Notes under the pieces: model-generated
What the model was told of the DNA's origin: nothing
Seen by the model: the letters and a program-made list of their open reading frames with translations, nothing else
The model's database searches: none
Part shown: one piece after another, positions 1-64,000 of the stretch
Numbering within the stretch: the first letter of the stretch is position 1
Layout of the letters: every line of letters begins with the position of its first letter
Translations under genes and position numbers: made by a program
Sequence record: PQ330092.1
Length of the DNA: 64,000 nucleotides
Direction: 5' to 3' (one strand)

Positions 1-4
1 AGGT

Positions 5-1759
5 TTGGAAGACTATACAACGAATCTAACTGCTCTTGCAAAAGAAGGCAAACTAGATCCTATGATTGGTCGCCAGAAAGAATTGTCTGCATTGATTGAG
101 ACTCTTGCTCGCAAAACCAAAAAGAATGCTATTCTCACTGGTGAAGCTGGTGTAGGTAAAACACAAATCATCGACGGGCTTGCACAAGCTATTGCTGATG
201 GTAACGTACCTGAACACCTGAAAGACGTTGAAATTCTTTCACTAAATGTTGGTGCATTGACTGCTGGTACTAAGTATCGTGGTGAATTTGAAGAACGCAT
301 CGACAATTTGCTAAAAGAACTAAAGAAACGTGAAAATACTATTGTTTTCATTGATGAAATTCATATTATGGTTGGGGCTGGTTCCGCAAGTAATGGTTCT
401 ATGGACATGAGCAATATGCTTAAGCCAGCACTTTCACGTGGTGAGATTCGTGTAATTGGTGCAACAACATATGATGAATATCGTAAAAATATCGAGAAAG
501 ATAGTGCATTAACTCGTCGTTTTATGAAAATTGACGTAGTTGAGCCGACAATTGATGAAACTCGTGCAATTGTTAATGGTTTGAAACCAACGTATGAAAA
601 ATTCCATAATGTTGAGTTCACATCTGATGCAATGGATGCTGTAATTTCTCTCAGTGATAAATTCCTGAAGAATAAGCACTTCCCAGATAAAGCAATTGAT
701 CTAATGGATGCTGCTGCGGCTAAAGTTCGTTCACGTGACAACAATAGTAAGCTTATTACTGCCAATTTGATTCAAGAAGTTGTTGCTGGTATTGCCAATT
801 TGGATATCAACGTGGTTGCATGTACTGAAAGTGATCGTATGCGTAATCTACCAGATGCACTACGCTCACGTGTATACGGTCAAGAGGAAGCTATTCAAAA
901 ATTAGTTGATAACGTGATGGTAGCTCGTGCAGGACTGCGTGACAAATCTAGTGTTCAGGGTGCATTTATGTTTGTTGGACCATCTGGTACTGGTAAAACA
1001 GAAATTACCAAAGCATTAGCAGACGCAACTGGTGCGGAACTCATTCGCTTTGATATGTCAGAATTTTCTCAAGAACATACTGTTTCTAAACTAATTGGTT
1101 CACCTCCAGGTTATGTTGGTCATGATTCTGGTAACGGTTTACTGTTGGATAAAATTGAGCAGTTCCCTAATGCAGTACTGTTACTTGATGAAATTGAAAA
1201 AGCAGATCGTAAAGTACTACTAACCTTCCTACAGGTTTTGGATGAAGGTCGTCTGACTGGTTCTCAAGGTAAAACTGTATATTTTAATAACGTAACTGTT
1301 ATTATGACTACAAACCTTGGTGCGGCTGATTCAACAAAGCGTAGCATTGGTATGAGCGGTAGTGACACTGCACAGGACAAGGCAATTAAAGCATTCTTGC
1401 CACCAGAGTTTATTAACCGTATTGATAGTATCGTTACGTTTAAAGACCTAAGCAGTGAAGCTATTGACAGCATCATTGATAAGTTCATGGGTGGTTTGAA
1501 TGAACAAGTCAAAGACCGTAATGTTAAAGTTACATTAACAAAAGCTGCACGTGAATGGCTTGCGAAAAATGGGGTAAAAGTTGGTATGGGTGCACGTCCA
1601 ATGAAACGTACCATTGAACAAAACATTCGTGTGCCACTAGCTAAAGAAATGTTGTGTGGTTCACTTGTGAATGGTGGTAACATTACATTTGATGTTATTG
1701 ATGGTAAAATCGGTATTAAGCCGAAACGTACCAAAGCTGTAGATAAAGCACTAGTATAA
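5..1759 (+). CDS. clpA: ClpA-like AAA+ ATPase/unfoldase, 5'-truncated by the window edge
   Basis: Two AAA+ modules ([13 protein letters not shown]; [16 protein letters not shown]), pore loops GTKYRG and GYVG, short inter-domain linker without a ClpB middle domain; frame is open to the window start. Confidence 0.88.
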
Positions 1760-1765
1760 AAAAAG

Positions 1766-1795
1766 AAAAGGAGAGCATTATGCTCTCCTTTTTTT
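1766..1795. terminator. Bidirectional intrinsic terminator between convergent genes
   Basis: AAAAGGAGAGCA-TTA-TGCTCTCCTTTT, A-run before and T-run after. Confidence 0.85.
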
Positions 1796-1796
1796 A

Positions 1797-4700
1797 TTAC
1801 TTAACTAATAATATATTTTTAATATCATTACCACTAACTTGTAGACTATCAGTGTATACTGAAAGATCTATAGTGTAACTATTTTGTGTGTAACGTTTTA
1901 ACATATCATAATTACCTAAATTAATTCCATTGAAAGAATATGTAGTATTAAGTTTAAAATCATGTTCTGCACTATACATTACACCACGGAGTAAATTATT
2001 TGCATTTCTAACTTCAACTTTTTCATATCCAATCGATATAATATCATTCATGTTTGCGGCTGAACCGGATAAAACATTATTTCTAATACTATAAGGACTT
2101 ATTGATTTAGGTTGAGAAACATAGGTTGTATTTTCTTCACTAATGGTTGTGATGTTAGTAACAGTACCACCAACAACACCGATATACATACCGTCAACCA
2201 TTGGGAATCCATAAACCCATATCCCTTCATTATTTCTAAACGGTTGAATAACACTTGAATCATATTCGATAACGTTGATTTCTAAACTATCAGTCATTTT
2301 AGTTCTTGCCAATTCACTAAGAACTCCCGCACCCGTAATTGGTAAGTTATAACCGTTATCGATAGTAATTCCATCAACATCAAATATTTCATTAGAGATT
2401 ATCCAAACGTCAACGTCATCTGGTGTTATTCCGTCATTGTACTTACCACCATTTAAAGTAGTATCGTAGAAAACATCATAATTAATTACATCAATGGTGT
2501 AATTTCTATTTTGTTCATACAATTTAATACCATTCTTGACAAATTCAGGGTCAGCAAATGTTCTAACACGAACAATGTTCAATGCTAGAGGCTGTACTGG
2601 CTCATTTTGTTGTGCAAGAGTGATGTTATCATAACGGAGAACTGCACCAGTACTCTCATCAATCAATTCAATCGTTTCCTTACCTGTATTTCTTACAGTG
2701 AATAGGATCGGAGTTGTATTGTTTTTGATGTTAGATACACGCAAGATTGTTTCCCATGTGTGATTTTGATATCTCACAAAATCTTCACCATCAGGAGTGA
2801 AAATCATCACCTTATCACCATCAGATAGGTCATTGTCAACTATTTCTGCTTCAGTTAAGCTATTAATAGATCTCACACGATAGAAATATTTTTCATCAAA
2901 CTTCGATGTTGTTTTATTAATATCATTTTCAATCTTAGCATATGAAGGAATACTTACAATTGCTTCTGTATGTTTATATGGATTGATAATTGCCATACCT
3001 TCAGTTTGATATCTGCTGTTATCACGTAATTGTACAAGAGATACATTGTCAAACCCATATCCATCAACTGTAAATCTAATTTGACCTACATCACGCCCAG
3101 AAGGGTTTATGTCAGATATATCCACAATATAAGGATCAACTTCATCATCTTTAACTTCCCATTTTATTGAAGAAGTTTGAGATTCCAATGCTAGGTTATC
3201 AAATGCATTCATATCATTGAAGTACTTAGCTTCAGTAATACTATCAAGTATATATTGATAATCAGAATACATTGGATTATTTTGATCTAGTGGTAAATCA
3301 TCAAGATTTATTTCAGCTAGTTCAACCATTTCACCATTTGTGATAAAATAATCTTCCATGAAATCATCAATACTTTGTTCATCAGGTATACTTTGATATA
3401 CACCGTTAACATTTAAGTAAACATATTTTCGTGGAATCATTGTAATTGCATAGATATCAATTGGGGTCTTACTAAGAATCTCTTCAGCTTTTTCGTACTT
3501 ATCAGTAGCGTCTTTGTCGAATAACCCTCTCATACCTGCTAATACGTGAATAGCATCAGTATAGAAACGGGTATCACCACCTACTTCATCATAACGATAA
3601 ACATATACACCATACTCAACTTCAAGTTTAACTTTTACTTCATAGTCTGATGCGTCAGGATTTTTATCTTTAATTAATGAAATGTATTTTTGATACAATT
3701 CACTGCTTATTTCAAAATATCCATAGTTATAATCATTACTAGAAGAAAAGCCTAATGGAAGTCTAGTACTAGGATTGTCATTATAAGTAAGTCCACTAAA
3801 TCCACATCCAACTTCATCGTGAATTTTCTCATCACTTATATCTTTATAAAGTTTCAAACGGTTTGCCAATGTGTTATACTGAACATATTGTCTAAGGTCA
3901 GTAAACATATCGTTATGCGTTGATTCTTTATAAACACGTTCCAATGTAGCAGTGAATTCATCAGTTGCTTCTAAATCTTCCGCATGGTCTTTATACCACT
4001 GGTTAACGCCATATGCTGTTCCTAGTGTTACATCCAATTCTGGATAGTAGATTTGCATTTGATAAGCAATAAGAAGATCGAAAGTTTCTTCACTATATTC
4101 TGGGAAAGAATATATATAACGTTGTAATTCATAGTTACTAACAGCATCCTTTTCATTGGATTGATATTTGTTATTAACACTTACTAATTCATTTATGCTT
4201 GCCAAATCTTCATTTGGTTTACACTGAATATTATCATAATGCATAATAATATCAATTTCTTGGAATCTTCTATTTGGTGTAACGAAATCACTTGGTAGTG
4301 AACCTACCTGTTCCCATTTTTGGGTAATTTCATTAAATTGAGCGTACTCATAATCCCAAATATCTTTTTCAGTTTTGATCCAAGAACCATCAACGAAAAT
4401 ATATCCATTAGGATCTAAATCATTACATAGACCTTTTATTAAATCATCATCAGATGTCTTTTGCTCTATTTGTGAACGAATTTTAGTTCTATAAGGTTTA
4501 ACTTCTTCAAAATATTCAACAATTTGATTAATCAAATTATCGTTTGAATAGTTTTGAACTAATGATTGTTCCAAACCAACAATATAGATATATGATGTTT
4601 TAAATACCCAATCCACAACACTTTGTTCAACATGTACATATTTGACCATATCAAAAACAATTTCGCTTTGATGTAAATCGAAAGAATTTTTGAGTAAAGC

Positions 4701-7700
4701 TAGTGCTTTACGAACGTTGATTTCACGATTGCTTAGTGAACCATTATCATTATGAACACTATAATCTGCGTAAAGCATATCATTGAGTTCAACTGTACTG
4801 TTTTCACGACCAATCGCTTTCCAATAAATTGAATCGCGTGATTGTGATTTAATATACAATGTCCAAATGTTTTCACTATCGGTAACTCTGATAATATCGC
4901 CAACTTGGTAGTTTTTAGTATTAGCATCTTCTAAGCTTGACTCTTGAGTATAAGTCGTGTTACTATCATATCCAACATCATACCAATCAGCATATGACCA
5001 GTACTGAGTCATGTCTAATGAGGTTCCTAGTGATTCAACATAATCAGATTGTTTAATCATTTTATGTTGTCCCTCACCTTTGTTTTCTAACGTTATAGTA
5101 ACAACACTACCCGCGTTTGCTGGACTATTCATTAACTGAATATATCCATTTTCGTCGAAGTGAATAAAATAAACAGCACTAGAAGTTAATGGATTTGGTA
5201 GATATCCACTAGTACTTAAAATAACAGCGTCATTTTCTTTAAATTTATCACTTTCAACTGCAATAACTAATTCATTATTGTAAGACAACACACGGAAAGA
5301 AACTTCATTAGGGTTAACTTCAGTGGTTTTAACATTAAACACATCTTCCATAACAACACTATTAGTGGTTATGTTTTGTGATCTATAATAATTATTAGCA
5401 CTTTCTACAAAGTTTCTACGAGCTTCTATAACATTTTGGAACCAAGTTTTGTTTGATCCTAAACCGTTATCAACATCTGGATATAATAAATTAATCACAG
5501 AACCTGATTCAGTAGTTTCTTGTCCAATTAAAGAATTCCACATTGAATCCCAAATTAGAGGGTTAAAGTTATAACTATCACCTTCCTTGCATAGTTGGTA
5601 CTGATCATGTTTAACAACTTCAGTATTATCCATGTAATAAGAAATTGTCAAAATACTAGTATCATCATTAACTTTAAACTGCATATTACTAAGAATAAAC
5701 GAGTTTTCATTGATTGGTGCAAACCAAGGAATGTTTAACTGTGATGGATCTTTAATAATACGAGCAATATCAGTACATGATTTTGTTCTGGTATGTAGTG
5801 GTGGTACATAAATGGTATCACGTACCCAGAAGTAGTATTTTGTAACATAAGTATCAGTTGAGCTATCATATTCCAAAAATGTACTATAGTTATCTTCAAG
5901 AGCGGTTCCGCTTGGTAGATACATAGTATTATTTTTGTTTTTCTTAGCAACGTCTTTACAATACTTATCCCAATTATATGGCTCTACTGGAGAACAAACC
6001 CATTCCAACACATCAATGGTACTATGTGGTAATAAACGACCCCAGTTATAACGTTTGTATTCATTAGTTGCATCAATATCAACGTTTCCGTCTGCATCAT
6101 AAATTGCACGTGTATAATCCAAATAAAATGCAGTACTTGTATTCCACCATACTTGACCAACTTTATCAGCACCCCAAGCCTGAATTAATTCACCATTGCT
6201 ATTATATTGTGCTGGGTCTATTGGTGACGTATAAGTTACGTTTTGCATTGCTGCACCAGGAATAACCCCATTGATAGGGTCATACACATTTAGATATAAT
6301 GCAGTAATGTTAGTACGTTCATCATATGTAGTTGGACGGTCAAAAAAAGTACTTTGTGGTGCTTTGTAACTATACTTTTTGTCAATATATGCTTGACGCT
6401 CTTCTGCACTGGCAAAACGTGATACATAACGATACAAACGTGGACGTGTATCTGGATCAGTAAATTCAATATCAATAGAAGTGTCAAATGGAACTACCAT
6501 AACTTTAGGATCAGAACCAGCAGTATAATATTGACTTTCTACTGTTAAAGTATCTGGCATAAAGTTAGTTTCATCAACAAAATAATAATAATCACCATCT
6601 TCAAGTGGTACATTATCAGTTAAAGTTACTTTACAAAATTGTTCAGCATACACATCGGTATTTTCAATAGGTGTTATAGAAACCATTTGTACATTAGTAT
6701 CAACTAATTCAAAAATATTCCATAAACCATTTCCGTCTTTAAACATCCAAACAGATTCAGGGTTTTCACCTTTACCATTAGTGTAAGTTATACGGTCATT
6801 ATATGCAGTACTGAAATCTTTTGTAGTGTAAGATACTTCATCCAATGTTACTGGACCAATATCTGGAAGTTGAATGTTTTCACTTCTTCCACTACGCATC
6901 GGGAATGAGAACTTACCATTTGGACGTGTAATCCAACGAGGATCTTTACCTTGTTCGCCGAAGTATACAATATTGTTTCCATTTCCATTTGAAGTAGCGT
7001 TTACATCAAAAGATACCATTTGTGGTTGTTGTTTAAATTGGTCATTGATTAGTTTAAATTGAAGGTTTTTCTTACCATCAATATTACCATATGTACCAAT
7101 TTTAAATGCCCATTCTTGTAATGCTTTATATTCATCAGTGTCATATGATTTAGAAACACGAAGTACACGTTCTAAAACTTGGTTAGTACCTTTATCGTGA
7201 ATGAATCCTTTATAGAAATCAACACGACTAACATCACTACTAATCATACGCTGTAGATAATCACGAGATTGATAACCAATCAAATGGTTTGACAACTCTT
7301 GTAATTGTACATCACTTACTGGAGTTTCACTATCATAATAATGTTGGAAATCCGACACTAATTTTTCAAATGATGGTAGTGTTCCAGCTTCCAAGATAAT
7401 AAATCCAGGAGCTTGTAGGCGACCAGTCCATGAACCAGTAATATATCCATACATTTTAATTAGTTCTTGAATAGAACCATATGTTGGCTGATAAATGTAA
7501 TCACCAAAAATAGTTTTATCATCAAAAATAACAGCATGTTCATATGAACACAAACTTAAACGAATCAATGCAATGCGTTTATTAGATTCTAAAGTTCTAA
7601 CAGTGAAGATATTTCCAATACGAGAAGTTTCAATTTCATATTGGCGAATACCTTGGTTATTATCATCAAGTAATGACCATACACCACCATTATTTTGCGT

Positions 7701-10700
7701 AATAGATTGTACTGAACCAAAGTCTGCCCCAAATTTAGCGTTTGCAGCACTTGGGGTACAAGAAATAAATTCACCAGTTACTAGAGAATTCTGACTCCAG
7801 ATCACGAAATCTTTAGCAATAGTGTTCCAATCTTGTTGAGCACCACTATCATTTACATCTTCAAAAATCCAACCATGTTCTTTAAGATATTCACCATATC
7901 CACAAATAAAAGTATAAACTTCTTGGTAACTATTGAAAACTTTACCATATTCAATTGAAGCTTCAGACTTCCATTCATTATAATGAACAACATTACGGTT
8001 TTCCAATTTAAGAGTTACTTTTCTACCATTTTTTACGGGAAGTTTATATTTAAATTTAGCACCAACTAGATCATATCCATCAATCTGATATGCACTACCA
8101 TTCCAAGTAATTTTGATCGCACTCATTTGCTCATCACGGATATTATTAGAACGAACAAGACCAATGGTTTGGTTTTCTTGTGAAATAAGACCGAAAGATT
8201 TAGCATTGAATGTTAGCTGATCTGCTTTAGTAAATCCTCCAATTTTATGACCAACATTTATATAAGAAGAACGAACTACATCCCCATACTTGGTGGTAAT
8301 ATTTTTATTTTGATACATCAAATGGTCACTTACAAACATTTGATAACCAATGGTTCTTGTGCTATTTTCACCATGAACTACTGTATTTTTATCAAAATTA
8401 ATACGCTTACGTGTATCACCATAAAGGAATTGTGAACCATCAGTGAATACTTCTTTTAAGTTATCATTGCGGGTATCCCAGAAATAGTTAGCAAATTGTG
8501 CTGGTTTAGCTTTATACAAAAGCATCATTTGGTCATATGCAAACAATGTAGTGTTCATGTATGTAAATTCCATGTCACCCATATCACCATATGTCCAAGG
8601 TTCTGCTCTATGATTTAAAGATCCAGACACTAAACCTAAAATTTCAGGTGCAATATATTCAACCGCACAAATATCAATACCAGAAGATGTTTTATTTCCA
8701 GTTTTTGTAATTTTGAATGGCTGTACACCAAATCTTTTATATTTGTCATATTGACCACGACGATCACCAAATAAAATAGTTCCAGTACTGCTATCGCCAA
8801 TAGTTCCGTCAATATCCCAAAGACCACTAGGAACTAAATCACCTTGCTCATTCATAACAAGTGCTTCATATACATATACAACATCACTATCACGTTCACC
8901 AACTTGAACAGCCGTTGGTTCGTATTCTTGGTTCCACCAAGTTGGACGTTGTGTAAAGCCAAACATTTCCCACGGATGGGTAGCTGGGCGATATGTACCA
9001 TATTGGTCAGTGTAAATGGCACGCCATGAACCACGTGCAGGAATTTCAGTACTTTGACCATTAACTACATAATAAGTGCCAGTATAGTTCCAAGTTCTCC
9101 AATTGTTAGGATCATAATCATGTGTACTATTACTGATACCATTAGTTGCGGTGAAGTTAATGTATCCACGTAGTAATAATGTTTGTTTCTCTTCAGCACT
9201 ATATTCAGTTTTAGTGAAATATGGTGTAGGGAAAAGGTCATCACTATTCAATACTGGTACGTAATCAACATCTTTGAATTTATTATCAATACTATTAAAA
9301 ATTCTATTTTCTAATTCATATACAACATCATCCATTTTATCAACACCATTGATAACACGGTATGCTTTGGAAATAATACCAGTATGACTGATGTTATAAC
9401 AGCTTGGTTTACTACCAGCAGTGAGGAATGTCGCTTTTTCTGGTACATATGCTTGAAGAATACCTAAGAACTGTGGTGTTGGTGGTATAAATGCACGAAT
9501 GAATCCAGAAGTACTTCCAACATTATCATAATAGAATGGGAATGAACTATCACGTCCCATATTAATAGTAGTTAAAATTGCATCAACAATGTTTGCAGCA
9601 CTATTTTGTAAAAAGTCTGATGGATTTTCATCATACATACGAAGCATTTGTGTATTAAATTTATTAATGAATCTAAAATATTCAGATTGCATAAACATAG
9701 TTGCTTCAAACAAATCAATATCTTCATTTGCAGTATGTGCCATCAATGGAAGCATAGATGCTTCATTTTGGATAATTTTAGTACCTACGCCATTATTAAC
9801 CAATCCTTTAGCCAAACGTTCTTCATAGTCATTGAAATCATCAGAAGAACCACGTGTAATGTTCTTTTGAATAATATCCTGAAAATGTAAAGTGTAGTCA
9901 CCTTGGTTAATGTATATAATATTAGAATTATATGGGTTATTTTGTAGGTTGATTGGAACTTCATATGCACCTAATTCTTTATTAGGAGTTACAGTACTGC
10001 TATAAGTTCTAATTTGAATAACAGAATCTTCATCCAATTCTACAGTACTATCTAGAGTGATGCTTTGTACTTGACCTTTTGAAACATTTTTGGTATATTT
10101 GGACACATCAACACCATCAACCACAACTTCAATAATATCAGAATCATTATCTAAAACTTTTTGTGCCAATTCGAATGTATGGTCATATTTTACAATCTGA
10201 ACACCATCACCAGTAATTGGATGCCAATCTAGATAAGTTTCACGGTCAGCTTTATAGTACTGATATGTTCTATCAACTTCAATAACATATGCATACATAC
10301 CATCAACTGGTTCTTTAAAAACTTCCATATCATAAACAGTACTGAATACACGATACATATCAGTACGTTGGACTTGTGGAGTTTGTTTTACAAATTGTTT
10401 AGAGTACTCTTCTGAACGAACCCAATCGGTTTGAAGATTCATTTCATTATTTTCATCAATAATGTTATAATAGTATAAACCATCAATTTCAACTTCTTTT
10501 CCAAGATGGTCATAGGTATAACGTTGGGATTGTAAAAAGTTTTCATAAATGTAATAATTATAATCACCAAGTTCAATGTTATATCCATATACACTATCAG
10601 TTGCATAGTTGTAATTTATTTTAAAACCAAACAACTCTGAACCTTTAAAGTTACTTGATGGATATGTAGTACTGTTGTCAAGTTTGATACCATTACGATC

Positions 10701-11768
10701 ATAAAGTTGGAATTTAGGGAATACGTTAACACTAGTTTTTGATTGTGCACGAACCCACAAAGAACCATTCCAGTACATAGAACTATTACCATACTCATTA
10801 CCTTTAGTGATTAGAACAACATCACCATCTTGAGGTTCACCACTTGGGCGTGATTCGGTTTCTTCTTCTGGATCTAGTGCTAAACCATAAACACGAGTAC
10901 CATCTTGCATTTTTTTCACATATACATTATAAATTCTATTGTTTTCACCATTGTTACCAATACTGGTGAATAGAATACGCATTCCATCTTGCGGAATAAT
11001 ACCATCAATACGTATACCACTATTAATATCTTTTTGAACGATATCTTCAGGTTTAATAATATCAGAGAACAGATCAACAGTTCCACGGAATTTTGTACCG
11101 TAGTTAATTAGCTCAATATTTTTATTATATTCAATAATTGGTGCACGTGCACGAATAAAACGTGAATCTTGCATTAATTCTTCAGTTAATATTGAGCCAT
11201 CTTCTAATGTTTCACCTAAAGTATACCAAAAGTTTTGTAGTGACCATGTATTACCATTAAGTGCTCCACGTTCCATTACAATGTAATCAGGTGAAGTAAT
11301 ATTATAAGAGTTTTTAGTATCCCAAAGATATGAGCTAAAATTGTTCATTTTATTTGGGTTAATAGCTGGAGTCCATGCATAAAACTTACCGTTGAACAAA
11401 CGGCTTTCATTATCGGTTAGTGCTCCATAATGATTCATGTATCCAACTAGATCATCATAAAATTGAATTGAACGAATTGTCGAATCATCATTTTTTGAGA
11501 CGTAAGCAGTGGACAACTGATAAAGTTGACGTGCTACAGTACTTTCATGTAAGAAGATATTACCAGCAGCGGCAGGAGAACCCATATCACCAATATAGCC
11601 GTCAACTAATTCGTTTTCAGCCGGATTAAACCATTGTTGAATAACATCATCACTGACTTTTTGAATATCTTCTAAGCCTTGCATCCACTCAGGCAATCTT
11701 TTAATAAAAAGCTTCTTCTGTACTGCTTCAGCCATCTGTGTAGGTTGAAACTTAAAATTATTAGTCAT
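1797..11768 (-). CDS. Giant virion structural protein (3323 aa), probable baseplate wedge component (gp7 position)
   Basis: Uninterrupted ORF directly after gp6; own late promoter; GGAG 7 nt before ATG at 11768 (track start 11798 lacks an RBS); function inferred from synteny only. Confidence 0.6.
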   Translation of the reverse strand: MTNNFKFQPTQMAEAVQKKLFIKRLPEWMQGLEDIQKVSDDVIQQWFNPAENELVDGYIGDMGSPAAAGNIFLHESTVARQLYQLSTAYVSKNDDSTIRSIQFYDDLVGYMNHYGALTDNESRLFNGKFYAWTPAINPNKMNNFSSYLWDTKNSYNITSPDYIVMERGALNGNTWSLQNFWYTLGETLEDGSILTEELMQDSRFIRARAPIIEYNKNIELINYGTKFRGTVDLFSDIIKPEDIVQKDINSGIRIDGIIPQDGMRILFTSIGNNGENNRIYNVYVKKMQDGTRVYGLALDPEEETESRPSGEPQDGDVVLITKGNEYGNSSMYWNGSLWVRAQSKTSVNVFPKFQLYDRNGIKLDNSTTYPSSNFKGSELFGFKINYNYATDSVYGYNIELGDYNYYIYENFLQSQRYTYDHLGKEVEIDGLYYYNIIDENNEMNLQTDWVRSEEYSKQFVKQTPQVQRTDMYRVFSTVYDMEVFKEPVDGMYAYVIEVDRTYQYYKADRETYLDWHPITGDGVQIVKYDHTFELAQKVLDNDSDIIEVVVDGVDVSKYTKNVSKGQVQSITLDSTVELDEDSVIQIRTYSSTVTPNKELGAYEVPINLQNNPYNSNIIYINQGDYTLHFQDIIQKNITRGSSDDFNDYEERLAKGLVNNGVGTKIIQNEASMLPLMAHTANEDIDLFEATMFMQSEYFRFINKFNTQMLRMYDENPSDFLQNSAANIVDAILTTINMGRDSSFPFYYDNVGSTSGFIRAFIPPTPQFLGILQAYVPEKATFLTAGSKPSCYNISHTGIISKAYRVINGVDKMDDVVYELENRIFNSIDNKFKDVDYVPVLNSDDLFPTPYFTKTEYSAEEKQTLLLRGYINFTATNGISNSTHDYDPNNWRTWNYTGTYYVVNGQSTEIPARGSWRAIYTDQYGTYRPATHPWEMFGFTQRPTWWNQEYEPTAVQVGERDSDVVYVYEALVMNEQGDLVPSGLWDIDGTIGDSSTGTILFGDRRGQYDKYKRFGVQPFKITKTGNKTSSGIDICAVEYIAPEILGLVSGSLNHRAEPWTYGDMGDMEFTYMNTTLFAYDQMMLLYKAKPAQFANYFWDTRNDNLKEVFTDGSQFLYGDTRKRINFDKNTVVHGENSTRTIGYQMFVSDHLMYQNKNITTKYGDVVRSSYINVGHKIGGFTKADQLTFNAKSFGLISQENQTIGLVRSNNIRDEQMSAIKITWNGSAYQIDGYDLVGAKFKYKLPVKNGRKVTLKLENRNVVHYNEWKSEASIEYGKVFNSYQEVYTFICGYGEYLKEHGWIFEDVNDSGAQQDWNTIAKDFVIWSQNSLVTGEFISCTPSAANAKFGADFGSVQSITQNNGGVWSLLDDNNQGIRQYEIETSRIGNIFTVRTLESNKRIALIRLSLCSYEHAVIFDDKTIFGDYIYQPTYGSIQELIKMYGYITGSWTGRLQAPGFIILEAGTLPSFEKLVSDFQHYYDSETPVSDVQLQELSNHLIGYQSRDYLQRMISSDVSRVDFYKGFIHDKGTNQVLERVLRVSKSYDTDEYKALQEWAFKIGTYGNIDGKKNLQFKLINDQFKQQPQMVSFDVNATSNGNGNNIVYFGEQGKDPRWITRPNGKFSFPMRSGRSENIQLPDIGPVTLDEVSYTTKDFSTAYNDRITYTNGKGENPESVWMFKDGNGLWNIFELVDTNVQMVSITPIENTDVYAEQFCKVTLTDNVPLEDGDYYYFVDETNFMPDTLTVESQYYTAGSDPKVMVVPFDTSIDIEFTDPDTRPRLYRYVSRFASAEERQAYIDKKYSYKAPQSTFFDRPTTYDERTNITALYLNVYDPINGVIPGAAMQNVTYTSPIDPAQYNSNGELIQAWGADKVGQVWWNTSTAFYLDYTRAIYDADGNVDIDATNEYKRYNWGRLLPHSTIDVLEWVCSPVEPYNWDKYCKDVAKKNKNNTMYLPSGTALEDNYSTFLEYDSSTDTYVTKYYFWVRDTIYVPPLHTRTKSCTDIARIIKDPSQLNIPWFAPINENSFILSNMQFKVNDDTSILTISYYMDNTEVVKHDQYQLCKEGDSYNFNPLIWDSMWNSLIGQETTESGSVINLLYPDVDNGLGSNKTWFQNVIEARRNFVESANNYYRSQNITTNSVVMEDVFNVKTTEVNPNEVSFRVLSYNNELVIAVESDKFKENDAVILSTSGYLPNPLTSSAVYFIHFDENGYIQLMNSPANAGSVVTITLENKGEGQHKMIKQSDYVESLGTSLDMTQYWSYADWYDVGYDSNTTYTQESSLEDANTKNYQVGDIIRVTDSENIWTLYIKSQSRDSIYWKAIGRENSTVELNDMLYADYSVHNDNGSLSNREINVRKALALLKNSFDLHQSEIVFDMVKYVHVEQSVVDWVFKTSYIYIVGLEQSLVQNYSNDNLINQIVEYFEEVKPYRTKIRSQIEQKTSDDDLIKGLCNDLDPNGYIFVDGSWIKTEKDIWDYEYAQFNEITQKWEQVGSLPSDFVTPNRRFQEIDIIMHYDNIQCKPNEDLASINELVSVNNKYQSNEKDAVSNYELQRYIYSFPEYSEETFDLLIAYQMQIYYPELDVTLGTAYGVNQWYKDHAEDLEATDEFTATLERVYKESTHNDMFTDLRQYVQYNTLANRLKLYKDISDEKIHDEVGCGFSGLTYNDNPSTRLPLGFSSSNDYNYGYFEISSELYQKYISLIKDKNPDASDYEVKVKLEVEYGVYVYRYDEVGGDTRFYTDAIHVLAGMRGLFDKDATDKYEKAEEILSKTPIDIYAITMIPRKYVYLNVNGVYQSIPDEQSIDDFMEDYFITNGEMVELAEINLDDLPLDQNNPMYSDYQYILDSITEAKYFNDMNAFDNLALESQTSSIKWEVKDDEVDPYIVDISDINPSGRDVGQIRFTVDGYGFDNVSLVQLRDNSRYQTEGMAIINPYKHTEAIVSIPSYAKIENDINKTTSKFDEKYFYRVRSINSLTEAEIVDNDLSDGDKVMIFTPDGEDFVRYQNHTWETILRVSNIKNNTTPILFTVRNTGKETIELIDESTGAVLRYDNITLAQQNEPVQPLALNIVRVRTFADPEFVKNGIKLYEQNRNYTIDVINYDVFYDTTLNGGKYNDGITPDDVDVWIISNEIFDVDGITIDNGYNLPITGAGVLSELARTKMTDSLEINVIEYDSSVIQPFRNNEGIWVYGFPMVDGMYIGVVGGTVTNITTISEENTTYVSQPKSISPYSIRNNVLSGSAANMNDIISIGYEKVEVRNANNLLRGVMYSAEHDFKLNTTYSFNGINLGNYDMLKRYTQNSYTIDLSVYTDSLQVSGNDIKNILLVK

Positions 11769-11804
11769 TTTTGGACTCCATATAATTCGTTCATTCATTT
11801 GATT

Positions 11805-11811
11805 TATTTAT
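11805..11811 (-). promoter_or_regulatory. T4-like late promoter
   Basis: ATAAATA about 40 nt upstream of the giant structural gene. Confidence 0.65.
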
Positions 11812-11816
11812 GATAT

Positions 11817-11840
11817 AAAAAAGGCGTTCCGAAGAACGCC
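11817..11840 (-). terminator. Intrinsic terminator after gp6
   Basis: Minus strand GGCGTTC-TTCG-GAACGCC-TTTTTT (cUUCGg tetraloop). Confidence 0.9.
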
Positions 11841-11847
11841 CGTTATA

Positions 11848-14800
11848 TTAAGAACCGATATTAATATTACTTTTAGCTAGTGAGTTAACAATTTGAACAT
11901 TTTCAACAGATGCAGTACTCAAAAATATTTGGTCTGAACGTGAAGGGATTTCAAATAGAGAGCCAAATTTTGAATTTGGATTTTGTGCAACTATAACAAT
12001 GGTACTAATATGTCTACCTAACTGTGAGTGTATGTAAGTACACAAATCAGTATAATAGAAACTTTCACCGAAATCCCAGTTATCAACATTGAAGTATTCA
12101 TTAGTTAATGCTATGACATTTTGACGAATTTCATCGTCACTCATTGTGCTGTTTGGTAATTTCACTACTTTAAAATCAGCTTTGTAATCTTCAGCAGCAC
12201 TGTTGCCAAATAAAGGTAAGTACTCAGCACTATGCCAAATAATACTATCACTAATGACTATTTTTTGTTCAACATCTTTGAACATATCTTTCAATTCAAC
12301 CGATGTAGGTGGTTTAGGAATACTACCAACAGCATTATTTTTCAACCAAACGTCAACTTCAGTTTTATATGAATTGGTTAATACATACATATCAATTAAG
12401 TTTGTTCTACTAGGATCAATGCGATTGTCGTCAGGTGCATAGTGTTTCCAATGGAAGTCTATACTAGTACGTGCATTAGTTTTAACAGTGTACTGTGAAG
12501 TAACATCTTTGTATCCATAATAATCTAGCTTCTGATTCTCGTCAGCATTAGTTCCCATGTTATTAATTGCACGATAAAAAGCCAATTCAGGACTAACAGT
12601 GCCAGTATCATCGGAATAAGTTAAATTACTAATTAGCTGTCCTAAACGATCATTGTTATTACCAACTGTTTGTTCAATAAAATAATATTTACCATCATAG
12701 TTAAAACCAACTAAAAATCCAGAACCTTTACTATATAATCCACTCAATGTGGTTGAACGAATTGCGTTATTTCTAACAAATTCAGTTCTTTTATATGCAT
12801 TCGGCTCTGCCAAGGCTTGTTCCATTGTATAAGACCACGATGAATCAAGAAGTGTGAAGGTATCATTTGGTAACGACAGTACTGATATAGTGAAATCACT
12901 ATTTTCCTGAAATACCAAAATACCACCATATTTTAATGCATCAGTTCCAGTCCAAGTAGGAACAATTTCTTTAAATTGGTTTGGTTCCAATGGTATACCA
13001 TTACTATCTACTTTCCTAGATGTAACAATAACACGAGAACCATCTAGATAGCCATTCTCTTGTTGAATTGTGTCATAAATTTGAAAATCTATATTACTTG
13101 TCAATCCTGAATTACTACTACTAGTAGTGTTAGATGATAAAATTTCAATCTTATCACTTTGAACTGTACCAGTACTAATATCAGTAATTTTTTTAGATGA
13201 TACAAAGTAAAATCTTACTTTTTCTCCACCCACAAAAATATATTCAATACCGTTAGCATCAAATTCCCAAGTTTCTGCTGTATATTTTACATTAATTATA
13301 ATTAAAACTTCATTGCCATTATATACAATCGTATCATCATTGGTACTTACTTCAATAGGAACCCATGATGTCGTTTCTTTGTCATGTACAATAACAAAAT
13401 CAGTTTTTTTATCTAGCATAGCAGAAATTGCTTGAACTTCAACCGAGTTAAATCTAGTTCTATATGGTAAAATGTACTCTATGGCTTGCATTCCACTTGG
13501 AACCGATGTACTCAGTACATAAAATCCATTATCCAATACACTAACTACACTAGCCCATATAGTAGTTCCAGAATTAGAAAATTTAATTAGAGTACCAACC
13601 TGATATGAACCATAAACTGTACCAGATGAACCCAAAATTCTACCATATGTGTTAGTTGTATAATTTGAATTGTATACCGGAGTCCATGCTTGTTGTATTT
13701 CAATACCAATTGTATTTGATGGAAACGCTTGGTAACGTTGTATTACCGCATTTTCACCAATCAATGGTTGAATATTGTCAATAACAATACTAGCATTTGT
13801 TTTTGTGGTTGGTAGCAATAATGACCTATTAAATTGTGTGTTTTCTTGATATAATGCACCATCATCACTAAAAACATCGGTATTTTGATACTTACCAGTA
13901 GGATCATTAATATCAATAAATCTTGATTGTCCACTATAAATTCTATTAATAGCTTTAGATTTAAGTACAGTATTGCCTAAACTAAGTGGTGCAATATTAT
14001 AATCTTCACCATTGACAAAACGGTTTTGTGTATAGTACATTTGTGGTGCACGTGCTTTAATCTGCTCAATAGTCTCTGCACTTTGTGCACGGTCGGACTC
14101 ATATTGTAATGAAAAACGTATATCCAATGTACTAGATTCATAACTTGACTGTGTTTTTGTACGATATGTATATTTTACGCTTTTGTTTTGAATTTCAGAA
14201 GTTTTAATGTTATATGTTTTACCATTACTAACACGATACCATACGCGGAACGTCCCACGGGGAACAACACCACTTCTTGAGTCTGGATACTTAATTGTTA
14301 TTTGATCTTTATCACGAGTAGTAACAGCAAAAATTGTTTTTAATTGACGATTAACAGTGTTATATGCAATACTTTCCATTGATGGAACTTTTGTCCATTT
14401 GGTACGAACAATACCATCTTCATTTATTTCTTGAACCCATACATCAGTTTCGTTGATATTATCAACGTTAATATCTTGTATACGGTTCTCTTCACGGATA
14501 GCATATTGATAATCTTGATAGGTCAATGTACCTTGCACGAAATATACAAAAAAACCAGTATTTGGTGAGCTAAATCCATTACCATCATTTTGATAAACAA
14601 TATATTTTTGCTCTTGTGGTTCTGGATGTCGTTCTTCAACACCAACAGACGTAATATCAGGATTCACTACTTCAAATGTCATAGATTCACCATTGACAGT
14701 TGCAATAAATGGAATACTGGGTGCTGTCATTGGGATGGTGTTCATTCGATATAGTTGACGAGAGACACCATTAACATCAATACGCTTGACTGGATTACCA

Positions 14801-15309
14801 AATTGGTTAGTACTAACAAATGAACTGTTCATTACTAGAATGAAGTTTTCATACCAGTTAGCATCCATCGGGTCATTCCAACGAATGATTTTATCTTTTA
14901 ATGATTCATTAAAACTATTACGAACATCTTGGTTTGTTTTAATTTCGGTTAATTTAGCAACTGCACGACCTGGATATGAGCGGCGTGGTGAGTAAGAAAT
15001 CATTTTAGCTAGTTTTAGTACTGATGCACGACGAGTTGCAGTATCTAAAAAGTTTTCACGTGTGTTCAAATCCATACGAAATGCCAAGTTCTGACCTAGC
15101 ATAGAAATCGTATCTAAAATAAAAATAAACTGGTCGTTTTCGATCCAGTCGTTGAATGAGTCTGGGTAAGTTGCACGTAGATAATCAATCATACTCTGAC
15201 GGATAGTATCGAAATCATAAGCCGTTAGATTGATTTTATAAAAACTTTCATATACTTGAGTCCAATCCTCACCACTATATAAATTAGACTGTCTTTTTTG
15301 TTGTGACAT
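11848..15309 (-). CDS. gp6: Baseplate wedge subunit, T4 gp6-like (1153 aa)
   Basis: N-terminus LTAYDFDTIRQSMIDYL...ENFLDTATRRASVLKLAKMISYSP and SAETIEQIKARAP...QNRFVNGEDY motif typical of gp6/baseplate J. Confidence 0.85.
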   Translation of the reverse strand: MSQQKRQSNLYSGEDWTQVYESFYKINLTAYDFDTIRQSMIDYLRATYPDSFNDWIENDQFIFILDTISMLGQNLAFRMDLNTRENFLDTATRRASVLKLAKMISYSPRRSYPGRAVAKLTEIKTNQDVRNSFNESLKDKIIRWNDPMDANWYENFILVMNSSFVSTNQFGNPVKRIDVNGVSRQLYRMNTIPMTAPSIPFIATVNGESMTFEVVNPDITSVGVEERHPEPQEQKYIVYQNDGNGFSSPNTGFFVYFVQGTLTYQDYQYAIREENRIQDINVDNINETDVWVQEINEDGIVRTKWTKVPSMESIAYNTVNRQLKTIFAVTTRDKDQITIKYPDSRSGVVPRGTFRVWYRVSNGKTYNIKTSEIQNKSVKYTYRTKTQSSYESSTLDIRFSLQYESDRAQSAETIEQIKARAPQMYYTQNRFVNGEDYNIAPLSLGNTVLKSKAINRIYSGQSRFIDINDPTGKYQNTDVFSDDGALYQENTQFNRSLLLPTTKTNASIVIDNIQPLIGENAVIQRYQAFPSNTIGIEIQQAWTPVYNSNYTTNTYGRILGSSGTVYGSYQVGTLIKFSNSGTTIWASVVSVLDNGFYVLSTSVPSGMQAIEYILPYRTRFNSVEVQAISAMLDKKTDFVIVHDKETTSWVPIEVSTNDDTIVYNGNEVLIIINVKYTAETWEFDANGIEYIFVGGEKVRFYFVSSKKITDISTGTVQSDKIEILSSNTTSSSNSGLTSNIDFQIYDTIQQENGYLDGSRVIVTSRKVDSNGIPLEPNQFKEIVPTWTGTDALKYGGILVFQENSDFTISVLSLPNDTFTLLDSSWSYTMEQALAEPNAYKRTEFVRNNAIRSTTLSGLYSKGSGFLVGFNYDGKYYFIEQTVGNNNDRLGQLISNLTYSDDTGTVSPELAFYRAINNMGTNADENQKLDYYGYKDVTSQYTVKTNARTSIDFHWKHYAPDDNRIDPSRTNLIDMYVLTNSYKTEVDVWLKNNAVGSIPKPPTSVELKDMFKDVEQKIVISDSIIWHSAEYLPLFGNSAAEDYKADFKVVKLPNSTMSDDEIRQNVIALTNEYFNVDNWDFGESFYYTDLCTYIHSQLGRHISTIVIVAQNPNSKFGSLFEIPSRSDQIFLSTASVENVQIVNSLAKSNINIGS

Positions 15310-15313
15310 TATT

Positions 15314-16078
15314 TTAATCCTTTAATAATATGTTAAAATTATCATAAAAGTACTTTTTTAGTACTGAAATATAGTCTTCATTATACTTCAATCGAAGCAA
15401 ATTTATTCCATTCTCCGTACAGTACGTGTTTTTAATTTTATCATTGTGTTGAGTTTGTTTTAGTGATTTTGCACCACCCCAATGTTCTGAACATTGAAAA
15501 TGTTGTTCACCATCATATTCGATACACAAGTTTAAATCTTCAATATAAAAATCAAATGGCAATGTTAAAATATTCTTACAATTATCAAATCTCTTTTCTC
15601 TAACATATTTAAATGAAGATAATATAGTTTCTATATCTGATACTGCCTTGGATTGAGTACTATCTCTCATACATTTTTCACACCCGTATCTACTATTCAA
15701 GTGATTGTCAGGTCGCTGGTAGAATATACCATGTATGGGGCAACTTATTGATATATGTGTTTTATTATTAACATAATTAGCCATACTATAATCAAATTTA
15801 TTTTTAAATTTAAAATTGGCTTTTTTCTTGAAATTTAAAAAATTCTGTGGACTTTTTTGTCTATTTGTATTATATTCAATAGAACATTTCATGCATCCTT
15901 TACCACATGTATGGTCATTTGGTGTTTGTAGAAAAAATCCATGTTTTTCACAGCCAATCCATACTTTTGTTTTAGCATTATGATATTTAACCATACTATA
16001 GTCATATTGTATACCATGAACTTTTATTGAATTGGTTACAAATTTATATTTTGTCGATCTAGTGGTTGCATATTTCAT
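15314..16078 (-). CDS. Free-standing homing-endonuclease-like protein: two Cys/His repeats plus PD-(D/E)xK (Vsr/DUF559-like) nuclease
   Basis: Repeats YDYS..Y....V.I.C..HG.F.Q.P..H....GC..C; C-terminal LPFDFYIEDLNLCIEYDGEQH...DKIKNTYC..NGINLLRL; GGAG RBS. Confidence 0.75.
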   Translation of the reverse strand: MKYATTRSTKYKFVTNSIKVHGIQYDYSMVKYHNAKTKVWIGCEKHGFFLQTPNDHTCGKGCMKCSIEYNTNRQKSPQNFLNFKKKANFKFKNKFDYSMANYVNNKTHISISCPIHGIFYQRPDNHLNSRYGCEKCMRDSTQSKAVSDIETILSSFKYVREKRFDNCKNILTLPFDFYIEDLNLCIEYDGEQHFQCSEHWGGAKSLKQTQHNDKIKNTYCTENGINLLRLKYNEDYISVLKKYFYDNFNILLKD

Positions 16079-16104
16079 ACATCACTCCATGATTTATATA
16101 GAAA

Positions 16105-16111
16105 TATTTAT
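16105..16111 (-). promoter_or_regulatory. T4-like late promoter for the endonuclease-gp6 unit
   Basis: ATAAATA just downstream of the gp25 terminator. Confidence 0.6.
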
Positions 16112-16113
16112 TC

Positions 16114-16142
16114 AAAAAGAAAAGCACTCCGAAGAGTGCTTT
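16114..16142 (-). terminator. Intrinsic terminator after gp25
   Basis: Minus strand AAAGCACTC-TTCG-GAGTGCTTT-TCTTTTT. Confidence 0.9.
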
Positions 16143-16147
16143 TGTAA

Positions 16148-16543
16148 TTATAAAGACGATACTGAATATGTTGCCATTCTGTTATTACTTCTTGCATCGA
16201 ATACAATAGTAAGTTCTTCTAATGTATCCAATACTACGTACTGTAATACAATATTCATTTGGTATCCATATTCTATTCTTGAAATTTGCAATTTCTTAAG
16301 ATTTAAGCGTGGATCTAAGCTAATTATTCTACGGGCATCTGCTTCCAAAAGGTTGATAGTATTATAACCTTCCAATTCAAACAGCAAATCCCATGCAATA
16401 AAACCATAGTCAGCATCAAATGCTCTTTCGCCTTTTTTTGTATTGAAATGATTCATTAAATCTTGGCGAACCAATTCACTATCATACAATGTTTCAGTTC
16501 TACCCACTACTGGGGTAGAAAAACCTTTAAAAACAACTGCCAT
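16148..16543 (-). CDS. gp25: Baseplate wedge subunit gp25-like
   Basis: FKGFST...LYDSELVRQDLMNHFNTKKGER...YG pattern, 131 aa, baseplate context. Confidence 0.85.
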   Translation of the reverse strand: MAVVFKGFSTPVVGRTETLYDSELVRQDLMNHFNTKKGERAFDADYGFIAWDLLFELEGYNTINLLEADARRIISLDPRLNLKKLQISRIEYGYQMNIVLQYVVLDTLEELTIVFDARSNNRMATYSVSSL

Positions 16544-16558
16544 TGACTATTTCCTTTA

Positions 16559-17047
16559 TTATACGGATTCAACAATACGTGCCATCTTTTCCGCTCTTGA
16601 AGTGGTTTGTTTATACCATGTACTATCACGCAATTCCTTACCAGCAGTTTTATAATCAGCCTTACCTAATGCGGTCATTGCTTTTTTAAATTTTAAAACT
16701 TTGGTTTTGCCCATCTGGAATACCATCAACCATAATACACGTTGAACCTGTACAGGTGCGGTCATACCAAATTGTTCATAAATTGATTTTGCATCATTGT
16801 ACGCAGTTTGAGCATCTTTAAGAAGAAGTTGGTCAGCTTGTGCTTCTGTTAAACCATTCTTGAAATTTTCACCAGGTAAAACTAGGTGACCATAGCCAAT
16901 AGTATCAAGACCTAAGCTGTCTTTATATACCCAAAACTTATCATTTTTAAAATAACCAAGTTTTTTCTGATAAGCAATAGTTCCTTCAAATTCTTTAATT
17001 TCCTTAAAAAATTGCTCATCTGTATTTTTAATTTCCCATTTACTCAT
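16559..17047 (-). CDS. T4-type (GH24) lysozyme, possible endolysin
   Basis: E..(EG)...YKDSLG..TIGYGHL catalytic E/D/T pattern and S.WYKQT..RA C-terminus. Confidence 0.85.
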   Translation of the reverse strand: MSKWEIKNTDEQFFKEIKEFEGTIAYQKKLGYFKNDKFWVYKDSLGLDTIGYGHLVLPGENFKNGLTEAQADQLLLKDAQTAYNDAKSIYEQFGMTAPVQVQRVLWLMVFQMGKTKVLKFKKAMTALGKADYKTAGKELRDSTWYKQTTSRAEKMARIVESV

Positions 17048-17063
17048 AAAGATATCCTCGTTT

Positions 17064-17087
17064 TATTTATAGTACTAAAATATTTAT
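17064..17087 (-). promoter_or_regulatory. Tandem late promoters for the stand-alone lysozyme
   Basis: TATAAATA at 17064-17071 and ATAAATA at 17081-17087. Confidence 0.7.
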
Positions 17088-19747
17088 TGACATGCCTCTA
17101 AACGACGAGCCATTAACTCAGCACGGCGAGTAGTTTGGCGATACCAAGCTGAATTACGTATTTGAGCAGCAGCTTGTTTATAATTACCTTTAGCTAATTC
17201 AGACAACATAGTTTTAAATTTAAGTACCCCACCTTTACCCATCTGGAATACCATTTGGCATAGTACTTGTTGAGCCAAATAAGGTGTTTTCATGTTGTAT
17301 GAAGCATAAATTGATTTAGCATCATATATAGCTTTACTACTATCACGAACTAACATATCGTTGGCTTGCTGTTCAGTTATTCCATCTGAAAAGTTTTCAC
17401 CATTAATAATTAAGTGACCATAACCAATAGTTGGATACCCACGACTATCCAAATAACGCCAGAATTTACCATTACGATAATATCCTTTTGCTTGTTGGTA
17501 TTGTAATGTACCTTCATATTCTTTTAATTCAGAAATAAATTGTGCATCACCTGGAACAACTTTCCAATCGATTGCAGTTTTATCAACATTTCCAATATTA
17601 TAGGTAGGTTGCTCCACCGGAGTTGTTGAAGCTCCACTTCTCTGTGTTCTTCTCCTACGAGGCACATGACGAGAACCACGTTGAGAATATCCAGTACCTA
17701 TCGTTTTGATTTTTGTTGTAACTACCAATTCATCACTATCAACTGAAGGTTGTACAACTGCTTTTGGAGCAGATTGATTAGTTGCTTGACCACCAATTAA
17801 TGTTTTATTCGCCGCATCAGACCCTGTTCCTGTTTGTGAAGCATAAAATAATCCTGGGTCAACAGAACCACTGAATCCAAGAACATTTGCTGATGTAACA
17901 CGAATTTCAAACTGTATGACACCATTTGCTTTTCCAACAACTTGACCTTTTTGAACAACATCTTTGTTTAATAAATCAGATTGAATATTATAAAAAATAG
18001 ATTTATATCCAGACTTATGTTGTATTAAAAGAGCACCATTAGTAATTACTACCACACCACCATCTGGTGCAACTACATCACCTTTACATTGTATTTCCCA
18101 ACCTGAACGGTCTGCCTTTCCTCCACTTTGTGTTGGAACACCTTTCCCCCAGTAACCATATTGTCGAATAGTACCGCTACATGGCATTAACATATGTAAA
18201 CCTTCATATGTAATACTATATCCAGTCATCCCAGGATCAGATGTCATCAAATCTTGTGATTGAACTTGTTCAGTTTCTGATGTATAGTTAACAAACTGAA
18301 CAGCTTCAGTGTCTTGTGCTACGGGTAATTCTGGTGATACATCATTTGCTGGTTGTGGTTGTACTGGTGATTCACTAGAACCACTTCCACCACCTTGTCT
18401 TGGTGGTTCAACATAACTACCATGATTTTCAGCGTTAACCCATGCAGCAATATCATGAATGTGTTCATTAAGACCAGCAGATGGTGTTCTAAAGTTTGGT
18501 GCAGTAAATTCAGCAGTACCGCTATTACCACCACTATTAACTGTTAATGTTTGACCACCACCACTAATAATTGCTGATGATGATCCAATTAGGTTTGCAG
18601 ATGTTGCGGCAGAAATAGAAGCATTTGAACCAGCCGTAATATCAGTACTGCTACCACTTTGCATACGTAATGATGCAGCAGTAACTAAACGAAGGTCTGC
18701 CCCAGAATTAACAACAACTTGTCCACCAACTTTTGCATCAAGAGCACCAATTAGATCTAATTTAGTATTTGCACCAACTCGTGCATTGAAATCTTGTCCG
18801 GTTTCAATATTATATGAACGTCCAGCAGTAATATTAATATCTTGACCAGCACGAATATTAATATTCTTATCACAGTGCATGTCAATATCACCTTCACCAG
18901 TGAATTTTATACGTGCAGTGCCATCACGATTAATTAAAAGAACATCACCAGTAGCTTCTGATAAAAGAAGTTGTGCACCACTACGTGTTTTTATTACGAC
19001 ACCTTCATTTTTACGAGAACCAACACGTGTATCGTTTACTGGGTTATTAAATTGTGTATCTTGATATCCATCTGGGTCTTGATCCCACGTTGGTGCTGTT
19101 AATTCCTCTTCAGTATATCCATCATCAATAATAAAACTATTACCACGTGGCGAAGACATACCATATACAGTACTGGTGGTTTGTCGAGTACTACTACGAT
19201 TCGCCAACCCAGCTTCTTCGTCATATAAAAGGTTTTGCTTTTTAAGACCTGCGATAATTGGAACGTTAGCATATTTGTCTTGCATATCGGTAGTGATAGT
19301 GTTACGATCATAGTCAGTAACAGGAAGTGGCATATCAGTTCCACCATAATTACTTACTTCAGTTGCCATACCTGGAACCATCGTATTCATACGCTGGTCA
19401 TATACACAACCAATCCAATATGCTTGGAATGTACGGGCTTGTGCAAAAATTACAACAACTGTACACCCTACGTCTGGTGGTACTGCCCAAAAACCGTATC
19501 CTTTTGGATATTGACCATATGCATCAGCACTTGGAATACCTGGTGTTTTACCAGCAAAAGGAGACATGTAAGATGCTTCTATCCATGATTCTTTTGAGTT
19601 TTTATCACTTTGAGAACCTTGTATCCAAACTTTCAGTTTTCCTGATTTAGTTGGATCTCTGTTATCCATAACAGTTGCTAACTGCGGATAAGATGGGTCA
19701 AAACGACCCAACTGCTGTTGTGCATACTTTTTACTTGTATCTGCCAT
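17084..19747 (-). CDS. gp5: Baseplate central spike/tail lysozyme, gp5-like (OB fold, beta-helix, degenerate M23, C-terminal lysozyme)
   Basis: ATVMDNRDPTKSGKLKVWI and PPDVGCTVVVIF OB motifs; Gly/Ala/Ser beta-helix repeats; HIH motif; C-terminal YLDSRGYPTIGYGHL. Confidence 0.8.
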   Translation of the reverse strand: MADTSKKYAQQQLGRFDPSYPQLATVMDNRDPTKSGKLKVWIQGSQSDKNSKESWIEASYMSPFAGKTPGIPSADAYGQYPKGYGFWAVPPDVGCTVVVIFAQARTFQAYWIGCVYDQRMNTMVPGMATEVSNYGGTDMPLPVTDYDRNTITTDMQDKYANVPIIAGLKKQNLLYDEEAGLANRSSTRQTTSTVYGMSSPRGNSFIIDDGYTEEELTAPTWDQDPDGYQDTQFNNPVNDTRVGSRKNEGVVIKTRSGAQLLLSEATGDVLLINRDGTARIKFTGEGDIDMHCDKNINIRAGQDINITAGRSYNIETGQDFNARVGANTKLDLIGALDAKVGGQVVVNSGADLRLVTAASLRMQSGSSTDITAGSNASISAATSANLIGSSSAIISGGGQTLTVNSGGNSGTAEFTAPNFRTPSAGLNEHIHDIAAWVNAENHGSYVEPPRQGGGSGSSESPVQPQPANDVSPELPVAQDTEAVQFVNYTSETEQVQSQDLMTSDPGMTGYSITYEGLHMLMPCSGTIRQYGYWGKGVPTQSGGKADRSGWEIQCKGDVVAPDGGVVVITNGALLIQHKSGYKSIFYNIQSDLLNKDVVQKGQVVGKANGVIQFEIRVTSANVLGFSGSVDPGLFYASQTGTGSDAANKTLIGGQATNQSAPKAVVQPSVDSDELVVTTKIKTIGTGYSQRGSRHVPRRRRTQRSGASTTPVEQPTYNIGNVDKTAIDWKVVPGDAQFISELKEYEGTLQYQQAKGYYRNGKFWRYLDSRGYPTIGYGHLIINGENFSDGITEQQANDMLVRDSSKAIYDAKSIYASYNMKTPYLAQQVLCQMVFQMGKGGVLKFKTMLSELAKGNYKQAAAQIRNSAWYRQTTRRAELMARRLEACQ

Positions 19748-19760
19748 AATATTTTATTCC

Positions 19761-22010
19761 TTAATCAACTATACTATCGTGACGTTTGAGTGCACGAATT
19801 ACAATTGCAGCTTGAATTTGTTGTGTAAAAGAACCACCTGCACCAAAATCATGAACAATTTTATTAACACGATAAATTGTTTGGTTAAATGTGGTTGGTG
19901 TATTAATATCCAAAACACCAGTGTTATCATTTATTGATATTACTGGTTGTAATTTTAGTAATAGATACGCTTCAGATGTTATATAATTTGCTACATGATA
20001 ATCATCTGGGTTAATTTCCATATCTTCACCATTAATTACTTGTTCTAGATATTGTAAGTAAGAGTAATCACTCCACCCTAACCAGTACGGGTCGCCTACT
20101 ACACGCATATCGAGTTTACACAAAAAAGGTCTATTGTAATAGTTGTCACGTATTTTACGTCTATCCATTTCATATGTGCTGCTGTTATCGTTTAACGAAG
20201 CGGATAAAGTTGTTTCATTGTTAGTTGCTTCAGTTGGCATTGTGAACACTTCACCATAACGGTGACCAACACCATCAGTACCGCCATCGTTTTCTTCATA
20301 AGTGGTTACATAATCCTCAATATATTGAGGTAAAACATTGACTTGATAGTTATTATAACGGTCTTGTTCTTCTGCGTTACCAACCTGCATTTGATTTTTT
20401 GCTAAAGTTTCAACTTCAGTTAACAATTGTTGTTGGGCTTGTGTTAACATCCCTCCTAAATCACGAGTTACACGTAAATCACTTGTTTTTGCCCATGCGT
20501 CTGGTATACTATTGTATTGTACACCTTGAATATTGAGTTCTTGGGATGTATGTGTACCTGCATGGTTCGCTACATCTTGTATCGGACCAGGGTTACGTGT
20601 AGTGGCTACGAAAAATTGCTGATCAAATTTCAAATCCAAATCAAGTATCTCACTATTAAGCCCACTAAATTGATAATTATAAGTTTTCATGTTTATTTTT
20701 GGTTTTTGATCATTAGGATCTACGTATTTTTCTGCGTTCTCAAAAAAGTACTCAAATGTGAAATTTTCAGGTTGTAAATCCGATTCATGAACAATATCAC
20801 CTATTTTAAATCTAACAATATAAAAAATTACTTTATAAACAGAAGTATTACGATAATTATCAAAACCAACGTATTGTTTAACTGGTATAATGTTTACAAA
20901 TTGACGCACACTAGTACTATCATCGGCTTGTACAGTACATGTATCAATAACGTCATCAATAATTCGAGATATAGGAGTACTTGGGTTCCATGAAAAGTTT
21001 TTAGAACCTTGTGCACCACTTTTAGTTGTTCCGGCCTCTGCCATTTGTTTAGAATCATAGTTTATAAACAAATCTTGCAAATCTGGTGCTACTTTAAATT
21101 CGAAAAATTTACCTTCGGATAATTCACCAAATTTATATCTAAGATAACCATATTGTTGGTCAGCCATCTGATTTAATTTATCTTCTAAATCAAAACAGAA
21201 GTCACCAAAGTTTTCAGCAGTACAATTGAATGGTTCTTTTAAGGTCCATTCAATGTTATCAACTAAAGCTGCTCTATTATGAACTAAGTTCATAGTATAC
21301 ATCATAGTACTACCACTTTGTGAAGCACTTGCAGTAACACTATTAATTTTAACTGACCAGCGTCTTGTTGTTTCTGGGATAATTTCAGGTATTCCATTTT
21401 TATTAAAGCCAATAAACTTTAATTCCAAGATCAATGGCAAGTCCATAAATTTATGATATCTAAGTTTGTTACTTAACGAAATTAATTCATCATATAGACT
21501 CATACTATTATTTTCAGACATATTAAGTACTGCTGTATTAAAACAATAGTTTGTTGTCATTCCTGGTGTTGAAGGTCCAGCTTGTGTCATTTGTACACTA
21601 GTGATATTATATTTGCCAGTAACACCACTTTCTGATATCACATGTCGTTGCACTTCTGCATCTGGGTAAAGCCAAAAGTTTTTAAAATCATCTTTATCTA
21701 AGGCAAATAAACAAAAGTGCCAAGTTGGGTTATCATATTTCAATAATTTATTGTCATACGGTATTACAAACTGACTTAAATCGAGATCTTCATAAACTTG
21801 ATCAACACTAGCACTTTGTTTTGGTAATGATACTACATTACTTACATTTGCTTTGTAATTATTTTTTGTAATAGTTTTTACATCATTTTGTAATGTATTT
21901 GCTGTAGCTTTCAAACTATCAAGTGCATTAGATGTGATGGTTTTAGCCTTACCAGTAATACTTGTAATATCATTTTGAAAATTATCAACTGTACTTCGTA
22001 AATCTGCCAT
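19761..22010 (-). CDS. Putative baseplate hub protein (gp27-like)
   Basis: C-terminal LDMRVVGDPYWLG...IYRVNKIVHDF..G.FTQ pattern of hub proteins; lies between gp53 and gp5. Confidence 0.55.
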   Translation of the reverse strand: MADLRSTVDNFQNDITSITGKAKTITSNALDSLKATANTLQNDVKTITKNNYKANVSNVVSLPKQSASVDQVYEDLDLSQFVIPYDNKLLKYDNPTWHFCLFALDKDDFKNFWLYPDAEVQRHVISESGVTGKYNITSVQMTQAGPSTPGMTTNYCFNTAVLNMSENNSMSLYDELISLSNKLRYHKFMDLPLILELKFIGFNKNGIPEIIPETTRRWSVKINSVTASASQSGSTMMYTMNLVHNRAALVDNIEWTLKEPFNCTAENFGDFCFDLEDKLNQMADQQYGYLRYKFGELSEGKFFEFKVAPDLQDLFINYDSKQMAEAGTTKSGAQGSKNFSWNPSTPISRIIDDVIDTCTVQADDSTSVRQFVNIIPVKQYVGFDNYRNTSVYKVIFYIVRFKIGDIVHESDLQPENFTFEYFFENAEKYVDPNDQKPKINMKTYNYQFSGLNSEILDLDLKFDQQFFVATTRNPGPIQDVANHAGTHTSQELNIQGVQYNSIPDAWAKTSDLRVTRDLGGMLTQAQQQLLTEVETLAKNQMQVGNAEEQDRYNNYQVNVLPQYIEDYVTTYEENDGGTDGVGHRYGEVFTMPTEATNNETTLSASLNDNSSTYEMDRRKIRDNYYNRPFLCKLDMRVVGDPYWLGWSDYSYLQYLEQVINGEDMEINPDDYHVANYITSEAYLLLKLQPVISINDNTGVLDINTPTTFNQTIYRVNKIVHDFGAGGSFTQQIQAAIVIRALKRHDSIVD

Positions 22011-22021
22011 ACGTTACTCCA

Positions 22022-22336
22022 TTAGCCTATGTTTCGAGTACCATTAAGATAATTCTGTACTCTTTGATTTGCTGGTATTCTAATTGTTACTCCACTTTTA
22101 AAATTATATATAGGATCTTCTCCTAGTATGTCTGGATTTAACAATGCGAAAATATAATATAAGCGTTCATTACCATACATTTCGTATGCTAAACGCCAAG
22201 GTTGATATTCATATTTCAATGGGATCTCATAAAAATCATCAGTATCAGCCGGAACAATATCACGTGGTAAATTATACCCAAGATACCATGTTTGTTTCAC
22301 CTTAGCGTAAGGTGAGTATTGACTATAGTTGGACAT
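22022..22336 (-). CDS. gp53: Baseplate wedge gp53-like (LysM-like) protein
   Basis: QPWRLAYEMYGNERLYYIFALLNP...DP..NFKSG..IRIP. Confidence 0.7.
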   Translation of the reverse strand: MSNYSQYSPYAKVKQTWYLGYNLPRDIVPADTDDFYEIPLKYEYQPWRLAYEMYGNERLYYIFALLNPDILGEDPIYNFKSGVTIRIPANQRVQNYLNGTRNIG

Positions 22337-23067
22337 TAAATGAATCCTCCTTTACGTAATAGTTCACCACGTTTGAATGCATTGAGGTTGAACGTTTTAG
22401 TCATATAATCCGATGTTGGTTGTTCTTCAAGTTGTAACATAACTGAGATTTTTTGTGGAACCCAAACTTCATCTTGTGGGTTCATATATCCAGTACTTCT
22501 AAGTTGTTCGAAGAATTTTCTACTATCCATGTCGGATAAATTAAAAGTACTATCGCTACTATTCAACGGAACTTGAATATAAGAAACATCATTTGGGTAA
22601 GTAAAATTATAAGATTTTAAAATAACAGGAATATCATTATATGTATAACGACCATATCCACTTAGAAGTAAGATTGGTGGTGGTGCACCTGCAATTGCGA
22701 GTTCGGGGTTATTAGCCGAAGCAGCTTGTCTACCAAAATCCATCAACGAAACAGAACGTATAAAATGAACACATGCCAACGCATACATAGCTTCTGCTGC
22801 TGTATTCGCATAAAATTCACCCTGAATCGTGAAAACTGTATTAGTAGTGTTCTTATAGTTGTTATAGTTACTGTTAGTATGTATAGGGGACTGTGTTTCA
22901 TACTGAATTGACCTTTGTTCAGTAATTGTTGGTGTTACAGTCCAAACCAACCCATTAGTTGGACGCAGAAACGAAAGTAGAGTTGGTTCGGAGCTATCTC
23001 CAAAATCACCATATACATAGTTAGCACCTGCGGCTTTAGGTCGTAATCGAATTCTACGATCAATCAT
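22336..23067 (-). CDS. Tail tube initiator / baseplate-tube junction (gp48/gp54-like)
   Basis: GAPPPILLLSGYG...DIPVILKSYNFTYP motif; start moved to ATG 23067 (GGAG at 23078-23081). Confidence 0.55.
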   Translation of the reverse strand: MIDRRIRLRPKAAGANYVYGDFGDSSEPTLLSFLRPTNGLVWTVTPTITEQRSIQYETQSPIHTNSNYNNYKNTTNTVFTIQGEFYANTAAEAMYALACVHFIRSVSLMDFGRQAASANNPELAIAGAPPPILLLSGYGRYTYNDIPVILKSYNFTYPNDVSYIQVPLNSSDSTFNLSDMDSRKFFEQLRSTGYMNPQDEVWVPQKISVMLQLEEQPTSDYMTKTFNLNAFKRGELLRKGGFI

Positions 23068-23102
23068 CTTTTTGATTCTCCATAATAAGGGAACATTTGA
23101 TG

Positions 23103-23110
23103 TATTTATA
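23103..23110 (-). promoter_or_regulatory. Late promoter heading the baseplate operon
   Basis: Perfect TATAAATA. Confidence 0.75.
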
Positions 23111-23112
23111 CG

Positions 23113-23141
23113 TGGGACAAACTGCTTTTTGGTGCTATAAT
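23113..23141 (+). promoter_or_regulatory. Putative middle-class promoter (gp55-47-46 operon)
   Basis: TGGGACA-N16-TATAAT with extended -10 TG. Confidence 0.75.
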
Positions 23142-23198
23142 AACATTGATGGTACAAGGATTGTACCTATTGGATTTAAACATGGAGAGTAAAATACA

Positions 23199-24038
23199 AT
23201 GACAAATAGACCAAAGCGTAAAAAGTATCTCAATAATGCTGATTTACTTCGTGAAATACAAAAAAGTAAAATTTCATATTGCTGGTTATTAGACAAATCA
23301 TATAGTATGTATGATTATATTGTTTTTCATGAGTCAGAAATTACTGCTGAGTTACTAGAAAAAGCTAAGGCAGCACGAATTAAACGACTGAACAATGAAA
23401 TGCTTGATAGTATTCGTGAAAAGGAAAATATGAGTGCTAAAAAAGCTAAAGAATATGCAGATGAACACAATTTAGTTATCACTGACGTTCCAATTGATGA
23501 AGTTGTTATTCGTGTTATTACAGATGAACATATTCCACCAGATACTAGAGTTAACTTTGAACCATTCAAGCATTATATTGTAGATAATGAAGGTATTCTC
23601 TATGAAGTTTGTCGTTCTCACTGGAAAGGCGACCTTGAAACTGGTGAATTCAGTACTGTTCATGGTAAAATTACAAATGAACTTGGGAAGATGTTCATTA
23701 AACTTGCAGAGGAAATCTCACACAAATCTAATTACAGAAACTATACATACTTAGATGAAATGATGGGTGATGCAAGAATACAATTAGTTAAAAACGCACT
23801 TCTCTTTAAAGAGAGCATTCTTTATAAAAAAGATAAACCAGCAGTTCAGCTAAATCCTTTCTCTTACTATACATCATTCGTAAACAATAGTTTTCGTTCT
23901 ATATTGAATAGTGAGAAAAATGTTCGAAATATACGTGATGATTTACTTGAAATGCATGGCTTTACGCCATCACATACACGTCAAATTGAAATTGAATTGA
24001 ACATGATTGAAAGGAAAAATGAAGATGGCTCTGTTTGA
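23199..24038 (+). CDS. gp55: Late-transcription sigma factor, gp55-like
   Basis: YLNNADLLREI...TNELGKMFIKLAE..S..SNYRNYTY.DEM.GDA...NPFSYYT; directly upstream of gp47/gp46. Confidence 0.8.
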   Translation: MTNRPKRKKYLNNADLLREIQKSKISYCWLLDKSYSMYDYIVFHESEITAELLEKAKAARIKRLNNEMLDSIREKENMSAKKAKEYADEHNLVITDVPIDEVVIRVITDEHIPPDTRVNFEPFKHYIVDNEGILYEVCRSHWKGDLETGEFSTVHGKITNELGKMFIKLAEEISHKSNYRNYTYLDEMMGDARIQLVKNALLFKESILYKKDKPAVQLNPFSYYTSFVNNSFRSILNSEKNVRNIRDDLLEMHGFTPSHTRQIEIELNMIERKNEDGSV

Positions 24039-25056
24039 TAAAGCAATTACATTCACTGATATTCATTTAGGTTTAAAGAATAACAGCAAGCAACACAATG
24101 AAGATTGTTTAAACTTCATTAAATTCATGATTGAGTTAGCTAAAAAAAATAATATCAAAGTTTGTGTTTTTATGGGAGATTATTTTCATAATAGAAGTAA
24201 TATCAATATCCAAACACTAAACTATGGTTTACAAATTCTTCAATTATTAAATGATAATTTTGAAAAAGTATATTTTTTAGTAGGCAACCATGATATGTAT
24301 CATAAAAACAAACGTGATATAACAAGTATCAATATGGCTCAAGTTTATGAAAATATAGAATTCATTAATGAAATTACAACATTTGATGATTGTACTTTCA
24401 TTCCATTTATGATTGAAGATGAATATAAGTTGTTACCTCAACTAAAAAGTAAGTATGTTTTTGGTCACTTAGAGTTACCAGGTTACTTGCTTAACAAGAT
24501 GGTAGAAATGCCTGATCATGGAAAAGAAACAGAAGGTTCTTTTGGTGGTTGTGAGTATGTTTTTAGTGGACATTTTCATAAAAGGCAGTCAAAAACAACT
24601 TCAAAAGGAACTCGTGTAGTTTATACTGGTAATTGTTTTCCACATAATTTTTCCGATACATGGGATGATGCAAGAGGTGTAATGATCCTTGAACATGGTA
24701 AAGAACCTATTTTCAAATCATGGGAACATGCACCAAAATATAGAACATTTACACTTTCAGAATTGTTAACTGATCCTGGTTATTATCTTCAAGATAATAC
24801 AATATCAAAAGTTCAAGTTGATATATCAATAACAACAGATGAGATTAGTTTTATTCGTGATACATTTACTAAACTTTACAACATTAGAGAGTTTAATGTT
24901 GTAACGAGCAAGCAAAGTATCGCAGAATTAATTGAAGATGGTGTTAGTTTTGAAAGTACTGAATCAGTTGATGAGATTGTGTTGCAGCAAATTATGGAAA
25001 TTGACTCACCCATGTTTGATAAAAATCTTCTAATCCAAATTTACAGATCGTTATAA
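24025..25056 (+). CDS. gp47: Mre11/SbcD-like recombination nuclease
   Basis: TDIH, GDYFH, GNHD, GHLE, SGHFH phosphoesterase motifs; AAGGA RBS fits ATG 24025. Confidence 0.9.
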   Translation: MALFDKAITFTDIHLGLKNNSKQHNEDCLNFIKFMIELAKKNNIKVCVFMGDYFHNRSNINIQTLNYGLQILQLLNDNFEKVYFLVGNHDMYHKNKRDITSINMAQVYENIEFINEITTFDDCTFIPFMIEDEYKLLPQLKSKYVFGHLELPGYLLNKMVEMPDHGKETEGSFGGCEYVFSGHFHKRQSKTTSKGTRVVYTGNCFPHNFSDTWDDARGVMILEHGKEPIFKSWEHAPKYRTFTLSELLTDPGYYLQDNTISKVQVDISITTDEISFIRDTFTKLYNIREFNVVTSKQSIAELIEDGVSFESTESVDEIVLQQIMEIDSPMFDKNLLIQIYRSL

Positions 25057-25064
25057 GGGACTAT

Positions 25065-27212
25065 ATGCTAAACATTACACGTATATCTATGAGGAACTTC
25101 TTTTCATTTGGTAATGCACCACAATCAATTGAATTGAATGGTTCTGACATTTCATTAGTACTGGGTCAAAATAATGATGCAGTTATTGAAGGTGGTGACA
25201 GCACCGGACGTCGAAATGGTGTCGGGAAAAGTGCTATTATTCAAGGATTAGTTTTTGGATTATTTGGGAAAAGTATTGGTAATGATATTAAAATTCCTAA
25301 CTTAGTCAATAAAACTAATGGTAAAAATTGTGAAGTAGTTGTAGAGTTTGAAAAAGATGGTGTACAATATCTGGTTGAACGTGGGAGAAGTCCCACGTAT
25401 TTCAATTTTGTTACTTTAGGGAAAGATAATAAAATTGAAGATGAATCAAGGGGAGAAAAGAAAGACACACAAGAAGATTTGAATGAAATTCTTGGTATAT
25501 CTCAATTATTATTTGAACATATTGTAGTACTGAATGCTAACGTTGAACCTTTCTTAGCTTTATCCACACAAAAACAACGTGATATGATAGAAGAACTTCT
25601 TGGAATAACACAGTTGACGGAAAAAGCTGAAATGCTAAAGGAGATGTATAAGGATACTAAACGTTTAGCCGAACAAGAAAAGTTCAAAAATGAAACTGTA
25701 GCTGCAAGTAATGAACGTATTCAAAAAAGTATTGAGACACTACAAGAACAGGCAAACCAGTTTGAAATTGATAAAAATAATAGAGTATCTAAGTTAAATG
25801 AAGAGTTGAATATATATAAAACTTTAGACTTTAATGACCTCTATGAAGCTGCTGATATAAAAGAGAAAGCTCTTATTCATAACGCAAAGCGTGGGGAAAT
25901 CGAACGCCGTGTACAAGAGTTGGCTTTAAAATTTGATGCATATGACCGTGAACTTGAAAGATCTAAAAGAGCATTAAATCTAAGCATTGATAAGCTAAAA
26001 ACTATTGATATTAGTGCAGAATTGGAAAATCATAATGAGTTGGAGATATGGAAACAGTTAGAGGGTATTCTAAAAGAGAATAATAACCAAAAACGTTTCA
26101 AAGAACAAAAACTAAACTCACTAAAAATAGCTTTAAAAGGATATGAATGTTCAATTAATGCTGAAATTGACAAATTATCAACAGTTGAAAACAGCAAATG
26201 TCCACTTTGTATGTCTGAATTAGAACATAACGAACATACTTCTTCAATTAAAGACAAAATCCAAAGTACTATTAATGATCTTCAAGCTAAAATTGATAGT
26301 TCTTCTTCTGAAATTGAAACATTACTTCAAGAAATTGATAGTATTGAGATTTTTGATATGCCACCTAAGCCTGTGACATATTATAATACACTTTCAGAAG
26401 CACAAATGCATGAACATAAGCTTCAAGAATTGGTCAGAAAGAGTGAAGAAGAACAAATAAACATCTATGCAAATGAACTTATGTCATCATATGATGAACT
26501 TAACTCATATGAACTAATGGAAGTTCCAGATACATTAAACAAATATGAAGTTAAAGAGTTAGAAATGACTGTAAATTCATTATCACAGCAATTAGATCGT
26601 GAATTGAAGACTACTAACACATTTATTAGCCAAATTAATACCCTGAAGACTGATTCTTTAGTACCAATCGATTATAGCGACTATAATAATCTTGATAAAA
26701 TGTCAAATCACCAAGATTTCTTGGTTAAATTACTTTTAAACAAGGATTCTTATGTCCGTAAACGTATTATTGAGCAAAATATCTCATATTTGAATACACG
26801 ACTTCAGTACTATATCGATATGTGCGGTTCTGAGCATAATGTTGTGTTTTTGAATGATTTGAGTGTTGAAATTGAGAAGAGTGGACAGTACTTTGACTAT
26901 AAACAGCTTAGTAGAGGTGAGCGTACAAGGGTAAACATCGCATTATCTTGTGCTTTCCGTGATACATATGAGTCATTATACCAAAGTATTAATATTCTTA
27001 TCATTGATGAGATGATTGACCAAGGTCTTGACTCAAGTGGTGTTCTACGTGTGTGGTCTATCTTCCAAGATATGGCTGCTGTACGTGGTAAGAACGTTTA
27101 TGCTATTTCCCACAGAGAAGAGTTACTATCTAAGACTGAAAAAATCCTCAAAGTTGTTAAAGAGGACGGTTTCAGTACTGTTGAATATGCAACCCTTGAC
27201 GATGTTTTCTAA
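25065..27212 (+). CDS. gp46: Rad50/SbcC-like recombination ATPase
   Basis: Walker A NGVGKS, coiled coil with CPLC hook, LSRGE signature, IIDE Walker B. Confidence 0.92.
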   Translation: MLNITRISMRNFFSFGNAPQSIELNGSDISLVLGQNNDAVIEGGDSTGRRNGVGKSAIIQGLVFGLFGKSIGNDIKIPNLVNKTNGKNCEVVVEFEKDGVQYLVERGRSPTYFNFVTLGKDNKIEDESRGEKKDTQEDLNEILGISQLLFEHIVVLNANVEPFLALSTQKQRDMIEELLGITQLTEKAEMLKEMYKDTKRLAEQEKFKNETVAASNERIQKSIETLQEQANQFEIDKNNRVSKLNEELNIYKTLDFNDLYEAADIKEKALIHNAKRGEIERRVQELALKFDAYDRELERSKRALNLSIDKLKTIDISAELENHNELEIWKQLEGILKENNNQKRFKEQKLNSLKIALKGYECSINAEIDKLSTVENSKCPLCMSELEHNEHTSSIKDKIQSTINDLQAKIDSSSSEIETLLQEIDSIEIFDMPPKPVTYYNTLSEAQMHEHKLQELVRKSEEEQINIYANELMSSYDELNSYELMEVPDTLNKYEVKELEMTVNSLSQQLDRELKTTNTFISQINTLKTDSLVPIDYSDYNNLDKMSNHQDFLVKLLLNKDSYVRKRIIEQNISYLNTRLQYYIDMCGSEHNVVFLNDLSVEIEKSGQYFDYKQLSRGERTRVNIALSCAFRDTYESLYQSINILIIDEMIDQGLDSSGVLRVWSIFQDMAAVRGKNVYAISHREELLSKTEKILKVVKEDGFSTVEYATLDDVF

Positions 27213-27220
27213 TTAAAGAT

Positions 27221-27247
27221 AAAGGGAGCCTTAGCTCCCTTTTTTTA
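27221..27247. terminator. Bidirectional terminator between gp46 and Endo VII
   Basis: AAAGGGAGC-CTTA-GCTCCCTTT plus T-run. Confidence 0.85.
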
Positions 27248-27722
27248 TATCAACCATATTTAATTTACCGTCCTTAATCAGCTTTCTAGCTTGCTTTACA
27301 CGAGCAGTAGTGTTACTACCAGGGACAACTCCTAACCCTTCCAGAATCGCGTTTTGCTGTGTTGCTGGAAGCCTTTTAAACTTATTAACATCCACAGTTA
27401 GTGCAGTGTGATGTATAACTTGTTCATCGTCAGGAATGCTGTTATTACGCTCTAAGTAATCAGCAAGATTTCTGAGTACCTCATATAATGGTTTATCAGT
27501 TAAGTGCTTCATATATCGATTGAAGCTGTTTTGTACCTTTCCTTCCCAAGCATTGACTTCATTTTGAAGAACTTGTCTACAATGTTGGTTACCATAGTGG
27601 TAGTGATCCAGTACTGGTTTAGTTATTGGTTCTTTAATTATAGGATCTATTCCATTTTGTTTCTTTAGCAATTCGTTTCGATAGTTTGCAGCATCCTTAC
27701 TATCTTTTAATCTTTTTTTCAT
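27231..27722 (-). CDS. gp49: Recombination/packaging endonuclease VII-like
   Basis: QNG.....LDH.H.......L....NA.EG....F.R...L.NL..YL...IH pattern matches T4 Endo VII, but Zn cysteines are absent. Confidence 0.7.
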   Translation of the reverse strand: MKKRLKDSKDAANYRNELLKKQNGIDPIIKEPITKPVLDHYHYGNQHCRQVLQNEVNAWEGKVQNSFNRYMKHLTDKPLYEVLRNLADYLERNNSIPDDEQVIHHTALTVDVNKFKRLPATQQNAILEGLGVVPGSNTTARVKQARKLIKDGKLNMVDIKKGS

Positions 27723-27752
27723 AATTCCTCACCAAACTATTTGTTATCAAAA

Positions 27753-27760
27753 TATTTATA
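27753..27760 (-). promoter_or_regulatory. Late promoter for Endo VII
   Basis: Perfect TATAAATA. Confidence 0.7.
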
Positions 27761-27813
27761 GATTAGTTATTTGCAATATTTTAAGTACTTAATGAATATT
27801 TTTATAAAAATAG

Positions 27814-27842
27814 TGAGACAACTTTAAAGTTTGTGCTATAAT
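27814..27842 (+). promoter_or_regulatory. Putative middle-class promoter driving an ORF-free region
   Basis: TGAGACA-N16-TATAAT with extended -10 TG. Confidence 0.75.
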
Positions 27843-27848
27843 GTTTGT

Positions 27849-28347
27849 TGTAGTAATGACAATCCTGTTGAATGCAGAAATGCATATAAATTAGAACCTG
27901 ATCCTATCGAAAATGTAGATGGCAGATGAGCAGTTCAACAGTGCGATGAGCAAAAGAAACCCGTTAGATGTGGGCATAGTTTGAACCCCTCACGGCAATG
28001 CGGCTCAATAAAGAACTCCGATAAGCATACAGAGAGTTCCTAGATAGACATATAAGGATCGCACCTTACCAGATTTGCTAAGGGAGTTTATTAAGTGATT
28101 TTAATAAACAGCCTGAAGTTTGATTGTATAGACTTTCAGGTGAGTGTCAGGATGATTAAGACTGACGACCGTTGCACATGACTGCGATAGAGAGAAACAG
28201 AGCAACCCGCTTTCGTTCTTAATATATTTTTAAGAAATTCGCAATACAATAAATGCTGAAACCATCAGCGTCAAGAAATAGAGACTTCATTGTCTCTTTT
28301 TTATTGTCTTCATTCCCCTGCGGGGGGATGAAAATGTCCTCAACAAA
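27849..28347 (+). ncRNA. Candidate large structured non-coding RNA, family not recognised
   Basis: Own promoter, no ORF over about 25 codons seen on the sense strand, at least 10 stems including a GAAA tetraloop and G-U pairs valid only on the + strand, terminator-like hairpin at 28280-28302. Confidence 0.6.
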
Positions 28348-28400
28348 TCCCGTCAAGTATTAAATCTTTTAAAGTTCTTTATAATTTAATTTAATTAAAT

Positions 28401-28460
28401 GAATATGAGTTACGTAGTAACGAATATTCTTCAGCTAACGAATGAAATGAGTTAGATGAA
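28401..28460 (+). other. Two tandem hairpins with GNA triloops and tandem G.A pairs in an AT-rich tract (candidate origin element)
   Basis: 28401-28429 GAATAT-GA-GTTAC-GTA-GTAAC-GA-ATATTC; 28430-28460 TTCA-G-CTAAC-GA-AT-GAA-AT-GA-GTTAG-A-TGAA. Confidence 0.55.
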
Positions 28461-28522
28461 TCCAATAATATTAAAATTAATCCTTTCATAATTCAATTCA
28501 AATAATTCTGTAGTTTAAAACC

Positions 28523-28551
28523 AAAAAAAAAAACCAGCAACAATGTGCTGG
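28523..28551 (-). terminator. Terminator of the gp26/gp51 operon
   Basis: Minus strand CCAGCA-CATTGT-TGCTGG followed by T11. Confidence 0.8.
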
Positions 28552-28562
28552 CTATATGAAAA

Positions 28563-28772
28563 TTAGTGCTTCTCGTTTTGTTTTTTAATTTTTTTATTAA
28601 AAGACTTAACTAATAAGTCTCTATCTATTAATGGCATATTAAGGAGTGTTCCATAGTCAATGTTATCCATATATACAGAACATTCCATTAGTGCATTTTT
28701 GATTTCTGACTTATTCAGTTCTATCTCCTTCAGTACTTCTTGTATTTCTTCAGGAGATGACTGGAGAAGCAT
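28563..28772 (-). CDS. Small tail/baseplate assembly chaperone (gp51 C-terminal or 'T'-like segment)
   Basis: TAATG overlap with gp26-like gene; IDYGTLLNMPLIDRD resembles the short second segment of tail assembly chaperones. Confidence 0.5.
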   Translation of the reverse strand: MLLQSSPEEIQEVLKEIELNKSEIKNALMECSVYMDNIDYGTLLNMPLIDRDLLVKSFNKKIKKQNEKH

Positions 28773-29608
28773 TACTCGAAAAAATGACTAGGATCATATT
28801 TTAGTCCATCAATTTCCCATTGATGATTACATCCATCACATTCTACTTCCATACTATGAGATACACCAATTTCAAGTACTTCATCCATTTTTTCACGAAT
28901 TAGTTTAAGTACTCCCTTCGATTGTTGTCCAAGCCATTCATTAATAAATTCTTTTTCAACTACTTCATCACCATCTGGTGTTATAATTTTTGCAATAACT
29001 CCACCAATCATATCGAAGTTAAGTTGAGCCATGTTTTCAAATACTTCAGAAAATATTTTTACTTTTTCATCTTTATCAATATCAGCAGTTTCAAGAAACT
29101 TAGTCTTCTGCTGCTCACTGAACATGCGTTCAGCAAACGATGAATATTCTTTCCATGTCAGTGGTCTAAATTCTAAACGTAGTCCATTATCTAAATCAAT
29201 TGATGGGATTTCTTCAAATGCTTGTGCAGTTTCAAGAAGATATGATAGATTACGTTCAAATCGACCTTCTTTTTCACATTCAGGACATACAACGTTAATA
29301 TCATATGTTTCTTCTTTAGAAGCAACTTTAATAGCAATAAGAAGCATTTCAACGTCATTTACATACAACTCATCAGCGTCAATTACATTAGGAACACAGT
29401 TTTCAATAACACGGGATACTGCATCTCCGTTTAGTAACATATCGGGGGTATTAAGTGTCATTTCATCACGTGCACTACGTGCACAAACTCCACATTTGAC
29501 ACCTTTTGGACCTAGAACTCCTTCTTTATAAGGAATAACGCCGTTTGTAACTAACTTAGTACTGATCTCTTCAATTTTAGTGTACTTAGCAAGTGGATTC
29601 ATAGCCAT
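28772..29608 (-). CDS. gp26: Baseplate hub assembly chaperone, gp26-like
   Basis: NPLAKY...SARDEMTLNTPDMLLNG...CVPN...DVEMLLIAI...CPEC and CDGC; divergent from the tape measure gene. Confidence 0.7.
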   Translation of the reverse strand: MAMNPLAKYTKIEEISTKLVTNGVIPYKEGVLGPKGVKCGVCARSARDEMTLNTPDMLLNGDAVSRVIENCVPNVIDADELYVNDVEMLLIAIKVASKEETYDINVVCPECEKEGRFERNLSYLLETAQAFEEIPSIDLDNGLRLEFRPLTWKEYSSFAERMFSEQQKTKFLETADIDKDEKVKIFSEVFENMAQLNFDMIGGVIAKIITPDGDEVVEKEFINEWLGQQSKGVLKLIREKMDEVLEIGVSHSMEVECDGCNHQWEIDGLKYDPSHFFE

Positions 29609-29642
29609 TTTATTAAATCTCCATGTAATAAATGTGTTTTAG

Positions 29643-29706
29643 TATTTATAAGACTAAAAAAGATTAAATTAAACTAATTTTTATATTCTCTATAGTTTCA
29701 TAAATA
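29643..29706. promoter_or_regulatory. Divergent late promoters
   Basis: TATAAATA on minus (29643-29650) and ATAAATA on plus (29700-29706). Confidence 0.7.
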
Positions 29707-29738
29707 TTTCTATAATACATCTATTAAAAGGGAATGTT

Positions 29739-31943
29739 ATGGCTGGAAATACAAGTGATTACCTACTCCAGCAGTTGGTTAATCAAACTAAAGATAACAA
29801 CGATAGTTTGAGTGCTATTCGTGAGTTATTGGCTGAAAATATAAAAAATGATAGAAAGAAATCCGGTTCTAAAAGTGGAAAACGTAATGGAAGTAATTCA
29901 TCAAGTACTGGAAACCGTGGCTCTCGAACAAATAACAAAGCTGATGATGGTAAAGAATTTGGAAAAATATTCAAATCATTATCATCTGAAGTATCGAATG
30001 TCGGCAAAACTATGATGAGTACGTCTGCAAACGTTAGCAATGTTGTAAACTCACTAGGAATGAGTGCATCTTCATTTGCTGGTTCATTAGCAATGATCCC
30101 AGGTCCAGTTGGTGCAGCAGCATCTGCATTCAAATTGGTTGCTGACGCTGGTTTAGCAGTTTATAATGTGTTAAATGCACAGCTTGAAGTTTATAATAGA
30201 ATAAACAGTGCTGGTGTCGCTCTATCTGAAGGTTACGGCTCCATATTAAAAGGTGCTGGTGCATCAATGATGAGTATTGATGCATTTGGTGAAGCATTAC
30301 AAACTCATAGTGCCGTTGTTGCACAATTAGATGGTGCATATGGTGATGGTGTTTCTACATTTGGTAAATTATTGGGTACTGTGCAACAAGCACAAAATCA
30401 ATTAGGTTTATATGGTGTTTCTCAAAAAACATTAACTGATTTAACTGCACGTAATATTAAATTCCAAAAGCAATTTGGTGGAAGAGAAATGTTACGTAGT
30501 ATGGATCAAGCAAAAAGTACTGAACAGTTTATCATGAGTATGACTAAGTTCAGTAAAAGTATGGGTGAGTCAGTTGATGCACTATTAAATAAAACACAAA
30601 ACTTAGATAAATCATTAGACACACGTTCAATGCAAATCGCATTACAAAACTATTCTGGATTATCTAGTAAAGCAGCAGTTGCAACATCAAAAGCATTTAA
30701 CGAAGCTGCTGCCAGTATGGGTGATGCTGGTGCAGATTTTCTACGTTTAATTTCACATCGTTTAACTATTGGTGGAGTACCAGATGATTTATTGACTCCA
30801 GTACTGAACCAATTTGCTGATTTAGGTGAGAACTTGGTACGTAGTGGTGTTACTGATTCACAAGAAATTCGCCGTCAACAATTGGAATTTGTTAAAAAGA
30901 ACAAAGAACTAATAAAGCAAGATCTATTAAATCAGATACAATTAGGAAACACTACGGCAGCAACCTTCAACCAACAACTACTTGATATGGAAGCTGCGAT
31001 TAATGATCCTAAGAGTCAACCAGCAGATAAACTAACACAATTCACTGATAGATTCAATAGATGGATTAGTAAAGAATTTACTGAACCATTTAATAAAATG
31101 TATGCAGATACACAAAATTCTATTGCGGATTACCTTACTGATATTGCAGACCGTACTGATGGTGCATGGGAATTTATCGGAGAGTTAGCACTTGATGGTT
31201 TTGGTTTGGTTCCTATTGCGAAAGATGCAGTTGCGTATTTGGATAGGATTGGTGGTGAGTTTGAGCAGTGGTTAGAAGGGTTAGGTACTGAAATTTTTGG
31301 TAGTGGATATAATAAAGTTTCAGAAGCATTTGATAGCTTTATGAATAACCTAATGGATCTTCCTGGTAAACTTTGGGATTCTGTTAAAGGTTGGTTTGGT
31401 GGATCAGACGACAAAGTAAAAGTAGAAAACAATTCTGTTACCGATGGTGCAGAAAAAGTTAATAATTATTTTGAAGAAAAAATGAATTCATTTGGTGATT
31501 ATATTTCTAGTTCATTTGATGGTTTTTTAAAATGGAATTCAAGTAGAAACTTTAAACAACCAAAACCCCTTGATGAATCAGTTGCTGAAAAACTTATTAG
31601 TAGTGGTCTTGAAAATAAGCCAAGAGCAACTGCGAGAATCGAAAAATCTGAACATGTTGCACCATATGTTACCATAACTCCAAAAACTTTTGATAAATCA
31701 GCATGGGGTCCAAATGAACCACCAATTCAAGCTGAACCGGACGATTATGAGGCCATGAAAGCGATGATAAATAGTGGTAGTAGTATGGCAAATGCTAATA
31801 ATAATGCCACAATATCAGAAGACATGAAAGAGTTACTTAAAAAACTTGCTGATGTTAATGAGCAATCTCTATCTGCCGTGCAACAGACAAATAACTATCT
31901 AAGAACTATCTCTGAAAACACTCAAGGTGAGAGAAACAGTTAA
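29739..31943 (+). CDS. Probable tape measure protein (gp29 equivalent)
   Basis: 734-aa Ala/Gly/Ser-rich helical protein next to tail chaperones, late promoter. Confidence 0.55.
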   Translation: MAGNTSDYLLQQLVNQTKDNNDSLSAIRELLAENIKNDRKKSGSKSGKRNGSNSSSTGNRGSRTNNKADDGKEFGKIFKSLSSEVSNVGKTMMSTSANVSNVVNSLGMSASSFAGSLAMIPGPVGAAASAFKLVADAGLAVYNVLNAQLEVYNRINSAGVALSEGYGSILKGAGASMMSIDAFGEALQTHSAVVAQLDGAYGDGVSTFGKLLGTVQQAQNQLGLYGVSQKTLTDLTARNIKFQKQFGGREMLRSMDQAKSTEQFIMSMTKFSKSMGESVDALLNKTQNLDKSLDTRSMQIALQNYSGLSSKAAVATSKAFNEAAASMGDAGADFLRLISHRLTIGGVPDDLLTPVLNQFADLGENLVRSGVTDSQEIRRQQLEFVKKNKELIKQDLLNQIQLGNTTAATFNQQLLDMEAAINDPKSQPADKLTQFTDRFNRWISKEFTEPFNKMYADTQNSIADYLTDIADRTDGAWEFIGELALDGFGLVPIAKDAVAYLDRIGGEFEQWLEGLGTEIFGSGYNKVSEAFDSFMNNLMDLPGKLWDSVKGWFGGSDDKVKVENNSVTDGAEKVNNYFEEKMNSFGDYISSSFDGFLKWNSSRNFKQPKPLDESVAEKLISSGLENKPRATARIEKSEHVAPYVTITPKTFDKSAWGPNEPPIQAEPDDYEAMKAMINSGSSMANANNNATISEDMKELLKKLADVNEQSLSAVQQTNNYLRTISENTQGERNS

Positions 31944-31954
31944 GGACGAAAATA

Positions 31955-33694
31955 ATGAGTTGGAAACGACATATGACAGTGGGAAGGTCTAAACTATCGA
32001 CCATCCCAAATCAGTCCAGTAATAGCAATAAATCAACAGGAACGAAAACAAATTTCGCTTCCTACCTTCCTGTTGTATATAATGGATTGGCAAACCGTAC
32101 TGAGCGTTATAGTCAGTATGAGCAAATGGACCAAGATCCTGAAATTAGAACTGCATTGAATATAATTGCTGACTTTTGTACCCAAAGTACTGAAGATTTT
32201 GGTTTACCATATAAAATCAAATATAAAGATGACATTGGTGATACTGAAGTAACGACTATTGAAGATCGTTTAGATGCATGGACTGAACAAAATGATTTTA
32301 AAACACGAATGTATGAAATTGTGCGTGGTCTTCTGAAATATGGTGATCAATTTTTCATTCGAGATCCAGAAACATTCGATTGGTATTGGGTAAGCCCCAA
32401 AAATGTTGAGCAAGTATTTGTTAACGAAGCCACTGGTAAAACACCAGTAATTTATTATATACGTGACGTATCATTAAATTTGAAAGATAAAGTTTTTAGT
32501 AACCTTCAAGTAGGATTTGATAAAACCGCTTATCCAGGAGCTATTCCGACAACAATGGGTGGCGGTGGTTCAGTAGCTGCGGGTGGTGCATCTGGTTTTA
32601 CAAGTCAAGGAAATACTGCTGACCCATTCAGTACTAACGGTCAATTAGACGTTATTCCTGTTGGTGCAGAACACGTAATTCATCTAACGCTAAATACAGG
32701 ACAAGATGGGGTATGGCCTTTTGGTACTAGTATACTTGAGGACGTGTTTAAAGTCTATAAGCAAAAAGAACTTCTGGAAGATAGTATCATAATTTATCGT
32801 GTACAACGTGCACCTGAGCGTCGTGTATTTAAAATTGATGTTGGTGATATGCAAGCACACCAAGCGATGGCTTATGTTGAAAGATTTAAAAATGAAATCC
32901 ACCAGCGTAGAATACCTTCAAACAAAGGTGGAAGTACTTCATTAATGGATGCAGCATATAATCCATTAAGCATTTTAGAAGACTACTTTTTCCCACAAAC
33001 TTCTGAAGGTCGTGGTTCAGATGTTCAAACATTACCAGGCGGTGATAACTTAGGACAAATTGATGACTTACGTTATTTTAATAATAAATTGATTCGTGGT
33101 CTTCAAATACCAGCTTCTTATCTACCACAAGGTCCAGATGATGGTGGTGTTTCATTATTTGGTGATGGTGCTACACAAGCTATGGCAAGTGAATTGCGAT
33201 TCAATAATCAATGTATGCGTTATCAACGTTTAGTTGCAAAACATTTTGATGCTGAATTCAAAAGATTTATGGTTAAAAATGGATATAACATTAGTACTTC
33301 ATCTTTTGAAGTTATTATGAATCCACCTATTAACTTAGCTTCTTATCGTAAAGCTGAACTAGATGCTAAACTAATTAATACATATCTTCCTCTTAATGAC
33401 TTGCCTTATATGGCGAAACAAACAATTCTTGAAAAAATGGGCTTTTCTAAAGCTGATATTGTTAAGAATGAACAAATGTGGTTACAAGAGAATCCACAAG
33501 ATGGTTCCCAACCTTCTGGTGGTGAAGAAGATTCCGCTGGATTACAGTCTGTTGGTATTGATGCTCCAAATGATCCTGGAATGGATCTTGGTATTGATGG
33601 AGAAGGTAATTTGGAAAGTGCTGATGCCGAATACCAAGAGCAACAGAGTGGAAGTGGTGGTTTCAACCCTAATAATTTAGGCAATTCTTTTTAA
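31955..33694 (+). CDS. gp20: Portal protein
   Basis: YEQMDQDPEI...LLEDSIIIYRVQRAPERRVFKIDVG...EDYFFP...GRGSDVQTLPGG.NLG.IDD..YF..KL..GL.IP. Confidence 0.93.
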   Translation: MSWKRHMTVGRSKLSTIPNQSSNSNKSTGTKTNFASYLPVVYNGLANRTERYSQYEQMDQDPEIRTALNIIADFCTQSTEDFGLPYKIKYKDDIGDTEVTTIEDRLDAWTEQNDFKTRMYEIVRGLLKYGDQFFIRDPETFDWYWVSPKNVEQVFVNEATGKTPVIYYIRDVSLNLKDKVFSNLQVGFDKTAYPGAIPTTMGGGGSVAAGGASGFTSQGNTADPFSTNGQLDVIPVGAEHVIHLTLNTGQDGVWPFGTSILEDVFKVYKQKELLEDSIIIYRVQRAPERRVFKIDVGDMQAHQAMAYVERFKNEIHQRRIPSNKGGSTSLMDAAYNPLSILEDYFFPQTSEGRGSDVQTLPGGDNLGQIDDLRYFNNKLIRGLQIPASYLPQGPDDGGVSLFGDGATQAMASELRFNNQCMRYQRLVAKHFDAEFKRFMVKNGYNISTSSFEVIMNPPINLASYRKAELDAKLINTYLPLNDLPYMAKQTILEKMGFSKADIVKNEQMWLQENPQDGSQPSGGEEDSAGLQSVGIDAPNDPGMDLGIDGEGNLESADAEYQEQQSGSGGFNPNNLGNSF

Positions 33695-33696
33695 AC

Positions 33697-33703
33697 ATAA
33701 ATA
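33697..33703 (+). promoter_or_regulatory. Late promoter
   Basis: ATAAATA after the portal stop; leader hairpin at 33716-33741. Confidence 0.65.
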
Positions 33704-33767
33704 ACAGTGTATAAGAATGAGGGTTTATTTTTACCCTCATTTATAATGCATATTTCAAGGAGATCAA

Positions 33768-33995
33768 ATGTTAAAGGACATCTTTGAATCTAGCAGTGAT
33801 TCAATGTACGACCCTGAAGATGATCAGAACGTATATAAAATTACTGATTCCAGAAAACCGAAACTAACATTACAAGTATTAAACAACTTAAGAAAGTACC
33901 GTGAATTTAAAGCACATGAAGAACAACGCCGCAAAAATGTGGTTGCAGTTGTTTATGCCGCTGCACCAACTGGTGACGGTTCTGGGTTAATGTAA
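33768..33995 (+). CDS. Small head-cluster hypothetical protein
   Basis: 75 aa, AAGGAG RBS, late promoter. Confidence 0.65.
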   Translation: MLKDIFESSSDSMYDPEDDQNVYKITDSRKPKLTLQVLNNLRKYREFKAHEEQRRKNVVAVVYAAAPTGDGSGLM

Positions 33996-34096
33996 ATCAA
34001 AAATCGCACTTTTTAAAGCTTTTAAAAAAGGCGATTTTATTCAGTACTAAATAATATCATACTTTATACGAATGTAATATATCTATGGAGGATATA

Positions 34097-34945
34097 ATGG
34101 CGAATTTAAAACTACTACAAGAAGCAATTGCGGCGTTTGCAAATGGCGAACAAGATATTGCTGATAAAAAAATGCGTAAGTATTTCGTTGAGCAAGCTCA
34201 AGAAATTAACAAACAACTAGAAGAAAGCATGGAAGATGAAGACGACGATGAAGATTGTGAAGTCGAAGTTAAAGTCAAAGATGAAGAAAAGCTTGACGAA
34301 GATTTTGATGTACAACCAGACGAAGGTCTAAATGCTGAAATCGAATACACCCTTGGTGAAGAAGATGAAAGTGCAGAAGAAGAAGTTGAATTCTCTGCTG
34401 ATGCAGATGGTGACGGTGAAGACGATGTTGACGTTGAAGTGAAAGCTGATGCTGATGTTCCTTCCGAAGACCAATGGGAATCAATCCAAGATGCTTTCCG
34501 TGGCCTACAACAAATGTTTGATGAAATCGGTGACGGTGAAGTTGATCTAGATTCTGAAGAAGAAGTAGAAGATAGCGAAGAAGAAGTTGGAGTTGACGGT
34601 GACGACGAATTTGCTGATGTTGAATTCGGTGATGAAAAATTCGGTGAATCCTTCAAACTAGAAAAAGTTGCTCCAGTTGATAAGAAAGAAAAAGCTGGCA
34701 CTCATTCCAAATCTCCAGTAGCACCAGAAGCTAAATCTCCAGTAGCAGGAGCAGAGCCAGTTAAATTCGCTAAGAAAACTGACCAAGCACCACTACTAGA
34801 CCTAGATGATAAATCTGTTCTACCAAAAGATAGTCTAGATCTTGGTAAAAATGCTCGCGGTGAAATGAAAGATGTTAAAGCACCAAAAACTACTGCATCT
34901 AATTCTAAATCACCACTAAGCAAAGCACAACCTAAACTAAAATAA
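34097..34945 (+). CDS. Acidic prohead core protein (gp67-like role)
   Basis: Very Asp/Glu-rich, between portal and protease; GGAGG RBS fits ATG 34097; CTAAATA promoter variant at 34047-34053. Confidence 0.55.
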   Translation: MANLKLLQEAIAAFANGEQDIADKKMRKYFVEQAQEINKQLEESMEDEDDDEDCEVEVKVKDEEKLDEDFDVQPDEGLNAEIEYTLGEEDESAEEEVEFSADADGDGEDDVDVEVKADADVPSEDQWESIQDAFRGLQQMFDEIGDGEVDLDSEEEVEDSEEEVGVDGDDEFADVEFGDEKFGESFKLEKVAPVDKKEKAGTHSKSPVAPEAKSPVAGAEPVKFAKKTDQAPLLDLDDKSVLPKDSLDLGKNARGEMKDVKAPKTTASNSKSPLSKAQPKLK

Positions 34946-34948
34946 ATA
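34942..34948 (+). promoter_or_regulatory. Late promoter overlapping a stop codon
   Basis: ATAAATA upstream of gp21. Confidence 0.6.
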
Positions 34949-34965
34949 TCTGAAAGGAGATCATT

Positions 34966-35589
34966 ATGAGTAGTATGATTCGTGAATGGTCTTCATTCAA
35001 TGATTCTAAAGTTGTTTTGGAACATCGTGATAATGGATTTGGTGGGCGTGACTGCTATCTTCGTGGTATTGCTATTCAAGCCGACCAACGAAATTTGAAC
35101 GAGAGAATTTACCCTTTATCTGAAATTACAAGGGCAGTAAATAACATGAACCAGCGTTTAGCTAAAGGTGAAAGCATTCTTGTTGAATGTGACCATCCAG
35201 AAACACTAACTATTAACCTAGACCGAGTAGCAGCAATGATTACTAAGGTTTGGATGGAAGGTGCTAATGGTATGGCAGAAATCAAACTACTTGATACTGC
35301 ACATGGTCAAAATATCCGTAAAATGCTAGAGGCTGGTGTAAAACTTGGTGTAAGTTCTCGCGGTTCCGGTAACGTTGATTATAATGGAATAGTTTCTGAT
35401 TTTGAAATTATCACTATTGATATTGTTGCTCAACCTAGTGCTCCAGAAGCATACCCAACAGCGGTATTTGAATCTCTGATGAGTAAGTACGGATCACCTT
35501 GTAATAGTTCTAAAAAAATCACTGAATCTAAAAAAGTAAATAATTTAGATTCTGAAATATACGATTTTTTCAAGAAATTAAAAGGTTAA
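34966..35589 (+). CDS. gp21: Prohead protease
   Basis: NLNERIYP, ECDHP, LGVSSRGSG, DIVAQPSAPEAYP motifs. Confidence 0.9.
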   Translation: MSSMIREWSSFNDSKVVLEHRDNGFGGRDCYLRGIAIQADQRNLNERIYPLSEITRAVNNMNQRLAKGESILVECDHPETLTINLDRVAAMITKVWMEGANGMAEIKLLDTAHGQNIRKMLEAGVKLGVSSRGSGNVDYNGIVSDFEIITIDIVAQPSAPEAYPTAVFESLMSKYGSPCNSSKKITESKKVNNLDSEIYDFFKKLKG

Positions 35590-35600
35590 CATTTTAAAAA

Positions 35601-35608
35601 TATAAATA
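35601..35608 (+). promoter_or_regulatory. Late promoter for scaffold
   Basis: TATAAATA, overlapped by an 11-bp inverted repeat (35604-35614/35623-35633). Confidence 0.75.
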
Positions 35609-35655
35609 TCTGTATGTTGAAGTACAGATATTTCAGTACTTAAAGGAGAGAACGA

Positions 35656-36771
35656 ATGTCTAAATTAGAAAAGCTTCTAAAAGAATCATCTCTTTCTGAT
35701 GAGGCAAAACAGCTAATTCAGGAAGCATGGAATGAAGAAAAGAATACACTAGCCGCAGAGATGCGTGAAGAAATGAAAGGCCGTTATCAGCAAGATTTGG
35801 CTGAACTAACCGAAGGTTTGAACACTATGGTTACTCAAGTCATTGCTGAAGAAATGGGTGCTGTATATGAAGAGAAAAAACGTCTCGTTGAAGATCGTGT
35901 AACTCTACGTAAAACACTAAGCAATTTCTCTGCGTTTTCAAACTCTGTTTTGGCTGAAGAAGTTAAACAAATGCGTAAAGAACGTAAGCATCTTCATGAA
36001 TGCATGGGTAAATTCGTTAATTTTTCTAACGGTATCCTAGCAGAAGAGCTAAAAGAATTCCACACTGAAAAACGTCAACTAGTTGAAACTCGCGTTAAAC
36101 TACTTGCTGAAGGTTCACGTCAAATTGCTGAAGCTCGTAATAACTTCATCAAACGTACATCTGAAAGTGCTGCTAAATATATTGCAGAAACCACTCAGAA
36201 GAATCTATATGCGTTGAAACAAGATCTAGTGGAAGCAAAACAAAATATGTTTGGTCGTAAAATCTTTGAAGCATTTGCTCAAGAGTTTAATGTCAAACAA
36301 TTTAATGAAAACTCATTGCTACGTTCCCTAACTGAATCAATTAAATCTAAAGAAGATGAAATTGCTCAAGTTAAGCAAGAACTACATGAAACTGCTAATG
36401 CCGTTAAAGCTGCTAAAACCAAACTACGTATTATGGAAGATGCACAAGCACGTAATGCGATTATGTCTGAACTAGTAAAACCACTAACTGCACAGCAAAA
36501 ACAAATTATGGAATCCCTTCTAGCTACTTCACCTACTGAAAAGCTTAAAGAAGATTTCAGCAAGTACCATAAGTCAGTACTTAACGGTACTAAAGTAAAT
36601 GAATCTGCTACCACTCGTCAAGCAGTTCAGTCTTCCGCTAAGAAAACTCTTGCAGAAGGTAAAGTAATCACTGGCAACCGTCAGGCTATTGTTGAAAGCG
36701 AAGAAATGACCGCTGACGATATGGCATTCCTAAAAGAACTCGATGTTCTTTCAGGTATCAATAAAAAATAA
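35656..36771 (+). CDS. gp22: Prohead scaffold protein
   Basis: Long Glu/Lys coiled coil between protease and capsid genes. Confidence 0.75.
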   Translation: MSKLEKLLKESSLSDEAKQLIQEAWNEEKNTLAAEMREEMKGRYQQDLAELTEGLNTMVTQVIAEEMGAVYEEKKRLVEDRVTLRKTLSNFSAFSNSVLAEEVKQMRKERKHLHECMGKFVNFSNGILAEELKEFHTEKRQLVETRVKLLAEGSRQIAEARNNFIKRTSESAAKYIAETTQKNLYALKQDLVEAKQNMFGRKIFEAFAQEFNVKQFNENSLLRSLTESIKSKEDEIAQVKQELHETANAVKAAKTKLRIMEDAQARNAIMSELVKPLTAQQKQIMESLLATSPTEKLKEDFSKYHKSVLNGTKVNESATTRQAVQSSAKKTLAEGKVITGNRQAIVESEEMTADDMAFLKELDVLSGINKK

Positions 36772-36809
36772 ACATTTTAAAGCATTTTAATAATCAAATT
36801 TTTCAGTTC

Positions 36810-36817
36810 TATAAATA
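36810..36817 (+). promoter_or_regulatory. Late promoter for major capsid
   Basis: TATAAATA inside an 8-bp inverted repeat (36799-36806/36826-36833). Confidence 0.8.
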
Positions 36818-36862
36818 ATATCATACTGAAAAACGAATATAACATCTTTAAGGAGATATATA

Positions 36863-38038
36863 ATGTCACAACTACTAAATGAATCCAAATGGGTAGCAGT
36901 AAAAGAGAAACTAGTTGAAGGTCTACAGGGTACTCGTAAGTCTGTAATGGAAACTGTTCTTGATAACCATCGTAAAGTTATGCTAACTGAATCCGCAACT
37001 TCTGGTGCAACTACCGCTGGTAACATCGCTACTCTAAACAAAGTGATTCTACCAATTATGCGTCGTGTAATGCCAACCGTTATTGCTAACGAAATCATCG
37101 GTGTTCAACCAATGACTGGTCCAGTTGGTCAGATCCACACCCTACGTGTGCAATATGCTGATAACGCACCTGGTGTTATCGCTGGTGAAGAAATGCTTTC
37201 TCCATACAAAATCGCTAAATCCTACTCTGGTGATCTAAATGCGGATAATAGCAACCCACAAGCTGCTCCTACTAGCCAACTAGAAGGTACTATGGGTCGT
37301 CGCGTTAACATCCGTATTCTACGTGAAACTGTTGAAGCGAAATCTCGTCGTCTATCTGCACGTTGGACTGTTGAATCTGCACAAGATGCTCAATCCCAAC
37401 ATGGTGTTGACGTTGAAGCAGAACTAATGGCTGCAATCGCTCAAGAAGTTACCGTAGAAATCGACCAAGAGCTACTAAGCCGTCTACGTGCACTACCTGG
37501 TGCTGCTGCTGTAACTTATGACCAATCTAAAGTTACTGGTGTTGCAACCTTCGTTGGTGATGAGCACGCTGCTCTAGCAACTCTAATTAACCGTCAAGCA
37601 AACGAAGTTGCTCGTCGTACTAAGCGTGGTGCTGCAAACTGGGCTGTTGTTTCCCCAACTGCACTAACCATTCTACAATCTGCTACTACTTCTAGCTTTG
37701 CACGTACCACTGAAGGTACTTTCGAAGCACCAACTAACGTTAAGTTTGTAGGTACTCTAAACAGCACTATGCGTATTTTTGTTGATACTTATGCAAGTGA
37801 TGCAGAAGATATTCTAATTGGTTATAAAGGTAATGCAGAAACTGATGCTGGTGTGTTCTATTGCCCATACATCCCACTAATGGCTTCCGGTACTGTAATG
37901 GACCCTAACACTGGGGAACTCGTTACAACTTTCTTAACCAGATACGGGTATGTTCAATTGACCGATAGCACCAGTTCACTAGGTAACGCTGCTGACTACT
38001 ACAGCAAAATCGCTATCAAAAACGTTACTTTCATGTAA
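36863..38038 (+). CDS. gp23: Major capsid protein
   Basis: RRVMPTVIANEIIGVQPMTGPVGQI.TLR, VEAKSRRLSARWT.E.AQD, EIDQE, FYCPYIPL. Confidence 0.96.
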   Translation: MSQLLNESKWVAVKEKLVEGLQGTRKSVMETVLDNHRKVMLTESATSGATTAGNIATLNKVILPIMRRVMPTVIANEIIGVQPMTGPVGQIHTLRVQYADNAPGVIAGEEMLSPYKIAKSYSGDLNADNSNPQAAPTSQLEGTMGRRVNIRILRETVEAKSRRLSARWTVESAQDAQSQHGVDVEAELMAAIAQEVTVEIDQELLSRLRALPGAAAVTYDQSKVTGVATFVGDEHAALATLINRQANEVARRTKRGAANWAVVSPTALTILQSATTSSFARTTEGTFEAPTNVKFVGTLNSTMRIFVDTYASDAEDILIGYKGNAETDAGVFYCPYIPLMASGTVMDPNTGELVTTFLTRYGYVQLTDSTSSLGNAADYYSKIAIKNVTFM

Positions 38039-38081
38039 TTGTAATAGATTTAAAAGATTTAATCAAGAAATTAAAAACAAT

Positions 38082-38110
38082 AGGGACTCTTCGGAGTCCC
38101 TTTTCTTTTT
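38082..38110 (+). terminator. Terminator after major capsid gene
   Basis: AGGGACTC-TTCG-GAGTCCCT plus TTTCTTTTT. Confidence 0.92.
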
Positions 38111-38121
38111 AATAAAAACCA

Positions 38122-38150
38122 TTGACACAATATTCTGGTATGTATATAAT
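38122..38150 (+). promoter_or_regulatory. Perfect sigma70 consensus (early) promoter
   Basis: TTGACA-N17-TATAAT with an A-rich upstream tract. Confidence 0.85.
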
Positions 38151-38182
38151 ACGCACATACACGCTATCAAAGAGACAAAAAT

Positions 38183-39280
38183 ATGCCAAACGTAAGTATC
38201 AACAAAGAAGAGTTTATTAACCAAATGACTGCTAAGTATGGAGAATTTGACTTCAGTACTTTAGTATTCAAGGCAAGTAAGACAACAGTGAAATGCAACA
38301 AGTGTGGAAAAGAAAACACCAAACCTGCACTTCGTCACATTGCATGTACATGTGCATCATGTTATTCAAACATGTCACAACGTTCAAATAACGACACATT
38401 CATCAGTACTGTAGAAACTAAATTTGGAAAAGATAAATTCAAATTTGATAAACTAAATTACACTAACGCTATAACAAAAGTAACACTGTTCTGCACTGAT
38501 AAAGAGCACAACAATTACTTTGAAATCACACCAAATAAATTTCTTTCTGGTAAAGGATGCCCCGTATGTAATAAAAATGAAGCATATAGTACTGAATCAT
38601 TCACTGCAAAAGTAAAAGAAAACTATGGTGATGCATTGGACTTGACGAATACTGTTTATGTCAATCAGAAAACTAAAGTAACGGTTCATTGCACAAAAGG
38701 ACATCATGACTGGACGGTAGATCCAAAAACTCTAATCGTCGGTAAAACTGGCTGTGGTACATGCTCTGGTAAAGGCGGTCGAAGTACGGAACGTTTCATT
38801 GAACTGGTGTCTCCTATCCATAACCATAAGTATGATTATAGCTTGGTTAATTATACTATAAGCGAGAATTATGTTGATATTGTATGTCCGATGCATGGTG
38901 TTTTCTCCCAACAACCAAAAGCACATATGGCTGGTAAAGGATGTCCATCATGTGGTGAATATGGATACCAACCATCAAAACCTGGATATTTCTATGTACA
39001 AAAACTAACTAACAATAACAAGACGGTGTACAAATATGGGATCACTGGTGATATGAAACGCCGTGTCAACGAACAAAGCCGCAATTCTGAGTTCGAGCAT
39101 GAAGTACTTATAGAACGCTACTTTGAAGATGGCAATCAACCATTACTGTTGGAAAAGTTCATAAAGAAATACATTGAAAGTGGTGTGGTAAGTACTGAAG
39201 AGTTACCGTCAGGATTTACTGAAACATTTGATGCTAAGTATCTTGAAAGTGTTTTAGAAATTGTAAATACTTTTAAGTAA
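38183..39280 (+). CDS. Free-standing homing-endonuclease-like protein: Cys/His repeats plus GIY-YIG-like domain
   Basis: Three repeats ending GKGCPVC/GKTGCGTC/GKGCPSC; C-terminal GYFYVQ...YKYGIT....RR...E. Confidence 0.78.
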   Translation: MPNVSINKEEFINQMTAKYGEFDFSTLVFKASKTTVKCNKCGKENTKPALRHIACTCASCYSNMSQRSNNDTFISTVETKFGKDKFKFDKLNYTNAITKVTLFCTDKEHNNYFEITPNKFLSGKGCPVCNKNEAYSTESFTAKVKENYGDALDLTNTVYVNQKTKVTVHCTKGHHDWTVDPKTLIVGKTGCGTCSGKGGRSTERFIELVSPIHNHKYDYSLVNYTISENYVDIVCPMHGVFSQQPKAHMAGKGCPSCGEYGYQPSKPGYFYVQKLTNNNKTVYKYGITGDMKRRVNEQSRNSEFEHEVLIERYFEDGNQPLLLEKFIKKYIESGVVSTEELPSGFTETFDAKYLESVLEIVNTFK

Positions 39281-39303
39281 ACAATCTAAAGGAGTTGACA
39301 CGG

Positions 39304-39654
39304 ATGTTAACTGTATACAAATTTAACAAAGAAGAGTACTTAAAGAGTCAGTACTCAAATATAGAAATAAATGTTCCTTATGGTACGTTAGTTGGATATG
39401 ATGAAGCCACTGAAACATTGTATTATAATGATGATAGATTGGATTATAGTTTAGATTCATTCATTGAAGATATACTTAATACACATACTGAAGATATGTT
39501 GTATGAAGAATACATAGACCATTATAGAGAACGTATGTCGGTGCTGCATTCTGATGCTCCTGTACTAAACATAGCACAAGAACCATCGGAATTTCAGCCA
39601 CATAATCCTTTTCAACGTTTAATTGATATTGGTTTAAAATTCACTATTAGTTGA
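39304..39654 (+). CDS. Hypothetical protein
   Basis: GGAG RBS fits ATG 39304; 116 aa. Confidence 0.6.
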   Translation: MLTVYKFNKEEYLKSQYSNIEINVPYGTLVGYDEATETLYYNDDRLDYSLDSFIEDILNTHTEDMLYEEYIDHYRERMSVLHSDAPVLNIAQEPSEFQPHNPFQRLIDIGLKFTIS

Positions 39655-39657
39655 TAG

Positions 39658-39686
39658 ATAAATATCTCCATATTAATGATGGAGAT
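39658..39686 (+). promoter_or_regulatory. Late promoter plus RBS-occluding hairpin
   Basis: ATAAATA 39658-39664; ATCTCCAT (39664-39671) pairs with ATGGAGAT (39679-39686), which contains the GGAG. Confidence 0.7.
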
Positions 39687-39693
39687 TGAATCT

Positions 39694-40002
39694 ATGTCAC
39701 AGATATGTTATGTTATAATAAACTCTGCATGGCCTGACTATGTTAAGATTGGTTTCACTTCTAAATCTGAAATGACAGAGCGTTTGAGAACGTATCAGAC
39801 AGCTACCCCGTTTCGTGATTTTGAAGTTTATCATGAAGTTCACTTTGAAGACGCACGTTTAGCTGAAAAAGAGATACATAAAAGGCTTAAACAAATGAAT
39901 GCAACTAGACAACCAAACACAGAGTGGTTTAAAATGTCTAAAAAGATAGCAGCAAACATCATTGATTCTGTGTGGGATGATATGGATAACGACTTGCTAT
40001 AG
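39694..40002 (+). CDS. T5orf172/MUG113-type GIY-YIG nuclease domain protein
   Basis: CYVI.....YVKIGFT....ERLRTYQT..P...AEKEIH..L....EWF. Confidence 0.8.
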   Translation: MSQICYVIINSAWPDYVKIGFTSKSEMTERLRTYQTATPFRDFEVYHEVHFEDARLAEKEIHKRLKQMNATRQPNTEWFKMSKKIAANIIDSVWDDMDNDLL

Positions 40003-40004
40003 GA

Positions 40005-40011
40005 ATAAATA
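40005..40011 (+). promoter_or_regulatory. Late promoter for tail fibre
   Basis: ATAAATA. Confidence 0.65.
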
Positions 40012-40042
40012 TAGTATATATTAATCATAAAGGGATTTATAC

Positions 40043-41653
40043 ATGAGCATAAGTTTTAATAACCCATTGGATACAATGACCAGTACTGGTGCTAATGGAT
40101 CTTTAGAACTAATAGTGCTTGGTGGTACACCAACTAACCCAAGACCTATTCGTTTTAATTCGTCATCAGTTATTATACCAGTACAAACGTTACCTACTGG
40201 TGAACAAGGTGCAATGGTTTTTGATCGAAGCGAATTAGTTTTGAAGTATCATAACGGTACAAGTTGGATTGCAGTATATGATACTGATACTATTTTGGAA
40301 CCAATTAGAATTTCATTAGATGAAGTAAACAGAAAATTAAATTTAAAAGTAGAAAGTGTAACATACAGTAGCAGTACTGTTCCTAGTGCAAGTATTAGTG
40401 GAACAAACTTAAACATTGTATTCCCTACTGCTTCTAGTGGTGGTTCTGGACCAACTGGTCTTTACACTTCACTTAAACCTGGTGCTATTACACAATATTC
40501 ATTGACTTCTGGTCAATCTGTTGCTAGTATACGTGAACAAATGTCAGGGCAATCGAATGGACAAAGTGGACGAAACGGTTCACAAGGTGCTCCGTGGAAA
40601 ACGTCTGACGGTTGGTGTTTTGCTGATGGTATGTGGTGGCAATGGGAGGGGGAAAATGGTACAATTACCAAACAAGTACCAAACCTTAACCAAAACGCGT
40701 ATTTAAAAGGTATAACAACATCAGGTGTAACTAAAACTGATAGTGTTATTGGTAGTAGTGGTAACATTAGTGGAACTGTATTGAGTGTTGCCCAGTTACC
40801 ATCACACTCATTTAGTTTTAGTGGAACCACTGGTGCTGCTGGTCGTCATGGTCATAGTCAAGCACTAAAAGGTATGGACCGTAGTGGTCTAAATGCGTTA
40901 ACTTCAAGTAATGATAACGGTATACCAACTGTAATCAATAACATTAACGAAGCACCAGACCACATTCACTCATTTAGTGGAAACACTAACACACTTGGTG
41001 GAAACCAACCACACTATCATGGTATTAGCAACATTGATGTGGAACACTTTAACGTTGCATACCTATATAACATTGCTGAATCTAACGTCGCATTGAGTGA
41101 AAAAGTTGCAAACACTCGTTATGTACTAAAAACTGGTGATACAATGACTGGTTCATTGACTATTGCAAACAGTGCGTCAATTAAGTCAAATGATACATCA
41201 TTAGTTCTATATTTCCGTAACGCAAGCGGTGGTGAGCGTGCGGCAGTGTATCATAACTCTTCAAATAATACATTGAGATTACGTTCCGGTGGAGCAGAAG
41301 TTACTGTAAACTCTTCTGGTACTTTAGCTGCTCCATCATTAACTGTTTCTAACAACTCAGCTACTGTTGGTGGTAAAAATATTGTTCGTTCAATTAACGG
41401 TACTGCTGCTGATGCTAGTGGCAACGTTACTTTGCAAATTAGTACTAATAACGTACAAAGTATTCGTTTGAGTGCACGTATTGAAACAAGTAAAATACCT
41501 GATTCTTCATGGACATATACACCAGAAGGTGCATTTATGGATGGCGTATGGATTTCTGTTAATGGTAGTTCAGGCACTCACTTAGAACGAATTAGTTATC
41601 GCTATGTTCAAATGCAAATAAATGGTAACTGGGAAACAGTACGTCAACAATAA
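40043..41653 (+). CDS. Tail fibre protein
   Basis: Collar-like segment (GWCFADG...VPNL), HxH metal-binding repeats (RHGH, DHIH, PHYH), C-terminal YRYVQMQINGNWETV. Confidence 0.8.
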   Translation: MSISFNNPLDTMTSTGANGSLELIVLGGTPTNPRPIRFNSSSVIIPVQTLPTGEQGAMVFDRSELVLKYHNGTSWIAVYDTDTILEPIRISLDEVNRKLNLKVESVTYSSSTVPSASISGTNLNIVFPTASSGGSGPTGLYTSLKPGAITQYSLTSGQSVASIREQMSGQSNGQSGRNGSQGAPWKTSDGWCFADGMWWQWEGENGTITKQVPNLNQNAYLKGITTSGVTKTDSVIGSSGNISGTVLSVAQLPSHSFSFSGTTGAAGRHGHSQALKGMDRSGLNALTSSNDNGIPTVINNINEAPDHIHSFSGNTNTLGGNQPHYHGISNIDVEHFNVAYLYNIAESNVALSEKVANTRYVLKTGDTMTGSLTIANSASIKSNDTSLVLYFRNASGGERAAVYHNSSNNTLRLRSGGAEVTVNSSGTLAAPSLTVSNNSATVGGKNIVRSINGTAADASGNVTLQISTNNVQSIRLSARIETSKIPDSSWTYTPEGAFMDGVWISVNGSSGTHLERISYRYVQMQINGNWETVRQQ

Positions 41654-41663
41654 GGAATGTGTA

Positions 41664-42179
41664 ATGCAACTAACAAATTTTAAGATGTATGAAAAAGAAG
41701 GTGGTAATCCTAATTCTTTGTATATGATGTCCGATGAAGGTATGGATTGGTATGAATCTCGTGAATTGTTTGACATTAATAAAGCAAAATTTATGTATGA
41801 TATTAACGGTTTAATTGTTTCAGCATCATATAACATTTATGATCTAGTACCTTTAGGTTTTAGTGTTTCTGAAATTGAATATGATGGTGATATTAACAAA
41901 CTTTATGGTATGGTTTACGATGGAAATACTATTCATGACTATATTGAAACTAAAGAAGAAAAAATTGAACGCCTAAAAAATGAATTATCTAATTTGAAAT
42001 ACATTGCAATTCAAGAACTTGGACACTTAAAAACTGCTATGGATCTTGAGTTAGCAACTGATGAAGAAGCTGTATTGTTTGTAAAATTGAAAGATTATGT
42101 AACGCAATTGAATTCAATCAAACCAGCAGACATGATTAAGAAAACATTTTCATTTCCAGTTAAACCGGAAAAAAAATGA
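41664..42179 (+). CDS. Tail fibre assembly chaperone (Tfa-like)
   Basis: SDEGMDWYES..., AMDLELATDEE...YVTQLNSI; directly follows fibre; AAGGA RBS fits ATG 41664. Confidence 0.8.
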   Translation: MQLTNFKMYEKEGGNPNSLYMMSDEGMDWYESRELFDINKAKFMYDINGLIVSASYNIYDLVPLGFSVSEIEYDGDINKLYGMVYDGNTIHDYIETKEEKIERLKNELSNLKYIAIQELGHLKTAMDLELATDEEAVLFVKLKDYVTQLNSIKPADMIKKTFSFPVKPEKK

Positions 42180-42205
42180 GACAACACGTAAAGACGTGAT
42201 ACAAT
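42177..42205 (+). promoter_or_regulatory. Putative middle-class promoter (dsbA-like, DNA polymerase)
   Basis: TGAGACA-N16-TACAAT with extended -10 TG. Confidence 0.7.
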
Positions 42206-42208
42206 TAA

Positions 42209-42244
42209 GTCATCTCACCGATTGTGGTGAGGTGACATTTTTTT
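42209..42244 (+). terminator. Terminator-like hairpin
   Basis: 11-bp stem GTCATCTCACC/GGTGAGGTGAC followed by A-T7. Confidence 0.65.
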
Positions 42245-42269
42245 GAAAACACACATGGAGAAATACAAA

Positions 42270-42572
42270 ATGGCTAAATCTAAAAAAGAAGTTAAAGTTG
42301 AAATTCGTGATCTAAACGATGAACAACGTAAACGTCTCGGTGACGCACTTAACAACATTGTTGTACAACTAACTTTCATTGATGATACCAAAGCATCCTT
42401 ATCTGATTTTGTTTCTAGTGTTTCTGATGAACTTGGTATCGATGCATCTGATATCAAACAAGCTGCACAACGTATGTACAAAGGTGATTACTTTGACAAA
42501 CAAAATAAACTCGATAATATCGAAACTATTCTTAGTGTTACTAATAATCTTCCACAAGCAGATGATTACTAA
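42270..42572 (+). CDS. dsbA: DsbA-like double-stranded DNA-binding protein
   Basis: 100 aa; ELGIDASDIKQAAQRMYK resembles T4 DsbA ELGVDGK...LYHK; GGAG RBS fits ATG 42270. Confidence 0.55.
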   Translation: MAKSKKEVKVEIRDLNDEQRKRLGDALNNIVVQLTFIDDTKASLSDFVSSVSDELGIDASDIKQAAQRMYKGDYFDKQNKLDNIETILSVTNNLPQADDY

Positions 42573-42594
42573 TTAGTACTAAAATATATTAAAT

Positions 42595-42622
42595 AGCCTC
42601 CAATGACGGAGGCTTTCTTTTT
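42595..42622 (+). terminator. Intrinsic terminator
   Basis: AGCCTCC-AATGAC-GGAGGCT-TTCTTTTT. Confidence 0.75.
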
Positions 42623-42651
42623 AACTTAATAAACGTAAGGGAATACAAACG

Positions 42652-45600
42652 ATGTATATCGATGCTTATATGGAACGTAAACGTACTGGTGATATTCTTC
42701 ATGTAGTTGAACGTAAGAATGGTAAACGTATTCTACGCGAATTAGATCCAGTATATGAATATTATGTTGAATCCCCACAAGGAACACATAAAACTGTTTA
42801 TGGTACAATGGCTAAACATTTTGAGTTTCAAACTCAAGCTCAAATGAATAAAAGTGTAGAGCAACACAAAAGTGAAGGTCTACGTATTTTTGAAAGTGAT
42901 TGTAACATTACATTTAAAACATTAGCTAAAGAATATATGGGAAAAGGTTCACCCGATTTGAACATCGTGTTCTTCGATATCGAGACTGATTTCCATAAGA
43001 AATTTGGTTATGCTCCACCATCAGACCCGTTTAACCGAGTAACCGCTATTTCTCTATATCAATCATGGACTGGAAAGGATTATGTACTTACTTTACCACC
43101 TGCTGATATGGAAATTTATGAAGCACAAGATATTGTTCGCCAACTAAATGAAGAAACAAACGATCCTAACAGTACTGTAATTTTATATACAGACGAAAAG
43201 GAAATGTTTATGGAATTCTTTAGTTTAATTGATGATTCTGATGTTATTTCAGGATGGAATAGTGAATTCTTTGATATTCCATATATGATCAATCGAACTA
43301 AAAAAATCTTCAATGAAGCAACAACTGCTCGTTGGTGTTTATGGAATAAAAAACCAAATTCACGTGAAGCAGACAACTTTGGTAAAACTGTTCAAACATA
43401 TGATCTGGTAGGTCGCGTCCATCTTGATTATTTGGCTTTGTATAAGAAACATGCTGGTCAAGTTGAACAATCTTATAAACTAGATTATATTGCTGAAAAA
43501 GTAACTAAAGAAAATAAAGTATCCTATGAAGGTTCATTGGATAAACTTTACAGAGAGGATTACATTACTTTCTTGCGTTATTCTAAACAGGATAGTATTC
43601 TTCTTAAAAAGATTGATGCTAAATGTGACTATATCAACCTACACAATCGACTTGCACACAAAGAATGTGTACTTATCAGTACAACAATGGGTTCAGTAGC
43701 ACTAATCGACACTGCTATTATCAACTTAGCACATACTCGTGGTGAAGTTGTTTTCAACAAAGCACCGAAAGATGATCTTGAGTTTGATCCAGAAATGGAA
43801 TATTATGGTGAAGATGGTGAAGAAGAAGATGAGAAAATTAGTGCAAAAGCAGCAGGTGCATGGGTACAAGATCCAGTACTAGGACTTGTAAGTGACCTTG
43901 GGTGTACTGACTTTAACTCTCTTTACCCTACTGTTCTACGTACTTTGGGTATGAGTACTGAATGTATTCTTGGTCAATTACGTCAAGATTACACCGATGC
44001 GTATCTTGCAGCTAAAATCCAAGAACAGAAGAACAAATCTAAATCTAAATCATTTGAACCAGATTGGACTGCGGCATGGCATGGTTTATTTGCTGCTGTT
44101 GAATTTACAATGGTTCATGAAAAGTCAGAAGAAACATTGATTGTTGATTTAGAAGATGGGAGTTCTTTTAAAGCAACGGGCAAAGAGCTATATGATATTA
44201 TTTTTGCAGAAGATAGTACTATTGTACTTAGTGCAAACGGAACACTTTTTGATAAGTCTAAGTCTGGTGTAATTCCTGACATTCTAACTCAATGGTATTC
44301 TGAACGTAAAGCACAGCAAAAAATGGTCATTGACTACAAACATATGTATACTGATGGTTGGGAGTTTAATGGCTATGAAAAAGTTGAACCACTACTATCA
44401 AACTATACCCCTGGTACAATGTTTAGAACTAATATTCATGATAATGATCCTGTATACTTACTTCGTAAAGAAATTGGTAAAGGACAGTGGGATGAAGTTG
44501 CTAAGTTGATTGTAGAAAACGGATTAGTACTAAAAGATGGTCGTATTTTCTGTCCTAAAGAAGAAAAAGATTACTTCAAACAACGTAGTGCTTTTTGGAA
44601 ACAGAACCAACAGATTCGTAAGATTCTTCTAAACAGTCTATATGGTGCACTATTGAACAAAGGTTCTCGTTTCTTTGACAAACGTTTAGGTCAATCTGTA
44701 ACATTAACTGGACGTTCTATGACCAAACATATGGCAAGTCGTATCAATGAAATTACTACTGGTGTATATAACCACCAAGGTGGTTCAGTAATTTATGGTG
44801 ATACTGACTCAGTTTACTTTAGTGTAACTCATTATCTGAAAGAACAAGGTATTCCATATAATCTATCTAAAGAAGAGATTGTTGATATGTATATTAAAAT
44901 TGGTGAAGAAGTTGGTGAATCTTTCCCATCATTTATGCATGAGATGTTCAACACTGGTATTGAAAAAGGTAAGATTGTTGGTGCAGACCTTGAGATGGTT
45001 GGTTCACGTGGCCTATTCTTGAAGAAAAAACGTTATGCAATTCTGAAGTACTGGGAAGATGGGTTCCGTAAAGATATTGATGGTAAACCAGGTGAAATCA
45101 AAGCGATGGGTCTTGAAATTAAACGCTCAGATACGCCAAAATACATCCAGAACTTCCTAGAAGAGACTCTAATCGCATTACTGGTAGGTGAGAGTGAACA
45201 ACAGCTAAAACAGCGTGTACGTGAGTTTAAGGACGTATTTAAGGATATGCCTGTACATGAAAAAGGTTCACCAAAAACTGTAAAAAACTACACTAATTTA
45301 GAGGCTGAATATCAGCTAACTGGTAAGTGTAAAGTTGGTCACGTTCTTGCTGGTATCCAATGGAACCGCCTACGTGAAGTTTATGATGATAAATCTGTAC
45401 CAGAAGTAACGGATGGAACAAAAGTAATTGTCTGTAACTTAAAAGATAATCCTATGGGAATTAAAGCTGTTGGTTATCCAATTGACTGTGTTGAGTATCT
45501 ACCAGAATGGTTCTTGGAACTACCATTTGATACTGAAAAAATGGAAGAGATTGTTCTAACTAAAAAATTAGAGAATATTTTTGGTATTTTGGATATGGAT

Positions 45601-45657
45601 ATTGGTATTCATGAAAAAAGTACTGCGTCAGTAAACAATGGATTCTTCACTTGGTAA
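42652..45657 (+). CDS. gp43: Family B DNA polymerase
   Basis: Exo DIETD and NSEFFDIPY; pol DFNSLYP, KILLNSLYG, YGDTDS, KKRYA. Confidence 0.96.
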   Translation: MYIDAYMERKRTGDILHVVERKNGKRILRELDPVYEYYVESPQGTHKTVYGTMAKHFEFQTQAQMNKSVEQHKSEGLRIFESDCNITFKTLAKEYMGKGSPDLNIVFFDIETDFHKKFGYAPPSDPFNRVTAISLYQSWTGKDYVLTLPPADMEIYEAQDIVRQLNEETNDPNSTVILYTDEKEMFMEFFSLIDDSDVISGWNSEFFDIPYMINRTKKIFNEATTARWCLWNKKPNSREADNFGKTVQTYDLVGRVHLDYLALYKKHAGQVEQSYKLDYIAEKVTKENKVSYEGSLDKLYREDYITFLRYSKQDSILLKKIDAKCDYINLHNRLAHKECVLISTTMGSVALIDTAIINLAHTRGEVVFNKAPKDDLEFDPEMEYYGEDGEEEDEKISAKAAGAWVQDPVLGLVSDLGCTDFNSLYPTVLRTLGMSTECILGQLRQDYTDAYLAAKIQEQKNKSKSKSFEPDWTAAWHGLFAAVEFTMVHEKSEETLIVDLEDGSSFKATGKELYDIIFAEDSTIVLSANGTLFDKSKSGVIPDILTQWYSERKAQQKMVIDYKHMYTDGWEFNGYEKVEPLLSNYTPGTMFRTNIHDNDPVYLLRKEIGKGQWDEVAKLIVENGLVLKDGRIFCPKEEKDYFKQRSAFWKQNQQIRKILLNSLYGALLNKGSRFFDKRLGQSVTLTGRSMTKHMASRINEITTGVYNHQGGSVIYGDTDSVYFSVTHYLKEQGIPYNLSKEEIVDMYIKIGEEVGESFPSFMHEMFNTGIEKGKIVGADLEMVGSRGLFLKKKRYAILKYWEDGFRKDIDGKPGEIKAMGLEIKRSDTPKYIQNFLEETLIALLVGESEQQLKQRVREFKDVFKDMPVHEKGSPKTVKNYTNLEAEYQLTGKCKVGHVLAGIQWNRLREVYDDKSVPEVTDGTKVIVCNLKDNPMGIKAVGYPIDCVEYLPEWFLELPFDTEKMEEIVLTKKLENIFGILDMDIGIHEKSTASVNNGFFTW

Positions 45658-45668
45658 GGAGTAATAAT

Positions 45669-45818
45669 ATGGTTATTGTAAATGAAATTGAACTAAACTA
45701 TGATGAAGTAAACGATACTTTCACTAATGAGATGTTGAATCTTACTGAAGAAAGTGTAAATGAGGCATGGGAAAAATATGTAGAATGGACTTCATTACAA
45801 GGTAAAAATAATGAGTAA
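45669..45818 (+). CDS. Small acidic hypothetical protein (49 aa, below the track cut-off)
   Basis: AAGGAG RBS, MVIVNEIELNYDEV...QGKNNE, overlaps next ATG. Confidence 0.6.
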   Translation: MVIVNEIELNYDEVNDTFTNEMLNLTEESVNEAWEKYVEWTSLQGKNNE

Positions 45819-46107
45819 TATATATAAGCGTATTGGTGAAGTATTAGAAGGTAATGGTATCATTAATTCTGTACTAGCATATGATAATGATGAAGAAGTA
45901 GTTCTAATTGGTGCGGGTTTTACTCGCACTGGTTCAGTGGAAGTTGACGGAGAGATTGCTGATGTTTACACTCTTGTGAAAAAGCGTAAAGTTGTTTTTG
46001 TCGATGATGTACATACATTAAAAGACTTGAAAAAATTACGCGATAAAATTGGCATGAGTTCTACAATTGATAAGCCTTATCTTCAACGTTGGAATACAAA
46101 ATACTGA
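45811..46107 (+). CDS. Hypothetical protein
   Basis: 98 aa, coupled to upstream ORF. Confidence 0.65.
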   Translation: MSNIYKRIGEVLEGNGIINSVLAYDNDEEVVLIGAGFTRTGSVEVDGEIADVYTLVKKRKVVFVDDVHTLKDLKKLRDKIGMSSTIDKPYLQRWNTKY

Positions 46108-46115
46108 TAAAAAAT

Positions 46116-46144
46116 TGAGACAAGCATCATTTTTGAGATATAAT
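46116..46144 (+). promoter_or_regulatory. Putative middle-class promoter (sliding clamp)
   Basis: TGAGACA-N16-TATAAT. Confidence 0.75.
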
Positions 46145-46208
46145 GGTGCTTGTAGTAATCTTACATAAAAACATTTTTTGATTAACAAATAAAACGGAGA
46201 ATTATATA

Positions 46209-46940
46209 ATGGATCTACGCAACGTACTACGTGACCTCGTAAACACAACCAGTGGTATTGACTTCTCTTGTATTGCAGTAAGCAGTGAAGACCGTGGTGA
46301 AGGACAACGTGTATATCTAGAAGCGTACACAGATGACCGAACTCTTGTAATGAGAGCATATACTAAAGAAGATGTTCCTGAAGTTCAGGGTCGTTTTGGC
46401 TTAGGTAATCTAGGTCTTCTTCAGGGTCTAATGTCTCTAAAAACATACAGTACCGAAGGAACCACAATCACATCAAATGTTAAAGATGGTTCAGTTAAAA
46501 GTCTGGCATTTAAATCTGAAGATGCAAGCACTACATTTATGGTACAAGCTGAAAAACTTATTCCAGTTCAACCACGTTTTCATGAACAACCATATGACGT
46601 ACAGGTTATTCCTAGTGCAGCAAAAGTTCAGGAACTAAAGAGTTTTTCTGGTGTATTTAAATCTTTTAGTTCTCTTGTAACTCCGTATACTGAAGGCGAC
46701 ACCCTATACTTTCACGTTGGTGAGAAAAACAAAAGTAACCACGTTGGTTCTCTAGCTTTTTCTAAAACTGAAGGTGAATTAGGTCTTGGTTTTGGTTATA
46801 ATATTGATCGCGTACTTCAAGCATTATCTCGCGTATCTAATGCCGAATCAGTATCACTTGGTATTACTAAAACTGGTATGCTAAATGTAACACTAGATAC
46901 TGGAATTGCAGTATACAAATTTTACGTAACAGGCTGCTAA
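46209..46940 (+). CDS. gp45: Probable sliding clamp, gp45-like
   Basis: 243 aa alternating beta/alpha; FGLGNLGLLQGLMSL resembles gp45 FGIYDLNGFLGIL; replication context. Confidence 0.6.
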   Translation: MDLRNVLRDLVNTTSGIDFSCIAVSSEDRGEGQRVYLEAYTDDRTLVMRAYTKEDVPEVQGRFGLGNLGLLQGLMSLKTYSTEGTTITSNVKDGSVKSLAFKSEDASTTFMVQAEKLIPVQPRFHEQPYDVQVIPSAAKVQELKSFSGVFKSFSSLVTPYTEGDTLYFHVGEKNKSNHVGSLAFSKTEGELGLGFGYNIDRVLQALSRVSNAESVSLGITKTGMLNVTLDTGIAVYKFYVTGC

Positions 46941-46948
46941 TATAAATA
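46941..46948 (+). promoter_or_regulatory. Late promoter
   Basis: TATAAATA followed by hairpin GGGGAACA-CTA-TGTTCCCC (46951-46969). Confidence 0.7.
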
Positions 46949-47004
46949 ACGGGGAACACTATGTTCCCCAAATTAGTTTGATTTAAAAAGTAAAGGAATA
47001 CAAA

Positions 47005-47211
47005 ATGCCATTATATACATATCGTTGTGAAAAAGAAGAATGCAAACATAGCATGGAAAAAATTGTTAAAATTGCAAATCGTGATGAACCTCATGATTGT
47101 CCTAAATGTAATGGTGAAAAAACTATGAAGTTGGAAGTGTTCACTCCAGGTGATAAGGGTGCTAATCTTTATTTCCGTGGAAAATGGTTTGCAAATACTG
47201 GAGGTTACTGA
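47005..47211 (+). CDS. FmdB-family zinc-ribbon protein
   Basis: MPLYTYRC...C...CPKC...F.GKWF. Confidence 0.8.
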   Translation: MPLYTYRCEKEECKHSMEKIVKIANRDEPHDCPKCNGEKTMKLEVFTPGDKGANLYFRGKWFANTGGY

Positions 47212-47212
47212 T

Positions 47213-47512
47213 ATGAAAATTAAAATGATTAATGATTACGTTCTTGTTCGACAAATTGAAGCACAGAATAAAAGTACTGGTGGTATTATTCTAGGTAATG
47301 TTGAACCACCATGTATTGGGATGGTAATTTCCGTTGGTCCAGGTAAAATTCTTCCGAACGGACAACTTGCAGAACATAATATTAAAGAAGGTGATATGGT
47401 TGTGTTTGGTCGTTCATCTTTGAACACACCACTGACTGAAGATCTTGGTGGCGGCGAAGATACATATTATGTAATGAAAATCGAAGAGATTTTTGGTAAG
47501 AAAAATGGCTAA
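47213..47512 (+). CDS. groES: GroES-like co-chaperonin
   Basis: DYVLVR...KSTGGIIL...GMVISVGPGK...IKEGDMVVFG; GGAGG RBS fits ATG 47213. Confidence 0.9.
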   Translation: MKIKMINDYVLVRQIEAQNKSTGGIILGNVEPPCIGMVISVGPGKILPNGQLAEHNIKEGDMVVFGRSSLNTPLTEDLGGGEDTYYVMKIEEIFGKKNG

Positions 47513-48230
47513 AAAGAAATTTATTCCATTTTGGATGGTCCCTGCTCACTGGGGACTTTCTGGAAAGGCAAAAGAGATAGCTAAAGCATACTACTACAAT
47601 GATGATTATGAAGCTGATATGAAAGTTGCTGAATTGACATATCTAACTCCATATGAAGTTGAAGTGGCCCAATTGGATATTAAAAAGAAATATAGCGTAA
47701 TTGGAGATTTGGAATATCTAATTGCTGTACTTGATGTTGAACTAAAATATTCTAAAATTACTCGTGAACAGTATGATGTTAAAGTTCTTGATGCAAAACT
47801 AAGTATTGGAGTTATTACAGAAAAAGAATATGATATGGAAATCATTGAGTTAATGCCAGAAGGTGATGAAAAAAGGCTTAAGGCTATTGAATTTGCATAT
47901 CGTTACGATGAAATCACACAAAGTGAATATTCTAAGGAAATATACACACTTCGTAAAGAACCTTGGATTGATTTGGATGTTGTTCTTGATCCTGAAACTA
48001 ATGAAGTTGAGTTTGTATTTGACTATAATGAATATTTCTGGAAAAAGTTGAAAGCTGAAGGTCATCCAGGAAATGATGAAGAAGAAATTATCGATAACTT
48101 TGTGAGAGACTTGGGGCGTAAACTTGCTACGGATGATTTCAGTGATGATTACGACACAAAGCTGGTGAGTGCGAACGAAGGATTAGACAAGCTACCTGGT
48201 TTGCCTGAAGGATTTCGTTCATATAGATAA
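47505..48230 (+). CDS. Acidic hypothetical protein
   Basis: 241 aa, overlaps groES stop. Confidence 0.7.
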   Translation: MAKKKFIPFWMVPAHWGLSGKAKEIAKAYYYNDDYEADMKVAELTYLTPYEVEVAQLDIKKKYSVIGDLEYLIAVLDVELKYSKITREQYDVKVLDAKLSIGVITEKEYDMEIIELMPEGDEKRLKAIEFAYRYDEITQSEYSKEIYTLRKEPWIDLDVVLDPETNEVEFVFDYNEYFWKKLKAEGHPGNDEEEIIDNFVRDLGRKLATDDFSDDYDTKLVSANEGLDKLPGLPEGFRSYR

Positions 48231-48235
48231 CATAT

Positions 48236-48269
48236 AAAAAAAGGAGAGCAAATGCTCTCCTTTTCTTTT
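48236..48269. terminator. Bidirectional terminator
   Basis: AAAAGGAGAGC-AAAT-GCTCTCCTTTT between convergent genes. Confidence 0.85.
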
Positions 48270-48277
48270 GAAAAATA

Positions 48278-48967
48278 TTAAACCAATGCTGGGATGTATT
48301 GGAAAAGTTTAACACCGAAATCACCTGCTGCATCAGCAGATTGGGAACGTAGGTAAACTTCGGTAACACCATCTTTAGCAAGTAGTGGAACACCAGTTAG
48401 ATCATCAATTAGTAGACGGCCTTCTTCGGATTCAGTACTTGGTACACCTTGTGGTGATTTAAGATCTTTGTTAAAGACACCAGCACGTTCAACTAGGAAG
48501 GTAACAACAGAAGCATCAGCAATACTAACTGAACCTGCACTCAATACACCATCAGGTGCGTTGGTGAAACCAGTAACTGGAAATACTTCAAGACCATTAC
48601 CTGCGATGTTAGAGGTAGCGATGATAACCGCACGTTGTTGAACAACATCGACAATACGTTTAACGTTAGTTTGTGCTGCATAAGATGCATTGTAATCAGC
48701 TTCTAGTGTGCCAAGAACAAATGCAGTTCCATCAATACGTTTGATACCTTTATCATTTAGATATGCTAGAATTTCTTCTGGAATATCAGTGTTTAGAAAA
48801 CGTTGTAGACCAGCATAAGAAGAAACTGCACCAGTAACTAGAACGTTTACGTTTCCTAGCTTACTGATAGCAATGGATGCTAGGGCGTTAGTGCCACAAA
48901 AGTAACCTAGAATACGTTCAAAGGAATAACCATTGATACGTTCAAAAGAAGTATTAGTATATGACAT
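48278..48967 (-). CDS. Late-expressed putative virion protein, paralogue of the neighbour
   Basis: 229 aa; shares QQRAV and ER..VFNK motifs with 48982-49581. Confidence 0.6.
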   Translation of the reverse strand: MSYTNTSFERINGYSFERILGYFCGTNALASIAISKLGNVNVLVTGAVSSYAGLQRFLNTDIPEEILAYLNDKGIKRIDGTAFVLGTLEADYNASYAAQTNVKRIVDVVQQRAVIIATSNIAGNGLEVFPVTGFTNAPDGVLSAGSVSIADASVVTFLVERAGVFNKDLKSPQGVPSTESEEGRLLIDDLTGVPLLAKDGVTEVYLRSQSADAAGDFGVKLFQYIPALV

Positions 48968-48981
48968 AATCTATCCTCCTA

Positions 48982-49581
48982 TTATAGTTGAACAGGAAGA
49001 GCAGCACGTACTTTAATTGCTACAGCAGTAGATGCACCTGCATCACCAACACCATCAGTACCTTGACTTACGAAAGTTTTGGTACGGAAAACTTTAGCTT
49101 GAGCGATAGACTTAGCTAGGTCAACAGTTGGATCAACTGGAGCAGGACATGCTGAACCAGGACGAACTTCTTGCTTGTTAAATACGTCTTGACGTTCACA
49201 GATGAAAGTCAATGCAACAGAATTAGCACCACCTGCTACATCAGCACCACTAGTGCCGAACGCAACTACGTTTGGATTAGCATTTTTGAAATCAGCAGGA
49301 ATAACAACTTCTGAATCAAGAGCTAGTAGAGAGGTAGTAACTAGAACTGCACGTTGTTGTAGTAGTTGGGTAACCATGAATAGGTTATATTGAGCATTAC
49401 TTAGAGCAGTTTGATACGCTTCAGCTTGAACATCAGAACCGTCAGAAGTAACTTTGGTAGTACCTAGTTCAACATCAGTTGGTAGATCGATTACGATGGT
49501 AACGAAACCGTTATTACCACCCCACCATTCGCGAGCAACGCTAGACATACCATAGTTACGGTTAAAAGAATTAAGACTCAT
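48982..49581 (-). CDS. Late-expressed putative virion protein
   Basis: 199 aa; AAGGAG RBS; late promoter at 49628-49634. Confidence 0.6.
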   Translation of the reverse strand: MSLNSFNRNYGMSSVAREWWGGNNGFVTIVIDLPTDVELGTTKVTSDGSDVQAEAYQTALSNAQYNLFMVTQLLQQRAVLVTTSLLALDSEVVIPADFKNANPNVVAFGTSGADVAGGANSVALTFICERQDVFNKQEVRPGSACPAPVDPTVDLAKSIAQAKVFRTKTFVSQGTDGVGDAGASTAVAIKVRAALPVQL

Positions 49582-49627
49582 GAAAATCTCCTTGTCAAAT
49601 TTTGTGCAGGTATATCCTGCTTAAAGT

Positions 49628-49634
49628 TATTTAT
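49628..49634 (-). promoter_or_regulatory. Late promoter
   Basis: ATAAATA. Confidence 0.65.
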
Positions 49635-49704
49635 CAAAAAATATCACTAGCATTTAAATTTACTGAGATATTTAATGAATTTCTATGATATTATTTATCA
49701 AATC

Positions 49705-49733
49705 TGGGAAAGTGATTCAAGATGTGCTATAAT
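49705..49733 (+). promoter_or_regulatory. Putative middle-class promoter (RNase H)
   Basis: TGGGAAA-N16-TATAAT with extended -10 TG. Confidence 0.7.
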
Positions 49734-49742
49734 TATCAATGA

Positions 49743-55000
<5,258 letters not shown>

Positions 55001-55010
55001 TTAAAAAATA

Positions 55011-55039
55011 TGGGACAGTATAAAAACCTGTGCTATAAT
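55011..55039 (+). promoter_or_regulatory. Putative middle-class promoter (ssb-uvsX-uvsY)
   Basis: TGGGACA-N16-TATAAT with extended -10 TG. Confidence 0.75.
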
Positions 55040-55126
55040 GTAAAACGTTGAAGGAACAATGAAGTTTCTGAAACATTGAAGCCAATTAACAAATAACAAA
55101 GAAACCCAAAATCAAGGAAGATATAT

Positions 55127-56179
55127 ATGAAATCTCTAGCTGAAATTCGTGCACACCTAAAAGCAGAACAAGAAAAAGCAGAAGCTCAAAAGAATGGTAC
55201 ATTTACTGGTGAGCGTAAAGCTGATTCGTTCTTAGCTTTCTGGAACGTACCTTATAACGAACCACTAAACCTACGTTTTCTACCAGATGCAGATGAGTCT
55301 AACCCATTCTTCTGGCGTGAACGTGACATGATTAACCTAACTTTCAATGGTGTAGTCGGTATGCACACTGATAAAGTTACCGTTCAAGTACCTTGTAACG
55401 AAATGTGGGTTCCTAAATCCTGTCCGGTTCTGAAAGAAGTACGTCAATGGTTCCAAAGTGCGAATGAAACAGGGAACGAAGAACTAAAAGCAATGGCTGG
55501 TCGTTACTGGAAGAAGAAAACCTATCTAATGCAATGTTTTATTGCTCCTGATAGCGTTGCAGTAAAAGACGACATTGCACCAGAAAATCCAATTCGTCGT
55601 ATTCTGGCTAACAAAGATATCTTTGATAAAGTTAAATCCATCCTGCTAAACCCAGGCATCAAAGAGTCTCCAACTCACTACGTTCAAGGTCGTGATTTTG
55701 GTATTGTTAAAACTAAGAATGGTGGTGGTTATAATAGCTACGACATGTCTCAATTCTCCATGTCTGAGCGTCCACTAAACGAAGAAGAACTAGCAGCAAT
55801 TGAAAAATATGGCCTATACAATCTAAATGATTTTATGCCAAAACAACCAACTCCAGAAGAGTTGAAAGCAATTGAAGAAATGTTCGAAGCATCAGTAAAT
55901 GGTGAAGCATATGATCCAGCACGTTGGGCATTTGCATATCGTCCAGCAGGTGTACCAAAACCTAACTCTGGAACTGTTACTGAATCAAAACCAACTCCTG
56001 CTCCAGTACAACAAGAGTCAGCACCTGCACCAGTAGCACCTACTGCTCCAGTTACACCAGCCCCACAAGCTGCTCCAGTAACTCCAGTCGCTACCCCAGC
56101 AGCAACCACTCCTGAAGCACCAAAAGAACAACTATCTGCATCTGCACTAGTTGCTCGTTTGAAACAACAAGGTAAGTAA
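55127..56179 (+). CDS. gp32: Single-stranded DNA-binding protein, gp32-like
   Basis: LRFLPD...PFFW...PC.E......CPV...W......YWKK..Y...GRDF...Y..S.F. Confidence 0.85.
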   Translation: MKSLAEIRAHLKAEQEKAEAQKNGTFTGERKADSFLAFWNVPYNEPLNLRFLPDADESNPFFWRERDMINLTFNGVVGMHTDKVTVQVPCNEMWVPKSCPVLKEVRQWFQSANETGNEELKAMAGRYWKKKTYLMQCFIAPDSVAVKDDIAPENPIRRILANKDIFDKVKSILLNPGIKESPTHYVQGRDFGIVKTKNGGGYNSYDMSQFSMSERPLNEEELAAIEKYGLYNLNDFMPKQPTPEELKAIEEMFEASVNGEAYDPARWAFAYRPAGVPKPNSGTVTESKPTPAPVQQESAPAPVAPTAPVTPAPQAAPVTPVATPAATTPEAPKEQLSASALVARLKQQGK

Positions 56180-56197
56180 TAGTTTTTGAAAAGTTAA

Positions 56198-56223
56198 GGG
56201 GCAACGGAGTTTGCCCCGTTTTA
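56198..56223 (+). terminator. Terminator-like hairpin after ssb
   Basis: GGGGCAA-CGGAGT-TTGCCCC-GTTTT. Confidence 0.65.
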
Positions 56224-56248
56224 TTTCATAAAATTCAAGGAGCGAATT

Positions 56249-57367
56249 ATGAAAATGACAAGTGGTTTTGCGAACATTCTTAAAAACAGTACTGGTAGTG
56301 TTAAAAAGAATACTGGTGTTAGTGTTGGTTTTCATGATCCAGATACATGGGTTAGTACTGGTAACTATGCACTAAATTATCGCATCAGTGGCTATTTTGA
56401 CCGTGGTATCCCACTAGGCAAAGTAACGATGTTTGCTGGTGAATCAGGTAGTGGTAAATCTTTTATCGTATCTGGTAATATTGCACGTGAAGCTCAAAAA
56501 CAAGGCATCTTTGTTGTTATGATTGACTCAGAGAACGCATTGGATTCAGATTGGCTTCAAGCACTTGGTGTTGACACTTCTGAAGAAAAACTTTTGAAAG
56601 TCAATATGGGTATGATTGGTGACGTTGCAAAATTCACCTATGAGTTCATTGAAGGATATCGTAAAGAATACGAAAATACACCTAAAGATGAACGTCAAAA
56701 AGTATTGTTTATTATTGATTCAATTGGTATGCTAAACACTGAAGTAGCCAATGATCAAATGAAAGCGGGTAACCTTAAAGGTGACATGGGTCATAAACCC
56801 AAACAGCTTAAAGCATATATCACAAACTGTGTAAACTCTATTGGTTCATTGAACATTGGTATGGTTTGCGTTAACCACAGTTATGAATCTCAGGACATGT
56901 TTAACCCAGATCCTAAAGTTTCAGGTGGTAGTGGCTTGATTTATGCTTCATCTATGGTTATCGCAATGGGTAAATTAAAACTTAAAGAAGATGAAGACGG
57001 AAATAAAACTTCCGAAGTAAATGGTATTCGTGCTAAATGTAAAGTCATGAAGACTCGTTACAACAAGCCGTTCGAAGATGTAGAAATTAAAATTCCTTGG
57101 GATAAAGGTATGGACCCACGTAGTGGTCTACTAGATATGTTTGAAAAATACGGTCTAATCACTAAATCAGGTAACCGTCTATTGTATGTTGATATTGTAA
57201 CTGGCGAACAGATTCTAAAATATCGCAAAGAGTGGATGCGTAATGAAGATTCATGTCTTGATTTGGTAATGCATCAATTTAAAAATCATCCTTTGATTGA
57301 AGAAGTTAAAGAAGAAGAAAAAGGTGATGAAACTTTTGGTACTGATGTGGATATTAGTGAGGAATAA
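56249..57367 (+). CDS. uvsX: RecA-like recombinase
   Basis: STGNYALN, GESGSGKS, IDSENA, IIDSIG, KVSGGSG. Confidence 0.93.
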   Translation: MKMTSGFANILKNSTGSVKKNTGVSVGFHDPDTWVSTGNYALNYRISGYFDRGIPLGKVTMFAGESGSGKSFIVSGNIAREAQKQGIFVVMIDSENALDSDWLQALGVDTSEEKLLKVNMGMIGDVAKFTYEFIEGYRKEYENTPKDERQKVLFIIDSIGMLNTEVANDQMKAGNLKGDMGHKPKQLKAYITNCVNSIGSLNIGMVCVNHSYESQDMFNPDPKVSGGSGLIYASSMVIAMGKLKLKEDEDGNKTSEVNGIRAKCKVMKTRYNKPFEDVEIKIPWDKGMDPRSGLLDMFEKYGLITKSGNRLLYVDIVTGEQILKYRKEWMRNEDSCLDLVMHQFKNHPLIEEVKEEEKGDETFGTDVDISEE

Positions 57368-57828
57368 TGAAACCTTGGCATTGGATTATCAAAGATGATA
57401 AATCTAAAATTATTGAAATGATTGAGTTCTTTAACAAAGAAGTTGAAGAAGCTCGTCGTGAAGTAAAGAAGATTGGCATCATTGAAAAAATTGCTCAAGA
57501 GATTCCTGGCTGGCATGAGACGCGTCTAAGCCAGCTTCAAGAACTTGAAGCAGTATTGGAAATGTTAGAAATTGAAATGCGTCAGGTACAAGCCGAGAAG
57601 TTCAAATACTTTCTCGAAGGATACCGCCGTGCACTATCTTCATCTGACTGTAAAAAGTATGTTGAAGGTGATAAAGATGTTTGTGAGTTAGCAGAACTTA
57701 TAAACGAGGTATCTTATATAAGAAATACATATTCAAGTATTGTTAAATCCTTAGAGATGAAAGCTTTTCAGTTAAACAATATTGTGAGACTACGTGCCGC
57801 TGGTATTGAGGATGCACGTTTAGAATAA
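57367..57828 (+). CDS. uvsY: Recombination mediator, UvsY-like
   Basis: 153-aa helical protein after uvsX; KKYVEGD...K.LE.K.FQL.N. Confidence 0.7.
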   Translation: MKPWHWIIKDDKSKIIEMIEFFNKEVEEARREVKKIGIIEKIAQEIPGWHETRLSQLQELEAVLEMLEIEMRQVQAEKFKYFLEGYRRALSSSDCKKYVEGDKDVCELAELINEVSYIRNTYSSIVKSLEMKAFQLNNIVRLRAAGIEDARLE

Positions 57829-57836
57829 TTATCATT

Positions 57837-57860
57837 AAGGACGCATATCGCGTCCTTTTT
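57837..57860 (+). terminator. Terminator-like hairpin
   Basis: AAGGACGC-ATATC-GCGTCCTT-TTT. Confidence 0.65.
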
Positions 57861-57875
57861 CTATGCGAGAATAAA

Positions 57876-58694
57876 ATGACAAAATTAAATGAGTTTTTAT
57901 CAAATGTAGCAGTTCTAGATACTGAAACTACTGGGGTTGAGAGTGAAGATGATATTATTGAATTTAGTATCTCGTATCCACATACTTCACATGAAAACAT
58001 TGATACTATTGATAACTATACATTGAGATACAAACCCTTGAAAGATATTCCACCAGAGGCATCTGCTGTGCACTTTATCAGTACTGAGGATGTAGCTAAT
58101 TGTGTTGGGTATAAAGATGATTTAGATAACATTGATGCACTTATGGGATGCCGTAAGTATTTTGTTGGTCATAATGTACAATTTGACCGTAGAATGATGG
58201 TAGATAACGAATATAAATATCGTAACTCAATTTCACAGTACTTACTTGATGAAAATAAATGGATTTGTACCCTTCGTCTTGCTAAGAAAATGTTCGCAGA
58301 AGATATTGAATTTAAAAACTTAACTCTAAGTTATTTGTGGTATAAGTTTGGATGTTATCGTGATGTTCATCGACCTGTTAATGCACACGCAGCAAAAGAC
58401 GATGTGTTTATGTGTTATCAGGTTCTAATCAAATTAGTTGAAATTGCAATCGAACGTGGACATATCGAACCTAATGGTGATATTGGTGAGCAAATTGTAA
58501 CTTTCTGCAACACACCAATGCGTTATCAATTCATGCCATTTGGTAAACACAAAGGTGAGCCAATGAGTACAGTTCCATTGAATTACATTGAATGGATGAT
58601 TACTAATAGTGACATTTTAGATGCAAGTAACCCTAACTGTGATAAAGATTTAGTATATACATTTGAGTACGAATATAATACTCGAACTAATTAA
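57876..58694 (+). CDS. DEDDh 3'-5' exonuclease (DnaQ/ExoX-like)
   Basis: LDTETTG, HNVQFD, HAAKDDV; C-terminal MPFGKHKG...YIEW. Confidence 0.88.
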   Translation: MTKLNEFLSNVAVLDTETTGVESEDDIIEFSISYPHTSHENIDTIDNYTLRYKPLKDIPPEASAVHFISTEDVANCVGYKDDLDNIDALMGCRKYFVGHNVQFDRRMMVDNEYKYRNSISQYLLDENKWICTLRLAKKMFAEDIEFKNLTLSYLWYKFGCYRDVHRPVNAHAAKDDVFMCYQVLIKLVEIAIERGHIEPNGDIGEQIVTFCNTPMRYQFMPFGKHKGEPMSTVPLNYIEWMITNSDILDASNPNCDKDLVYTFEYEYNTRTN

Positions 58695-58709
58695 TAAAGG
58701 TAATCATGG

Positions 58710-60194
58710 ATGAAAACTTGTAAGTTAACCTTATTGGATGAGGTGAATTGTAAATTTGAGGGACTTGATCCCTCAATTAGACAAAAGATGATTCGTGCAA
58801 CTGAATATGTGTTACCATATGCAAAGTTCACACCAGCAGGACGTATTGGACGTTGGGATGGTAAAGTTCAGTTTATGAATTTAGGCGGGACAACTTATTA
58901 TCATATGTTAGATAAGTTATTGCCTATTCTTGATGAAGCTAAGATTGACATTGAATTAGTAGATCATAGGGTAGATTATGGATTTAAATTTGACCCCATT
59001 GATGAAGATATTTTTAGTGATGTTGTATTCGGTGCAGGACACCACATGGAAGGTAAATCCATAAAACTACGTGAACATCAAGTTAATGCGGTTAATGCAT
59101 GTTTGGCTAATCCACACGGACTGCTATTGGCAGCTACTGGTGCAGGTAAAACTCTCATTACTGCTGCATTGTCAAAGAAAGTGCAAGAGTATGGACGTTC
59201 TGTTATAATAGTACCAAGTACTGACTTAGTACAACAAACATATGATGACTACATTATGTGTGGGTTGGATACTGGTATGTTCTATGGTTCACAAAAAGAT
59301 TTTGGTCACCAACATACTATTACGACTTGGCAATCATTTAACTCTCTATGGAAGAAAACCAAGAAAGGTGAAATTGAATTAACTGAACAAGACGTGAATG
59401 ATTTTATCGATGGAGTAGTTTGTGTTATCGTTGATGAGTGTCAAGGTGCAGGCGGTGACGCATTAGTTCAAGTACTTTCTAAAGTTATGAATAACGTACC
59501 ATTACGTTGGGGTCTTACTGGAACAATTCCTAAAGATCCGGTAGTTGCCGCGAAAATCAAATGTAATGTTGGTGATGTTATATTTAAAATAACTGCAAAG
59601 GAATTACAAGATAAACAAATACTAAGTACATGTAATGTGAATTGCATCAAACTAAAAAGTAGTATGAAGTTTGCATCATATGCTGAAGAGTTGAAATACT
59701 TAGTAACTGACAGAGATAGGATGGCATATGTAGCGTCATTGATATCTGCGTTATCTGAATCAGGAAACACTTTAGTTTTAGTAGATAGACTTGAAGCAGG
59801 TGAGTTGCTATGTGAATTTTTAGGCATTCCCAAATCAGAATTCGTTCGTGGAGAAACTAAAAAGAAAGATCGAGAATCATCTTATGGTGAAATTCGTTGG
59901 GCTGATAATAAAATACTTATTGCGACATACGGCGTTGCCAGTACTGGTATTAGTATTTCAAGGTTATATAATGTAGTATTGATTGAGCCAGGAAAAAGTT
60001 TTGTAAGAACTATACAGTCAATTGGACGTGGATTACGCCGAGCAGAAGATAAAGACCACGTAGAAATATATGATATTAGTGGTTCTAATAAGTATAGTGC
60101 CAAGCATTTACGAGAACGTTTAGCTTACTATAAGGAAGCACAATATCCTCATAGTATAATAGATGTTAAAGATTGGGAAAACACAGCGGGATAA
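58710..60194 (+). CDS. uvsW: SF2 DNA helicase
   Basis: LREHQ, ATGAGKT, DECQ, GLTGT, QSIGRGLR. Confidence 0.9.
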   Translation: MKTCKLTLLDEVNCKFEGLDPSIRQKMIRATEYVLPYAKFTPAGRIGRWDGKVQFMNLGGTTYYHMLDKLLPILDEAKIDIELVDHRVDYGFKFDPIDEDIFSDVVFGAGHHMEGKSIKLREHQVNAVNACLANPHGLLLAATGAGKTLITAALSKKVQEYGRSVIIVPSTDLVQQTYDDYIMCGLDTGMFYGSQKDFGHQHTITTWQSFNSLWKKTKKGEIELTEQDVNDFIDGVVCVIVDECQGAGGDALVQVLSKVMNNVPLRWGLTGTIPKDPVVAAKIKCNVGDVIFKITAKELQDKQILSTCNVNCIKLKSSMKFASYAEELKYLVTDRDRMAYVASLISALSESGNTLVLVDRLEAGELLCEFLGIPKSEFVRGETKKKDRESSYGEIRWADNKILIATYGVASTGISISRLYNVVLIEPGKSFVRTIQSIGRGLRRAEDKDHVEIYDISGSNKYSAKHLRERLAYYKEAQYPHSIIDVKDWENTAG

Positions 60195-60215
60195 ACCCGC
60201 TGTTTGTGATATAAT
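60187..60215 (+). promoter_or_regulatory. Putative middle-class promoter overlapping a terminator-like hairpin (60183-60205)
   Basis: CGGGATA-N16-TATAAT with extended -10 TG; weakest match of the set. Confidence 0.55.
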
Positions 60216-60249
60216 GTGTCATATGACAACAACAAGGATGTAAAATAAA

Positions 60250-60678
60250 ATGGAATTGAGATCTAGTATTGCTTTTATTTGTGACCAAGAAACTTTAGAA
60301 GTTATGGATGTATTGTTGAACGATGATGGTATTATGGATGACATGGTATCTTCTCTTGACTATATACCTGAGCTAGAAACGGATGATACTAACGTATGGA
60401 GATGTAATATTGATAGTGATTCTTGGATTAATATCTATGAATTACAGACACGAATTGATTCTAAAGTAGAATCATTGAAATATGATATCATCTATGCAAG
60501 TACTGACACGAAAACTTTTATTGATGTAGTAAGTCTAAGTGGTAATTTTGATTCATATCTGGATACTGATGTAGATAAAATTCAAGAGATGTGTGAAACT
60601 TATGGACTTGAATTTTATGGCGTAGAAGACCAAGATGATGAAGAATATTATGATGACGAAGAAGATTCGCAGTACTAA
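60250..60678 (+). CDS. Acidic hypothetical protein
   Basis: 142 aa, AAGGA RBS. Confidence 0.7.
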   Translation: MELRSSIAFICDQETLEVMDVLLNDDGIMDDMVSSLDYIPELETDDTNVWRCNIDSDSWINIYELQTRIDSKVESLKYDIIYASTDTKTFIDVVSLSGNFDSYLDTDVDKIQEMCETYGLEFYGVEDQDDEEYYDDEEDSQY

Positions 60679-60687
60679 GGAGATGAC

Positions 60688-61185
60688 ATGAACGTATTAA
60701 CACCTGAAAATAATTCTTTTGACATGGATTTAGTAACAGAACATATCCCTGAAGAAATGTATTGTGTTTTGGATCTAAGCCCAAATGGTGAATCTGATTT
60801 TTATTTTAGACATATTCTAAACACCGTATCATTTAATAGTATTAGTGCTGATCTTCAAATTGGTGAAAAGATTATTCAAGTGCCTCTAGGATGGCAAATT
60901 ATGTTAGGTGATGAAGAAACTGGTATGGTTGAGATGTGTACAATTGAAAACATTCTTAACATGAAAGAACCAAAAGCTTTTGTTTACAATCCTATCCGTT
61001 CAATGTATCCTAAGTTTGAACCAGTCAAAGTACTACGTGTATTTGCATTAACTACAAAGTGGCAGATACCAATGTTACCTAAAAAGAATTTACTATGCGT
61101 CCCACTACATAGTGGTGAAAATCCACCATGTGTGTACTTTGCAGATGAAAACGAAAAAATTCAAGATTTGTATCTAGGAGTATAA
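60688..61185 (+). CDS. Hypothetical beta-rich protein
   Basis: 165 aa, AAGGAG RBS. Confidence 0.75.
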   Translation: MNVLTPENNSFDMDLVTEHIPEEMYCVLDLSPNGESDFYFRHILNTVSFNSISADLQIGEKIIQVPLGWQIMLGDEETGMVEMCTIENILNMKEPKAFVYNPIRSMYPKFEPVKVLRVFALTTKWQIPMLPKKNLLCVPLHSGENPPCVYFADENEKIQDLYLGV

Positions 61186-61189
61186 AATA

Positions 61190-62035
61190 GTGTTTGATTT
61201 CAGTGATATTAAAAATAAGTCGGTCGATGATGATGAAAAACCAACACAGCATTCTTTTTCTATTGCTGAATTTCTAAAACACATTGACCGTGCTGATTAT
61301 AAGTACTATAATGACATGACCGAAAAAGAACGAAAAGAGTTTACTCCATATACTGTTTTGCGATGGGTAAGCTCTTTAGATGATTCGTTACAAGTAACCT
61401 ACCCTAGTAGTAAAGTTGAAAGTGTATTTGGAAAATGGAAATCTGGTGGTAAAGAAGCACTGACTGAACTAGTTACTGAATTAAAGTCTTCAGGGACAAA
61501 TGTTTCATCAGTAACTAAGTACTGTCATAGTGATTATGATTGGCGTATTAAATTTGCAGTCCAATCAAAAGATGACGCACAAAAATTAATATCCTCAATG
61601 GTCGAATTTGGCGTATCAGGTTCCGAAATTGTTTCATTAGTAGATACTGAAGTTGTCAAATACCAACTTATTATGCTAAATGATATGGTTAATGATGGAT
61701 TTTGGGATATGAAAGAACATCCAGAATTAGTATATCAGCTTATGTGTTCAGTCCATGATATGATTGGTGGACAAGAAATGCCACGTAACTGGTTAAACTT
61801 TTCTAAGAATTTCAAAAAGGCAAATAACGAATTATTTGAGTTAATTAAAAGCTCACAACCTGATACTATATCTACTCAAATGAATGAAGATGAGTACAAA
61901 ATTGTTCTATTGCAGTATGATAAAAAAACATTTGAGACATTTCTTGACAATAATGGTTTTCAAGATAATGAAAAGAAATCTATGATGAAATTGTTTAAAG
62001 AAGAATGTAAAAAATATGGCAAAGAAATCAAGTAA
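61190..62035 (+). CDS. Possible clamp-loader small subunit (gp62-like)
   Basis: KEFTPYTVLRWVS...LNDMVN...HPELVYQL pattern; replication context; GTG start. Confidence 0.45.
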   Translation: MFDFSDIKNKSVDDDEKPTQHSFSIAEFLKHIDRADYKYYNDMTEKERKEFTPYTVLRWVSSLDDSLQVTYPSSKVESVFGKWKSGGKEALTELVTELKSSGTNVSSVTKYCHSDYDWRIKFAVQSKDDAQKLISSMVEFGVSGSEIVSLVDTEVVKYQLIMLNDMVNDGFWDMKEHPELVYQLMCSVHDMIGGQEMPRNWLNFSKNFKKANNELFELIKSSQPDTISTQMNEDEYKIVLLQYDKKTFETFLDNNGFQDNEKKSMMKLFKEECKKYGKEIK

Positions 62036-62726
62036 TAAAGTATATACCTGTAGATTTTGTGATCGTGAATTTAAACGTGAAGAAACTGTAAACACACATA
62101 AATGTATAAAACGTGACCGATACGAAGACCGCCAAAGCCGCCAGATGATGGAGGCTTTTCGTATATATATGCAATTTATGGAATTGAATAAGTTCCCATT
62201 TAAAAAAGGCGTAGAGCCTTTTATTGCTTTTATAAAGTCAAAGTACTTTAATGATTTTTATAGTTTTGCCGAATACTATTTGAATAATAGAGATATTATT
62301 AATGTGGACGAGTTTGTAAAGTACTTGATTATCAATAACAAACCAATCACGGAATGGAGTACATATAAAGCAAAAGATGAATGGATATTAAAAACAATTC
62401 GTGCCGAGCACCCAAAAGAAGCAATTGCAAGAAGTGTTATCTCACTGGTTGAATGGGCTGAAAATTTGAATGTACAATGGAATACTTTCTTTGAAAATGT
62501 AAGTTCTGCCCGTGCAATTGCATGGATTGAGAGTGGTAAAATTTCACCTTGGATTATCTGGCTTGCTCCTAAAAAAAGTACTAATAAGTTTTTTAAAAAA
62601 CTATCAAACTCAGAAATTGAATATATACTTAAATACATCGATCCAAGTTATTTTGAAATCAAAACTATAAAATACAAAAAGGATTGTGATGAAATTAAGA
62701 TTATGCTATGTGAGGCAGGATTATGA
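62016..62726 (+). CDS. Hypothetical protein with N-terminal zinc finger, possibly gp59-like helicase loader
   Basis: CRFC...HKC; GKISPWI near C-terminus; function weakly inferred. Confidence 0.4.
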   Translation: MAKKSSNKVYTCRFCDREFKREETVNTHKCIKRDRYEDRQSRQMMEAFRIYMQFMELNKFPFKKGVEPFIAFIKSKYFNDFYSFAEYYLNNRDIINVDEFVKYLIINNKPITEWSTYKAKDEWILKTIRAEHPKEAIARSVISLVEWAENLNVQWNTFFENVSSARAIAWIESGKISPWIIWLAPKKSTNKFFKKLSNSEIEYILKYIDPSYFEIKTIKYKKDCDEIKIMLCEAGL

Positions 62727-63052
62727 ATGGAAAAAGTATATATAATAAAATACCAGAAGGGTATGTACCTGTACCTAAAGAACAAAAATCAAAACAAATA
62801 TCTCTACTTAGACAAGGATCTATTACTGAAATAACTTTAGATGGTAAAACATTTCAAGTTCATGATCCTGCTCGTATTGAAAAAATTATTTCTTTGGTAG
62901 AAAGACACGAAGAACGCTTTTTCAGTTTAAGTCAAGAATTGGCAAAGACAAAACAAAATTGTAGATTATTAGAGAATCAAATATCAACTTTGACTAATAC
63001 AGTTAAACAGTTACAGGAGCAAATAAAAAATGCAGGATTCGACCGATTCTAA
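62723..63052 (+). CDS. Coiled-coil hypothetical protein
   Basis: 109 aa, ATGA overlap. Confidence 0.65.
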   Translation: MNGKSIYNKIPEGYVPVPKEQKSKQISLLRQGSITEITLDGKTFQVHDPARIEKIISLVERHEERFFSLSQELAKTKQNCRLLENQISTLTNTVKQLQEQIKNAGFDRF

Positions 63053-63668
63053 ACATTATAGAAAAGCCCGAACTGATATTGACATTGACTTCAAGGATAG
63101 TAAAAGCGTAATCGCTAAACTTCCATGTGTGCGAAGTACTGAAAAAATTACGGAGGATGGTTTAATCCCCCATAATAGTGGTGTTCATTTTGATAATATA
63201 CCTATTGATCCAATCACTGGATTGGCAAGTATACAATATAAAGAAGCTGAAAGGTTAGGGTATCAAAAAGTTGATATTCTTTCACAGTCAGCTTACATGT
63301 ATGTTCGTGATAGAGAGCATTTAAAAGAACTAATGAATCAGGAACCAAATTGGGATCTATTGTTAGAACCCGAAATTGTAGAACATCTATCGCAAATTAA
63401 AAAACATGTAACTTTATTAAATGTATGGAAGCCTAAATCTATAGACGAACTAGCAATGTTTATTGCAATGATTCGCCCAGGAAAAAGGCAGTGCCAAAGT
63501 ATGAACACATGGGACGAAGTTAAAGCTACCATATGGGATTATAGTACTATAGGCACTGACCAAGCAGGAAATAAATTACGATATTTCAAAAAGCCACATG
63601 CTTACGCATATAGCTTAATGATTGTTGTACAACTAAATGCTTTAGTTGAACATCTTACTTCTTCTTAA
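63030..63668 (+). CDS. Minimal DNA polymerase III alpha (DnaE) palm-like protein
   Basis: TDIDIDF, HNSGV, KVDILS, KPKSIDELAMFIAMIRPG, FKKPHAYAY correspond in order to DnaE core motifs. Confidence 0.8.
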   Translation: MQDSTDSKHYRKARTDIDIDFKDSKSVIAKLPCVRSTEKITEDGLIPHNSGVHFDNIPIDPITGLASIQYKEAERLGYQKVDILSQSAYMYVRDREHLKELMNQEPNWDLLLEPEIVEHLSQIKKHVTLLNVWKPKSIDELAMFIAMIRPGKRQCQSMNTWDEVKATIWDYSTIGTDQAGNKLRYFKKPHAYAYSLMIVVQLNALVEHLTSS

Positions 63669-64000
63669 GAGCCACATTACGACGCTTGATGCGTTTCTGT
63701 GGCAAATTGCTTAAAGAAACTACTGGACCACATACGAAATTCACCGACGGTGTATCGAATCTCTGTGTGTACGGTTCAAATTTCTCCATCTCTTCTTGAA
63801 AGAATAGACAAACTGGAATGGTTCTATTACTTTGCCACCACCAATCGTGTGCTATACCTAACAATTCGTCTTGCATTGAATCATCCATATCATCGAAACA
63901 GTAAAGAGTTGTATACTGTTTGCTTTTGATTTTGATGATACCAACAAACGTTTTACCATCATACTGGATTACAGTAATGAATGGTGGAATAGTGTTATAT
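63655..64000 (-). CDS. Hypothetical protein, 5'-truncated by the window edge
   Basis: Frame of track ORF 63655-63888 stays open to 64000 (...YNTIPPFITVIQYDGKTFVGII...WWWQSNRTIP...). Confidence 0.7.
   Translation of the reverse strand, partial: YNTIPPFITVIQYDGKTFVGIIKIKSKQYTTLYCFDDMDDSMQDELLGIAHDWWWQSNRTIPVCLFFQEEMEKFEPYTQRFDTPSVNFVCGPVVSLSNLPQKRIKRRNVALKKK

Follow-up and report, generated by a model that had tools for sequence, protein, structure and literature searches.

A multi-copy, pseudoknotted non-coding RNA of jumbo phages that matches no catalogued RNA family

The window analyzed here is the last 64 kb (64,000 nucleotides) of Escherichia phage JP4 (record PQ330092.1), a member of the 121Q/PBECO4 group. 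Positions 27723–28562 (840 nt) are the only stretch of 250 nt or more in it that has no open reading frame (ORF) of 60 or more amino acids. This gap lies within the recombination/replication gene block, at the endoVII locus, and the locus has a raised GC content (0.38–0.45) relative to the flanks (0.20–0.27). A phage middle-type promoter precedes the RNA gene on the + strand (27814–27842); it consists of TGAGACA (27814–20), a 16-nt spacer and an extended −10 element TGcTATAAT, with TATAAT at 27837–42, and the inferred start is about 27849. On the right a convergent terminator lies at 28532–28553 with its T-run on the − strand. The promoter class, TG(A/G)(A/G)AC(A/G)-N14–17-TATAAT, occurs at 24 + strand sites in JP4, including all four copies of the RNA described below, the primase and exonuclease genes and a tRNA, and it precedes every homolog examined, island copies included. 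It matches the "divergent RpoD-like" promoter with a TGAAACG −35 element that has been described for CBB and GAP32 (PMC5259590).

The first-pass annotation had proposed that this gap encodes a promoter-driven, structured non-coding RNA of about 500 nt, and the observation holds and is in fact larger than was first reported. The refuting conditions set beforehand included folding no better than shuffled controls, an absence of covarying stems in homologs and, for novelty only, a confident match to a known Rfam family, and none of these was found. The minimum free energy is −133.8 kcal/mol, with z = −3.6 against 100 dinucleotide shuffles on the + strand and z = −3.05 on the − strand. Across 28 non-redundant homologs, 100 modeled base pairs in 19 helices are 95.9% canonical, against 80.7% in shuffles and 38–43% when partners are slid, and 73 pairs carry compensatory double changes, against 39.7 in shuffles and 20–29 when slid; no shuffle (0/500) reached any of these measures. 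G·U cells outnumber A·C cells 186 to 31, which fixes the + strand, as the earlier argument from G-U pairs requires. No ORF is conserved in strand, frame or position, and every + strand frame has 5–23 stops in all 28 homologs.

Most of the stems originally picked out by eye are present in the sequence and are kept by compensatory changes in homologs, namely 27865–72/27934–41, 27947–51/28003–07, 28013–18/28034–39, TAAGG 28053–57/CCTTA 28064–68, 28086–28109 (outer pairs only), 28112–40, 28146–66, GTTGC/GCAAC 28171–75/28202–06, 28216–36, 28280–97 and 28309–32. The GAAA-capped hairpin at 27872–85 is a variable hairpin that is present at that position in all copies, and the register of hairpin 28255–69 differs between copies. 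Two of the proposed pairings are not supported: the 5′–3′ closure helix GACAAT 27858–63/ATTGTC 28303–08, whose aligned columns are mostly non-pairs, and the alternative pairing of CCTTA with 28079–83, since covariation supports only the 28053–57 partner.

In the 5′ domain (27865–27944), pseudoknot PK1 pairs the 5′ strand CUGUUGAA (27865–72) with UUCAACAG (27934–41), the latter being the loop of a hairpin whose stem is GCA 27930–32/UGC 27942–44. Between the PK1 strands lie the variable GAAA-capped hairpin (27873–84) and hairpin P2 (27898–27908/27918–25) with the conserved loop GAAAAUGUA, followed by the invariant GAUGAG (27925–30). Helices 1 and 2 of the model each have double changes in 7 of 8 pairs, and in helix 3 column 110:123 is CG10/AU9/UA9 with no exception; one clade of homologs (designated L016) has a 5-bp stem and a 5-bp loop pairing instead. 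In the central domain (27947–28068), H4 is UGAGC 27947–51/GCUCA 28003–07 (double changes in 3 of 5 pairs), H5 is CCGU 27961–64/ACGG 27992–95 (4 of 4) and encloses a variable insert, H7 is 28013–18/28034–39 (6 of 6), and H8 is UAAGG 28053–57/CCUUA 28064–68. PK3 pairs AUG 27998–28000 with CAU 28049–51; it is seen as AUG/CAU, AUA/UAU and ACA/UGU and is 100% paired in 28 sequences. The motifs AUAAAG and GAUAGA are conserved in this domain.

The next section (28078–28167) begins with the invariant CUAAGGGAG (28078–86), to which no partner could be assigned because it never varies, and continues with a variable hairpin (28086–28109) that is a site of module insertions in paralogs. Hairpin H11 (28112–21/28130–40; 10 of 11 pairs with double changes) follows, and its loop AUUGUAU (28123–29) is the 5′ strand of PK2; hairpin H13 is GUCAG 28146–50/CUGAC 28162–66 (3 of 4). 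The most conserved core (28167–28250) is an H-type pseudoknot in which PK4 (GUUGC 28171–75/GCAAC 28202–06) crosses H16 (GAGAG 28190–94/CUUUC 28210–14) and H15 (UGCGA 28183–87/UCGCA 28239–43). Hairpin H17 is 28216–22/28230–36, and the PK2 3′ strand is AUACAAU (28244–50). PK4 is 100% paired with three covarying positions, H15 has 4 of 5 pairs with double changes, and PK2 is 98% paired with double changes in all 7 pairs, with at least seven different complementary 7-mers seen. The otherwise invariant H16 is confirmed by compensatory RaK2 variants AGGGG/CCUCU and GGACG/CGUUC. An RNAalifold pairing of CUAAGGG with GACCGUUG was partly replaced by the covarying PK4; its remaining GG/CC pairs never vary and so are unproven. 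Similarly, a predicted UGA/UCA pairing between GAUGAG and the 3′ CGUCA motif never varies and remains only a prediction.

Downstream of the core, hairpin GCUGA 28255–59/UCAGC 28265–69 is followed by the first copy of the motif CGUCAAG (28269–75), which changes in concert with its second copy. A terminator scan identified an intrinsic-terminator-like hairpin, AGAGAC/GUCUCU plus a U-run, at 28280–28302 (helix 18; 4 of 5 pairs with double changes), and this is the likely 3′ end of a short isoform of about 455 nt. It is present in JP4 copies A and B (the four JP4 copies being called A to D) and in paralog types I and V, but absent from JP4 copies C and D and from types III and IV, and is therefore an optional element inside the conserved unit. 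A universal 3′ element (28309–28357) then comprises a 10-bp hairpin (28309–18/28323–32; UGCG loop, G-rich 3′ arm) and the conserved tail CAAAUCCCGUCAAG (28344–57), which ends in the second CGUCAAG; this is the likely end of a long isoform of about 510 nt. The hairpin (helix 19) is 95.5% paired, with 7 of 8 pairs varying on one side only through G·U, which marks a + strand RNA hairpin, and the element is present in essentially all 42 full-length homologs and in RaK2. A further conserved module at 28400–28457 is of uncertain membership; it contains AUGAAUAUGAG, hairpin GUUAC-GUA-GUAAC (28409–21), ACGAAUAUUCUU and hairpin CUAAC 28435–39/GUUAG 28451–55. Equivalent modules follow most homologs, and the second hairpin covaries (CAUUC/GAAUG, CAAUC/GAUUG, CAUAC/GUAUG, CUAAC/GUUAG). 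It may be a 3′ extension of the RNA or the leader of a separate, possibly late, transcript.

The RNA is not unique in the genome. A covariance model of the core (R1) finds exactly four copies in the 364 kb of JP4, with scores of 74–123 bits, and the copies lie at 76.3, 201.4, 255.8 and 334.6 kb, all on the + strand. GAP32, CBB, Yen9-04 and BF-like phages carry five paralog types, each of which is conserved across them, and RaK2 has divergent copies in syntenic positions. Nucleotide identity across phage genera is 67–77%. The synteny of individual copies is kept between JP4 and RaK2, one after the sigma-factor gene and one before the dam methylase, which points to non-redundant functions, although the clustering of the four JP4 copies in one clade of the tree could reflect gene conversion or recent duplication rather than ancient subfunctionalization. 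At the conserved endoVII locus the next gene is convergent in the window and in at least six homologous loci, including GAP32 and BF, and so the RNA is a stand-alone gene there and not a leader.

Rare copies with the same phage promoter sit in integrative islands of E. coli and Citrobacter, as cargo next to candidate defense genes: PDC-M45 (dual-OB plus DUF488) in E. coli and a CI/LexA-like repressor in the Citrobacter island. A distant-mode blastn search of 5,426 E. coli genomes at E ≤ 10 hit only the two islands and found no similarity to any E. coli RNA, and a search of a plasmid collection found no match. A Lewinella genome hit and about ten small IMG/VR contigs from pattern scans had no nhmmer support and were chance matches. 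The island proteins have no JP4 homologs except one DUF4326 protein, so the islands are not phage fragments. The wider island family is widespread and mostly lacks the RNA; Yersinia and Klebsiella islands of the same family lack it (the Klebsiella members carry SLATT), which rules out the idea that it is a fixed component of these islands.

Comparison with Rfam 15 (4,227 covariance models, including RNase P, tmRNA, group I and II introns, GOLLD, ROOL, HEARO, OLE, raiA, 6S and known ribozymes) gave no hit at gathering thresholds in the whole window. At E ≤ 10, positions 27700–28600 gave only sub-threshold matches, mostly driven by terminator hairpins, the best inside the RNA being 21.5 bits against a threshold of 51.4. 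ARAGORN found no tRNA or tmRNA gene in the window, and the Rfam tmRNA model scored 5.5 bits. Resemblances to RNase P, group I/II introns, hammerhead, T-loop and 11-nt-receptor motifs noticed by eye, among them that of GAGAGAAACAGAGCAACCCGC to M1 RNA, were not borne out by the models or by the derived helix order, which does not map onto the P1–P18 architecture of bacterial RNase P RNA with its P4 pseudoknot of CR-I/CR-V sequences. With regard to introns, no split ORF flanks any of the four copies, and the 3′ hairpin has no domain-V bulge or AGC triad. Literature searches found no description of this RNA, although it could still be an unnamed entry among the 10,006 candidates of PMC10690425, whose tables were not inspected.

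Among characterized systems, the large "ornate" phage- and prophage-associated RNAs GOLLD and ROOL, which form homo-oligomeric assemblies by cryo-EM (PMC12286853), are similar in their large size (about 0.5 kb), many helices with conserved junctions and pseudoknots, stand-alone phage-borne genes, lack of an associated protein gene and lack of a known function. However, neither model is listed even at E ≤ 10, and the present RNA occurs in Enterobacterales jumbo myoviruses rather than in Lactobacillales, rumen or lake phages, and is uniquely present as 4–5 diverged, individually conserved paralogs per genome. Pseudomonas phage PA5oct, a distantly related jumbo phage of the wider Rak2-related clade, has four + strand, ORF-less transcribed regions of 236–619 nt defined by RNA-seq (ncRNA001–004; PMC7318152), also without known function. 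No homology to them was detectable; nhmmer gives only a marginal hit to the 3′ hairpin of ncRNA004 (E = 0.0035), and model R1 finds nothing inside the four ncRNAs.

The first-pass interpretation is thus only partly supported. Its core inference, a promoter-driven, structured + strand RNA of about 500 nt that matches no known family, is strongly supported, but none of its three suggested functions is shown: origin or R-loop priming is still possible, a scaffold or decoy is compatible with the evidence and close to the reading preferred here, and partnership with Endo VII is unlikely, because three of the four JP4 copies and the island copies lie next to unrelated genes. It missed that the RNA is multi-copy, that the fold is pseudoknotted, that conservation runs past the terminator-like hairpin to about 28357 and that copies occur in bacterial islands.

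The explanation favored here, with moderate confidence, is that positions 27849 to about 28302/28357 (+ strand) are a stand-alone gene for a large folded RNA of roughly 450–515 nt that acts in trans. In this view host RNA polymerase, redirected to the middle-type promoter class, would transcribe it, with part of the transcripts probably stopping at the internal hairpin plus U-run and part continuing through the universal 3′ hairpin and CAAAUCCCGUCAAG tail. The RNA folds into a compact multi-domain structure of at least 15 helices locked by four long-range pseudoknots, and since the invariant nucleotides sit in junctions and in the PK4/H16 core, the folded molecule would be the functional entity. 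Most likely it would be the RNA subunit of a phage ribonucleoprotein, a ribozyme-like core or an RNA–RNA assembly of the kind recently found for other large phage-associated RNAs, working during the replication/recombination (middle) period. The analysis itself establishes the existence of the gene, its strand, structure, copy number, distribution, promoter class, non-coding nature and stand-alone arrangement, whereas the transcript start, ends and abundance are inferred, as the searched literature holds no transcript data for any phage of this clade, and action in trans and any molecular partner are likewise inferred. The favored reading explains neither the optional terminator-like hairpin inside the conserved unit nor the hairpin plus U-run that lies between promoter and RNA in copy C and type III, and since most copies are followed by + strand genes, a cis effect on downstream expression cannot be excluded for them.

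Of the alternatives, that each copy marks a replication origin is possible but unlikely. The middle-promoter transcript would form a persistent RNA–DNA hybrid in the AT-rich DNA downstream and prime leading-strand synthesis as at T4 oriF/oriG, the folded part would position or stabilize the hybrid as in ColE1 RNA II (also about 500 nt), and islands would carry it in order to be replicated by the infecting phage. The promoter is of the middle type, as for the T4 origin transcripts, and is the class that also drives replication genes, the 4–5 dispersed, co-oriented copies are similar in number to T4 origins, the RNA occurs in integrative islands, and the phage encodes an RNase H. GC is 0.21–0.23 at 28375–28599, just downstream, but the whole phage is AT-rich and this region lies about 500 nt from the promoter. 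However, R-loop origins need no conserved fold, and T4 origin RNAs are not known to share one, yet this RNA has four covarying pseudoknots and about 100 invariant positions; five paralog types are each maintained across genera whereas origins are usually redundant; and most members of the same island family lack the RNA, so it is not the islands' replication module. Cumulative GC skew shows no inflection at the copies, but it tracks gene orientation and is uninformative as an origin test. A cis-acting leader is also doubtful. Such a giant 5′ element would modify the transcribing polymerase, as the processive antitermination RNAs HK022 put and EAR do, or act as an attenuator or sensor controlling read-through of the internal terminator. 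The order of promoter, structured domain, terminator-like hairpin and further sequence fits this idea, and JP4 copies B, C and D, the island copies and several paralog types are followed by + strand genes (for example, an ADP-ribosylglycohydrolase-like ORF after type I). On the other hand, at the endoVII locus the RNA runs into a convergent gene and terminator, the terminator hairpin is absent from several types while the core is unchanged, its sequence varies freely with no third covarying strand that could act as an antiterminator, and the RNA is 4–8 times larger than known put or EAR elements.

A more specific form of trans action, also considered unlikely, is that an abundant folded RNA serves as a counter-defense or host-takeover decoy, sequestering or mimicking the ligand of a host factor such as an immune sensor, a nuclease, an RNA chaperone or the ribosome, with island copies being host-captured versions used to sense or jam the phage. 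The position of island copies beside candidate defense genes and the invariant, Shine–Dalgarno-like CUAAGGGAG are in its favor, but there is no similarity to any E. coli RNA in the search above and no experimental link to any defense system, and a decoy does not obviously need five conserved paralog types. That the locus is a degenerate coding region, a repeat or mobile-element scar, or chance structure in AT-rich spacer DNA has in its favor that several GenBank records annotate tiny "hypothetical protein" ORFs or a repeat_region over it, but it is effectively refuted by the lack of a conserved ORF and the massive compensatory variation, and it is also at odds with the cross-genus identity, the raised GC content and the dedicated promoter before every copy. 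A bolder possibility, which is not excluded but is improbable on present evidence, is that the five types are anciently diverged members of a previously unrecognized class of RNA that work together, for example as a hetero-oligomeric RNA machine or as ribozyme- or RNP-type subunits with different specificities; they would be essential for middle-phase biology of Rak2/121Q-like jumbo phages, and bacteria would have captured one type with its phage-only promoter into defense-type islands as an infection-triggered decoy or jammer.

Large, intricately folded RNAs without a known function are rare, and each one found so far (RNase P, group I and II introns, tmRNA, and more recently OLE, GOLLD and ROOL) has opened new biochemistry. 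The RNA described here sits in cultivable coliphages (121Q, PBECO4, phAPEC6, JP4 and others) that grow on laboratory E. coli, so it is directly accessible to genetics, probing and cryo-EM. Four covarying pseudoknots, 4–5 individually conserved paralogs per genome and capture by bacterial islands under a phage-specific promoter are unusual for a phage RNA, and together suggest an important function, possibly one contested between phage and host. Dozens of GenBank records currently annotate spurious small ORFs, or nothing, over these loci.

The region 27700–28600 of the window is 100% identical to positions 334441–335341 of Escherichia phage JP4 (PQ330092.1, 370,741 bp); the window is the last 64 kb of that record, so that window position equals record position minus 306,741. 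The region is also 99% or more identical to the corresponding DNA of 121Q, PBECO4, phAPEC6, Sharanji and other Asteriusvirus jumbo phages. Positions 27723–28562 are the only stretch of 250 nt or more in the window that is free of ORFs of 60 aa or more. A promoter-like site is present at its left side (TGAGACA at 27814–20, a 16-nt spacer, TG at −15/−14, and TATAAT at 27837–42), as are a terminator-like hairpin with a U-run at 28280–28302 and a convergent minus-strand terminator at 28532–53. The 499-nt stretch folds better than shuffled sequences (z = −3.6 on the plus strand and −3.05 on the minus strand) and is GC-richer (0.38–0.45) than its flanks (0.20–0.27). The observation made in the first-pass annotation, a structured and promoter-preceded gap in otherwise densely coding DNA, therefore holds. 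A search of the whole window with the Rfam 15 models gave nothing at gathering thresholds and, at E ≤ 10 on 27700–28600, only sub-threshold matches that are mostly driven by terminator hairpins; ARAGORN found no tRNA or tmRNA. Annotations of the homologous locus in GenBank records of related phages are inconsistent, and include nothing at all, strings of 30–60-aa “hypothetical proteins,” a “repeat_region” (UE-S1), or unrelated product names; none of them annotates an RNA. To the left of this region, a bidirectional terminator hairpin (AAAGGGAGC...GCTCCCTTT, with T-runs on both strands; 27221–27242) sits between the convergent genes for a 715-aa recombination-endonuclease subunit (25065–27212, plus strand) and endoVII (27231–27722, minus strand).

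The sequence belongs to a multi-copy family. A blastn search with settings for distant matches against 50,697 phage records hit 72 records, all of them Rak2/121Q/GAP32-like jumbo phages of Enterobacterales (Escherichia, Salmonella, Klebsiella, Erwinia, Yersinia, Serratia, Cronobacter and Pectobacterium phages, plus two “Xanthomonas” phages), with 67–77% identity across genera and 4–5 matching places in each genome. A divergent metagenomic member recovers the same 72 phage records, and among cultured phages the family is therefore confined to this clade. In JP4 (the window and record positions 1–300,000, leaving out 300,001–306,741), blastn, nhmmer and a covariance model of the core each find exactly four copies, all on the plus strand. 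Copy A is the window copy at 334.6 kb, which lies between endoVII (minus strand) and a small minus-strand gene; copy B at 255.8 kb is 72% identical to A; copy C at 201.4 kb lies before a hypothetical gene and a DNA methyltransferase and is 70% identical to A; and copy D at 76.3 kb lies directly after the RNA polymerase sigma-factor gene and is 85% identical to A over the 5′ 190 nt. The JP4 record annotates only tiny “hypothetical” ORFs at these places. Pattern scans of IMG/VR, metagenomes and GTDB genomes, followed by nhmmer, gave dozens of further full-length copies, and a tree of 42 full-length copies shows five paralogue types, each conserved across GAP32, CBB, Yen9-04, BF and related uncultured phages; for example, Yen9-04 has one copy of each type. 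RaK2 has divergent full-length copies whose synteny matches JP4: one follows the sigma-factor gene, like copy D, and one precedes a hypothetical gene and dam methylase, like copy C.

An alignment of 28 non-redundant homologues shows that this is a structured RNA read from the plus strand. RNAalifold predicted 81 pairs in this alignment, 52 of them with compensatory changes, and a scan of all column pairs followed by inspection added long-range pairings. The final model has 100 pairs in 19 helices, in which 95.9% of pairs are canonical (80.7% in shuffles and 38–43% when the 3′ partners were slid) and 73 pairs have changes on both sides (39.7 in shuffles and 20–29 when slid); none of 500 shuffles reached the observed value on any measure. 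G·U cells outnumber A·C cells 186 to 31, and the reverse strand would be only 90.2% paired. The longest ORFs differ in strand, frame and position among the homologues, and every plus-strand frame carries 5–23 stops.

Four of the helices are pseudoknots. In PK1, the 5′ strand 27865–72 pairs with the loop (27934–41) of a hairpin whose 3-bp stem is 27930–32/27942–44; the middle stem pair is C-G in 10 sequences, A-U in nine and U-A in nine, with no exception, and in one clade the stem is 5 bp and the loop pairing is 5 bp. In PK2, the loop of hairpin H11 (AUUGUAU, 28123–29) pairs with AUACAAU (28244–50) about 115 nt downstream. All seven PK2 positions show double changes, and at least seven different complementary 7-mers occur (AUUGUAU, GUCGAAU, UUCGAAU, AUCGAAU, AUUGCAU and ACUGAUA, plus CUUGAAU in RaK2). 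PK3 pairs AUG (27998–28000) with CAU (28049–51) and is also seen as AUA/UAU and ACA/UGU. PK4 pairs GUUGC (28171–75) with GCAAC (28202–06), with variants GUCAU/AUGAC, GUUAC/GUAAC and GUUGA/UCAAC; it crosses helices H15 and H16 and forms an H-type pseudoknot in the most conserved part of the molecule. Helix H16 (GAGAG/CUUUC) almost never varies among the 28 aligned homologues, but it is AGGGG/CCUCU and GGACG/CGUUC in the two RaK2 copies. The invariant CUAAGGGAG has no known partner.

The promoter motif TG(A/G)(A/G)AC(A/G)-N14–17-TATAAT, usually with an extended −10, occurs at 24 plus-strand sites in JP4, which include all four RNA copies, the starts of the primase, exonuclease and other genes, and a tRNA-Ser gene. 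Further sites of this class in the window lie at 23113–23141, 46116–46144 and 55011–55039 on the plus strand and at 22299–22271 on the minus strand. Every homologue inspected has the motif. It corresponds to the “divergent RpoD-like” promoter with a TGAAACG −35 element that was reported upstream of DNA-synthesis genes in CBB and GAP32 (PMC5259590), and it is therefore called middle-type here, the timing being inferred by analogy. In copy C (positions 1348–1415 of locus L006, the JP4 segment that carries it) and in type III (about positions 570–630 of locus L061, from Yen9-04), a strong hairpin followed by a run of 7–9 U lies between the promoter and the start of the conserved RNA; it could be an attenuator or a 5′ structural element.

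At the 3′ end, the terminator-like hairpin at 28280–28302 covaries but is optional; it is present in JP4 copies A and B and in types I and V, and absent from JP4 copies C and D and from types III and IV. The element that follows it is universal, and consists of a 10-bp hairpin (28309–32) and the tail CAAAUCCCGUCAAG (28344–57). This hairpin varies mainly through G·U wobbles, which is the signature of a plus-strand RNA. A short isoform of about 455 nt and a long isoform of about 510 nt are therefore expected. Two direct copies of CGUCAAG (28269–75 and 28351–57) change in concert between lineages (CGUCAAG twice, CGUCAG twice, CGUCAA(A/U) twice, UGUCA twice, and CUUCAAG twice in RaK2). The two copies stay identical to each other and are not complementary, which suggests one shared binding partner or processing activity, or two processing sites. 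About 50–100 nt further on lies a conserved module (28400–28457 here) composed of AUGAAUAUGAG, a hairpin at 28409–21, ACGAAUAUUCUU, and a second hairpin at 28435–55. Equivalent modules follow most homologues and their second hairpin covaries; the module may be a 3′ extension of the same RNA, or the leader of a separate, possibly late, transcript. Many homologues have a TATAAAT-like (T4-late-like) motif just after the CGUCAG tail.

In the window the RNA lies between two minus-strand genes, and its 3′ side is convergent with the next gene and its terminator. The same convergent arrangement on the 3′ side occurs at six other loci that include GAP32 and BF, so at this conserved locus the RNA cannot be a leader.

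Copies also occur outside phages. Two of 5,426 complete E. coli genomes carry a full-length copy, 70% identical over 94% of the query, in a roughly 10-kb island between ffs and ybaA (in strain LR-29-1, for example; locus L027). The island has integrase remnants, IS3, a resolvase, and a dual-OB/DUF488/DUF4326 cluster that matches the candidate defence system PDC-M45. Citrobacter amalonaticus P55 (locus L028) and one metagenome contig carry a copy directly downstream of a large serine integrase, followed by small genes and a divergent CI/LexA-like repressor. These copies keep the phage promoter and nest with paralogue type V in the tree. The islands are not phage fragments, since their proteins lack JP4 homologues except for one DUF4326 protein. 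A 118-aa island protein defines a widespread family of small integrative islands across Enterobacterales (at least 212 protein clusters at 90% identity; seen in loci L027, L028, L046 and L097–L102), which have a tyrosine or large serine integrase, a CI/LexA-like repressor in some members, conserved proteins of about 185–190 aa and 118 aa, a resolvase, and variable defence-like cargo such as PDC-M45 or SLATT. Only a few members carry the phage RNA with its phage promoter, and Yersinia and Klebsiella members lack it; the RNA with its promoter is therefore occasional cargo and not the backbone of these islands. A shared noncoding stretch with ATCGATCG-type repeats follows the RNA in the E. coli island, and the same stretch is present in Klebsiella islands that lack the RNA. 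No copy was found in a search of plasmids.

It is almost certain that these sequences are a real structured RNA gene family, and what the analysis demonstrates is a conserved, noncoding, plus-strand, multiply pseudoknotted RNA with a dedicated phage promoter, 4–5 paralogues per genome and a stand-alone arrangement. That it acts in trans as a folded molecule, as an RNP subunit, a ribozyme-like core or an RNA assembly, is an inference that appears more likely than not. The concentration of invariant nucleotides in junctions and in the PK4/H16 core is what one sees in ribozymes and in RNP or assembly RNAs, and the separate conservation of five paralogue types, and of the synteny of individual copies, argues for nonredundant roles. 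The interpretation given in the first-pass annotation, an undescribed phage RNA acting in origin priming, as a scaffold or decoy or, least likely, as a partner of Endo VII, is partly supported: its core, a promoter-driven, structured, plus-strand noncoding RNA, is strongly supported, whereas none of the three proposed functions is shown. An origin or primer transcript is attractive because of the middle-type promoter, the copy number, the AT-rich DNA downstream and the capture by islands, but it explains neither the fold nor the conservation of paralogue types and seems unlikely. A counter-defence decoy, which is a sub-case of trans action suggested by the island context, is similarly doubtful, and a cis-acting leader or antiterminator, which is contradicted at the endoVII locus, is also improbable. 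Nonfunctional DNA is effectively excluded.

The closest RNAs in kind are GOLLD and ROOL, which are large, ornate, phage-associated RNAs of unknown function that form RNA-only oligomers (PMC12286853); membership is excluded because their covariance models give no match. No description of the present RNA was found in the literature searched, although it might be an unnamed entry in a catalogue of 10,006 viral candidate RNAs. The four ncRNAs defined by RNA-seq in the distant relative PA5oct (PMC7318152) are not detectably homologous; the 3′ hairpin UUCCUUCCCAAACGGGGAGGAAAU of PA5oct ncRNA004 (positions 1053–1141 of locus L054, its 3′ end) weakly resembles the universal 3′ hairpin of the family (nhmmer E = 0.0035), but the rest of that ncRNA shows no detectable similarity. 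Outside the window, the deposited JP4 record contains a direct duplication of about 20.1 kb (about 122.5–142.6 kb and 142.6–162.7 kb; loci L004 and L005), with identical gene strings offset by 20,114 bp, which is probably the terminal repeat placed internally. Each copy of this duplication has an ORF-poor stretch of about 2 kb that has no similarity to the RNA family but carries the same promoter class (record positions 123070 and 143184), so it may hold another noncoding transcript.

What the first reader, a model, noticed from the sequence alone, without database searches (positions are those of the whole stretch)
28361..28520. Tandem strand-specific DNA-type hairpins (GNA triloop plus sheared G.A pairs) in an AT-rich tract: candidate replication origin
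Seen: hairpin 1 (28401-28429) is GAATAT-[GA]-GTTAC-(GTA)-GTAAC-[GA]-ATATTC. Hairpin 2 (28430-28460) is TTCA-g-CTAAC-[GA]-AT-(GAA)-AT-[GA]-GTTAG-a-TGAA. Both have a GNA triloop and a 5'-GA/5'-GA tandem mismatch, and reuse two 8-mers in swapped order (ATGAGTTA 28405/28447; TAACGAAT 28418/28436). Established: GNA triloops and tandem sheared G.A pairs stabilise ssDNA hairpins on one strand only, and T4 origins are a middle promoter plus an AT-rich unwinding element forming an R-loop. Inference: a + sense transcript from 27849 would displace the + strand, the one on which these hairpins are stable, giving a promoter-RNA-DUE-hairpin origin.
Basis: partly seen in the sequence, partly recalled or inferred. 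Interest (0 to 1): 0.72.

Follow-up and report, generated by a model that had tools for sequence, protein, structure and literature searches.

The report
Conserved tandem hairpins ending a repeated phage RNA module
The two hairpins are real and conserved, but they are not a unique origin-like site: they are the last part of a previously undescribed non-coding module (promoter, ~450-nt structured RNA, terminator, tandem hairpins) present 4-5 times per genome in Rak2/121Q-like jumbo phages, usually just before a gene start.

Summary
The window is the last 64 kb of Escherichia phage JP4 (Asteriusvirus, 121Q/Rak2-like jumbo phage).

**What they belong to.** They are the conserved pair H-A/H-B that ends a multicopy module:
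- a TGnTATAAT early promoter;
- a ~450-520-nt RNA with strong covariation;
- an intrinsic terminator;
- a G-rich hairpin;
- an invariant CCTCAACAAATCYCGTCA(A)G block;
- a short AT-rich spacer;
- H-A, then H-B.

In most copies an SD and ATG of a + strand gene follow within 10-40 nt. At this locus no gene follows.

**What relatives show.** Stems vary with compensatory changes.

**The origin reading.**
- The T4-type origin criteria that could be tested are not met. The promoter is not MotA-type. The AT tract lies 510 nt from the start site, beyond a terminator.
- The site is not unique.
- GC skew in the window turns elsewhere.

**Verdict.** The hairpins are most likely cis-acting RNA stem-loops of read-through or leader transcripts (about 0.5). 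A ColE1-like role as primer RNA plus ssDNA hairpins is not excluded (about 0.2). The DNA-type loops are the main argument for it.

The parts
27813..27842 (+). Early sigma-70-type promoter (GAGACA, 16-18 nt spacer, TGCTATAAT) driving the module. Predicted start site is about 27849.
   Evidence: scores it 10/12 with a TG extension. One search finds the same promoter family at five or more other places in the window. One search finds a TGnTATAAT 470-540 nt upstream of the G-rich hairpin in 23 of 24 module copies that have enough upstream sequence.
27849..28279 (+). ORF-free, GC-richer structured RNA body of the module.
   Evidence: Only ORFs under 40 aa are present. GC is 0.37-0.43 against about 0.25 in the flanks. 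RNAalifold over 15 copies predicts 73 pairs, 35 of them with compensatory double changes. There is no Rfam match.
28280..28305 (+). Intrinsic terminator: AGAGAC-TTCATT-GTCTCT followed by a T-run.
   Evidence: Detected. The stem covaries among copies (AGAGAC/GTCTCT, AGATCC/GGGTCT, GTACAC/GTGTAC) and is always followed by T6-7. It is missing in copies L055 and L064.
28309..28332 (+). G-rich hairpin: TTCATTCCCC-TGCG-GGGGGATGAA, containing a U.G pair.
   Evidence: It is nearly invariant in all copies. Pairs at alignment columns 601-626 hold, including UG in 14 of 15 sequences.
28338..28357 (+). Invariant block CCTCAACAAATCCCGTCAAG, followed by a TATAAT-like hexamer (TATTAA, 28358-28363).
   Evidence: Pairwise identity is 0.98 within the genus and 0.95 when Munch and EJP2 are included. 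The block is present in all copies.
28358..28400 (.).
   Evidence: Sequence. Its length varies from 23 to 50 nt, and its sequence also varies between copies.
28401..28429 (+). Hairpin 1, called H-A here: outer stem GAATAT/ATATTC, a GA/GA tandem, stem GTTAC/GTAAC, and a GTA triloop closed by C-G.
   Evidence: Sequence and fold. It is homologous to GAATT-GA-[variable stem]-GA-A-AATTC in about 20 distinct copies.
28430..28460 (+). Hairpin 2, called H-B here: TTCA/TGAA, a G.A mismatch, CTAAC/GTTAG, a GA/GA tandem, AT/AT, and a GAA triloop.
   Evidence: Sequence and fold. It occupies the position of TTTGAC-AWTC-GNA-GAWT-GGCAAA in the other copies. L052 carries the same CTAAC/GTTAG stem.
28461..28521 (.). 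Poorly conserved AT-rich filler.
   Evidence: Pairwise identity is 0.67 within the genus, with large indels in A4.
28522..28553 (-). Intrinsic terminator of the convergent baseplate-hub and 69-aa genes: AGCCAGCA-CATTGT-TGCTGGTT followed by T11.
   Evidence: Detected and conserved in all relatives. The G17 and UE-S1 records annotate it as a terminator.

Best explanation
The two hairpins are the conserved tandem stem-loop domain (H-A followed directly by H-B) that ends a multicopy non-coding module of Rak2/121Q-like jumbo phages.

**The module.** An early promoter at 27813-27842 starts a + sense RNA at about 27849. A ~450-nt structured RNA follows. Most transcripts probably stop at the intrinsic terminator at 28280-28305.

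**Read-through.** Transcripts that read through carry the G-rich hairpin, the invariant CCUCAACAAAUCCCGUCAAG block, an AU-rich spacer and then H-A/H-B. Transcripts of the two copies that lack the terminator carry the same elements.

**Proposed action.** On that RNA the two abutting hairpins fold. Tandem G.A pairs and G..A-closed loops stiffen them. They would act in cis at the junction between the structured RNA and whatever follows.
- In most copies an SD/AUG follows 10-40 nt downstream. There the hairpins would insulate folding, stabilise or define the end of the mRNA, or set ribosome access.
- At this locus the downstream gene is absent. Here the hairpins would be the 3' domain of the long isoform of a stand-alone non-coding RNA that runs into the convergent terminator at 28532-28553.

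**Shown:** the anatomy, strand asymmetry, covariation, copy number and position relative to genes.

**Inferred:** that the hairpins are transcribed, that they act as RNA, and what they do.
For: **1. Identity of the window.** It is identical to Escherichia phage JP4 330-370 kb. 36 related phage records cover the region, and each holds 4-5 places matching it.

**2. Constant architecture.**
- Every copy recovered from IMG/VR and GenBank has the same order of parts, all on one strand.
- H-A was found only inside the module in about 690 kb of held sequence.
- H-B had the G-rich hairpin upstream in 24 of 27 contexts. One clear exception stands alone between two + strand genes.

**3. Hairpin signature rather than duplex operator.**
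- The interior of H-A ranges from 11 to 36 nt with unrelated sequence but always self-pairs.
- All 15 diverse copies fold as two abutting hairpins, z -1.9 to -7.5.
- Compensatory events:
  - A4 has GTTAAC/GTTAAC by a paired insertion.
  - L042 has GTCA/TGAC where others have GTTA/TAAC.
  - The window lineage turns the unpaired A of GA-A-AATTC into an A-T pair.
  - H-B varies as CATTC/GAATG, CAATC/GATTG, CATAC/GTATG and CTAAC/GTTAG, and as TTTG/CAAA or TTAG/CTAA.
  - L052 replaces the outer GA/GA with Watson-Crick UGAG/CUCA.

**4. Strand.**
- All 25 H-A copies are more stable on the + strand than on the reverse complement, by about 3 kcal/mol on average.
- Mismatches are purine.purine on the + strand.

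**5. Transcribed context.**
- The promoter lies upstream on the same strand.
- In most paralogs too little room is left between H-B and the ATG for a separate promoter (15-38 nt).
- In L052 the H-B loop and 3' arm supply the SD (GGAG). In L014 the AUG lies inside H-B.
- L055 and L064 lack the terminator altogether.

**6. Upstream partner.** The upstream element is clearly a structured RNA, with 35 of 73 pairs compensatory.

**7. Selection at this gene-less locus.** Identity is 0.96-0.97 in the hairpins against 0.67 in the flank.
Against: - **No transcript data.** None exist for any of these phages.
- **Terminator in the way.** An intrinsic terminator lies between the promoter and the hairpins in 13 of 15 aligned copies, so only read-through RNA would carry them.
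- **DNA-type loops.**
  - The loops fit the DNA mini-hairpin rule (C-GNA-G, C-GNNA-G) better than the RNA rule. Examples are GAA, GTA, GGA, GCA, GATA, GTCA, GTTA and GTAA, and GCGAAGC itself in L073/L074. Only GTAA is a GNRA loop.
  - A review reports r(GCGAAAGC) melting at 39 C, far below the DNA mini-hairpin; d(GCGAAGC), the GAA-triloop form, melts at 76 C (PMC13037366).
  - Among 17 terminator-like RNA hairpins of this window none has a GNA triloop, and two have UUCG.
- **Conserved without a gene.** The pair is kept at a locus with no downstream gene. A purely translational role therefore cannot be the whole story.
- **No binding partner or precise RNA function is identified.**
Confidence: 0.5

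Rival explanations
1. Single-stranded DNA signal of a transcription-primed origin. This is the reader's idea, generalised to the whole module and closer to ColE1 than to T4.

The structured RNA would form a persistent hybrid near the G-run and AT-rich spacer and prime rightward DNA synthesis. The displaced + strand would then fold into H-A/H-B. These nuclease-resistant, SSB-excluding mini-hairpins would mark where the primase/helicase assembles.
For: - The loops are of the DNA mini-hairpin type (C-GNA-G or C-GNNA-G, including GCGAAGC and GCGTAGC) and lie on the strand that would be displaced.
- Such motifs occur at G4-type primase origins, at RSF1010 ssiA and at N4 promoters (PMC13037366).
- The pair is conserved at this locus although no gene follows.
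- Several copies per 350-kb genome would suit multiple origins.
- A G-run plus an AT-rich stretch downstream of a long structured RNA recalls ColE1 RNA II. This comparison is from my own knowledge and was not tested.
- The phage encodes a DnaB-like helicase, a primase and RNase H.
Against: - A terminator precedes the AT tract.
- The AT spacer is only 17-50 nt long and varies.
- The promoter is not MotA-type.
- One hairpin pair stands alone between two genes, with no promoter or structured RNA.
- The SD or AUG is built into H-B in two copies.
- The GC-skew minimum of the window is at 22-23 kb and follows gene orientation.
- There is no experimental origin mapping in this phage group.
Confidence: 0.2
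2. Vestigial leader. The hairpins once preceded a gene that has been lost at this locus. They now have no function here.
For: No + strand ORF of 60 aa or more follows within 420 nt, either in the window or in any orthologous locus. Most paralogous copies do precede a gene.
Against: - The loss is old: it is shared by Asteriusvirus, Munch, EJP2 and several IMG/VR genomes.
- The hairpins nevertheless stay at 0.96-0.97 identity while the adjacent flank has fallen to 0.67.
- The changes that do occur keep the pairing, as in A4, JNE01 and ph0011.
Confidence: 0.1
3. Double-stranded DNA operator. The four copies of TAAC-NN-AT in alternating orientation would be palindromic binding sites for a dimeric DNA-binding regulator of early transcription, possibly through cruciform extrusion.
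For: The reused 8-mers ATGAGTTA and TAACGAAT form two imperfect palindromes. The outer sequences GAATTGAG, CGAAAATTC and TTTGAC are strongly conserved.
Against: - The palindrome interiors differ freely in sequence and length (11-36 nt) and keep only self-complementarity.
- The breaks in symmetry are always purine.purine on the + strand.
- The + strand fold is favoured in all 25 copies.
- No adjacent regulator gene is conserved with the module.
Confidence: 0.05
4. N4-type DNA-hairpin promoter, read by a virion RNA polymerase.
For: N4 early promoters are short hairpins with purine-rich 3-nt loops of the mini-hairpin type (PMC13037366). The window encodes a 3333-aa virion protein.
Against: - The 3333-aa protein matches only a 'virion structural protein' PHROG and no Pfam polymerase domain.
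- In N4 the purine-rich loop is on the template strand (from my own knowledge). Here that would drive transcription leftward, antisense to the module and away from the genes that follow the hairpins.
Confidence: 0.02
5. A small ORF (18 aa on the + strand at 28399-28455, or 32 aa on the - strand at 28391-28489, annotated in JP4) or an intrinsic terminator.
For: Both ORFs exist mechanically.
Against: - JNE01 has +1 nt and A4 has +2 nt inside H1, which shifts both frames. EJP2 and Munch are unalignable as protein.
- There is no SD.
- No T-run follows either hairpin on either strand.
Confidence: 0.01

Closest known systems
ColE1-type origin: RNA II primer plus a downstream primosome-assembly hairpin on the displaced strand (from my own knowledge)
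   Same: Both have a promoter, then a long structured RNA of about 0.5 kb, a G-run, an A/T-rich stretch, and then hairpins that are stable on the strand of the same sense as the RNA.
   Different: - Here an intrinsic terminator precedes the G-run.
- The module is present 4-5 times, inside early operons, and usually abuts a start codon.
- No RNase H site, hybrid or initiation has been shown.
- There is no sequence similarity.
T4 oriF(uvsY)/oriG(34) R-loop origins (from my own knowledge)
   Same: The phage has a T4-like replication and recombination gene set. A transcript could in principle form an R-loop in AT-rich DNA.
   Different: - T4 origins use a MotA-dependent middle promoter with the unwinding element directly downstream.
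- Here the promoter is an early sigma-70 type, the AT tract is about 510 nt away behind a terminator, and the conserved parts are hairpins rather than merely AT-rich DNA.
DNA mini-hairpins GCGNAGC/GCGNNAGC at ssDNA initiation sites: G4, St-1 and alpha3 oric, RSF1010 ssiA, N4 promoters (PMC13037366)
   Same: Both have C-GNA-G or C-GNNA-G loops with a sheared G.A pair. Exact GCGAAGC (L073, L074) and GCGTAGC (L055) occur in paralogous copies.
   Different: - Those sites act in genomes or intermediates known to be single-stranded. Here single-strandedness is hypothetical.
- The stems are AU-rich.
- The window's H2 loop is closed by T-A.
- One copy has UUC, one UUCA and one AAA in place of GNA.
HK022 put RNAs and other tandem-hairpin leader elements (from my own knowledge)
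   Same: Both have two directly abutting, irregular stem-loops in an untranslated leader downstream of an early promoter, acting (if at all) in cis on the same transcript.
   Different: There is no sequence similarity. The put elements lie upstream of the terminators they suppress. No antitermination has been tested here.
Large structured phage-associated ncRNAs (GOLLD, ROOL and similar) and the RNA-seq-defined lncRNAs of jumbo phage PA5oct (PMC7318152)
   Same: A several-hundred-nucleotide, promoter-driven, ORF-free structured RNA in a jumbo phage, of unknown function.
   Different: - No Rfam model matches.
- No similarity to the four PA5oct lncRNAs was found by profile search or conserved motifs.
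- This module is multicopy and is coupled to the tandem hairpins.

Membership tests
T4-type R-loop origin (oriF/oriG) | MotA-dependent middle promoter (MotA box near -30 plus a sigma-70 -10) | tested here: not met
   The promoter at 27813-27842 has a -35-like GAGACA and an extended -10 TGCTATAAT. No TGCTT-type box lies near -30. It belongs to the window's early promoter family.
T4-type R-loop origin (oriF/oriG) | DNA unwinding element immediately downstream of the promoter | tested here: not met
   The first very AT-rich tract (28358-28400) starts about 510 nt after the start site and lies past the intrinsic terminator at 28280-28305.
T4-type R-loop origin (oriF/oriG) | Persistent R-loop, with replication initiating at the site | not testable with these tools
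   This needs DRIP-seq, footprinting, marker frequency or 2D gels. GC skew in the window only follows coding strand, with its minimum at 22-23 kb.
DNA mini-hairpin (GNA/GNNA loop closed by C-G) | G-N-A or G-N-N-A loop closed by a C-G pair | tested here: met
   - H1 is C-GTA-G.
- Most H-B copies are C-GAA-G, C-GTA-G, C-GGA-G or C-GTAA-G.
- H-A apices are C-GAA-G, C-GCA-G, C-GATA-G, C-GTCA-G or C-GTTA-G.
- Exceptions: the window's H2 and the Munch apex are T-GAA-A, L068 has TTC, L064 has TTCA and L077 has AAA.
DNA mini-hairpin (GNA/GNNA loop closed by C-G) | The structure forms in single-stranded DNA in vivo | not testable with these tools
   Sequence cannot tell RNA from ssDNA. Both fold: -10.1 kcal/mol with DNA parameters and -15.2 with RNA parameters.
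Cis-acting RNA leader structure | Lies between a same-strand promoter and a start codon, with covarying stems | tested here: met
   This holds for most paralogous copies. At the window locus the start codon is absent, so the criterion is met for the family and only in part for this copy.
Cis-acting RNA leader structure | Demonstrated transcript covering the element | not testable with these tools
   No transcriptome of an Asteriusvirus or Rak2-like enterobacterial phage was found in the library.
Intrinsic terminator | GC-rich stem followed by a U-run | tested here: not met
   No T-run follows H1 or H2 on either strand, and the scan does not list them.
Any Rfam family | Score at or above the gathering threshold | tested here: not met
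   The 64-kb window gives no hit at gathering thresholds. For 27700-28620, only sub-threshold chance hits to terminator-like sRNAs appear at E up to 10. No tRNA or tmRNA is found.
Protein-coding small ORF | Reading frame conserved in relatives | tested here: not met
   Indels of +1 nt (JNE01) and +2 nt (A4) inside H1 break both candidate frames.

The most novel reading that the evidence does not exclude
The 4-5 modules are the replication origins of Rak2/121Q-like jumbo phages and work on a ColE1-like principle. A conserved, structured early RNA would prime DNA synthesis near the G-run and AT spacer. The tandem + strand mini-hairpins (GA/GA plus C-GNA-G) would then fold on the displaced strand as the priming or helicase-loading signal. 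That would be a new origin type for large dsDNA phages, combining an RNA II-like primer with G4/ssiA-like hairpins.
Probability: 0.13. Interest if true: 0.85.

Novelty: new variant of a known kind. Interest (0 to 1): 0.55.

Why it matters
- **Unrecognised element.** Nothing is known about origins, leaders or non-coding RNAs of the Asteriusvirus/Rak2-like jumbo phages, several of which are being developed for therapy. GenBank records annotate this ~700-nt conserved element as strings of tiny hypothetical proteins.
- **Corrected annotation and a new candidate RNA family.** Recognising the module fixes those annotations and defines a new candidate large structured RNA family for this phage group.
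- **A clear experiment.** The tandem hairpins carry loop types that are hallmarks of stable DNA hairpins, yet they sit where an RNA leader element would sit. That makes a clean RNA-versus-ssDNA test possible.
- **Either outcome is informative.** One answer gives a new leader or regulatory device for early genes. The other gives the first origin signals for this phage group.

Tried and rejected
- **Rfam.** No family matches at gathering thresholds over the whole window or at E up to 10 over 27700-28620.
- **tRNA/tmRNA.** None found.
- **Small ORFs on either strand.** Rejected because of frame-breaking indels in relatives.
- **Terminator function of H1/H2.** Rejected because no U-run follows them.
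- **Other copies of the hairpin motif in the window.** Only chance matches inside genes at 61.3 and 61.8 kb.
- **Homology to the RNA-seq-proven lncRNAs of the related jumbo phage PA5oct.** None found by motif search or nhmmer profile.
- **N4-like virion RNA polymerase as a reader of hairpin promoters.** The 3333-aa ORF is only a 'virion structural protein' PHROG.
- **GC or AT skew as an origin indicator.** It follows gene orientation and is not informative.
- **Literature on origins, ncRNAs or transcriptomes of these phages.** Nothing found.
- **Motif resemblances checked by eye and rejected.**
  - Hammerhead core (CUGANGA...GAAA): positions 3-6 do not match.
  - K-turn: the internal loop is 2x2 or 2x3, not 5x2.
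  - Integron attC, REP and IS200/IS605 hairpins: no transposase or integrase is present, and synteny is conserved.
- **Late-promoter reading of the hexamer after CGTCA(A)G.** The true late genes of the window carry an exact TATAAATA, which most modules lack. Left unresolved.
Full report
**Where the window comes from.**
- BLAST of 27700-28600 against phage genomes gives a 100% match to Escherichia phage JP4 (PQ330092.1, 370,741 bp). Window position equals JP4 position minus 306,741.
- Further matches at 82-99.9% are to 121Q, PBECO4, G17, UE-S1, phAPEC6 and other members of the genus Asteriusvirus. Weaker partial matches are to Salmonella phage Munch and to Klebsiella, Erwinia, Yersinia, Cronobacter, Pectobacterium, Serratia and Xanthomonas jumbo phages.
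- Each record holds 4-5 places matching the query.
- The genes around the finding are:
  - gp47/gp46-like SbcCD;
  - endonuclease VII, on the - strand, ending at 27722;
  - an 840-nt stretch without credible ORFs;
  - a 69-aa gene and a T4-type baseplate hub gene on the - strand (28563-29608; Pfam T4_baseplate);
  - structural genes on the + strand.

**The observation.**
- Folded as DNA, the + strand gives -4.1 kcal/mol for H1 (z -2.8), -4.8 for H2 (z -6.0) and -10.1 for the pair (z -4.5). The - strand gives -3.7, -2.8 and -8.1.
- Folded as RNA, the pair gives -15.2 kcal/mol (z -4.0).
- Two things were missed:
  - An intrinsic terminator (28280-28297 plus T-run) lies between the proposed transcript start and the hairpins.
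  - The terminator of the convergent - strand genes (28553-28532 plus T11) bounds the region on the right.
- Within the genus, H1 and H2 are 96-97% identical. The right half of the flagged AT-rich tract (28461-28521) is only 67% identical and carries large indels. The tract is therefore two conserved hairpins plus filler.

**What the hairpins belong to.** Exact-motif scans of IMG/VR recovered some thirty copies from about a dozen jumbo-phage genomes of 348-378 kb. These included three copies in 121Q itself. All copies share one architecture on one strand:
- a TGnTATAAT extended -10 promoter;
- 450-520 nt without ORFs;
- an intrinsic terminator whose stem covaries (absent in L055 and L064);
- a nearly invariant G-rich hairpin (window 28309-28332);
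- the invariant block CCTCAACAAATCYCGTCA(A)G (28338-28357), followed by a TATAAT-like hexamer;
- 17-50 nt of AT-rich spacer;
- a long irregular hairpin, H-A;
- directly abutting it, a second hairpin, H-B.

The ORF-free body is a structured RNA by the usual criterion. RNAalifold on 15 copies predicts 73 pairs, 35 of which show compensatory double changes. It matches no Rfam family.

**Homology of H1 and H2.**
- The window's H1 is H-A. The consensus is GAATT-GA-[stem-loop]-GA-A-AATTC, and the window has GAATAT-GA-GTTAC-GTA-GTAAC-GA-ATATTC.
- The window's H2 sits in the place of H-B. The consensus is TTTGAC-AWTC-GNA-GAWT-GGCAAA.
- H2 carries at its tip the GA-NN-GAA-NN-GA motif. In Munch, L013, L024 and others that motif caps H-A.

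**Evidence that these are single-strand structures on the + strand.**
- The interior of H-A ranges from 11 to 36 nt, with unrelated sequences that always self-pair.
- Fifteen diverse copies all fold as two abutting hairpins, z -1.9 to -7.5.
- Compensatory events:
  - A4 has GTTAAC/GTTAAC through a paired insertion. JNE01 enlarges the loop to GTCA.
  - L042 has GTCA/TGAC where others have GTTA/TAAC.
  - The window lineage turns the unpaired A of the 2x3 loop into an extra A-T pair.
  - H-B stems vary as CATTC/GAATG, CAATC/GATTG, CATAC/GTATG and CTAAC/GTTAG, and as TTTG/CAAA or TTAG/CTAA.
  - L052 converts the outer GA/GA into Watson-Crick UGAG/CUCA. This shows that the G.A positions behave as pairs within a continuous helix.
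- H-B keeps one purine.purine mismatch five pairs below the loop in almost all copies.
- All 25 H-A copies, about 20 distinct sequences, are more stable on the + strand than on the reverse complement.
- These facts rule out a symmetric duplex operator and any coding role.

**RNA or DNA?**

For RNA:
- The element lies downstream of a same-strand promoter and a covarying RNA.
- In most paralogs the start codon of a + strand gene follows H-B by 15-38 nt, so the mRNA must start upstream of the hairpins.
- The downstream genes include an ADP-ribosylglycohydrolase-like protein and small acidic proteins.
- In L052 the H-B loop and 3' arm provide the SD (GGAG). In L014 the AUG is inside H-B.
- Two copies have no terminator, so the promoter reads straight through.
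- One hairpin pair stands alone between two + strand genes without the RNA body.

For DNA:
- The loops obey the DNA mini-hairpin rule. They are C-GNA-G or C-GNNA-G: GAA, GTA, GGA, GCA, GATA, GTCA, GTTA and GTAA, with exact GCGAAGC and GCGTAGC in some copies. Only one of the four tetraloop types is GNRA.
- A 2026 review reports that only GNA loops give such DNA mini-hairpins and that the RNA versions are far less stable. It also reports that the motif sits at G4-type primase origins, at RSF1010 ssiA and at N4 promoters (PMC13037366).
- Seventeen terminator-like hairpins of this window, which are RNA signals, use UUCG and other loops and never a GNA triloop.
- The pair is maintained at this locus although no gene follows in any relative.

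The positional evidence seems stronger to me, so I rate the RNA reading at about 0.5 and an ssDNA reading at about 0.2.

**The origin hypothesis as stated.**
- The T4 model (from my own knowledge of oriF and oriG) needs a MotA-dependent middle promoter with the unwinding element just downstream.
- Here the promoter belongs to the window's early family, GAGACA/GGGACA-N17-TGnTATAAT.
- The AT tract begins about 510 nt downstream, beyond a terminator.
- The site is one of 4-5 homologous modules embedded co-directionally in arrays of small early-type genes.
- The cumulative GC-skew minimum of the window lies at 22-23 kb, where gene orientation flips, and skew simply tracks the coding strand.
- A ColE1-like version escapes these objections. 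It would combine a structured primer RNA, a G-run, an AT stretch and hairpins on the displaced strand. It rests on analogy only.
- No paper in the library reports an origin, a transcriptome or an ncRNA for these phages.
- The related Pseudomonas jumbo phage PA5oct has four RNA-seq-defined lncRNAs (PMC7318152). They show no similarity to this module.

**Verdict.**
- The hairpins are real, conserved and strand-specific.
- They are best described as the terminal tandem stem-loop domain of an undescribed multicopy promoter-RNA-terminator-hairpin module of Rak2/121Q-like jumbo phages.
- Most likely they act as RNA in read-through or leader transcripts.
- The specific T4-type origin interpretation is not supported, and a primer-RNA/ssDNA-hairpin origin remains a minority possibility.
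- Transcript-end mapping and early marker-frequency sequencing on a laboratory host would settle it.

Noticed in passing
window 27849-28305 (promoter at 27813-27842): A ~455-nt ORF-free structured RNA with its own extended -10 promoter and an intrinsic terminator. Of 73 predicted pairs, 35 are compensatory across 15 copies. There are 4-5 copies per genome and no Rfam family. The JP4 record annotates four tiny hypothetical CDS (33-45 aa) across this RNA and the hairpins; these are almost certainly spurious.
   Followed up: partly
window 28309-28357: A G-rich hairpin (TTCATTCCCC-TGCG-GGGGGATGAA) is followed 5 nt later by the invariant CCTCAACAAATCCCGTCAAG. The order 'hairpin then CUC..AACAA' weakly recalls the rrn boxB-boxA antitermination signal. 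That comparison is from memory only and was not tested.
   Followed up: no
window 27925-27928 and 28351-28354; also 28271-28276 and 28352-28357: RNAalifold proposes a long-range helix GAUG/CGUC enclosing almost the whole RNA, including the terminator. All four pairs are invariant, so covariation cannot test it. GTCAAG occurs twice (28271-28276 and 28352-28357), once before and once after the terminator plus G-rich hairpin, which would allow alternative pairings.
   Followed up: no
window 28358-28363 and the equivalent position in all copies: The hexamer right after CGTCA(A)G is TATAAT-like in most copies (TATAAT, TATAAA, TACAAT, TATTAA and others), without a good -35. It may be a second promoter feeding the hairpins and downstream genes, or part of the RNA.
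   Followed up: partly
window 27805-27844, 46107-46146, 49695-49733, 54927-54966, 55002-55041, 60174-60216: A family of near-identical early promoters, GAGACA/GGGACA-N16-18-TGnTATAAT(G), all on the + strand.
   Followed up: partly
window about 17064(-), 27753(-), 29643(-), 35601(+): An exact T4-type late promoter motif TATAAATA, sometimes preceded by AGTAC, lies upstream of structural genes and of endonuclease VII. This fits the gp55-like late sigma factor encoded at 23199-24038.
   Followed up: partly
L052, about 520 nt downstream of its module (reverse-strand position 6019): A stand-alone H-A-like/H-B pair lies between two + strand genes, with no RNA body or G-rich hairpin upstream. Its H-B has a G.U where other copies have G-C (GGTAAA for GGCAAA).
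   Followed up: partly
L014 (121Q second copy) and L052: In L014 the start codon of the downstream 142-aa gene lies inside the 3' side of H-B, with the C-GAA-G mini-hairpin between a purine-rich SD-like run and the AUG. In L052 the H-B loop has become GGA, so that GGAG serves as the SD 8 nt before the AUG.
   Followed up: partly
window 38082-38101 (+) and near 11.8 kb (-): Intrinsic terminators with C(UUCG)G tetraloops, as in T4. Among 17 terminator-like hairpins in the window, none has a GNA triloop.
   Followed up: yes
window 1797-11798 (-): A 3333-aa ORF matches only PHROG 10938 ('virion structural protein') end to end and has no Pfam domain.
   Followed up: partly

Follow-up and report, generated by a model that had tools for sequence, protein, structure and literature searches.

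Phage lambda makes two products from one tail-assembly gene through a programmed −1 frameshift. At an X_XXY_YYZ heptamer located a few codons before the stop of G, some ribosomes slip back by one base, so that a common short form (G) and a rare C-terminally extended form (GT) sharing an N-terminal part are made from the same mRNA (PMC5009743). P2 E/E+E' follows the same logic. Frameshifting in tail assembly is otherwise near-universal in long-tailed phages, with the T4-like phages as the noted exception. T4 carries two separate, divergently transcribed genes, 26 and 51, whose products are listed as hub assembly chaperones, with gp51 described as absent from the final particle (PMC3004832). In cyanophages and marine vibriophages, a "gp51" lacking the first ~200 residues, yet resembling the C-terminal region of T4-type gp51, was noted and left unexplained (Sullivan et al. 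2010, PMC3037559).

We analyzed a window of 64,000 nucleotides (record PQ330092.1) from an Asteriusvirus, a jumbo E. coli phage of the 121Q/PBECO4 type, in which the 1.4-kb region of interest is 100% identical to phage JP4 and 99% identical to 121Q. An initial annotation, made from the sequence alone, had proposed that a canonical −1 slippery site joins a gp26-like chaperone gene to the next small ORF in the manner of lambda G/GT, beside a tape-measure gene, and that the frameshift strategy extends to this T4-related jumbo clade. The observation proved accurate in its description of the site and frames, and the interpretation is supported by the comparative data, although the tape-measure identity of the neighboring gene is not confirmed. 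In our reading, the site very probably lets some ribosomes make a longer, T4 gp51-like protein, a strategy that comparison with relatives attributes to most T4-related phages, while T4 itself carries two genes.

Anatomy of the gp26-like unit

The features of the locus are collected in the table. The gp26-like gene ends CAT TTT TTC GAG TAA, placing F276 and F277 as the P- and A-site codons of an in-phase heptamer. The last A of the stop is the A of the ATG of the separately listed 69-aa ORF (a TAATG overlap in the −1 frame), which is preceded by no Shine-Dalgarno sequence but only by a GAG two bases upstream. After a −1 slip, the reading TTT TTT CGA GTA ATG CTT... stays open for 71 codons, giving a fusion of 277 + 71 = 348 aa with the junction ...PSHFF|RVMLLQ.... 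The conceptual junction reads YDPSHFFR followed by VMLLQSSPEEIQEVLK, against a zero-frame C-terminus of YDPSHFFE.

Features of the locus and its context in the window
Feature	Coordinates	Strand	Description
Late-promoter-like motif	29643..29650	−	TATAAATA, a match to the T4-type late promoter consensus about 35 nt upstream of the gene start; promoter function inferred
Shine-Dalgarno sequence	29619..29622	−	GGAG, 10 nt before the ATG of the gp26-like gene
gp26-like gene (zero frame)	28772..29608	−	278 aa, the short product; PF12322 T4_baseplate (86.3 bits against a gathering cut-off of 24.5, E 3e-24, residues 58-270); phrog_150 baseplate hub (E 2e-34); fold model pLDDT 88.6
Slippery heptamer	28778..28784	−	T_TTT_TTC in X_XXY_YYZ phase; proposed −1 shift site
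Zero-frame stop	28772..28774	−	TAA
−1 frame extension	28563..28778	−	71 codons plus stop, RVMLLQSSPEEI...NEKH; C-terminal domain of the proposed long product; predicted three-helix unit, pLDDT 88.4
−1 frame stop	28563..28565	−
Listed small ORF	28563..28772	−	69 aa, phrog_18291, inside the extension
Intrinsic terminator	28522..28553	−	8-bp stem followed by a T run, just after the extension
Neighboring gene	29739..31943	+	734-aa virion structural protein (phrog_14121), divergently transcribed; possible tape measure
Late sigma factor gene	23199..24038		gp55-like
Second end-of-gene heptamer	50779..51273		A_AAA_AAC; rejected as a frameshift site

The number of late-promoter-like motifs in the window is not above chance, but this and most other copies sit just upstream of structural genes on the correct strand, and a gp55-like late sigma factor is encoded at 23199..24038. 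The gp26-like protein shares conserved Cys pairs and the C-terminal Phe-Phe with T4 gp26: in a 13-sequence alignment that includes T4 gp26, C108, C257, C260 and the C-terminal F276 and F277 are invariant. The identity of the divergent 734-aa gene as a tape measure is only a lead. A note in the RaK2 record and weak atlas matches to tape-measure families point in that direction, and the CBB homologue is a virion protein detected with 29 peptides, but the gene has no Pfam hit, no significant BLASTP match to T4 gp29, and no significant match to solved structures.

On this genome alone the pattern could be due to chance. The 49 long ORFs of the window hold 79 in-phase XXXYYYZ heptamers, of which eight lie in the last 12 codons of a gene and two are followed by a −1 frame open for 60 codons or more. 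The other such case, A_AAA_AAC, looks like chance, as a terminator-like hairpin and an ATG of its own separate the two ORFs, both of which match full-length PHROG families.

Conservation of the slip site in relatives

To distinguish recoding from coincidence, the homologous junction was examined in 20 GenBank phages (121Q, ph0011, UE-S1, BF17, JNE01, A4, RaK2, EJP2, 7t3, Hallingskeid, CBB, Serratia BF, Yen9-04, GAP32, XaC1, Vibrio 2.275.O, Atu_ph07, PA5oct, RsoM2USA and SCTP-2) and in 31 IMG/VR contigs, with protein identity to the window ranging from 100% down to 23%. Every one has an in-phase T_TTT_TTC at the invariant Phe-Phe near the C-terminus, except that two have T_TTT_TTT. The codon before it always ends in T although it encodes H, N, S, R, Y, D, V or T. 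The invariant Phe-Phe dipeptide itself favors T-rich codons in AT-rich genomes, with a per-lineage chance of 0.1-0.46; nevertheless, for 19 lineages under 60% identical, using the codon usage of each gene, the probability that synonymous codon choice alone gives xxT TTT TTY at the Phe-Phe is about 10^-10.6, far beyond chance.

The −1 frame shows the complementary pattern. The zero-frame stop wanders from 1 to 11 codons after the site, while the −1 frame is always the open one, opens only 2-5 codons upstream of the heptamer in most lineages, runs 69-82 codons, and is conserved from its very first residue (R-x-x-L-L-x-x-x-P-E-E-I ... L-L-N-M-P-x-x-D-R-D-L-L-V-K). No initiation codon is conserved: RaK2, PA5oct and RsoM2USA have no annotated small ORF and no usable start codon, and in A4, 7t3, EJP2, Hallingskeid and XaC1 the annotated ATG lies 18 or more codons inside the conserved region. 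A phmmer search of the extension against 1.84 billion representative proteins found it only as ORF calls of 51-67 aa and never as an in-frame fusion of about 350 aa; two long hits (1681 and 4007 aa) were taken as low-complexity noise. The initial annotation had named, among the findings that would count against it, a non-conserved heptamer and a small ORF explained by translational coupling alone. Neither was observed, since the heptamer is kept in every single-copy relative examined and the −1 peptide is conserved from the slip site, upstream of or without any start codon. This pattern is expected for a recoding site, not for two coupled genes.

The proposed frameshift is not special to the jumbo clade. 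The same heptamer, followed by a homologous −1 extension of 57-65 codons, is present in cyanophage S-PM2 and 10 of 12 related contigs, in Vibrio phage KVP40, in Cronobacter phage LPCS28 (Straboviridae), and in the T4-like Rhizobium phage LG08. In the two remaining cyanophage contigs (L076 and L077), the Phe-Phe has become Asn-Phe and the site is a different canonical heptamer, A_AAT_TTT, in phase and with the same extension in the −1 frame. Replacement of one slippery sequence by another argues for selection on slipperiness. An alignment of 13 sequences was too diverse to seed a locus scan.

No stimulatory element was found. RNAalifold on 32 sequences predicted 0 pairs, no upstream SD-like element was detected, and the local hairpin of the window (z −2.7) is modest and broken in the 83%-identical phage BF17. 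Not all phage frameshift sites have such an element, so its absence lowers but does not remove the claim.

Relationship to T4 gp26 and gp51

T4 gene 26 ends GAG TTC TTT GAG TTA CTA TAA. The Phe-Phe is kept, but there is no heptamer, the −1 frame closes at once, and gene 25 follows. A search of the whole T4 genome with a profile of the extension gave a single hit, inside the C-terminus of gene 51, the neighbor of gene 26 (E 0.07). T4 gp51 is itself a PF12322 protein (residues 1-201, E 4e-52) with a tail of about 48 residues. A profile of 40 conceptual fusions aligns colinearly with a gp51 profile (37-339 of 348 against 12-246 of 249, probability 95.9%, E 5e-9), including the junction (FF-R-x-LL..PEEI against VF-K-LL.NPDEIF) and the C-terminal motif of gp51. 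As single-profile HMMER comparisons with gp51 were only borderline (E 0.03 for junction plus extension), the PF12322 part was removed and the tails were compared profile against profile with hhalign. This comparison still scores 26.8 (E 6e-5), against 9.9 +/- 2.1 and a maximum of 17.1 for 200 column-shuffled controls. The tail of a gp51-type long form is thus present at this locus, but in the −1 frame; PF28602, a precomputed Pfam assignment on gp51 homologues, was not scanned. Both the T4 genes and this unit lie next to baseplate and tail genes and carry a late-promoter-like motif. They differ in that the body here is about 70 aa longer than in T4 and only about 20% identical, and in that the extension is 71 aa against about 48 aa.

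Independent support comes from the marine phages. The S-PM2 small ORF is annotated in GenBank as "gp51", and Sullivan et al. (PMC3037559) aligned the cyanophage counterpart with the gp51 C-terminus. This is the same −1 extension ORF, about 57-65 aa and directly after gp26, but it was described as a stand-alone, truncated gene, whereas we read it as the 3' part of a frameshifted gp26-gp51 gene, in which the upstream gp26 gene supplies the missing residues.

Copy number matches the presence of the slip site. One PF12322 gene goes with a slip site in 121Q, RaK2, PA5oct, Vibrio 2.275.O, Atu_ph07, LPCS28, LG08, S-PM2 and KVP40, while two genes go with no slip site in T4 and Aeromonas phage B614. 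In a maximum-likelihood tree of the PF12322 domain, gp26 and gp51 of the two-gene phages together form one side of a well-supported branch (97/94) against all 24 frameshifting genes, with LPCS28 as the nearest frameshifting gene. The tree suggests that the two-gene state is derived if the root lies among the frameshifting lineages, but as the root is not established, this is an inference.

The resemblance to lambda G/GT holds for mechanism and logic, not for homology. PF12322 is the only Pfam hit, no TAC Pfam or PHROG hit and no PDB sequence hit were obtained, Foldseek recovers the HK97 chaperone 2ob9 only at E 0.49, and VIA-align hits are generic helical hairpins with Z up to 8.4. Neither the extension nor the body has a convincing structural neighbor in the PDB. 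The heptamer is U_UUU_UUC rather than G_GGA_AAG, and the gene is not between tube and tape-measure genes on one strand: it is divergent from the 734-aa candidate, and no tube gene lies in the window, although in LG08 the gene does follow a tail tube gene. The binding partners are unknown; binding of the short form to the tape measure, or of the extension to the tube or initiator, was not examined, and no complex prediction was run, as no specific pair could be justified.

Model and alternative explanations

We propose, with high confidence, that promoter, gp26-like ORF, small ORF and terminator constitute one recoded gene with two products. In this model, most ribosomes stop at the TAA one codon after the heptamer and make the short form, equivalent to T4 gp26. 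In a minority, with tRNA-Phe in the P site on UUU and in the A site on UUC, both tRNAs would re-pair one base back and the ribosome would continue in the −1 frame, making a long form whose architecture, a PF12322 domain plus a helical C-terminal tail, is that of gp51, the baseplate hub assembly catalyst. The shift would fix a high ratio of short to long product from one mRNA, as lambda G/GT does, and T4-type and Aeromonas-type phages would have replaced it with two paralogous genes. The analysis itself demonstrates the anatomy, the conservation, the homology to gp51, and the association of one gene with a slip site and of two genes with none. That the shift takes place on the ribosome, that its efficiency is low, that both forms act as non-virion chaperones of hub and tail-initiation assembly, and the direction of evolution are inferences; all evidence is comparative and computational, no protein, ribosome-profiling or reporter evidence exists for any member, and no proteome of infected cells was found. 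With no conserved stimulatory structure, the efficiency is probably low, which fits a protein described in T4 as a catalyst not found in the particle, as well as the absence of the gp26-like protein from the published CBB virion proteome table.

The main rival, which we consider unlikely, is transcriptional slippage: insertion of one U in the T6 run by RNA polymerase would give the identical 348-aa protein, and RsoM2USA has a run of 9 T and the locus L039 a run of 7 T at the site. In nearly all lineages, however, the run is exactly 6 T followed by C, which is short for programmed slippage by bacterial RNA polymerase, usually requiring 8-9 or more; the phase is conserved; and A_AAT_TTT, a tandem-slippage heptamer, leaves no long homopolymer. 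Among public runs, the locus was found only in Logan contigs of DNA or RNA libraries, which show no indel at the T6 run but cannot reveal rare insertions or expression, while the longer terminator run at 28522-28523 does vary.

Still less likely are two ordinary genes, with the small ORF translated by termination-reinitiation and the heptamer a by-product of the Phe-Phe in AT-rich genomes. In its favor, TAATG or ATGA overlaps exist in the 121Q-type, BF17, JNE01, Serratia BF and Yen9-04 genomes, every GenBank record annotates two genes or none, and heptamers near gene ends are common in this genome. In the lineage of the window, an ATG sits at codon 3 of the extension, so that some independent or coupled initiation is not excluded there. 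Against it stand the absence of a conserved start codon, the conserved peptide beginning at the heptamer, the late opening of the −1 frame, the synonymous conservation, the exchange of one heptamer for another, the presence of both parts in one frame in T4 gp51, and the loss of the slip site exactly where a second gene exists. A decaying relic, in which a 1-nt deletion broke a former gp51-like gene, would account for the architecture of gp51 with a frame break but is very improbable, as the extension is open and under purifying selection across lineages whose protein identity falls to about 20%, and the break is always at the same slippery site with a −1 offset.

A broader reading is tentative, somewhat less likely than not: the −1 frameshift would be the ancestral way in which the whole T4 superfamily makes its hub and tail-initiation chaperone pair, with genes 26 and 51 a later duplication that fixed the two translational outcomes as two genes. 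On this reading, gp26/gp51 are the functional counterpart of lambda G/GT, which would remove the T4-like exception.

The mechanism and its logic are known; what differs is the gene family, the wide clade distribution, and the explanation offered for the T4 26/51 pair and the truncated gp51 of marine phages. Full-text searches, which did not extend to subscription-only literature and so do not rule out a prior description, returned no account of a frameshift in gp26 or gp51 genes; nor did the genome papers of CBB and XaC1 or the 2016 recoding review, and all GenBank records examined annotate two ORFs or only one. The finding would correct the annotation of a core morphogenesis gene in hundreds of genomes of Rak2-like and other jumbo phages, marine cyanophages and KVP40-like vibriophages, where a 50-70-aa "hypothetical protein" or "truncated gp51" is really the 3' part of a recoded gene. 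It links two long-enigmatic T4 proteins as paralogues that in most relatives are two translational outputs of one gene, offers a natural case of a frameshift replaced by gene duplication (or the reverse), and adds a widespread U_UUU_UUC site with no evident stimulator to the set of bacterial frameshift signals. The ORF-free 0.8 kb next to the unit was also scanned and contains no tRNA and no credible Rfam match.

Variation at the proposed slip site and in gene 26

In two IMG/VR cyanophage contigs (L076 and L077), the slip site at the end of the gp26 gene is A_AAT_TTT instead of T_TTT_TTC; the invariant Phe-Phe has become Asn-Phe, while the −1 extension is intact. The T run at the site is 9 T in Ralstonia phage RsoM2USA (L019) and 7 T in the loci L039/L040; transcriptional slippage is more plausible in these lineages than elsewhere. 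Among contigs of the public run X1, the homopolymer run of the terminator varies in length (+1 and −2), while the T6 slip-site run shows no variation. T4 gene 26 carries an annotated internal in-frame start product, 26', indicating that the family uses a second way of making two proteins from one gene.

Other features of the window

A second end-of-gene heptamer, A_AAA_AAC, lies one codon before a stop, and the −1 frame stays open 244 codons into the next ORF. However, a terminator-like hairpin and an own ATG lie between the two ORFs, and both match full-length PHROG families (15898, 27915); this arrangement is probably due to chance. About 0.8 kb between the endonuclease VII gene and the extension ORF has no ORF over 45 aa and is also unannotated in 121Q and BF17. 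Searches of this segment revealed no tRNA and no credible Rfam match, the only hit being to Arrc14, at 32 bits against a gathering score of 99, over the terminator.

HNH/homing-endonuclease ORFs sit inside the structural modules. A 162-aa ORF duplicates the C-terminal lysozyme part (profile positions 727-885) of the adjacent 887-aa gp5-like hub gene. The terminase large subunit ORF matches only the second half (positions 435-890) of phrog_36964, suggesting a split or two-part terminase gene in this clade.

Coordinates of the additional features
Sequence	Position	Strand	Feature
Window	50779..51273	+	ORF with A_AAA_AAC one codon before its stop
Window	51318..52001	+	Next ORF
Window	27723..28562		ORF-free segment
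Window	28522..28523		Terminator homopolymer run
Window	15314..16078	-	HNH/homing-endonuclease ORF
Window	38183..39280	+	HNH/homing-endonuclease ORF
Window	16559..17047	-	162-aa ORF
Window	17084..19747		gp5-like hub gene
Window	51976..53616	+	Terminase large subunit ORF
RsoM2USA (L019)	2268 onward		T run
T4 (L021)	2803..3090	-	26'

What the first reader, a model, noticed from the sequence alone, without database searches (positions are those of the whole stretch)
37913..37978. Synonymously recoded 66-nt patch at the capsid gene 3' end beside a homing endonuclease
Seen: the capsid gene is strongly codon-biased (Gly GGT, Arg CGT/CGC, Thr ACT/ACC, Leu CTA 25 of 30). Within 37913-37978 it uses GGG twice, AGA, ACA, CTC, TTA and TTG, codons I found nowhere else in the gene, while the protein (GELVTTFLTRYGYVQL) looks normal. 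The bias resumes at 37979. A GIY-YIG-like endonuclease gene starts about 200 nt downstream. Established: free-standing T4 Seg/Mob endonucleases cut conserved neighbouring genes of endonuclease-lacking phages while their own allele is resistant; T4 segD also follows gene 23. Inference: this patch is the self-immune version of the cleavage site.
Basis: partly seen in the sequence, partly recalled or inferred. Interest (0 to 1): 0.7.

Follow-up and report, generated by a model that had tools for sequence, protein, structure and literature searches.

The report
Recoded capsid patch matched to nuclease
A 69-base stretch at the end of a giant E. coli phage's capsid gene is rewritten with silent changes, and the rewriting tracks the DNA-binding modules of the mobile nuclease gene next door, which marks it as the nuclease's likely target and immunity site, though cutting was not tested.

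Summary
The window is Escherichia phage JP4, an Asteriusvirus-type jumbo phage. In its capsid gene (36863-38038), GGGx2, CTC, ACA, TTA, AGA and TTG occur only in 37913-37960 (permutation p about 2e-4).

Across 20 E. coli and Salmonella relatives the protein there never changes, yet 37913-37981 is the peak of nucleotide diversity in the gene (pi 0.22, median 0.05). 28 phages carry 22 alleles. Synonymous difference is saturated (pS 0.70-0.75), but the 124 nt on its 3' side are identical.

The patch follows the inserted nuclease cassette (38111-39302), not the capsid backbone. The cassette has its own perfect sigma70 promoter and encodes four zinc-finger repeats plus a C-terminal T5orf172 domain. 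WPEC3 shares patch and nuclease with JP4 inside 6%-divergent flanks. E9.1 is almost identical to JP4 except for the patch and the zinc-finger region. Individual repeats co-vary with individual patch sub-blocks across intervening DNA, which argues against hitchhiking.

Best reading (0.6): the patch is the recognition and immunity region of a free-standing homing endonuclease. Cleavage, and which alleles are cut, are untested. Nuclease-free phages in the same clade are also recoded, so this is a many-allele contest, not "immune versus typical". It is a new member of a known kind.

The parts
36863..38038 (+). Major capsid protein gene (391 aa, T4 gp23 family). It is strongly codon-biased.
   Evidence: Pfam Gp23 E 1.3e-89. 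Annotated as major head protein in JP4, PQ330092.1. Codon table.
37913..37981 (+). The patch: 23 codons that are invariant as protein but hypervariable as DNA, with synonymous changes only. JP4 carries allele 'A'.
   Evidence: Rare-codon cluster p about 2e-4. Diversity peak 0.22. pS 0.70-0.75 against E9.1, slurp01 and PBECO4, compared with 0.004-0.037 upstream and 0 in the 18 codons downstream. 22 alleles in 28 phages.
37919..37930 (+). 5' sub-block of the patch. It co-varies with zinc-finger repeat 4 of the nuclease.
   Evidence: All four phages with repeat-4 cluster b (Turkey3, CRJP21, slurp01, WPEC5) have TTG GTC here. E9.1 differs from slurp01 in repeat 4 (46% identity) and, within the patch, only at 37919-37930.
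37931..37954 (+). Middle sub-block of the patch. It co-varies with zinc-finger repeat 3.
   Evidence: The phages with repeat-3 cluster b (EcMJ, SP27, BAU_ELP22) share TTT CTA, TAT GGC and GTA. Their repeats 1, 2 and 4 are JP4-like.
37958..37981 (+). 3' sub-block of the patch. It is recoded in carriers of the extra N-terminal repeat 1.
   Evidence: Codons 37967-37978 are recoded in 19 of 21 carriers of repeat 1 and in 1 of 6 carriers without it. Fisher p = 0.0014, not corrected for relatedness. Every nuclease-free phage examined has AGT ACT TCN TCT here, except IMG010 with a single wobble change.
38082..38110 (+). Capsid-gene intrinsic terminator (stem-loop plus T-run). Its end is the left junction of the inserted cassette.
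   Evidence: Terminator scan. Sequence conserved in all relatives up to the T-run.
38111..39302 (+). Inserted mobile cassette holding a promoter, the nuclease gene and the ribosome-binding site for the next gene. It is absent from PBECO4, SD-6_S16, SD-2_S15, fEgEco12 and Hallingskeid.
   Evidence: Empty site in SD-6_S16: the terminator T-run is followed directly by the ATG of the next gene. Annotated tables.
38122..38150 (+). Promoter inside the cassette: TTGACA, 17 nt, TATAAT.
   Evidence: 12 of 12 consensus match, the only perfect one in the 3.4 kb scanned.
38183..38965 (+). Nuclease gene, N-terminal part (residues 1-261): four tandem zinc-finger repeats of the CapR/DUF723/DUF4379 treble-clef type. 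Repeat 1 is 38183-38374, repeat 2 is 38375-38581, repeat 3 is 38582-38776 and repeat 4 is 38777-38965. This is the presumed DNA-reading array.
   Evidence: Pfam hits to DUF4379, CapR and DUF723. Invariant Cys pairs C104, C126/129, C170, C191/194, C235 and C254/257. AlphaFold model shows four repeated helix and beta-hairpin units, mean pLDDT 85.9.
38966..39280 (+). Nuclease gene, C-terminal part (residues 262-365 plus stop): the T5orf172 domain, of the GIY-YIG superfamily.
   Evidence: phrog_681 'endonuclease' E 2.6e-77 for the whole protein. Own T5orf172 hit 18.8 bits against a cut-off of 20. 20 of 40 homologues hit T5orf172 and MUG113, down to 1e-10. Motif GYFYV...YKYGITGD..RR..EQ with invariant Y271, G286, R293 and R294. 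dN/dS 0.04-0.09.
39303..39654 (+). Conserved downstream gene (phrog_15724, function unknown). It marks the right edge of the insertion site.
   Evidence: Present directly after the capsid terminator in nuclease-free phages. phrog hit E 8.7e-58.

Best explanation
The patch is the DNA segment read by the zinc-finger array of the free-standing homing-endonuclease-type gene inserted just downstream (38183-39280). JP4 carries the allele that goes with its own nuclease variant.

Proposed working, inferred by analogy with T4 Seg/Mob 'intronless homing':
1. In a mixed infection the nuclease, made from its own sigma70-type promoter, binds the 3' end of the capsid gene of a co-infecting relative that has a different patch allele, and cuts there or just 5' of it.
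2. The break is repaired from the nuclease-bearing genome. This copies the patch, terminator, promoter and nuclease gene into the recipient.
3. The resident genome escapes because its patch differs at wobble positions and at six-fold Leu, Arg and Ser codons. These are the only changes an invariant capsid peptide allows.

Several nuclease variants compete for the same insertion site. The patch has therefore been driven to synonymous saturation and many alleles, each inherited together with its own zinc-finger set.

Shown here: the anomaly, its hypervariability, the insertion polymorphism, the transfer of patch plus nuclease between backbones, the repeat-by-sub-block co-variation, and purifying selection on the nuclease.
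Inferred: binding, cutting, which alleles are cut, and homing itself.
For: 1. Mobile cassette. It lies exactly between the capsid terminator and the next gene's start. It is absent in 5 relatives and is replaced by at least 5 other nuclease-like ORFs in others. It carries its own 12/12 promoter.

2. Nuclease family. phrog_681 E 2.6e-77. Zinc-finger repeats plus T5orf172/MUG113 across homologues. This is the class described as phage homing endonucleases, 31% of whose neighbourhoods contain a capsid gene (PMC10448857). All 9 metagenomic homologues looked up also sit directly after a 391-aa Gp23 gene. dN/dS is 0.04-0.16, so the gene is functional and not decaying.

3. Divergence confined to the patch. 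pS is 0.70-0.75 in the patch, 0.004-0.037 upstream, and 0 of 10.3 synonymous sites in the 18 codons after it. The non-coding spacer up to the terminator is also essentially identical.

4. The patch follows the nuclease, not the backbone. WPEC3 has 66 differences from JP4 up to 37837, then none to the end of the gene, and its nuclease protein is 100% identical (only isolated silent differences up to about 39150), with divergent flanks on both sides. E9.1 has 1 difference in 1107 nt of capsid gene but 16 of 69 in the patch. The swapped block ends at about 38950, so it covers the zinc-finger region but not the catalytic domain. The 12 carriers of the JP4-type nuclease are exactly the 12 records with the highest patch identity. 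Partial Mantel test of patch distance on zinc-finger distance, given backbone distance: r = 0.55, with 0 of 5000 permutations reaching it. Patch against backbone gives rho 0.08.

5. Non-contiguous co-variation. Repeat 4 goes with 37919-37930, repeat 3 with 37931-37954, and presence of repeat 1 with recoding of 37967-37978. Other-type DNA lies in between.

6. Recoding occurs where nucleases circulate. Atypical codons in the patch number 4-13 (median 9) in 34 nuclease-bearing phages and 1-4 in 12 distant nuclease-free ones. The rest of the gene predicts about 1.

7. Precedent. Free-standing T4 endonucleases cut neighbouring conserved genes hundreds of bp from their own gene (PMC2988022). For MobE, sparing of the carrier genome has been proposed to rest on nucleotide polymorphisms in the site (PMC2790892).

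8. A second case in the same window. A zinc-finger nuclease ORF at 15314-16078 is absent from E9.1 and abuts a cluster of mostly silent changes in the first codons of the baseplate wedge gene.
Against: - No cleavage, binding or homing data exist for this enzyme. No target site could be found in the literature library for any zinc-finger T5orf172 nuclease.
- The pairing is not one-to-one. fEgEco12 has no nuclease but carries the slurp01-type patch. SHEFM2K has a 332-aa nuclease but the same patch as nuclease-free PBECO4. EC.P1 and UE-S1 share a patch but have unrelated nucleases. SP27 has the JP4-type nuclease with an ancestral-like 3' sub-block.
- Nuclease-free phages within the clade are also recoded.
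- The repeat-by-sub-block co-variation rests on about three independent events, and the statistics are not corrected for shared ancestry.
- JP4's own T5orf172 hit is just below Pfam's cut-off.
- The fold match of the C-terminal domain is weak. The top hit is 1zg2, which I recall (untested here) to be a GIY-YIG-superfamily protein; E 0.65, TM 0.43-0.47.
Confidence: 0.6

Rival explanations
1. Passive hitchhiking. The nuclease does home, but its real target is elsewhere, for example the empty intergenic junction. The patch is then only flanking DNA from diverged donor phages, dragged in by co-conversion, with no role in recognition or immunity.
For: The patch is physically close to the cassette, 130 nt from its left junction. 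It always lies at the left end of the exchanged tracts. Co-conversion of flanks is normal for free-standing endonucleases (PMC2988022). The nuclease genes themselves are far more diverged (pS 0.27-0.6) than the backbones, so the donors were divergent.
Against: - A diverged donor flank should be diverged all the way to the cassette. Instead the 57 coding and about 70 non-coding bases between patch and cassette are identical among the JP4, slurp01 and PBECO4 types, while the patch is saturated.
- Co-variation of repeat 4 with the sub-block farthest from the cassette, across about 900 nt of other-type sequence, cannot arise from a single tract.
- Among JP4-type carriers the patch is more conserved than the nuclease gene's own silent sites. 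BF17 shows 2 of 17 synonymous sites changed in the patch against pS 0.45 in the gene.
Confidence: 0.15
2. Cis-acting binding site. The zinc-finger protein binds its own patch allele to do something other than homing, such as regulating late or capsid expression like the CapR repressor, or marking a nick or recombination site. On this view protein and site co-evolve to keep binding, not to avoid it.
For: CapR, a domesticated relative of these DNA-binding domains, binds the ICP1 capsid operon promoter as a repressor (PMC8096241). I-TevI doubles as an autorepressor (same source). Co-variation as such fits maintained binding as well as avoided binding.
Against: The site lies inside the 3' end of the coding region, not at a promoter. 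A maintained binding site gives no reason for saturation-level diversification or 22 alleles. The nuclease domain is kept under strong purifying selection with its motif residues invariant. The cassette is dispensable, being absent in five relatives.
Confidence: 0.12
3. Escape from another sequence-specific agent. The patch is a favoured target of host CRISPR spacers, a restriction system, or a nuclease encoded elsewhere, and its link to the adjacent cassette is incidental.
For: Silent-site diversification in an invariant peptide is also what defence escape would leave. Nuclease-free phages in the clade are recoded too.
Against: This does not explain why patch alleles track the zinc-finger repeats of the neighbouring gene independently of the backbone. 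It also does not explain why a second nuclease cassette in the window shows the same kind of adjacent cluster. No such agent was identified.
Confidence: 0.06
4. Translational or RNA-level feature. The rare codons would be a programmed ribosome pause for capsid folding, or part of an mRNA structure or small RNA site. Alternatively the cluster is chance.
For: Rare-codon clusters near domain ends are known in other proteins (general knowledge). The cluster is real.
Against: A functional pause or structure should be conserved, but the positions and identities of the odd codons differ in nearly every relative, and distant relatives use common codons. The RNA fold is no better than shuffles, z = +0.58. 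No Rfam family reached its threshold. Chance is excluded at p about 2e-4, and by the diversity peak.
Confidence: 0.02

Closest known systems
Free-standing homing endonucleases of T-even phages ('intronless homing' and marker exclusion: SegF/gene 56, SegG/gene 32, SegE/uvsW, MobE/nrdB)
   Same: The gene is intergenic and present or absent between conserved genes. The target is inferred to lie in the neighbouring essential gene, some distance from the insertion site. Flanking markers are co-inherited. Protection of the carrier genome is proposed to rest on nucleotide polymorphisms in the site (PMC2988022; PMC2790892).
   Different: The protein architecture differs: an N-terminal array of four zinc-finger repeats and a C-terminal T5orf172 domain, whereas Seg proteins have the GIY-YIG domain at the N-terminus (general knowledge). 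It has a perfect sigma70-type promoter of its own, whereas the endonuclease-specific promoters mapped in T4 are middle or late. Many diverged nuclease variants compete at one site. The presumed target is saturated with silent changes in 22 alleles, not a simple two-state polymorphism. Nothing has been tested biochemically.
T5orf172 homing endonucleases with CapR/DUF723/DUF4397 zinc-finger DNA-binding repeats (ICP1 and other phages; Barth, Dunham & Seed 2023, PMC10448857; Netter et al. 2021, PMC8096241)
   Same: Same domain set and order, and the same repetitive, shuffled DNA-binding modules. Same habit of sitting beside capsid and other essential genes and at the boundaries of recombination tracts. 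Here the catalytic domain is 98-100% identical between JP4 and the slurp01/E9.1 type, while repeats 2 and 3 are only 42-48% identical.
   Different: Those papers do not mention Asteriusvirus phages, synonymous recoding, or any mapped target for the zinc-finger class ('synonymous' 0 hits, '121Q', 'PBECO4' and 'jumbo' 0 hits). This locus offers a candidate target and a candidate repeat-to-DNA correspondence.
T4 segD
   Same: A GIY-YIG-superfamily endonuclease gene placed right after the major capsid gene, between genes 23 and 24 (PMC2988022).
   Different: segD is transcribed in the opposite direction to genes 23 and 24, has no identified promoter, and its target was listed as unknown. The JP4 gene is co-oriented, has its own promoter and a different domain order. 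No sequence comparison with SegD was made here.

Membership tests
Free-standing homing endonuclease gene (intronless homing) | Intergenic gene that is present or absent among otherwise collinear relatives | tested here: met
   PBECO4, SD-6_S16, SD-2_S15, fEgEco12 and Hallingskeid lack it. In SD-6_S16 the junctions are exact: terminator T-run followed directly by the next gene's ATG.
Free-standing homing endonuclease gene (intronless homing) | Flanking markers co-inherited with the gene, with mosaic boundaries at the element | tested here: met
   JP4 and WPEC3 share about 37838-39150 inside flanks that are 6% divergent. JP4 and E9.1 differ only in 37924 to about 38950.
Free-standing homing endonuclease gene (intronless homing) | Site-specific cleavage of the allele that lacks the gene, and resistance of the carrier's own allele | not testable with these tools
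   This needs enzyme assays and mixed infections. The only support is indirect co-variation.
T5orf172 homing endonucleases with zinc-finger DNA-binding repeats | C-terminal T5orf172/MUG113 domain | tested here: met
   JP4's own hit is E 0.0023 at 18.8 bits, just under the 20-bit cut-off. 20 of 40 aligned homologues hit T5orf172 and MUG113, down to 1e-10 and 2.7e-11. phrog_681 E 2.6e-77.
T5orf172 homing endonucleases with zinc-finger DNA-binding repeats | N-terminal repeated CapR/DUF723/DUF4379-type zinc fingers with conserved Cys/His pairs | tested here: met
   DUF4379, CapR and DUF723 hits. Invariant cysteines in each of repeats 2-4. Four repeated units in the AlphaFold model.
T5orf172 homing endonucleases with zinc-finger DNA-binding repeats | Encoded next to an essential gene such as the capsid gene | tested here: met
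   It lies directly 3' of the Gp23 gene in JP4 and in every homologue locus examined.
GIY-YIG nuclease superfamily | GIY...YIG sequence motif followed by a conserved Arg and an acidic residue | tested here: met
   GYFYV-(10)-YKYGITGD-(2)-RR-(2)-EQ, with Y271, G286, R293 and R294 invariant or nearly so, and E297 and E324 at least 90% conserved. Assigning catalytic roles to these residues is inference.
GIY-YIG nuclease superfamily | The three-stranded sheet plus helices fold of the catalytic domain | tested here: inconclusive
   The domain model has pLDDT 87.4 and pTM 0.81, with element order strand-strand-helix-strand-helix. The best PDB match is 1zg2 (UPF0213 protein BH0048), which I recall from general knowledge to be a GIY-YIG-superfamily protein; that was not tested here. 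The match is weak: E 0.65, TM 0.43-0.47. The whole-protein search was uninformative.
T4 Seg-type GIY-YIG endonucleases (e.g. SegD) | N-terminal GIY-YIG domain followed by a C-terminal DNA-binding region | tested here: not met
   The domain order here is the reverse: zinc fingers at residues 1-261 and the nuclease-type domain at 262-365. Sequence similarity to SegD was not tested.

The most novel reading that the evidence does not exclude
The locus may be a naturally modular, collinear protein-DNA recognition system. On this reading each roughly 65-residue zinc-finger repeat reads its own block of about 12-24 bp of the capsid gene. Repeats 1/2 would read 37958-37981, repeat 3 would read 37931-37954 and repeat 4 would read 37919-37930. 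The catalytic domain would then sit over the invariant DNA 5' of 37913. Competing nuclease variants at one insertion site would form a many-allele 'incompatibility' system, in which repeats and silent-site blocks are swapped together and kept diverse by frequency-dependent selection. If true, this would give the first target and a readable recognition rule for the widespread T5orf172 zinc-finger nucleases.
Probability: 0.25. Interest if true: 0.8.

Novelty: new member of a known kind. Interest (0 to 1): 0.58.

Why it matters
Zinc-finger T5orf172 nucleases are widespread in phages. tblastn found matches in 949 phage records. They have been proposed to shape phage mosaicism, yet I found no mapped target for one.

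This locus supplies a precise, testable candidate target of 69 bp. It also supplies natural allele series paired with natural repeat variants, and near-isogenic phage pairs (JP4 and E9.1; JP4 and CRJP21) that differ almost only in patch and nuclease. That makes homing, immunity and the specificity of individual repeats directly testable.

It also shows that a selfish nuclease can drive silent sites of a highly expressed, codon-optimised capsid gene to saturation. This matters when capsid genes are used as phylogenetic markers or for codon-usage inference.

Tried and rejected
- PDB sequence search with the whole nuclease: only chance hits, E above 0.5.
- NCBIfam: nothing meaningful.
- Foldseek with the full four-repeat model: uninformative, because the domains are loosely arranged (pTM 0.36). 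Repeating it with the C-terminal domain alone gave only a weak top hit.
- Exact-match scan of JGI metagenome contigs for the JP4-type 3' sub-block: 0 hits. The IMG/VR scan returned only a 348,532-bp contig, the same length as the phage 121Q genome and probably that genome. No extra independent carriers came from these.
- IMG/VR relatives of the capsid protein: mostly too distant. Only about 12 were close enough to read the patch. These served as the nuclease-free, codon-typical outgroup.
- RNA structure and Rfam: negative.
- A single diagnostic base separating all JP4-type carriers from all nuclease-free alleles: none exists. The nearest is the Arg codon at 37940-37942. It is AGR in almost all carriers of nucleases at least 55% identical to JP4's, and CGY in nearly all others. 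The exceptions are EC.P1, mgP0006, mgP0008 and fEgEco12.
- Literature searches for a prior description of this patch or of nucleases in Asteriusvirus capsid regions: none found in the held library.
Full report
**Identity and context.** The window is 100% identical to Escherichia phage JP4 (PQ330092.1), a roughly 370-kb Asteriusvirus-type jumbo phage of the PBECO4/121Q group. The ORF 36863-38038 is the major capsid protein (Pfam Gp23, E 1.3e-89). It follows the prohead protease (34966-35589) and a scaffold-like gene.

- GGG (twice), CTC, ACA, TTA, AGA and TTG occur nowhere in the gene except 37913-37960.
- I shuffled synonymous codons among positions of the same amino acid. A 16-codon window with at least 7 of the 19 rare codons appeared in 22 of 100,000 shuffles.
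- The peptide is as quoted. Preferred codons resume at 37979, and the next ORF starts 205 nt downstream.

**The downstream gene.** ORF 38183-39280 (365 aa) matches phrog_681 'endonuclease' at E 2.6e-77.
- Pfam gives sub-threshold or borderline hits to DUF4379, CapR and DUF723, which are treble-clef zinc fingers, and to T5orf172 at residues 268-309.
- Of 40 aligned homologues, 33 hit DUF4379, 18 hit DUF723, 11 hit CapR, and 20 hit T5orf172 and MUG113, down to 1e-10.
- The alignment has invariant cysteine pairs in each repeat. It also has an invariant GYFYV...YKYGITGD..RR..EQ motif.
- An AlphaFold model (pLDDT 85.9) shows four repeated helix-plus-hairpin units and a compact C-terminal domain.
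- Modelled alone, the C-terminal domain has pLDDT 87.4 and pTM 0.81. Its best PDB neighbour is 1zg2, which I recall (from general knowledge, not tested here) to belong to the GIY-YIG superfamily. The match is weak: E 0.65, TM 0.43-0.47.
- This is the class described by Netter et al. 2021 and by Barth, Dunham & Seed 2023: T5orf172 homing endonucleases with repeated CapR-like zinc-finger DNA-binding domains, often next to capsid genes. [quoted passage not shown]
- Among JP4-type variants dN/dS is 0.04-0.16 in both parts, so the gene is maintained.

**It is a mobile cassette.**
- In PBECO4, SD-6_S16, SD-2_S15, fEgEco12 and Hallingskeid the capsid terminator is followed directly by the homologue of 39303-39654. 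In SD-6_S16 the T-run abuts the ATG.
- In JP4 the insert (about 38111-39302) brings a perfect TTGACA-17-TATAAT promoter at 38122-38150.
- Other relatives carry different ORFs at the same spot:
  - a 306-307-aa version lacking the first repeat (slurp01, WPEC5, E9.1);
  - 300-309-aa versions (EC.P1, Kae01, Munch);
  - a 364-aa version only 63% identical (EJP2);
  - 332-aa ORFs (SHEFM2K, JNE01, TH47);
  - a 406-aa ORF (Turkey5);
  - unrelated 498-552-aa ORFs (UE-S1, ph0011).
- All nine metagenomic homologues looked up also lie directly after a 391-aa Gp23 gene.

**The patch is a hotspot of silent change.**
- The C-terminal 45 residues are identical in all E. coli and Salmonella relatives examined.
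- In 66-nt windows over those 20 genes, 37913-37981 is the top diversity peak: 0.223, against a mean of 0.058 and a median of 0.050.
- 28 phages carry 22 different patch sequences.
- JP4 against E9.1, slurp01 or PBECO4 gives pS 0.70-0.75 in the patch, which is saturated. The 1050 nt upstream give 0.004-0.037, and the 18 codons downstream give 0 of 10.3 synonymous sites.
- The non-coding spacer up to the terminator is also essentially identical.
- Serine codons switch between TCN and AGY at three positions, and Leu and Arg switch codon families. All of this happens without any amino-acid change.
- Over about 49 kb, JP4 and E9.1 differ at 180 positions. Sixteen of these lie in 58 nt of the patch.

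**The patch goes with the nuclease, not with the capsid backbone.** Two capsid backbones about 6% apart circulate.
- WPEC3 is on the other backbone. It differs from JP4 at 66 sites up to 37837 and then at none to the end of the gene. Its nuclease protein is 100% identical, with only isolated silent differences up to about 39150, after which divergence resumes.
- E9.1 and CRJP21 are on JP4's backbone, with 1 and 0 differences in 1050 nt. They differ at 16 and 7 patch positions and carry a different or diverged nuclease.
- In JP4 against E9.1 the replaced block runs from 37924 to about 38950. It covers the patch, the spacer and the zinc-finger region. The T5orf172 domain is identical.
- The 12 GenBank phages with a JP4-type nuclease (at least 87% identity) are exactly the 12 with the highest identity over 37870-38040.
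- For 27 carriers of this nuclease family, patch distance correlates with zinc-finger distance (rho 0.55) but not with backbone distance (rho 0.08). The partial Mantel r is 0.55, and 0 of 5000 permutations reached it.

**Co-variation is modular and non-contiguous**.
- Repeat 4 of CRJP21 and Turkey3 is 100% identical to that of slurp01 and only 81% identical to JP4's. These phages have slurp01's TTG GTC at 37919-37924 and TAT GGT at 37943-37948. Their repeats 1-2 and the patch's 3' sub-block are JP4-like.
- E9.1 and slurp01 share repeats 2-3, the catalytic domain and most of the patch. They differ in repeat 4 (46% identity) and at 37919-37930.
- EcMJ, SP27 and BAU_ELP22 share a distinct repeat 3 (72-74% identical to JP4's). 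They also share a distinct middle sub-block: TTT CTA, TAT GGC and GTA.
- Recoding of 37967-37978 is seen in 19 of 21 carriers that have repeat 1 and in 1 of 6 that lack it (Fisher p = 0.0014, uncorrected). Nuclease-free phages have AGT ACT TCN TCT there, apart from one wobble change in IMG010.
- The co-varying pieces are separated by hundreds of bases of other-type sequence. Simple linkage therefore does not explain them, but joint selection of repeat and DNA block does.
- The pattern suggests an antiparallel collinear map: N-terminal repeats on the 3' sub-block, repeat 4 on the 5' sub-block, and the catalytic domain over the invariant DNA 5' of 37913. That is also where the left ends of the exchanged tracts fall.
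- This rests on about three independent events and is a hypothesis.

**Where recoding is found.** I counted patch codons that are rare (10% or less) in the rest of the same gene.
- 34 phages with a nuclease at the site have 4-13 such codons (median 9).
- 12 more distant nuclease-free relatives have 1-4.
- The rest-of-gene rate predicts about 1.
- PBECO4, SD-6_S16 and fEgEco12 lack a nuclease but are nested in the nuclease-rich clade, and they have 7-9.
- The un-recoded state therefore exists, but outside the clade in which these nucleases circulate. Inside it, even empty-site phages are recoded. They may have lost a cassette, or they may carry escape alleles.

**Exceptions**.
- fEgEco12 has no nuclease but carries slurp01's patch.
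- SHEFM2K has a 332-aa nuclease but PBECO4's patch.
- EC.P1 and UE-S1 share a patch but have unrelated nucleases.
- SP27 has a JP4-type nuclease with an ancestral-like 3' sub-block.
- The relation is statistical, not one-to-one.

**Interpretation.** The known framework is intronless homing.
- Free-standing phage endonucleases cut a neighbouring conserved gene at a distance from their own gene.
- They are copied in by repair together with flanking markers.
- For MobE, sparing of the carrier genome has been proposed to rest on site polymorphisms (PMC2988022; PMC2790892).

Everything measurable here fits that framework, with the patch as the recognition and immunity region. Three rivals remain and are weighed in their own sections: passive hitchhiking, a cis regulatory binding site, and escape from another agent.
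- Hitchhiking is disfavoured by the invariant 124 nt between patch and cassette and by the non-contiguous co-variation.
- A translational-pause or RNA-structure role is contradicted by the variability. It is also contradicted by a fold no better than shuffles (z = +0.58) and by the absence of any Rfam match.

Still unproven are binding, cutting, the position of the cut, and whether the resident allele is the spared one.

**Novelty.** The held literature describes this nuclease class and its capsid neighbourhood. It does not describe Asteriusvirus phages, a target site, or silent-site recoding. I rate it a new member of a known kind, with an unusually clean natural data set and a testable modular-recognition hypothesis.

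**A second case in the same window.** A 254-aa ORF at 15314-16078 on the minus strand has a DUF723 zinc finger and a weak DUF2726-like C-terminus. It is absent from E9.1. It abuts a cluster of changes in the first 12 codons of the baseplate wedge gene: four silent and one Ser/Ala. This suggests the phenomenon is general in these genomes.

Noticed in passing
window 15314-16078 (- strand) and 15275-15309: A second free-standing nuclease-like ORF of 254 aa, with two DUF723-type zinc-finger repeats and a weak DUF2726-like C-terminus. It is present in JP4 but absent from E9.1, where only about 34 nt lie between the aligned blocks at that site. It abuts the start of the 1153-aa baseplate wedge gene, whose first 12 codons carry four silent changes and one Ser/Ala change between the two phages.
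   Followed up: partly
window 39676-40002 (+): A 108-aa protein consisting of a T5orf172/MUG113 domain alone (Pfam E 3.7e-13), with no DNA-binding region. It is conserved two genes downstream of the capsid gene in every relative examined, including those without the nuclease cassette. Its role is unknown; it could be a remnant, a partner or an inhibitor of the nucleases.
   Followed up: no
window 38966-39277; loci L083, L092: Domain shuffling between nuclease types. The C-terminal T5orf172 domain of JP4 is 98-100% identical to that of the three-repeat slurp01/E9.1 type, while zinc-finger repeats 2 and 3 are only 42-48% identical. The catalytic module is therefore shared and the reading modules are exchanged.
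   Followed up: partly
site equivalent to window 38111-39302 in loci L095, L098, L099, L101, L102, L108: The same intergenic site holds several other cassettes in relatives. These are 332-aa ORFs (SHEFM2K, JNE01, TH47), a 406-aa ORF (Turkey5), and 498-552-aa ORFs with no BLAST similarity to the JP4 nuclease (UE-S1, ph0011). The site is a hotspot for different mobile genes.
   Followed up: partly
loci L120 3640-4263 and L121 3105-3728: In two metagenomic relatives a further 207-aa ORF with no Pfam hit sits between the nuclease gene and the conserved downstream gene.
   Followed up: no
window 24681-24798 and 24978-25011: Another dense cluster of JP4/E9.1 differences (about 15 in 120 nt, then 5 in 35 nt) lies inside ORF 24007-25056. 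By coordinate offset this ORF corresponds to the gene annotated in E9.1 as the SbcD-like nuclease subunit. The cause was not examined.
   Followed up: no
window 37754-37850: A second, lower diversity peak in the capsid gene (pi about 0.13). It includes amino-acid changes and does not travel with the nuclease type, since JP4 and WPEC3 differ there. It may be a variable protein segment.
   Followed up: partly
loci L096 (SD-2_S15) and L100 (CMSTMSU): The capsid gene is split by frameshifts in these two GenBank records, while close relatives have it intact. The annotation around them is also fragmented, so these are probably sequencing or assembly errors. Both were excluded from the codon analyses.
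   Followed up: no
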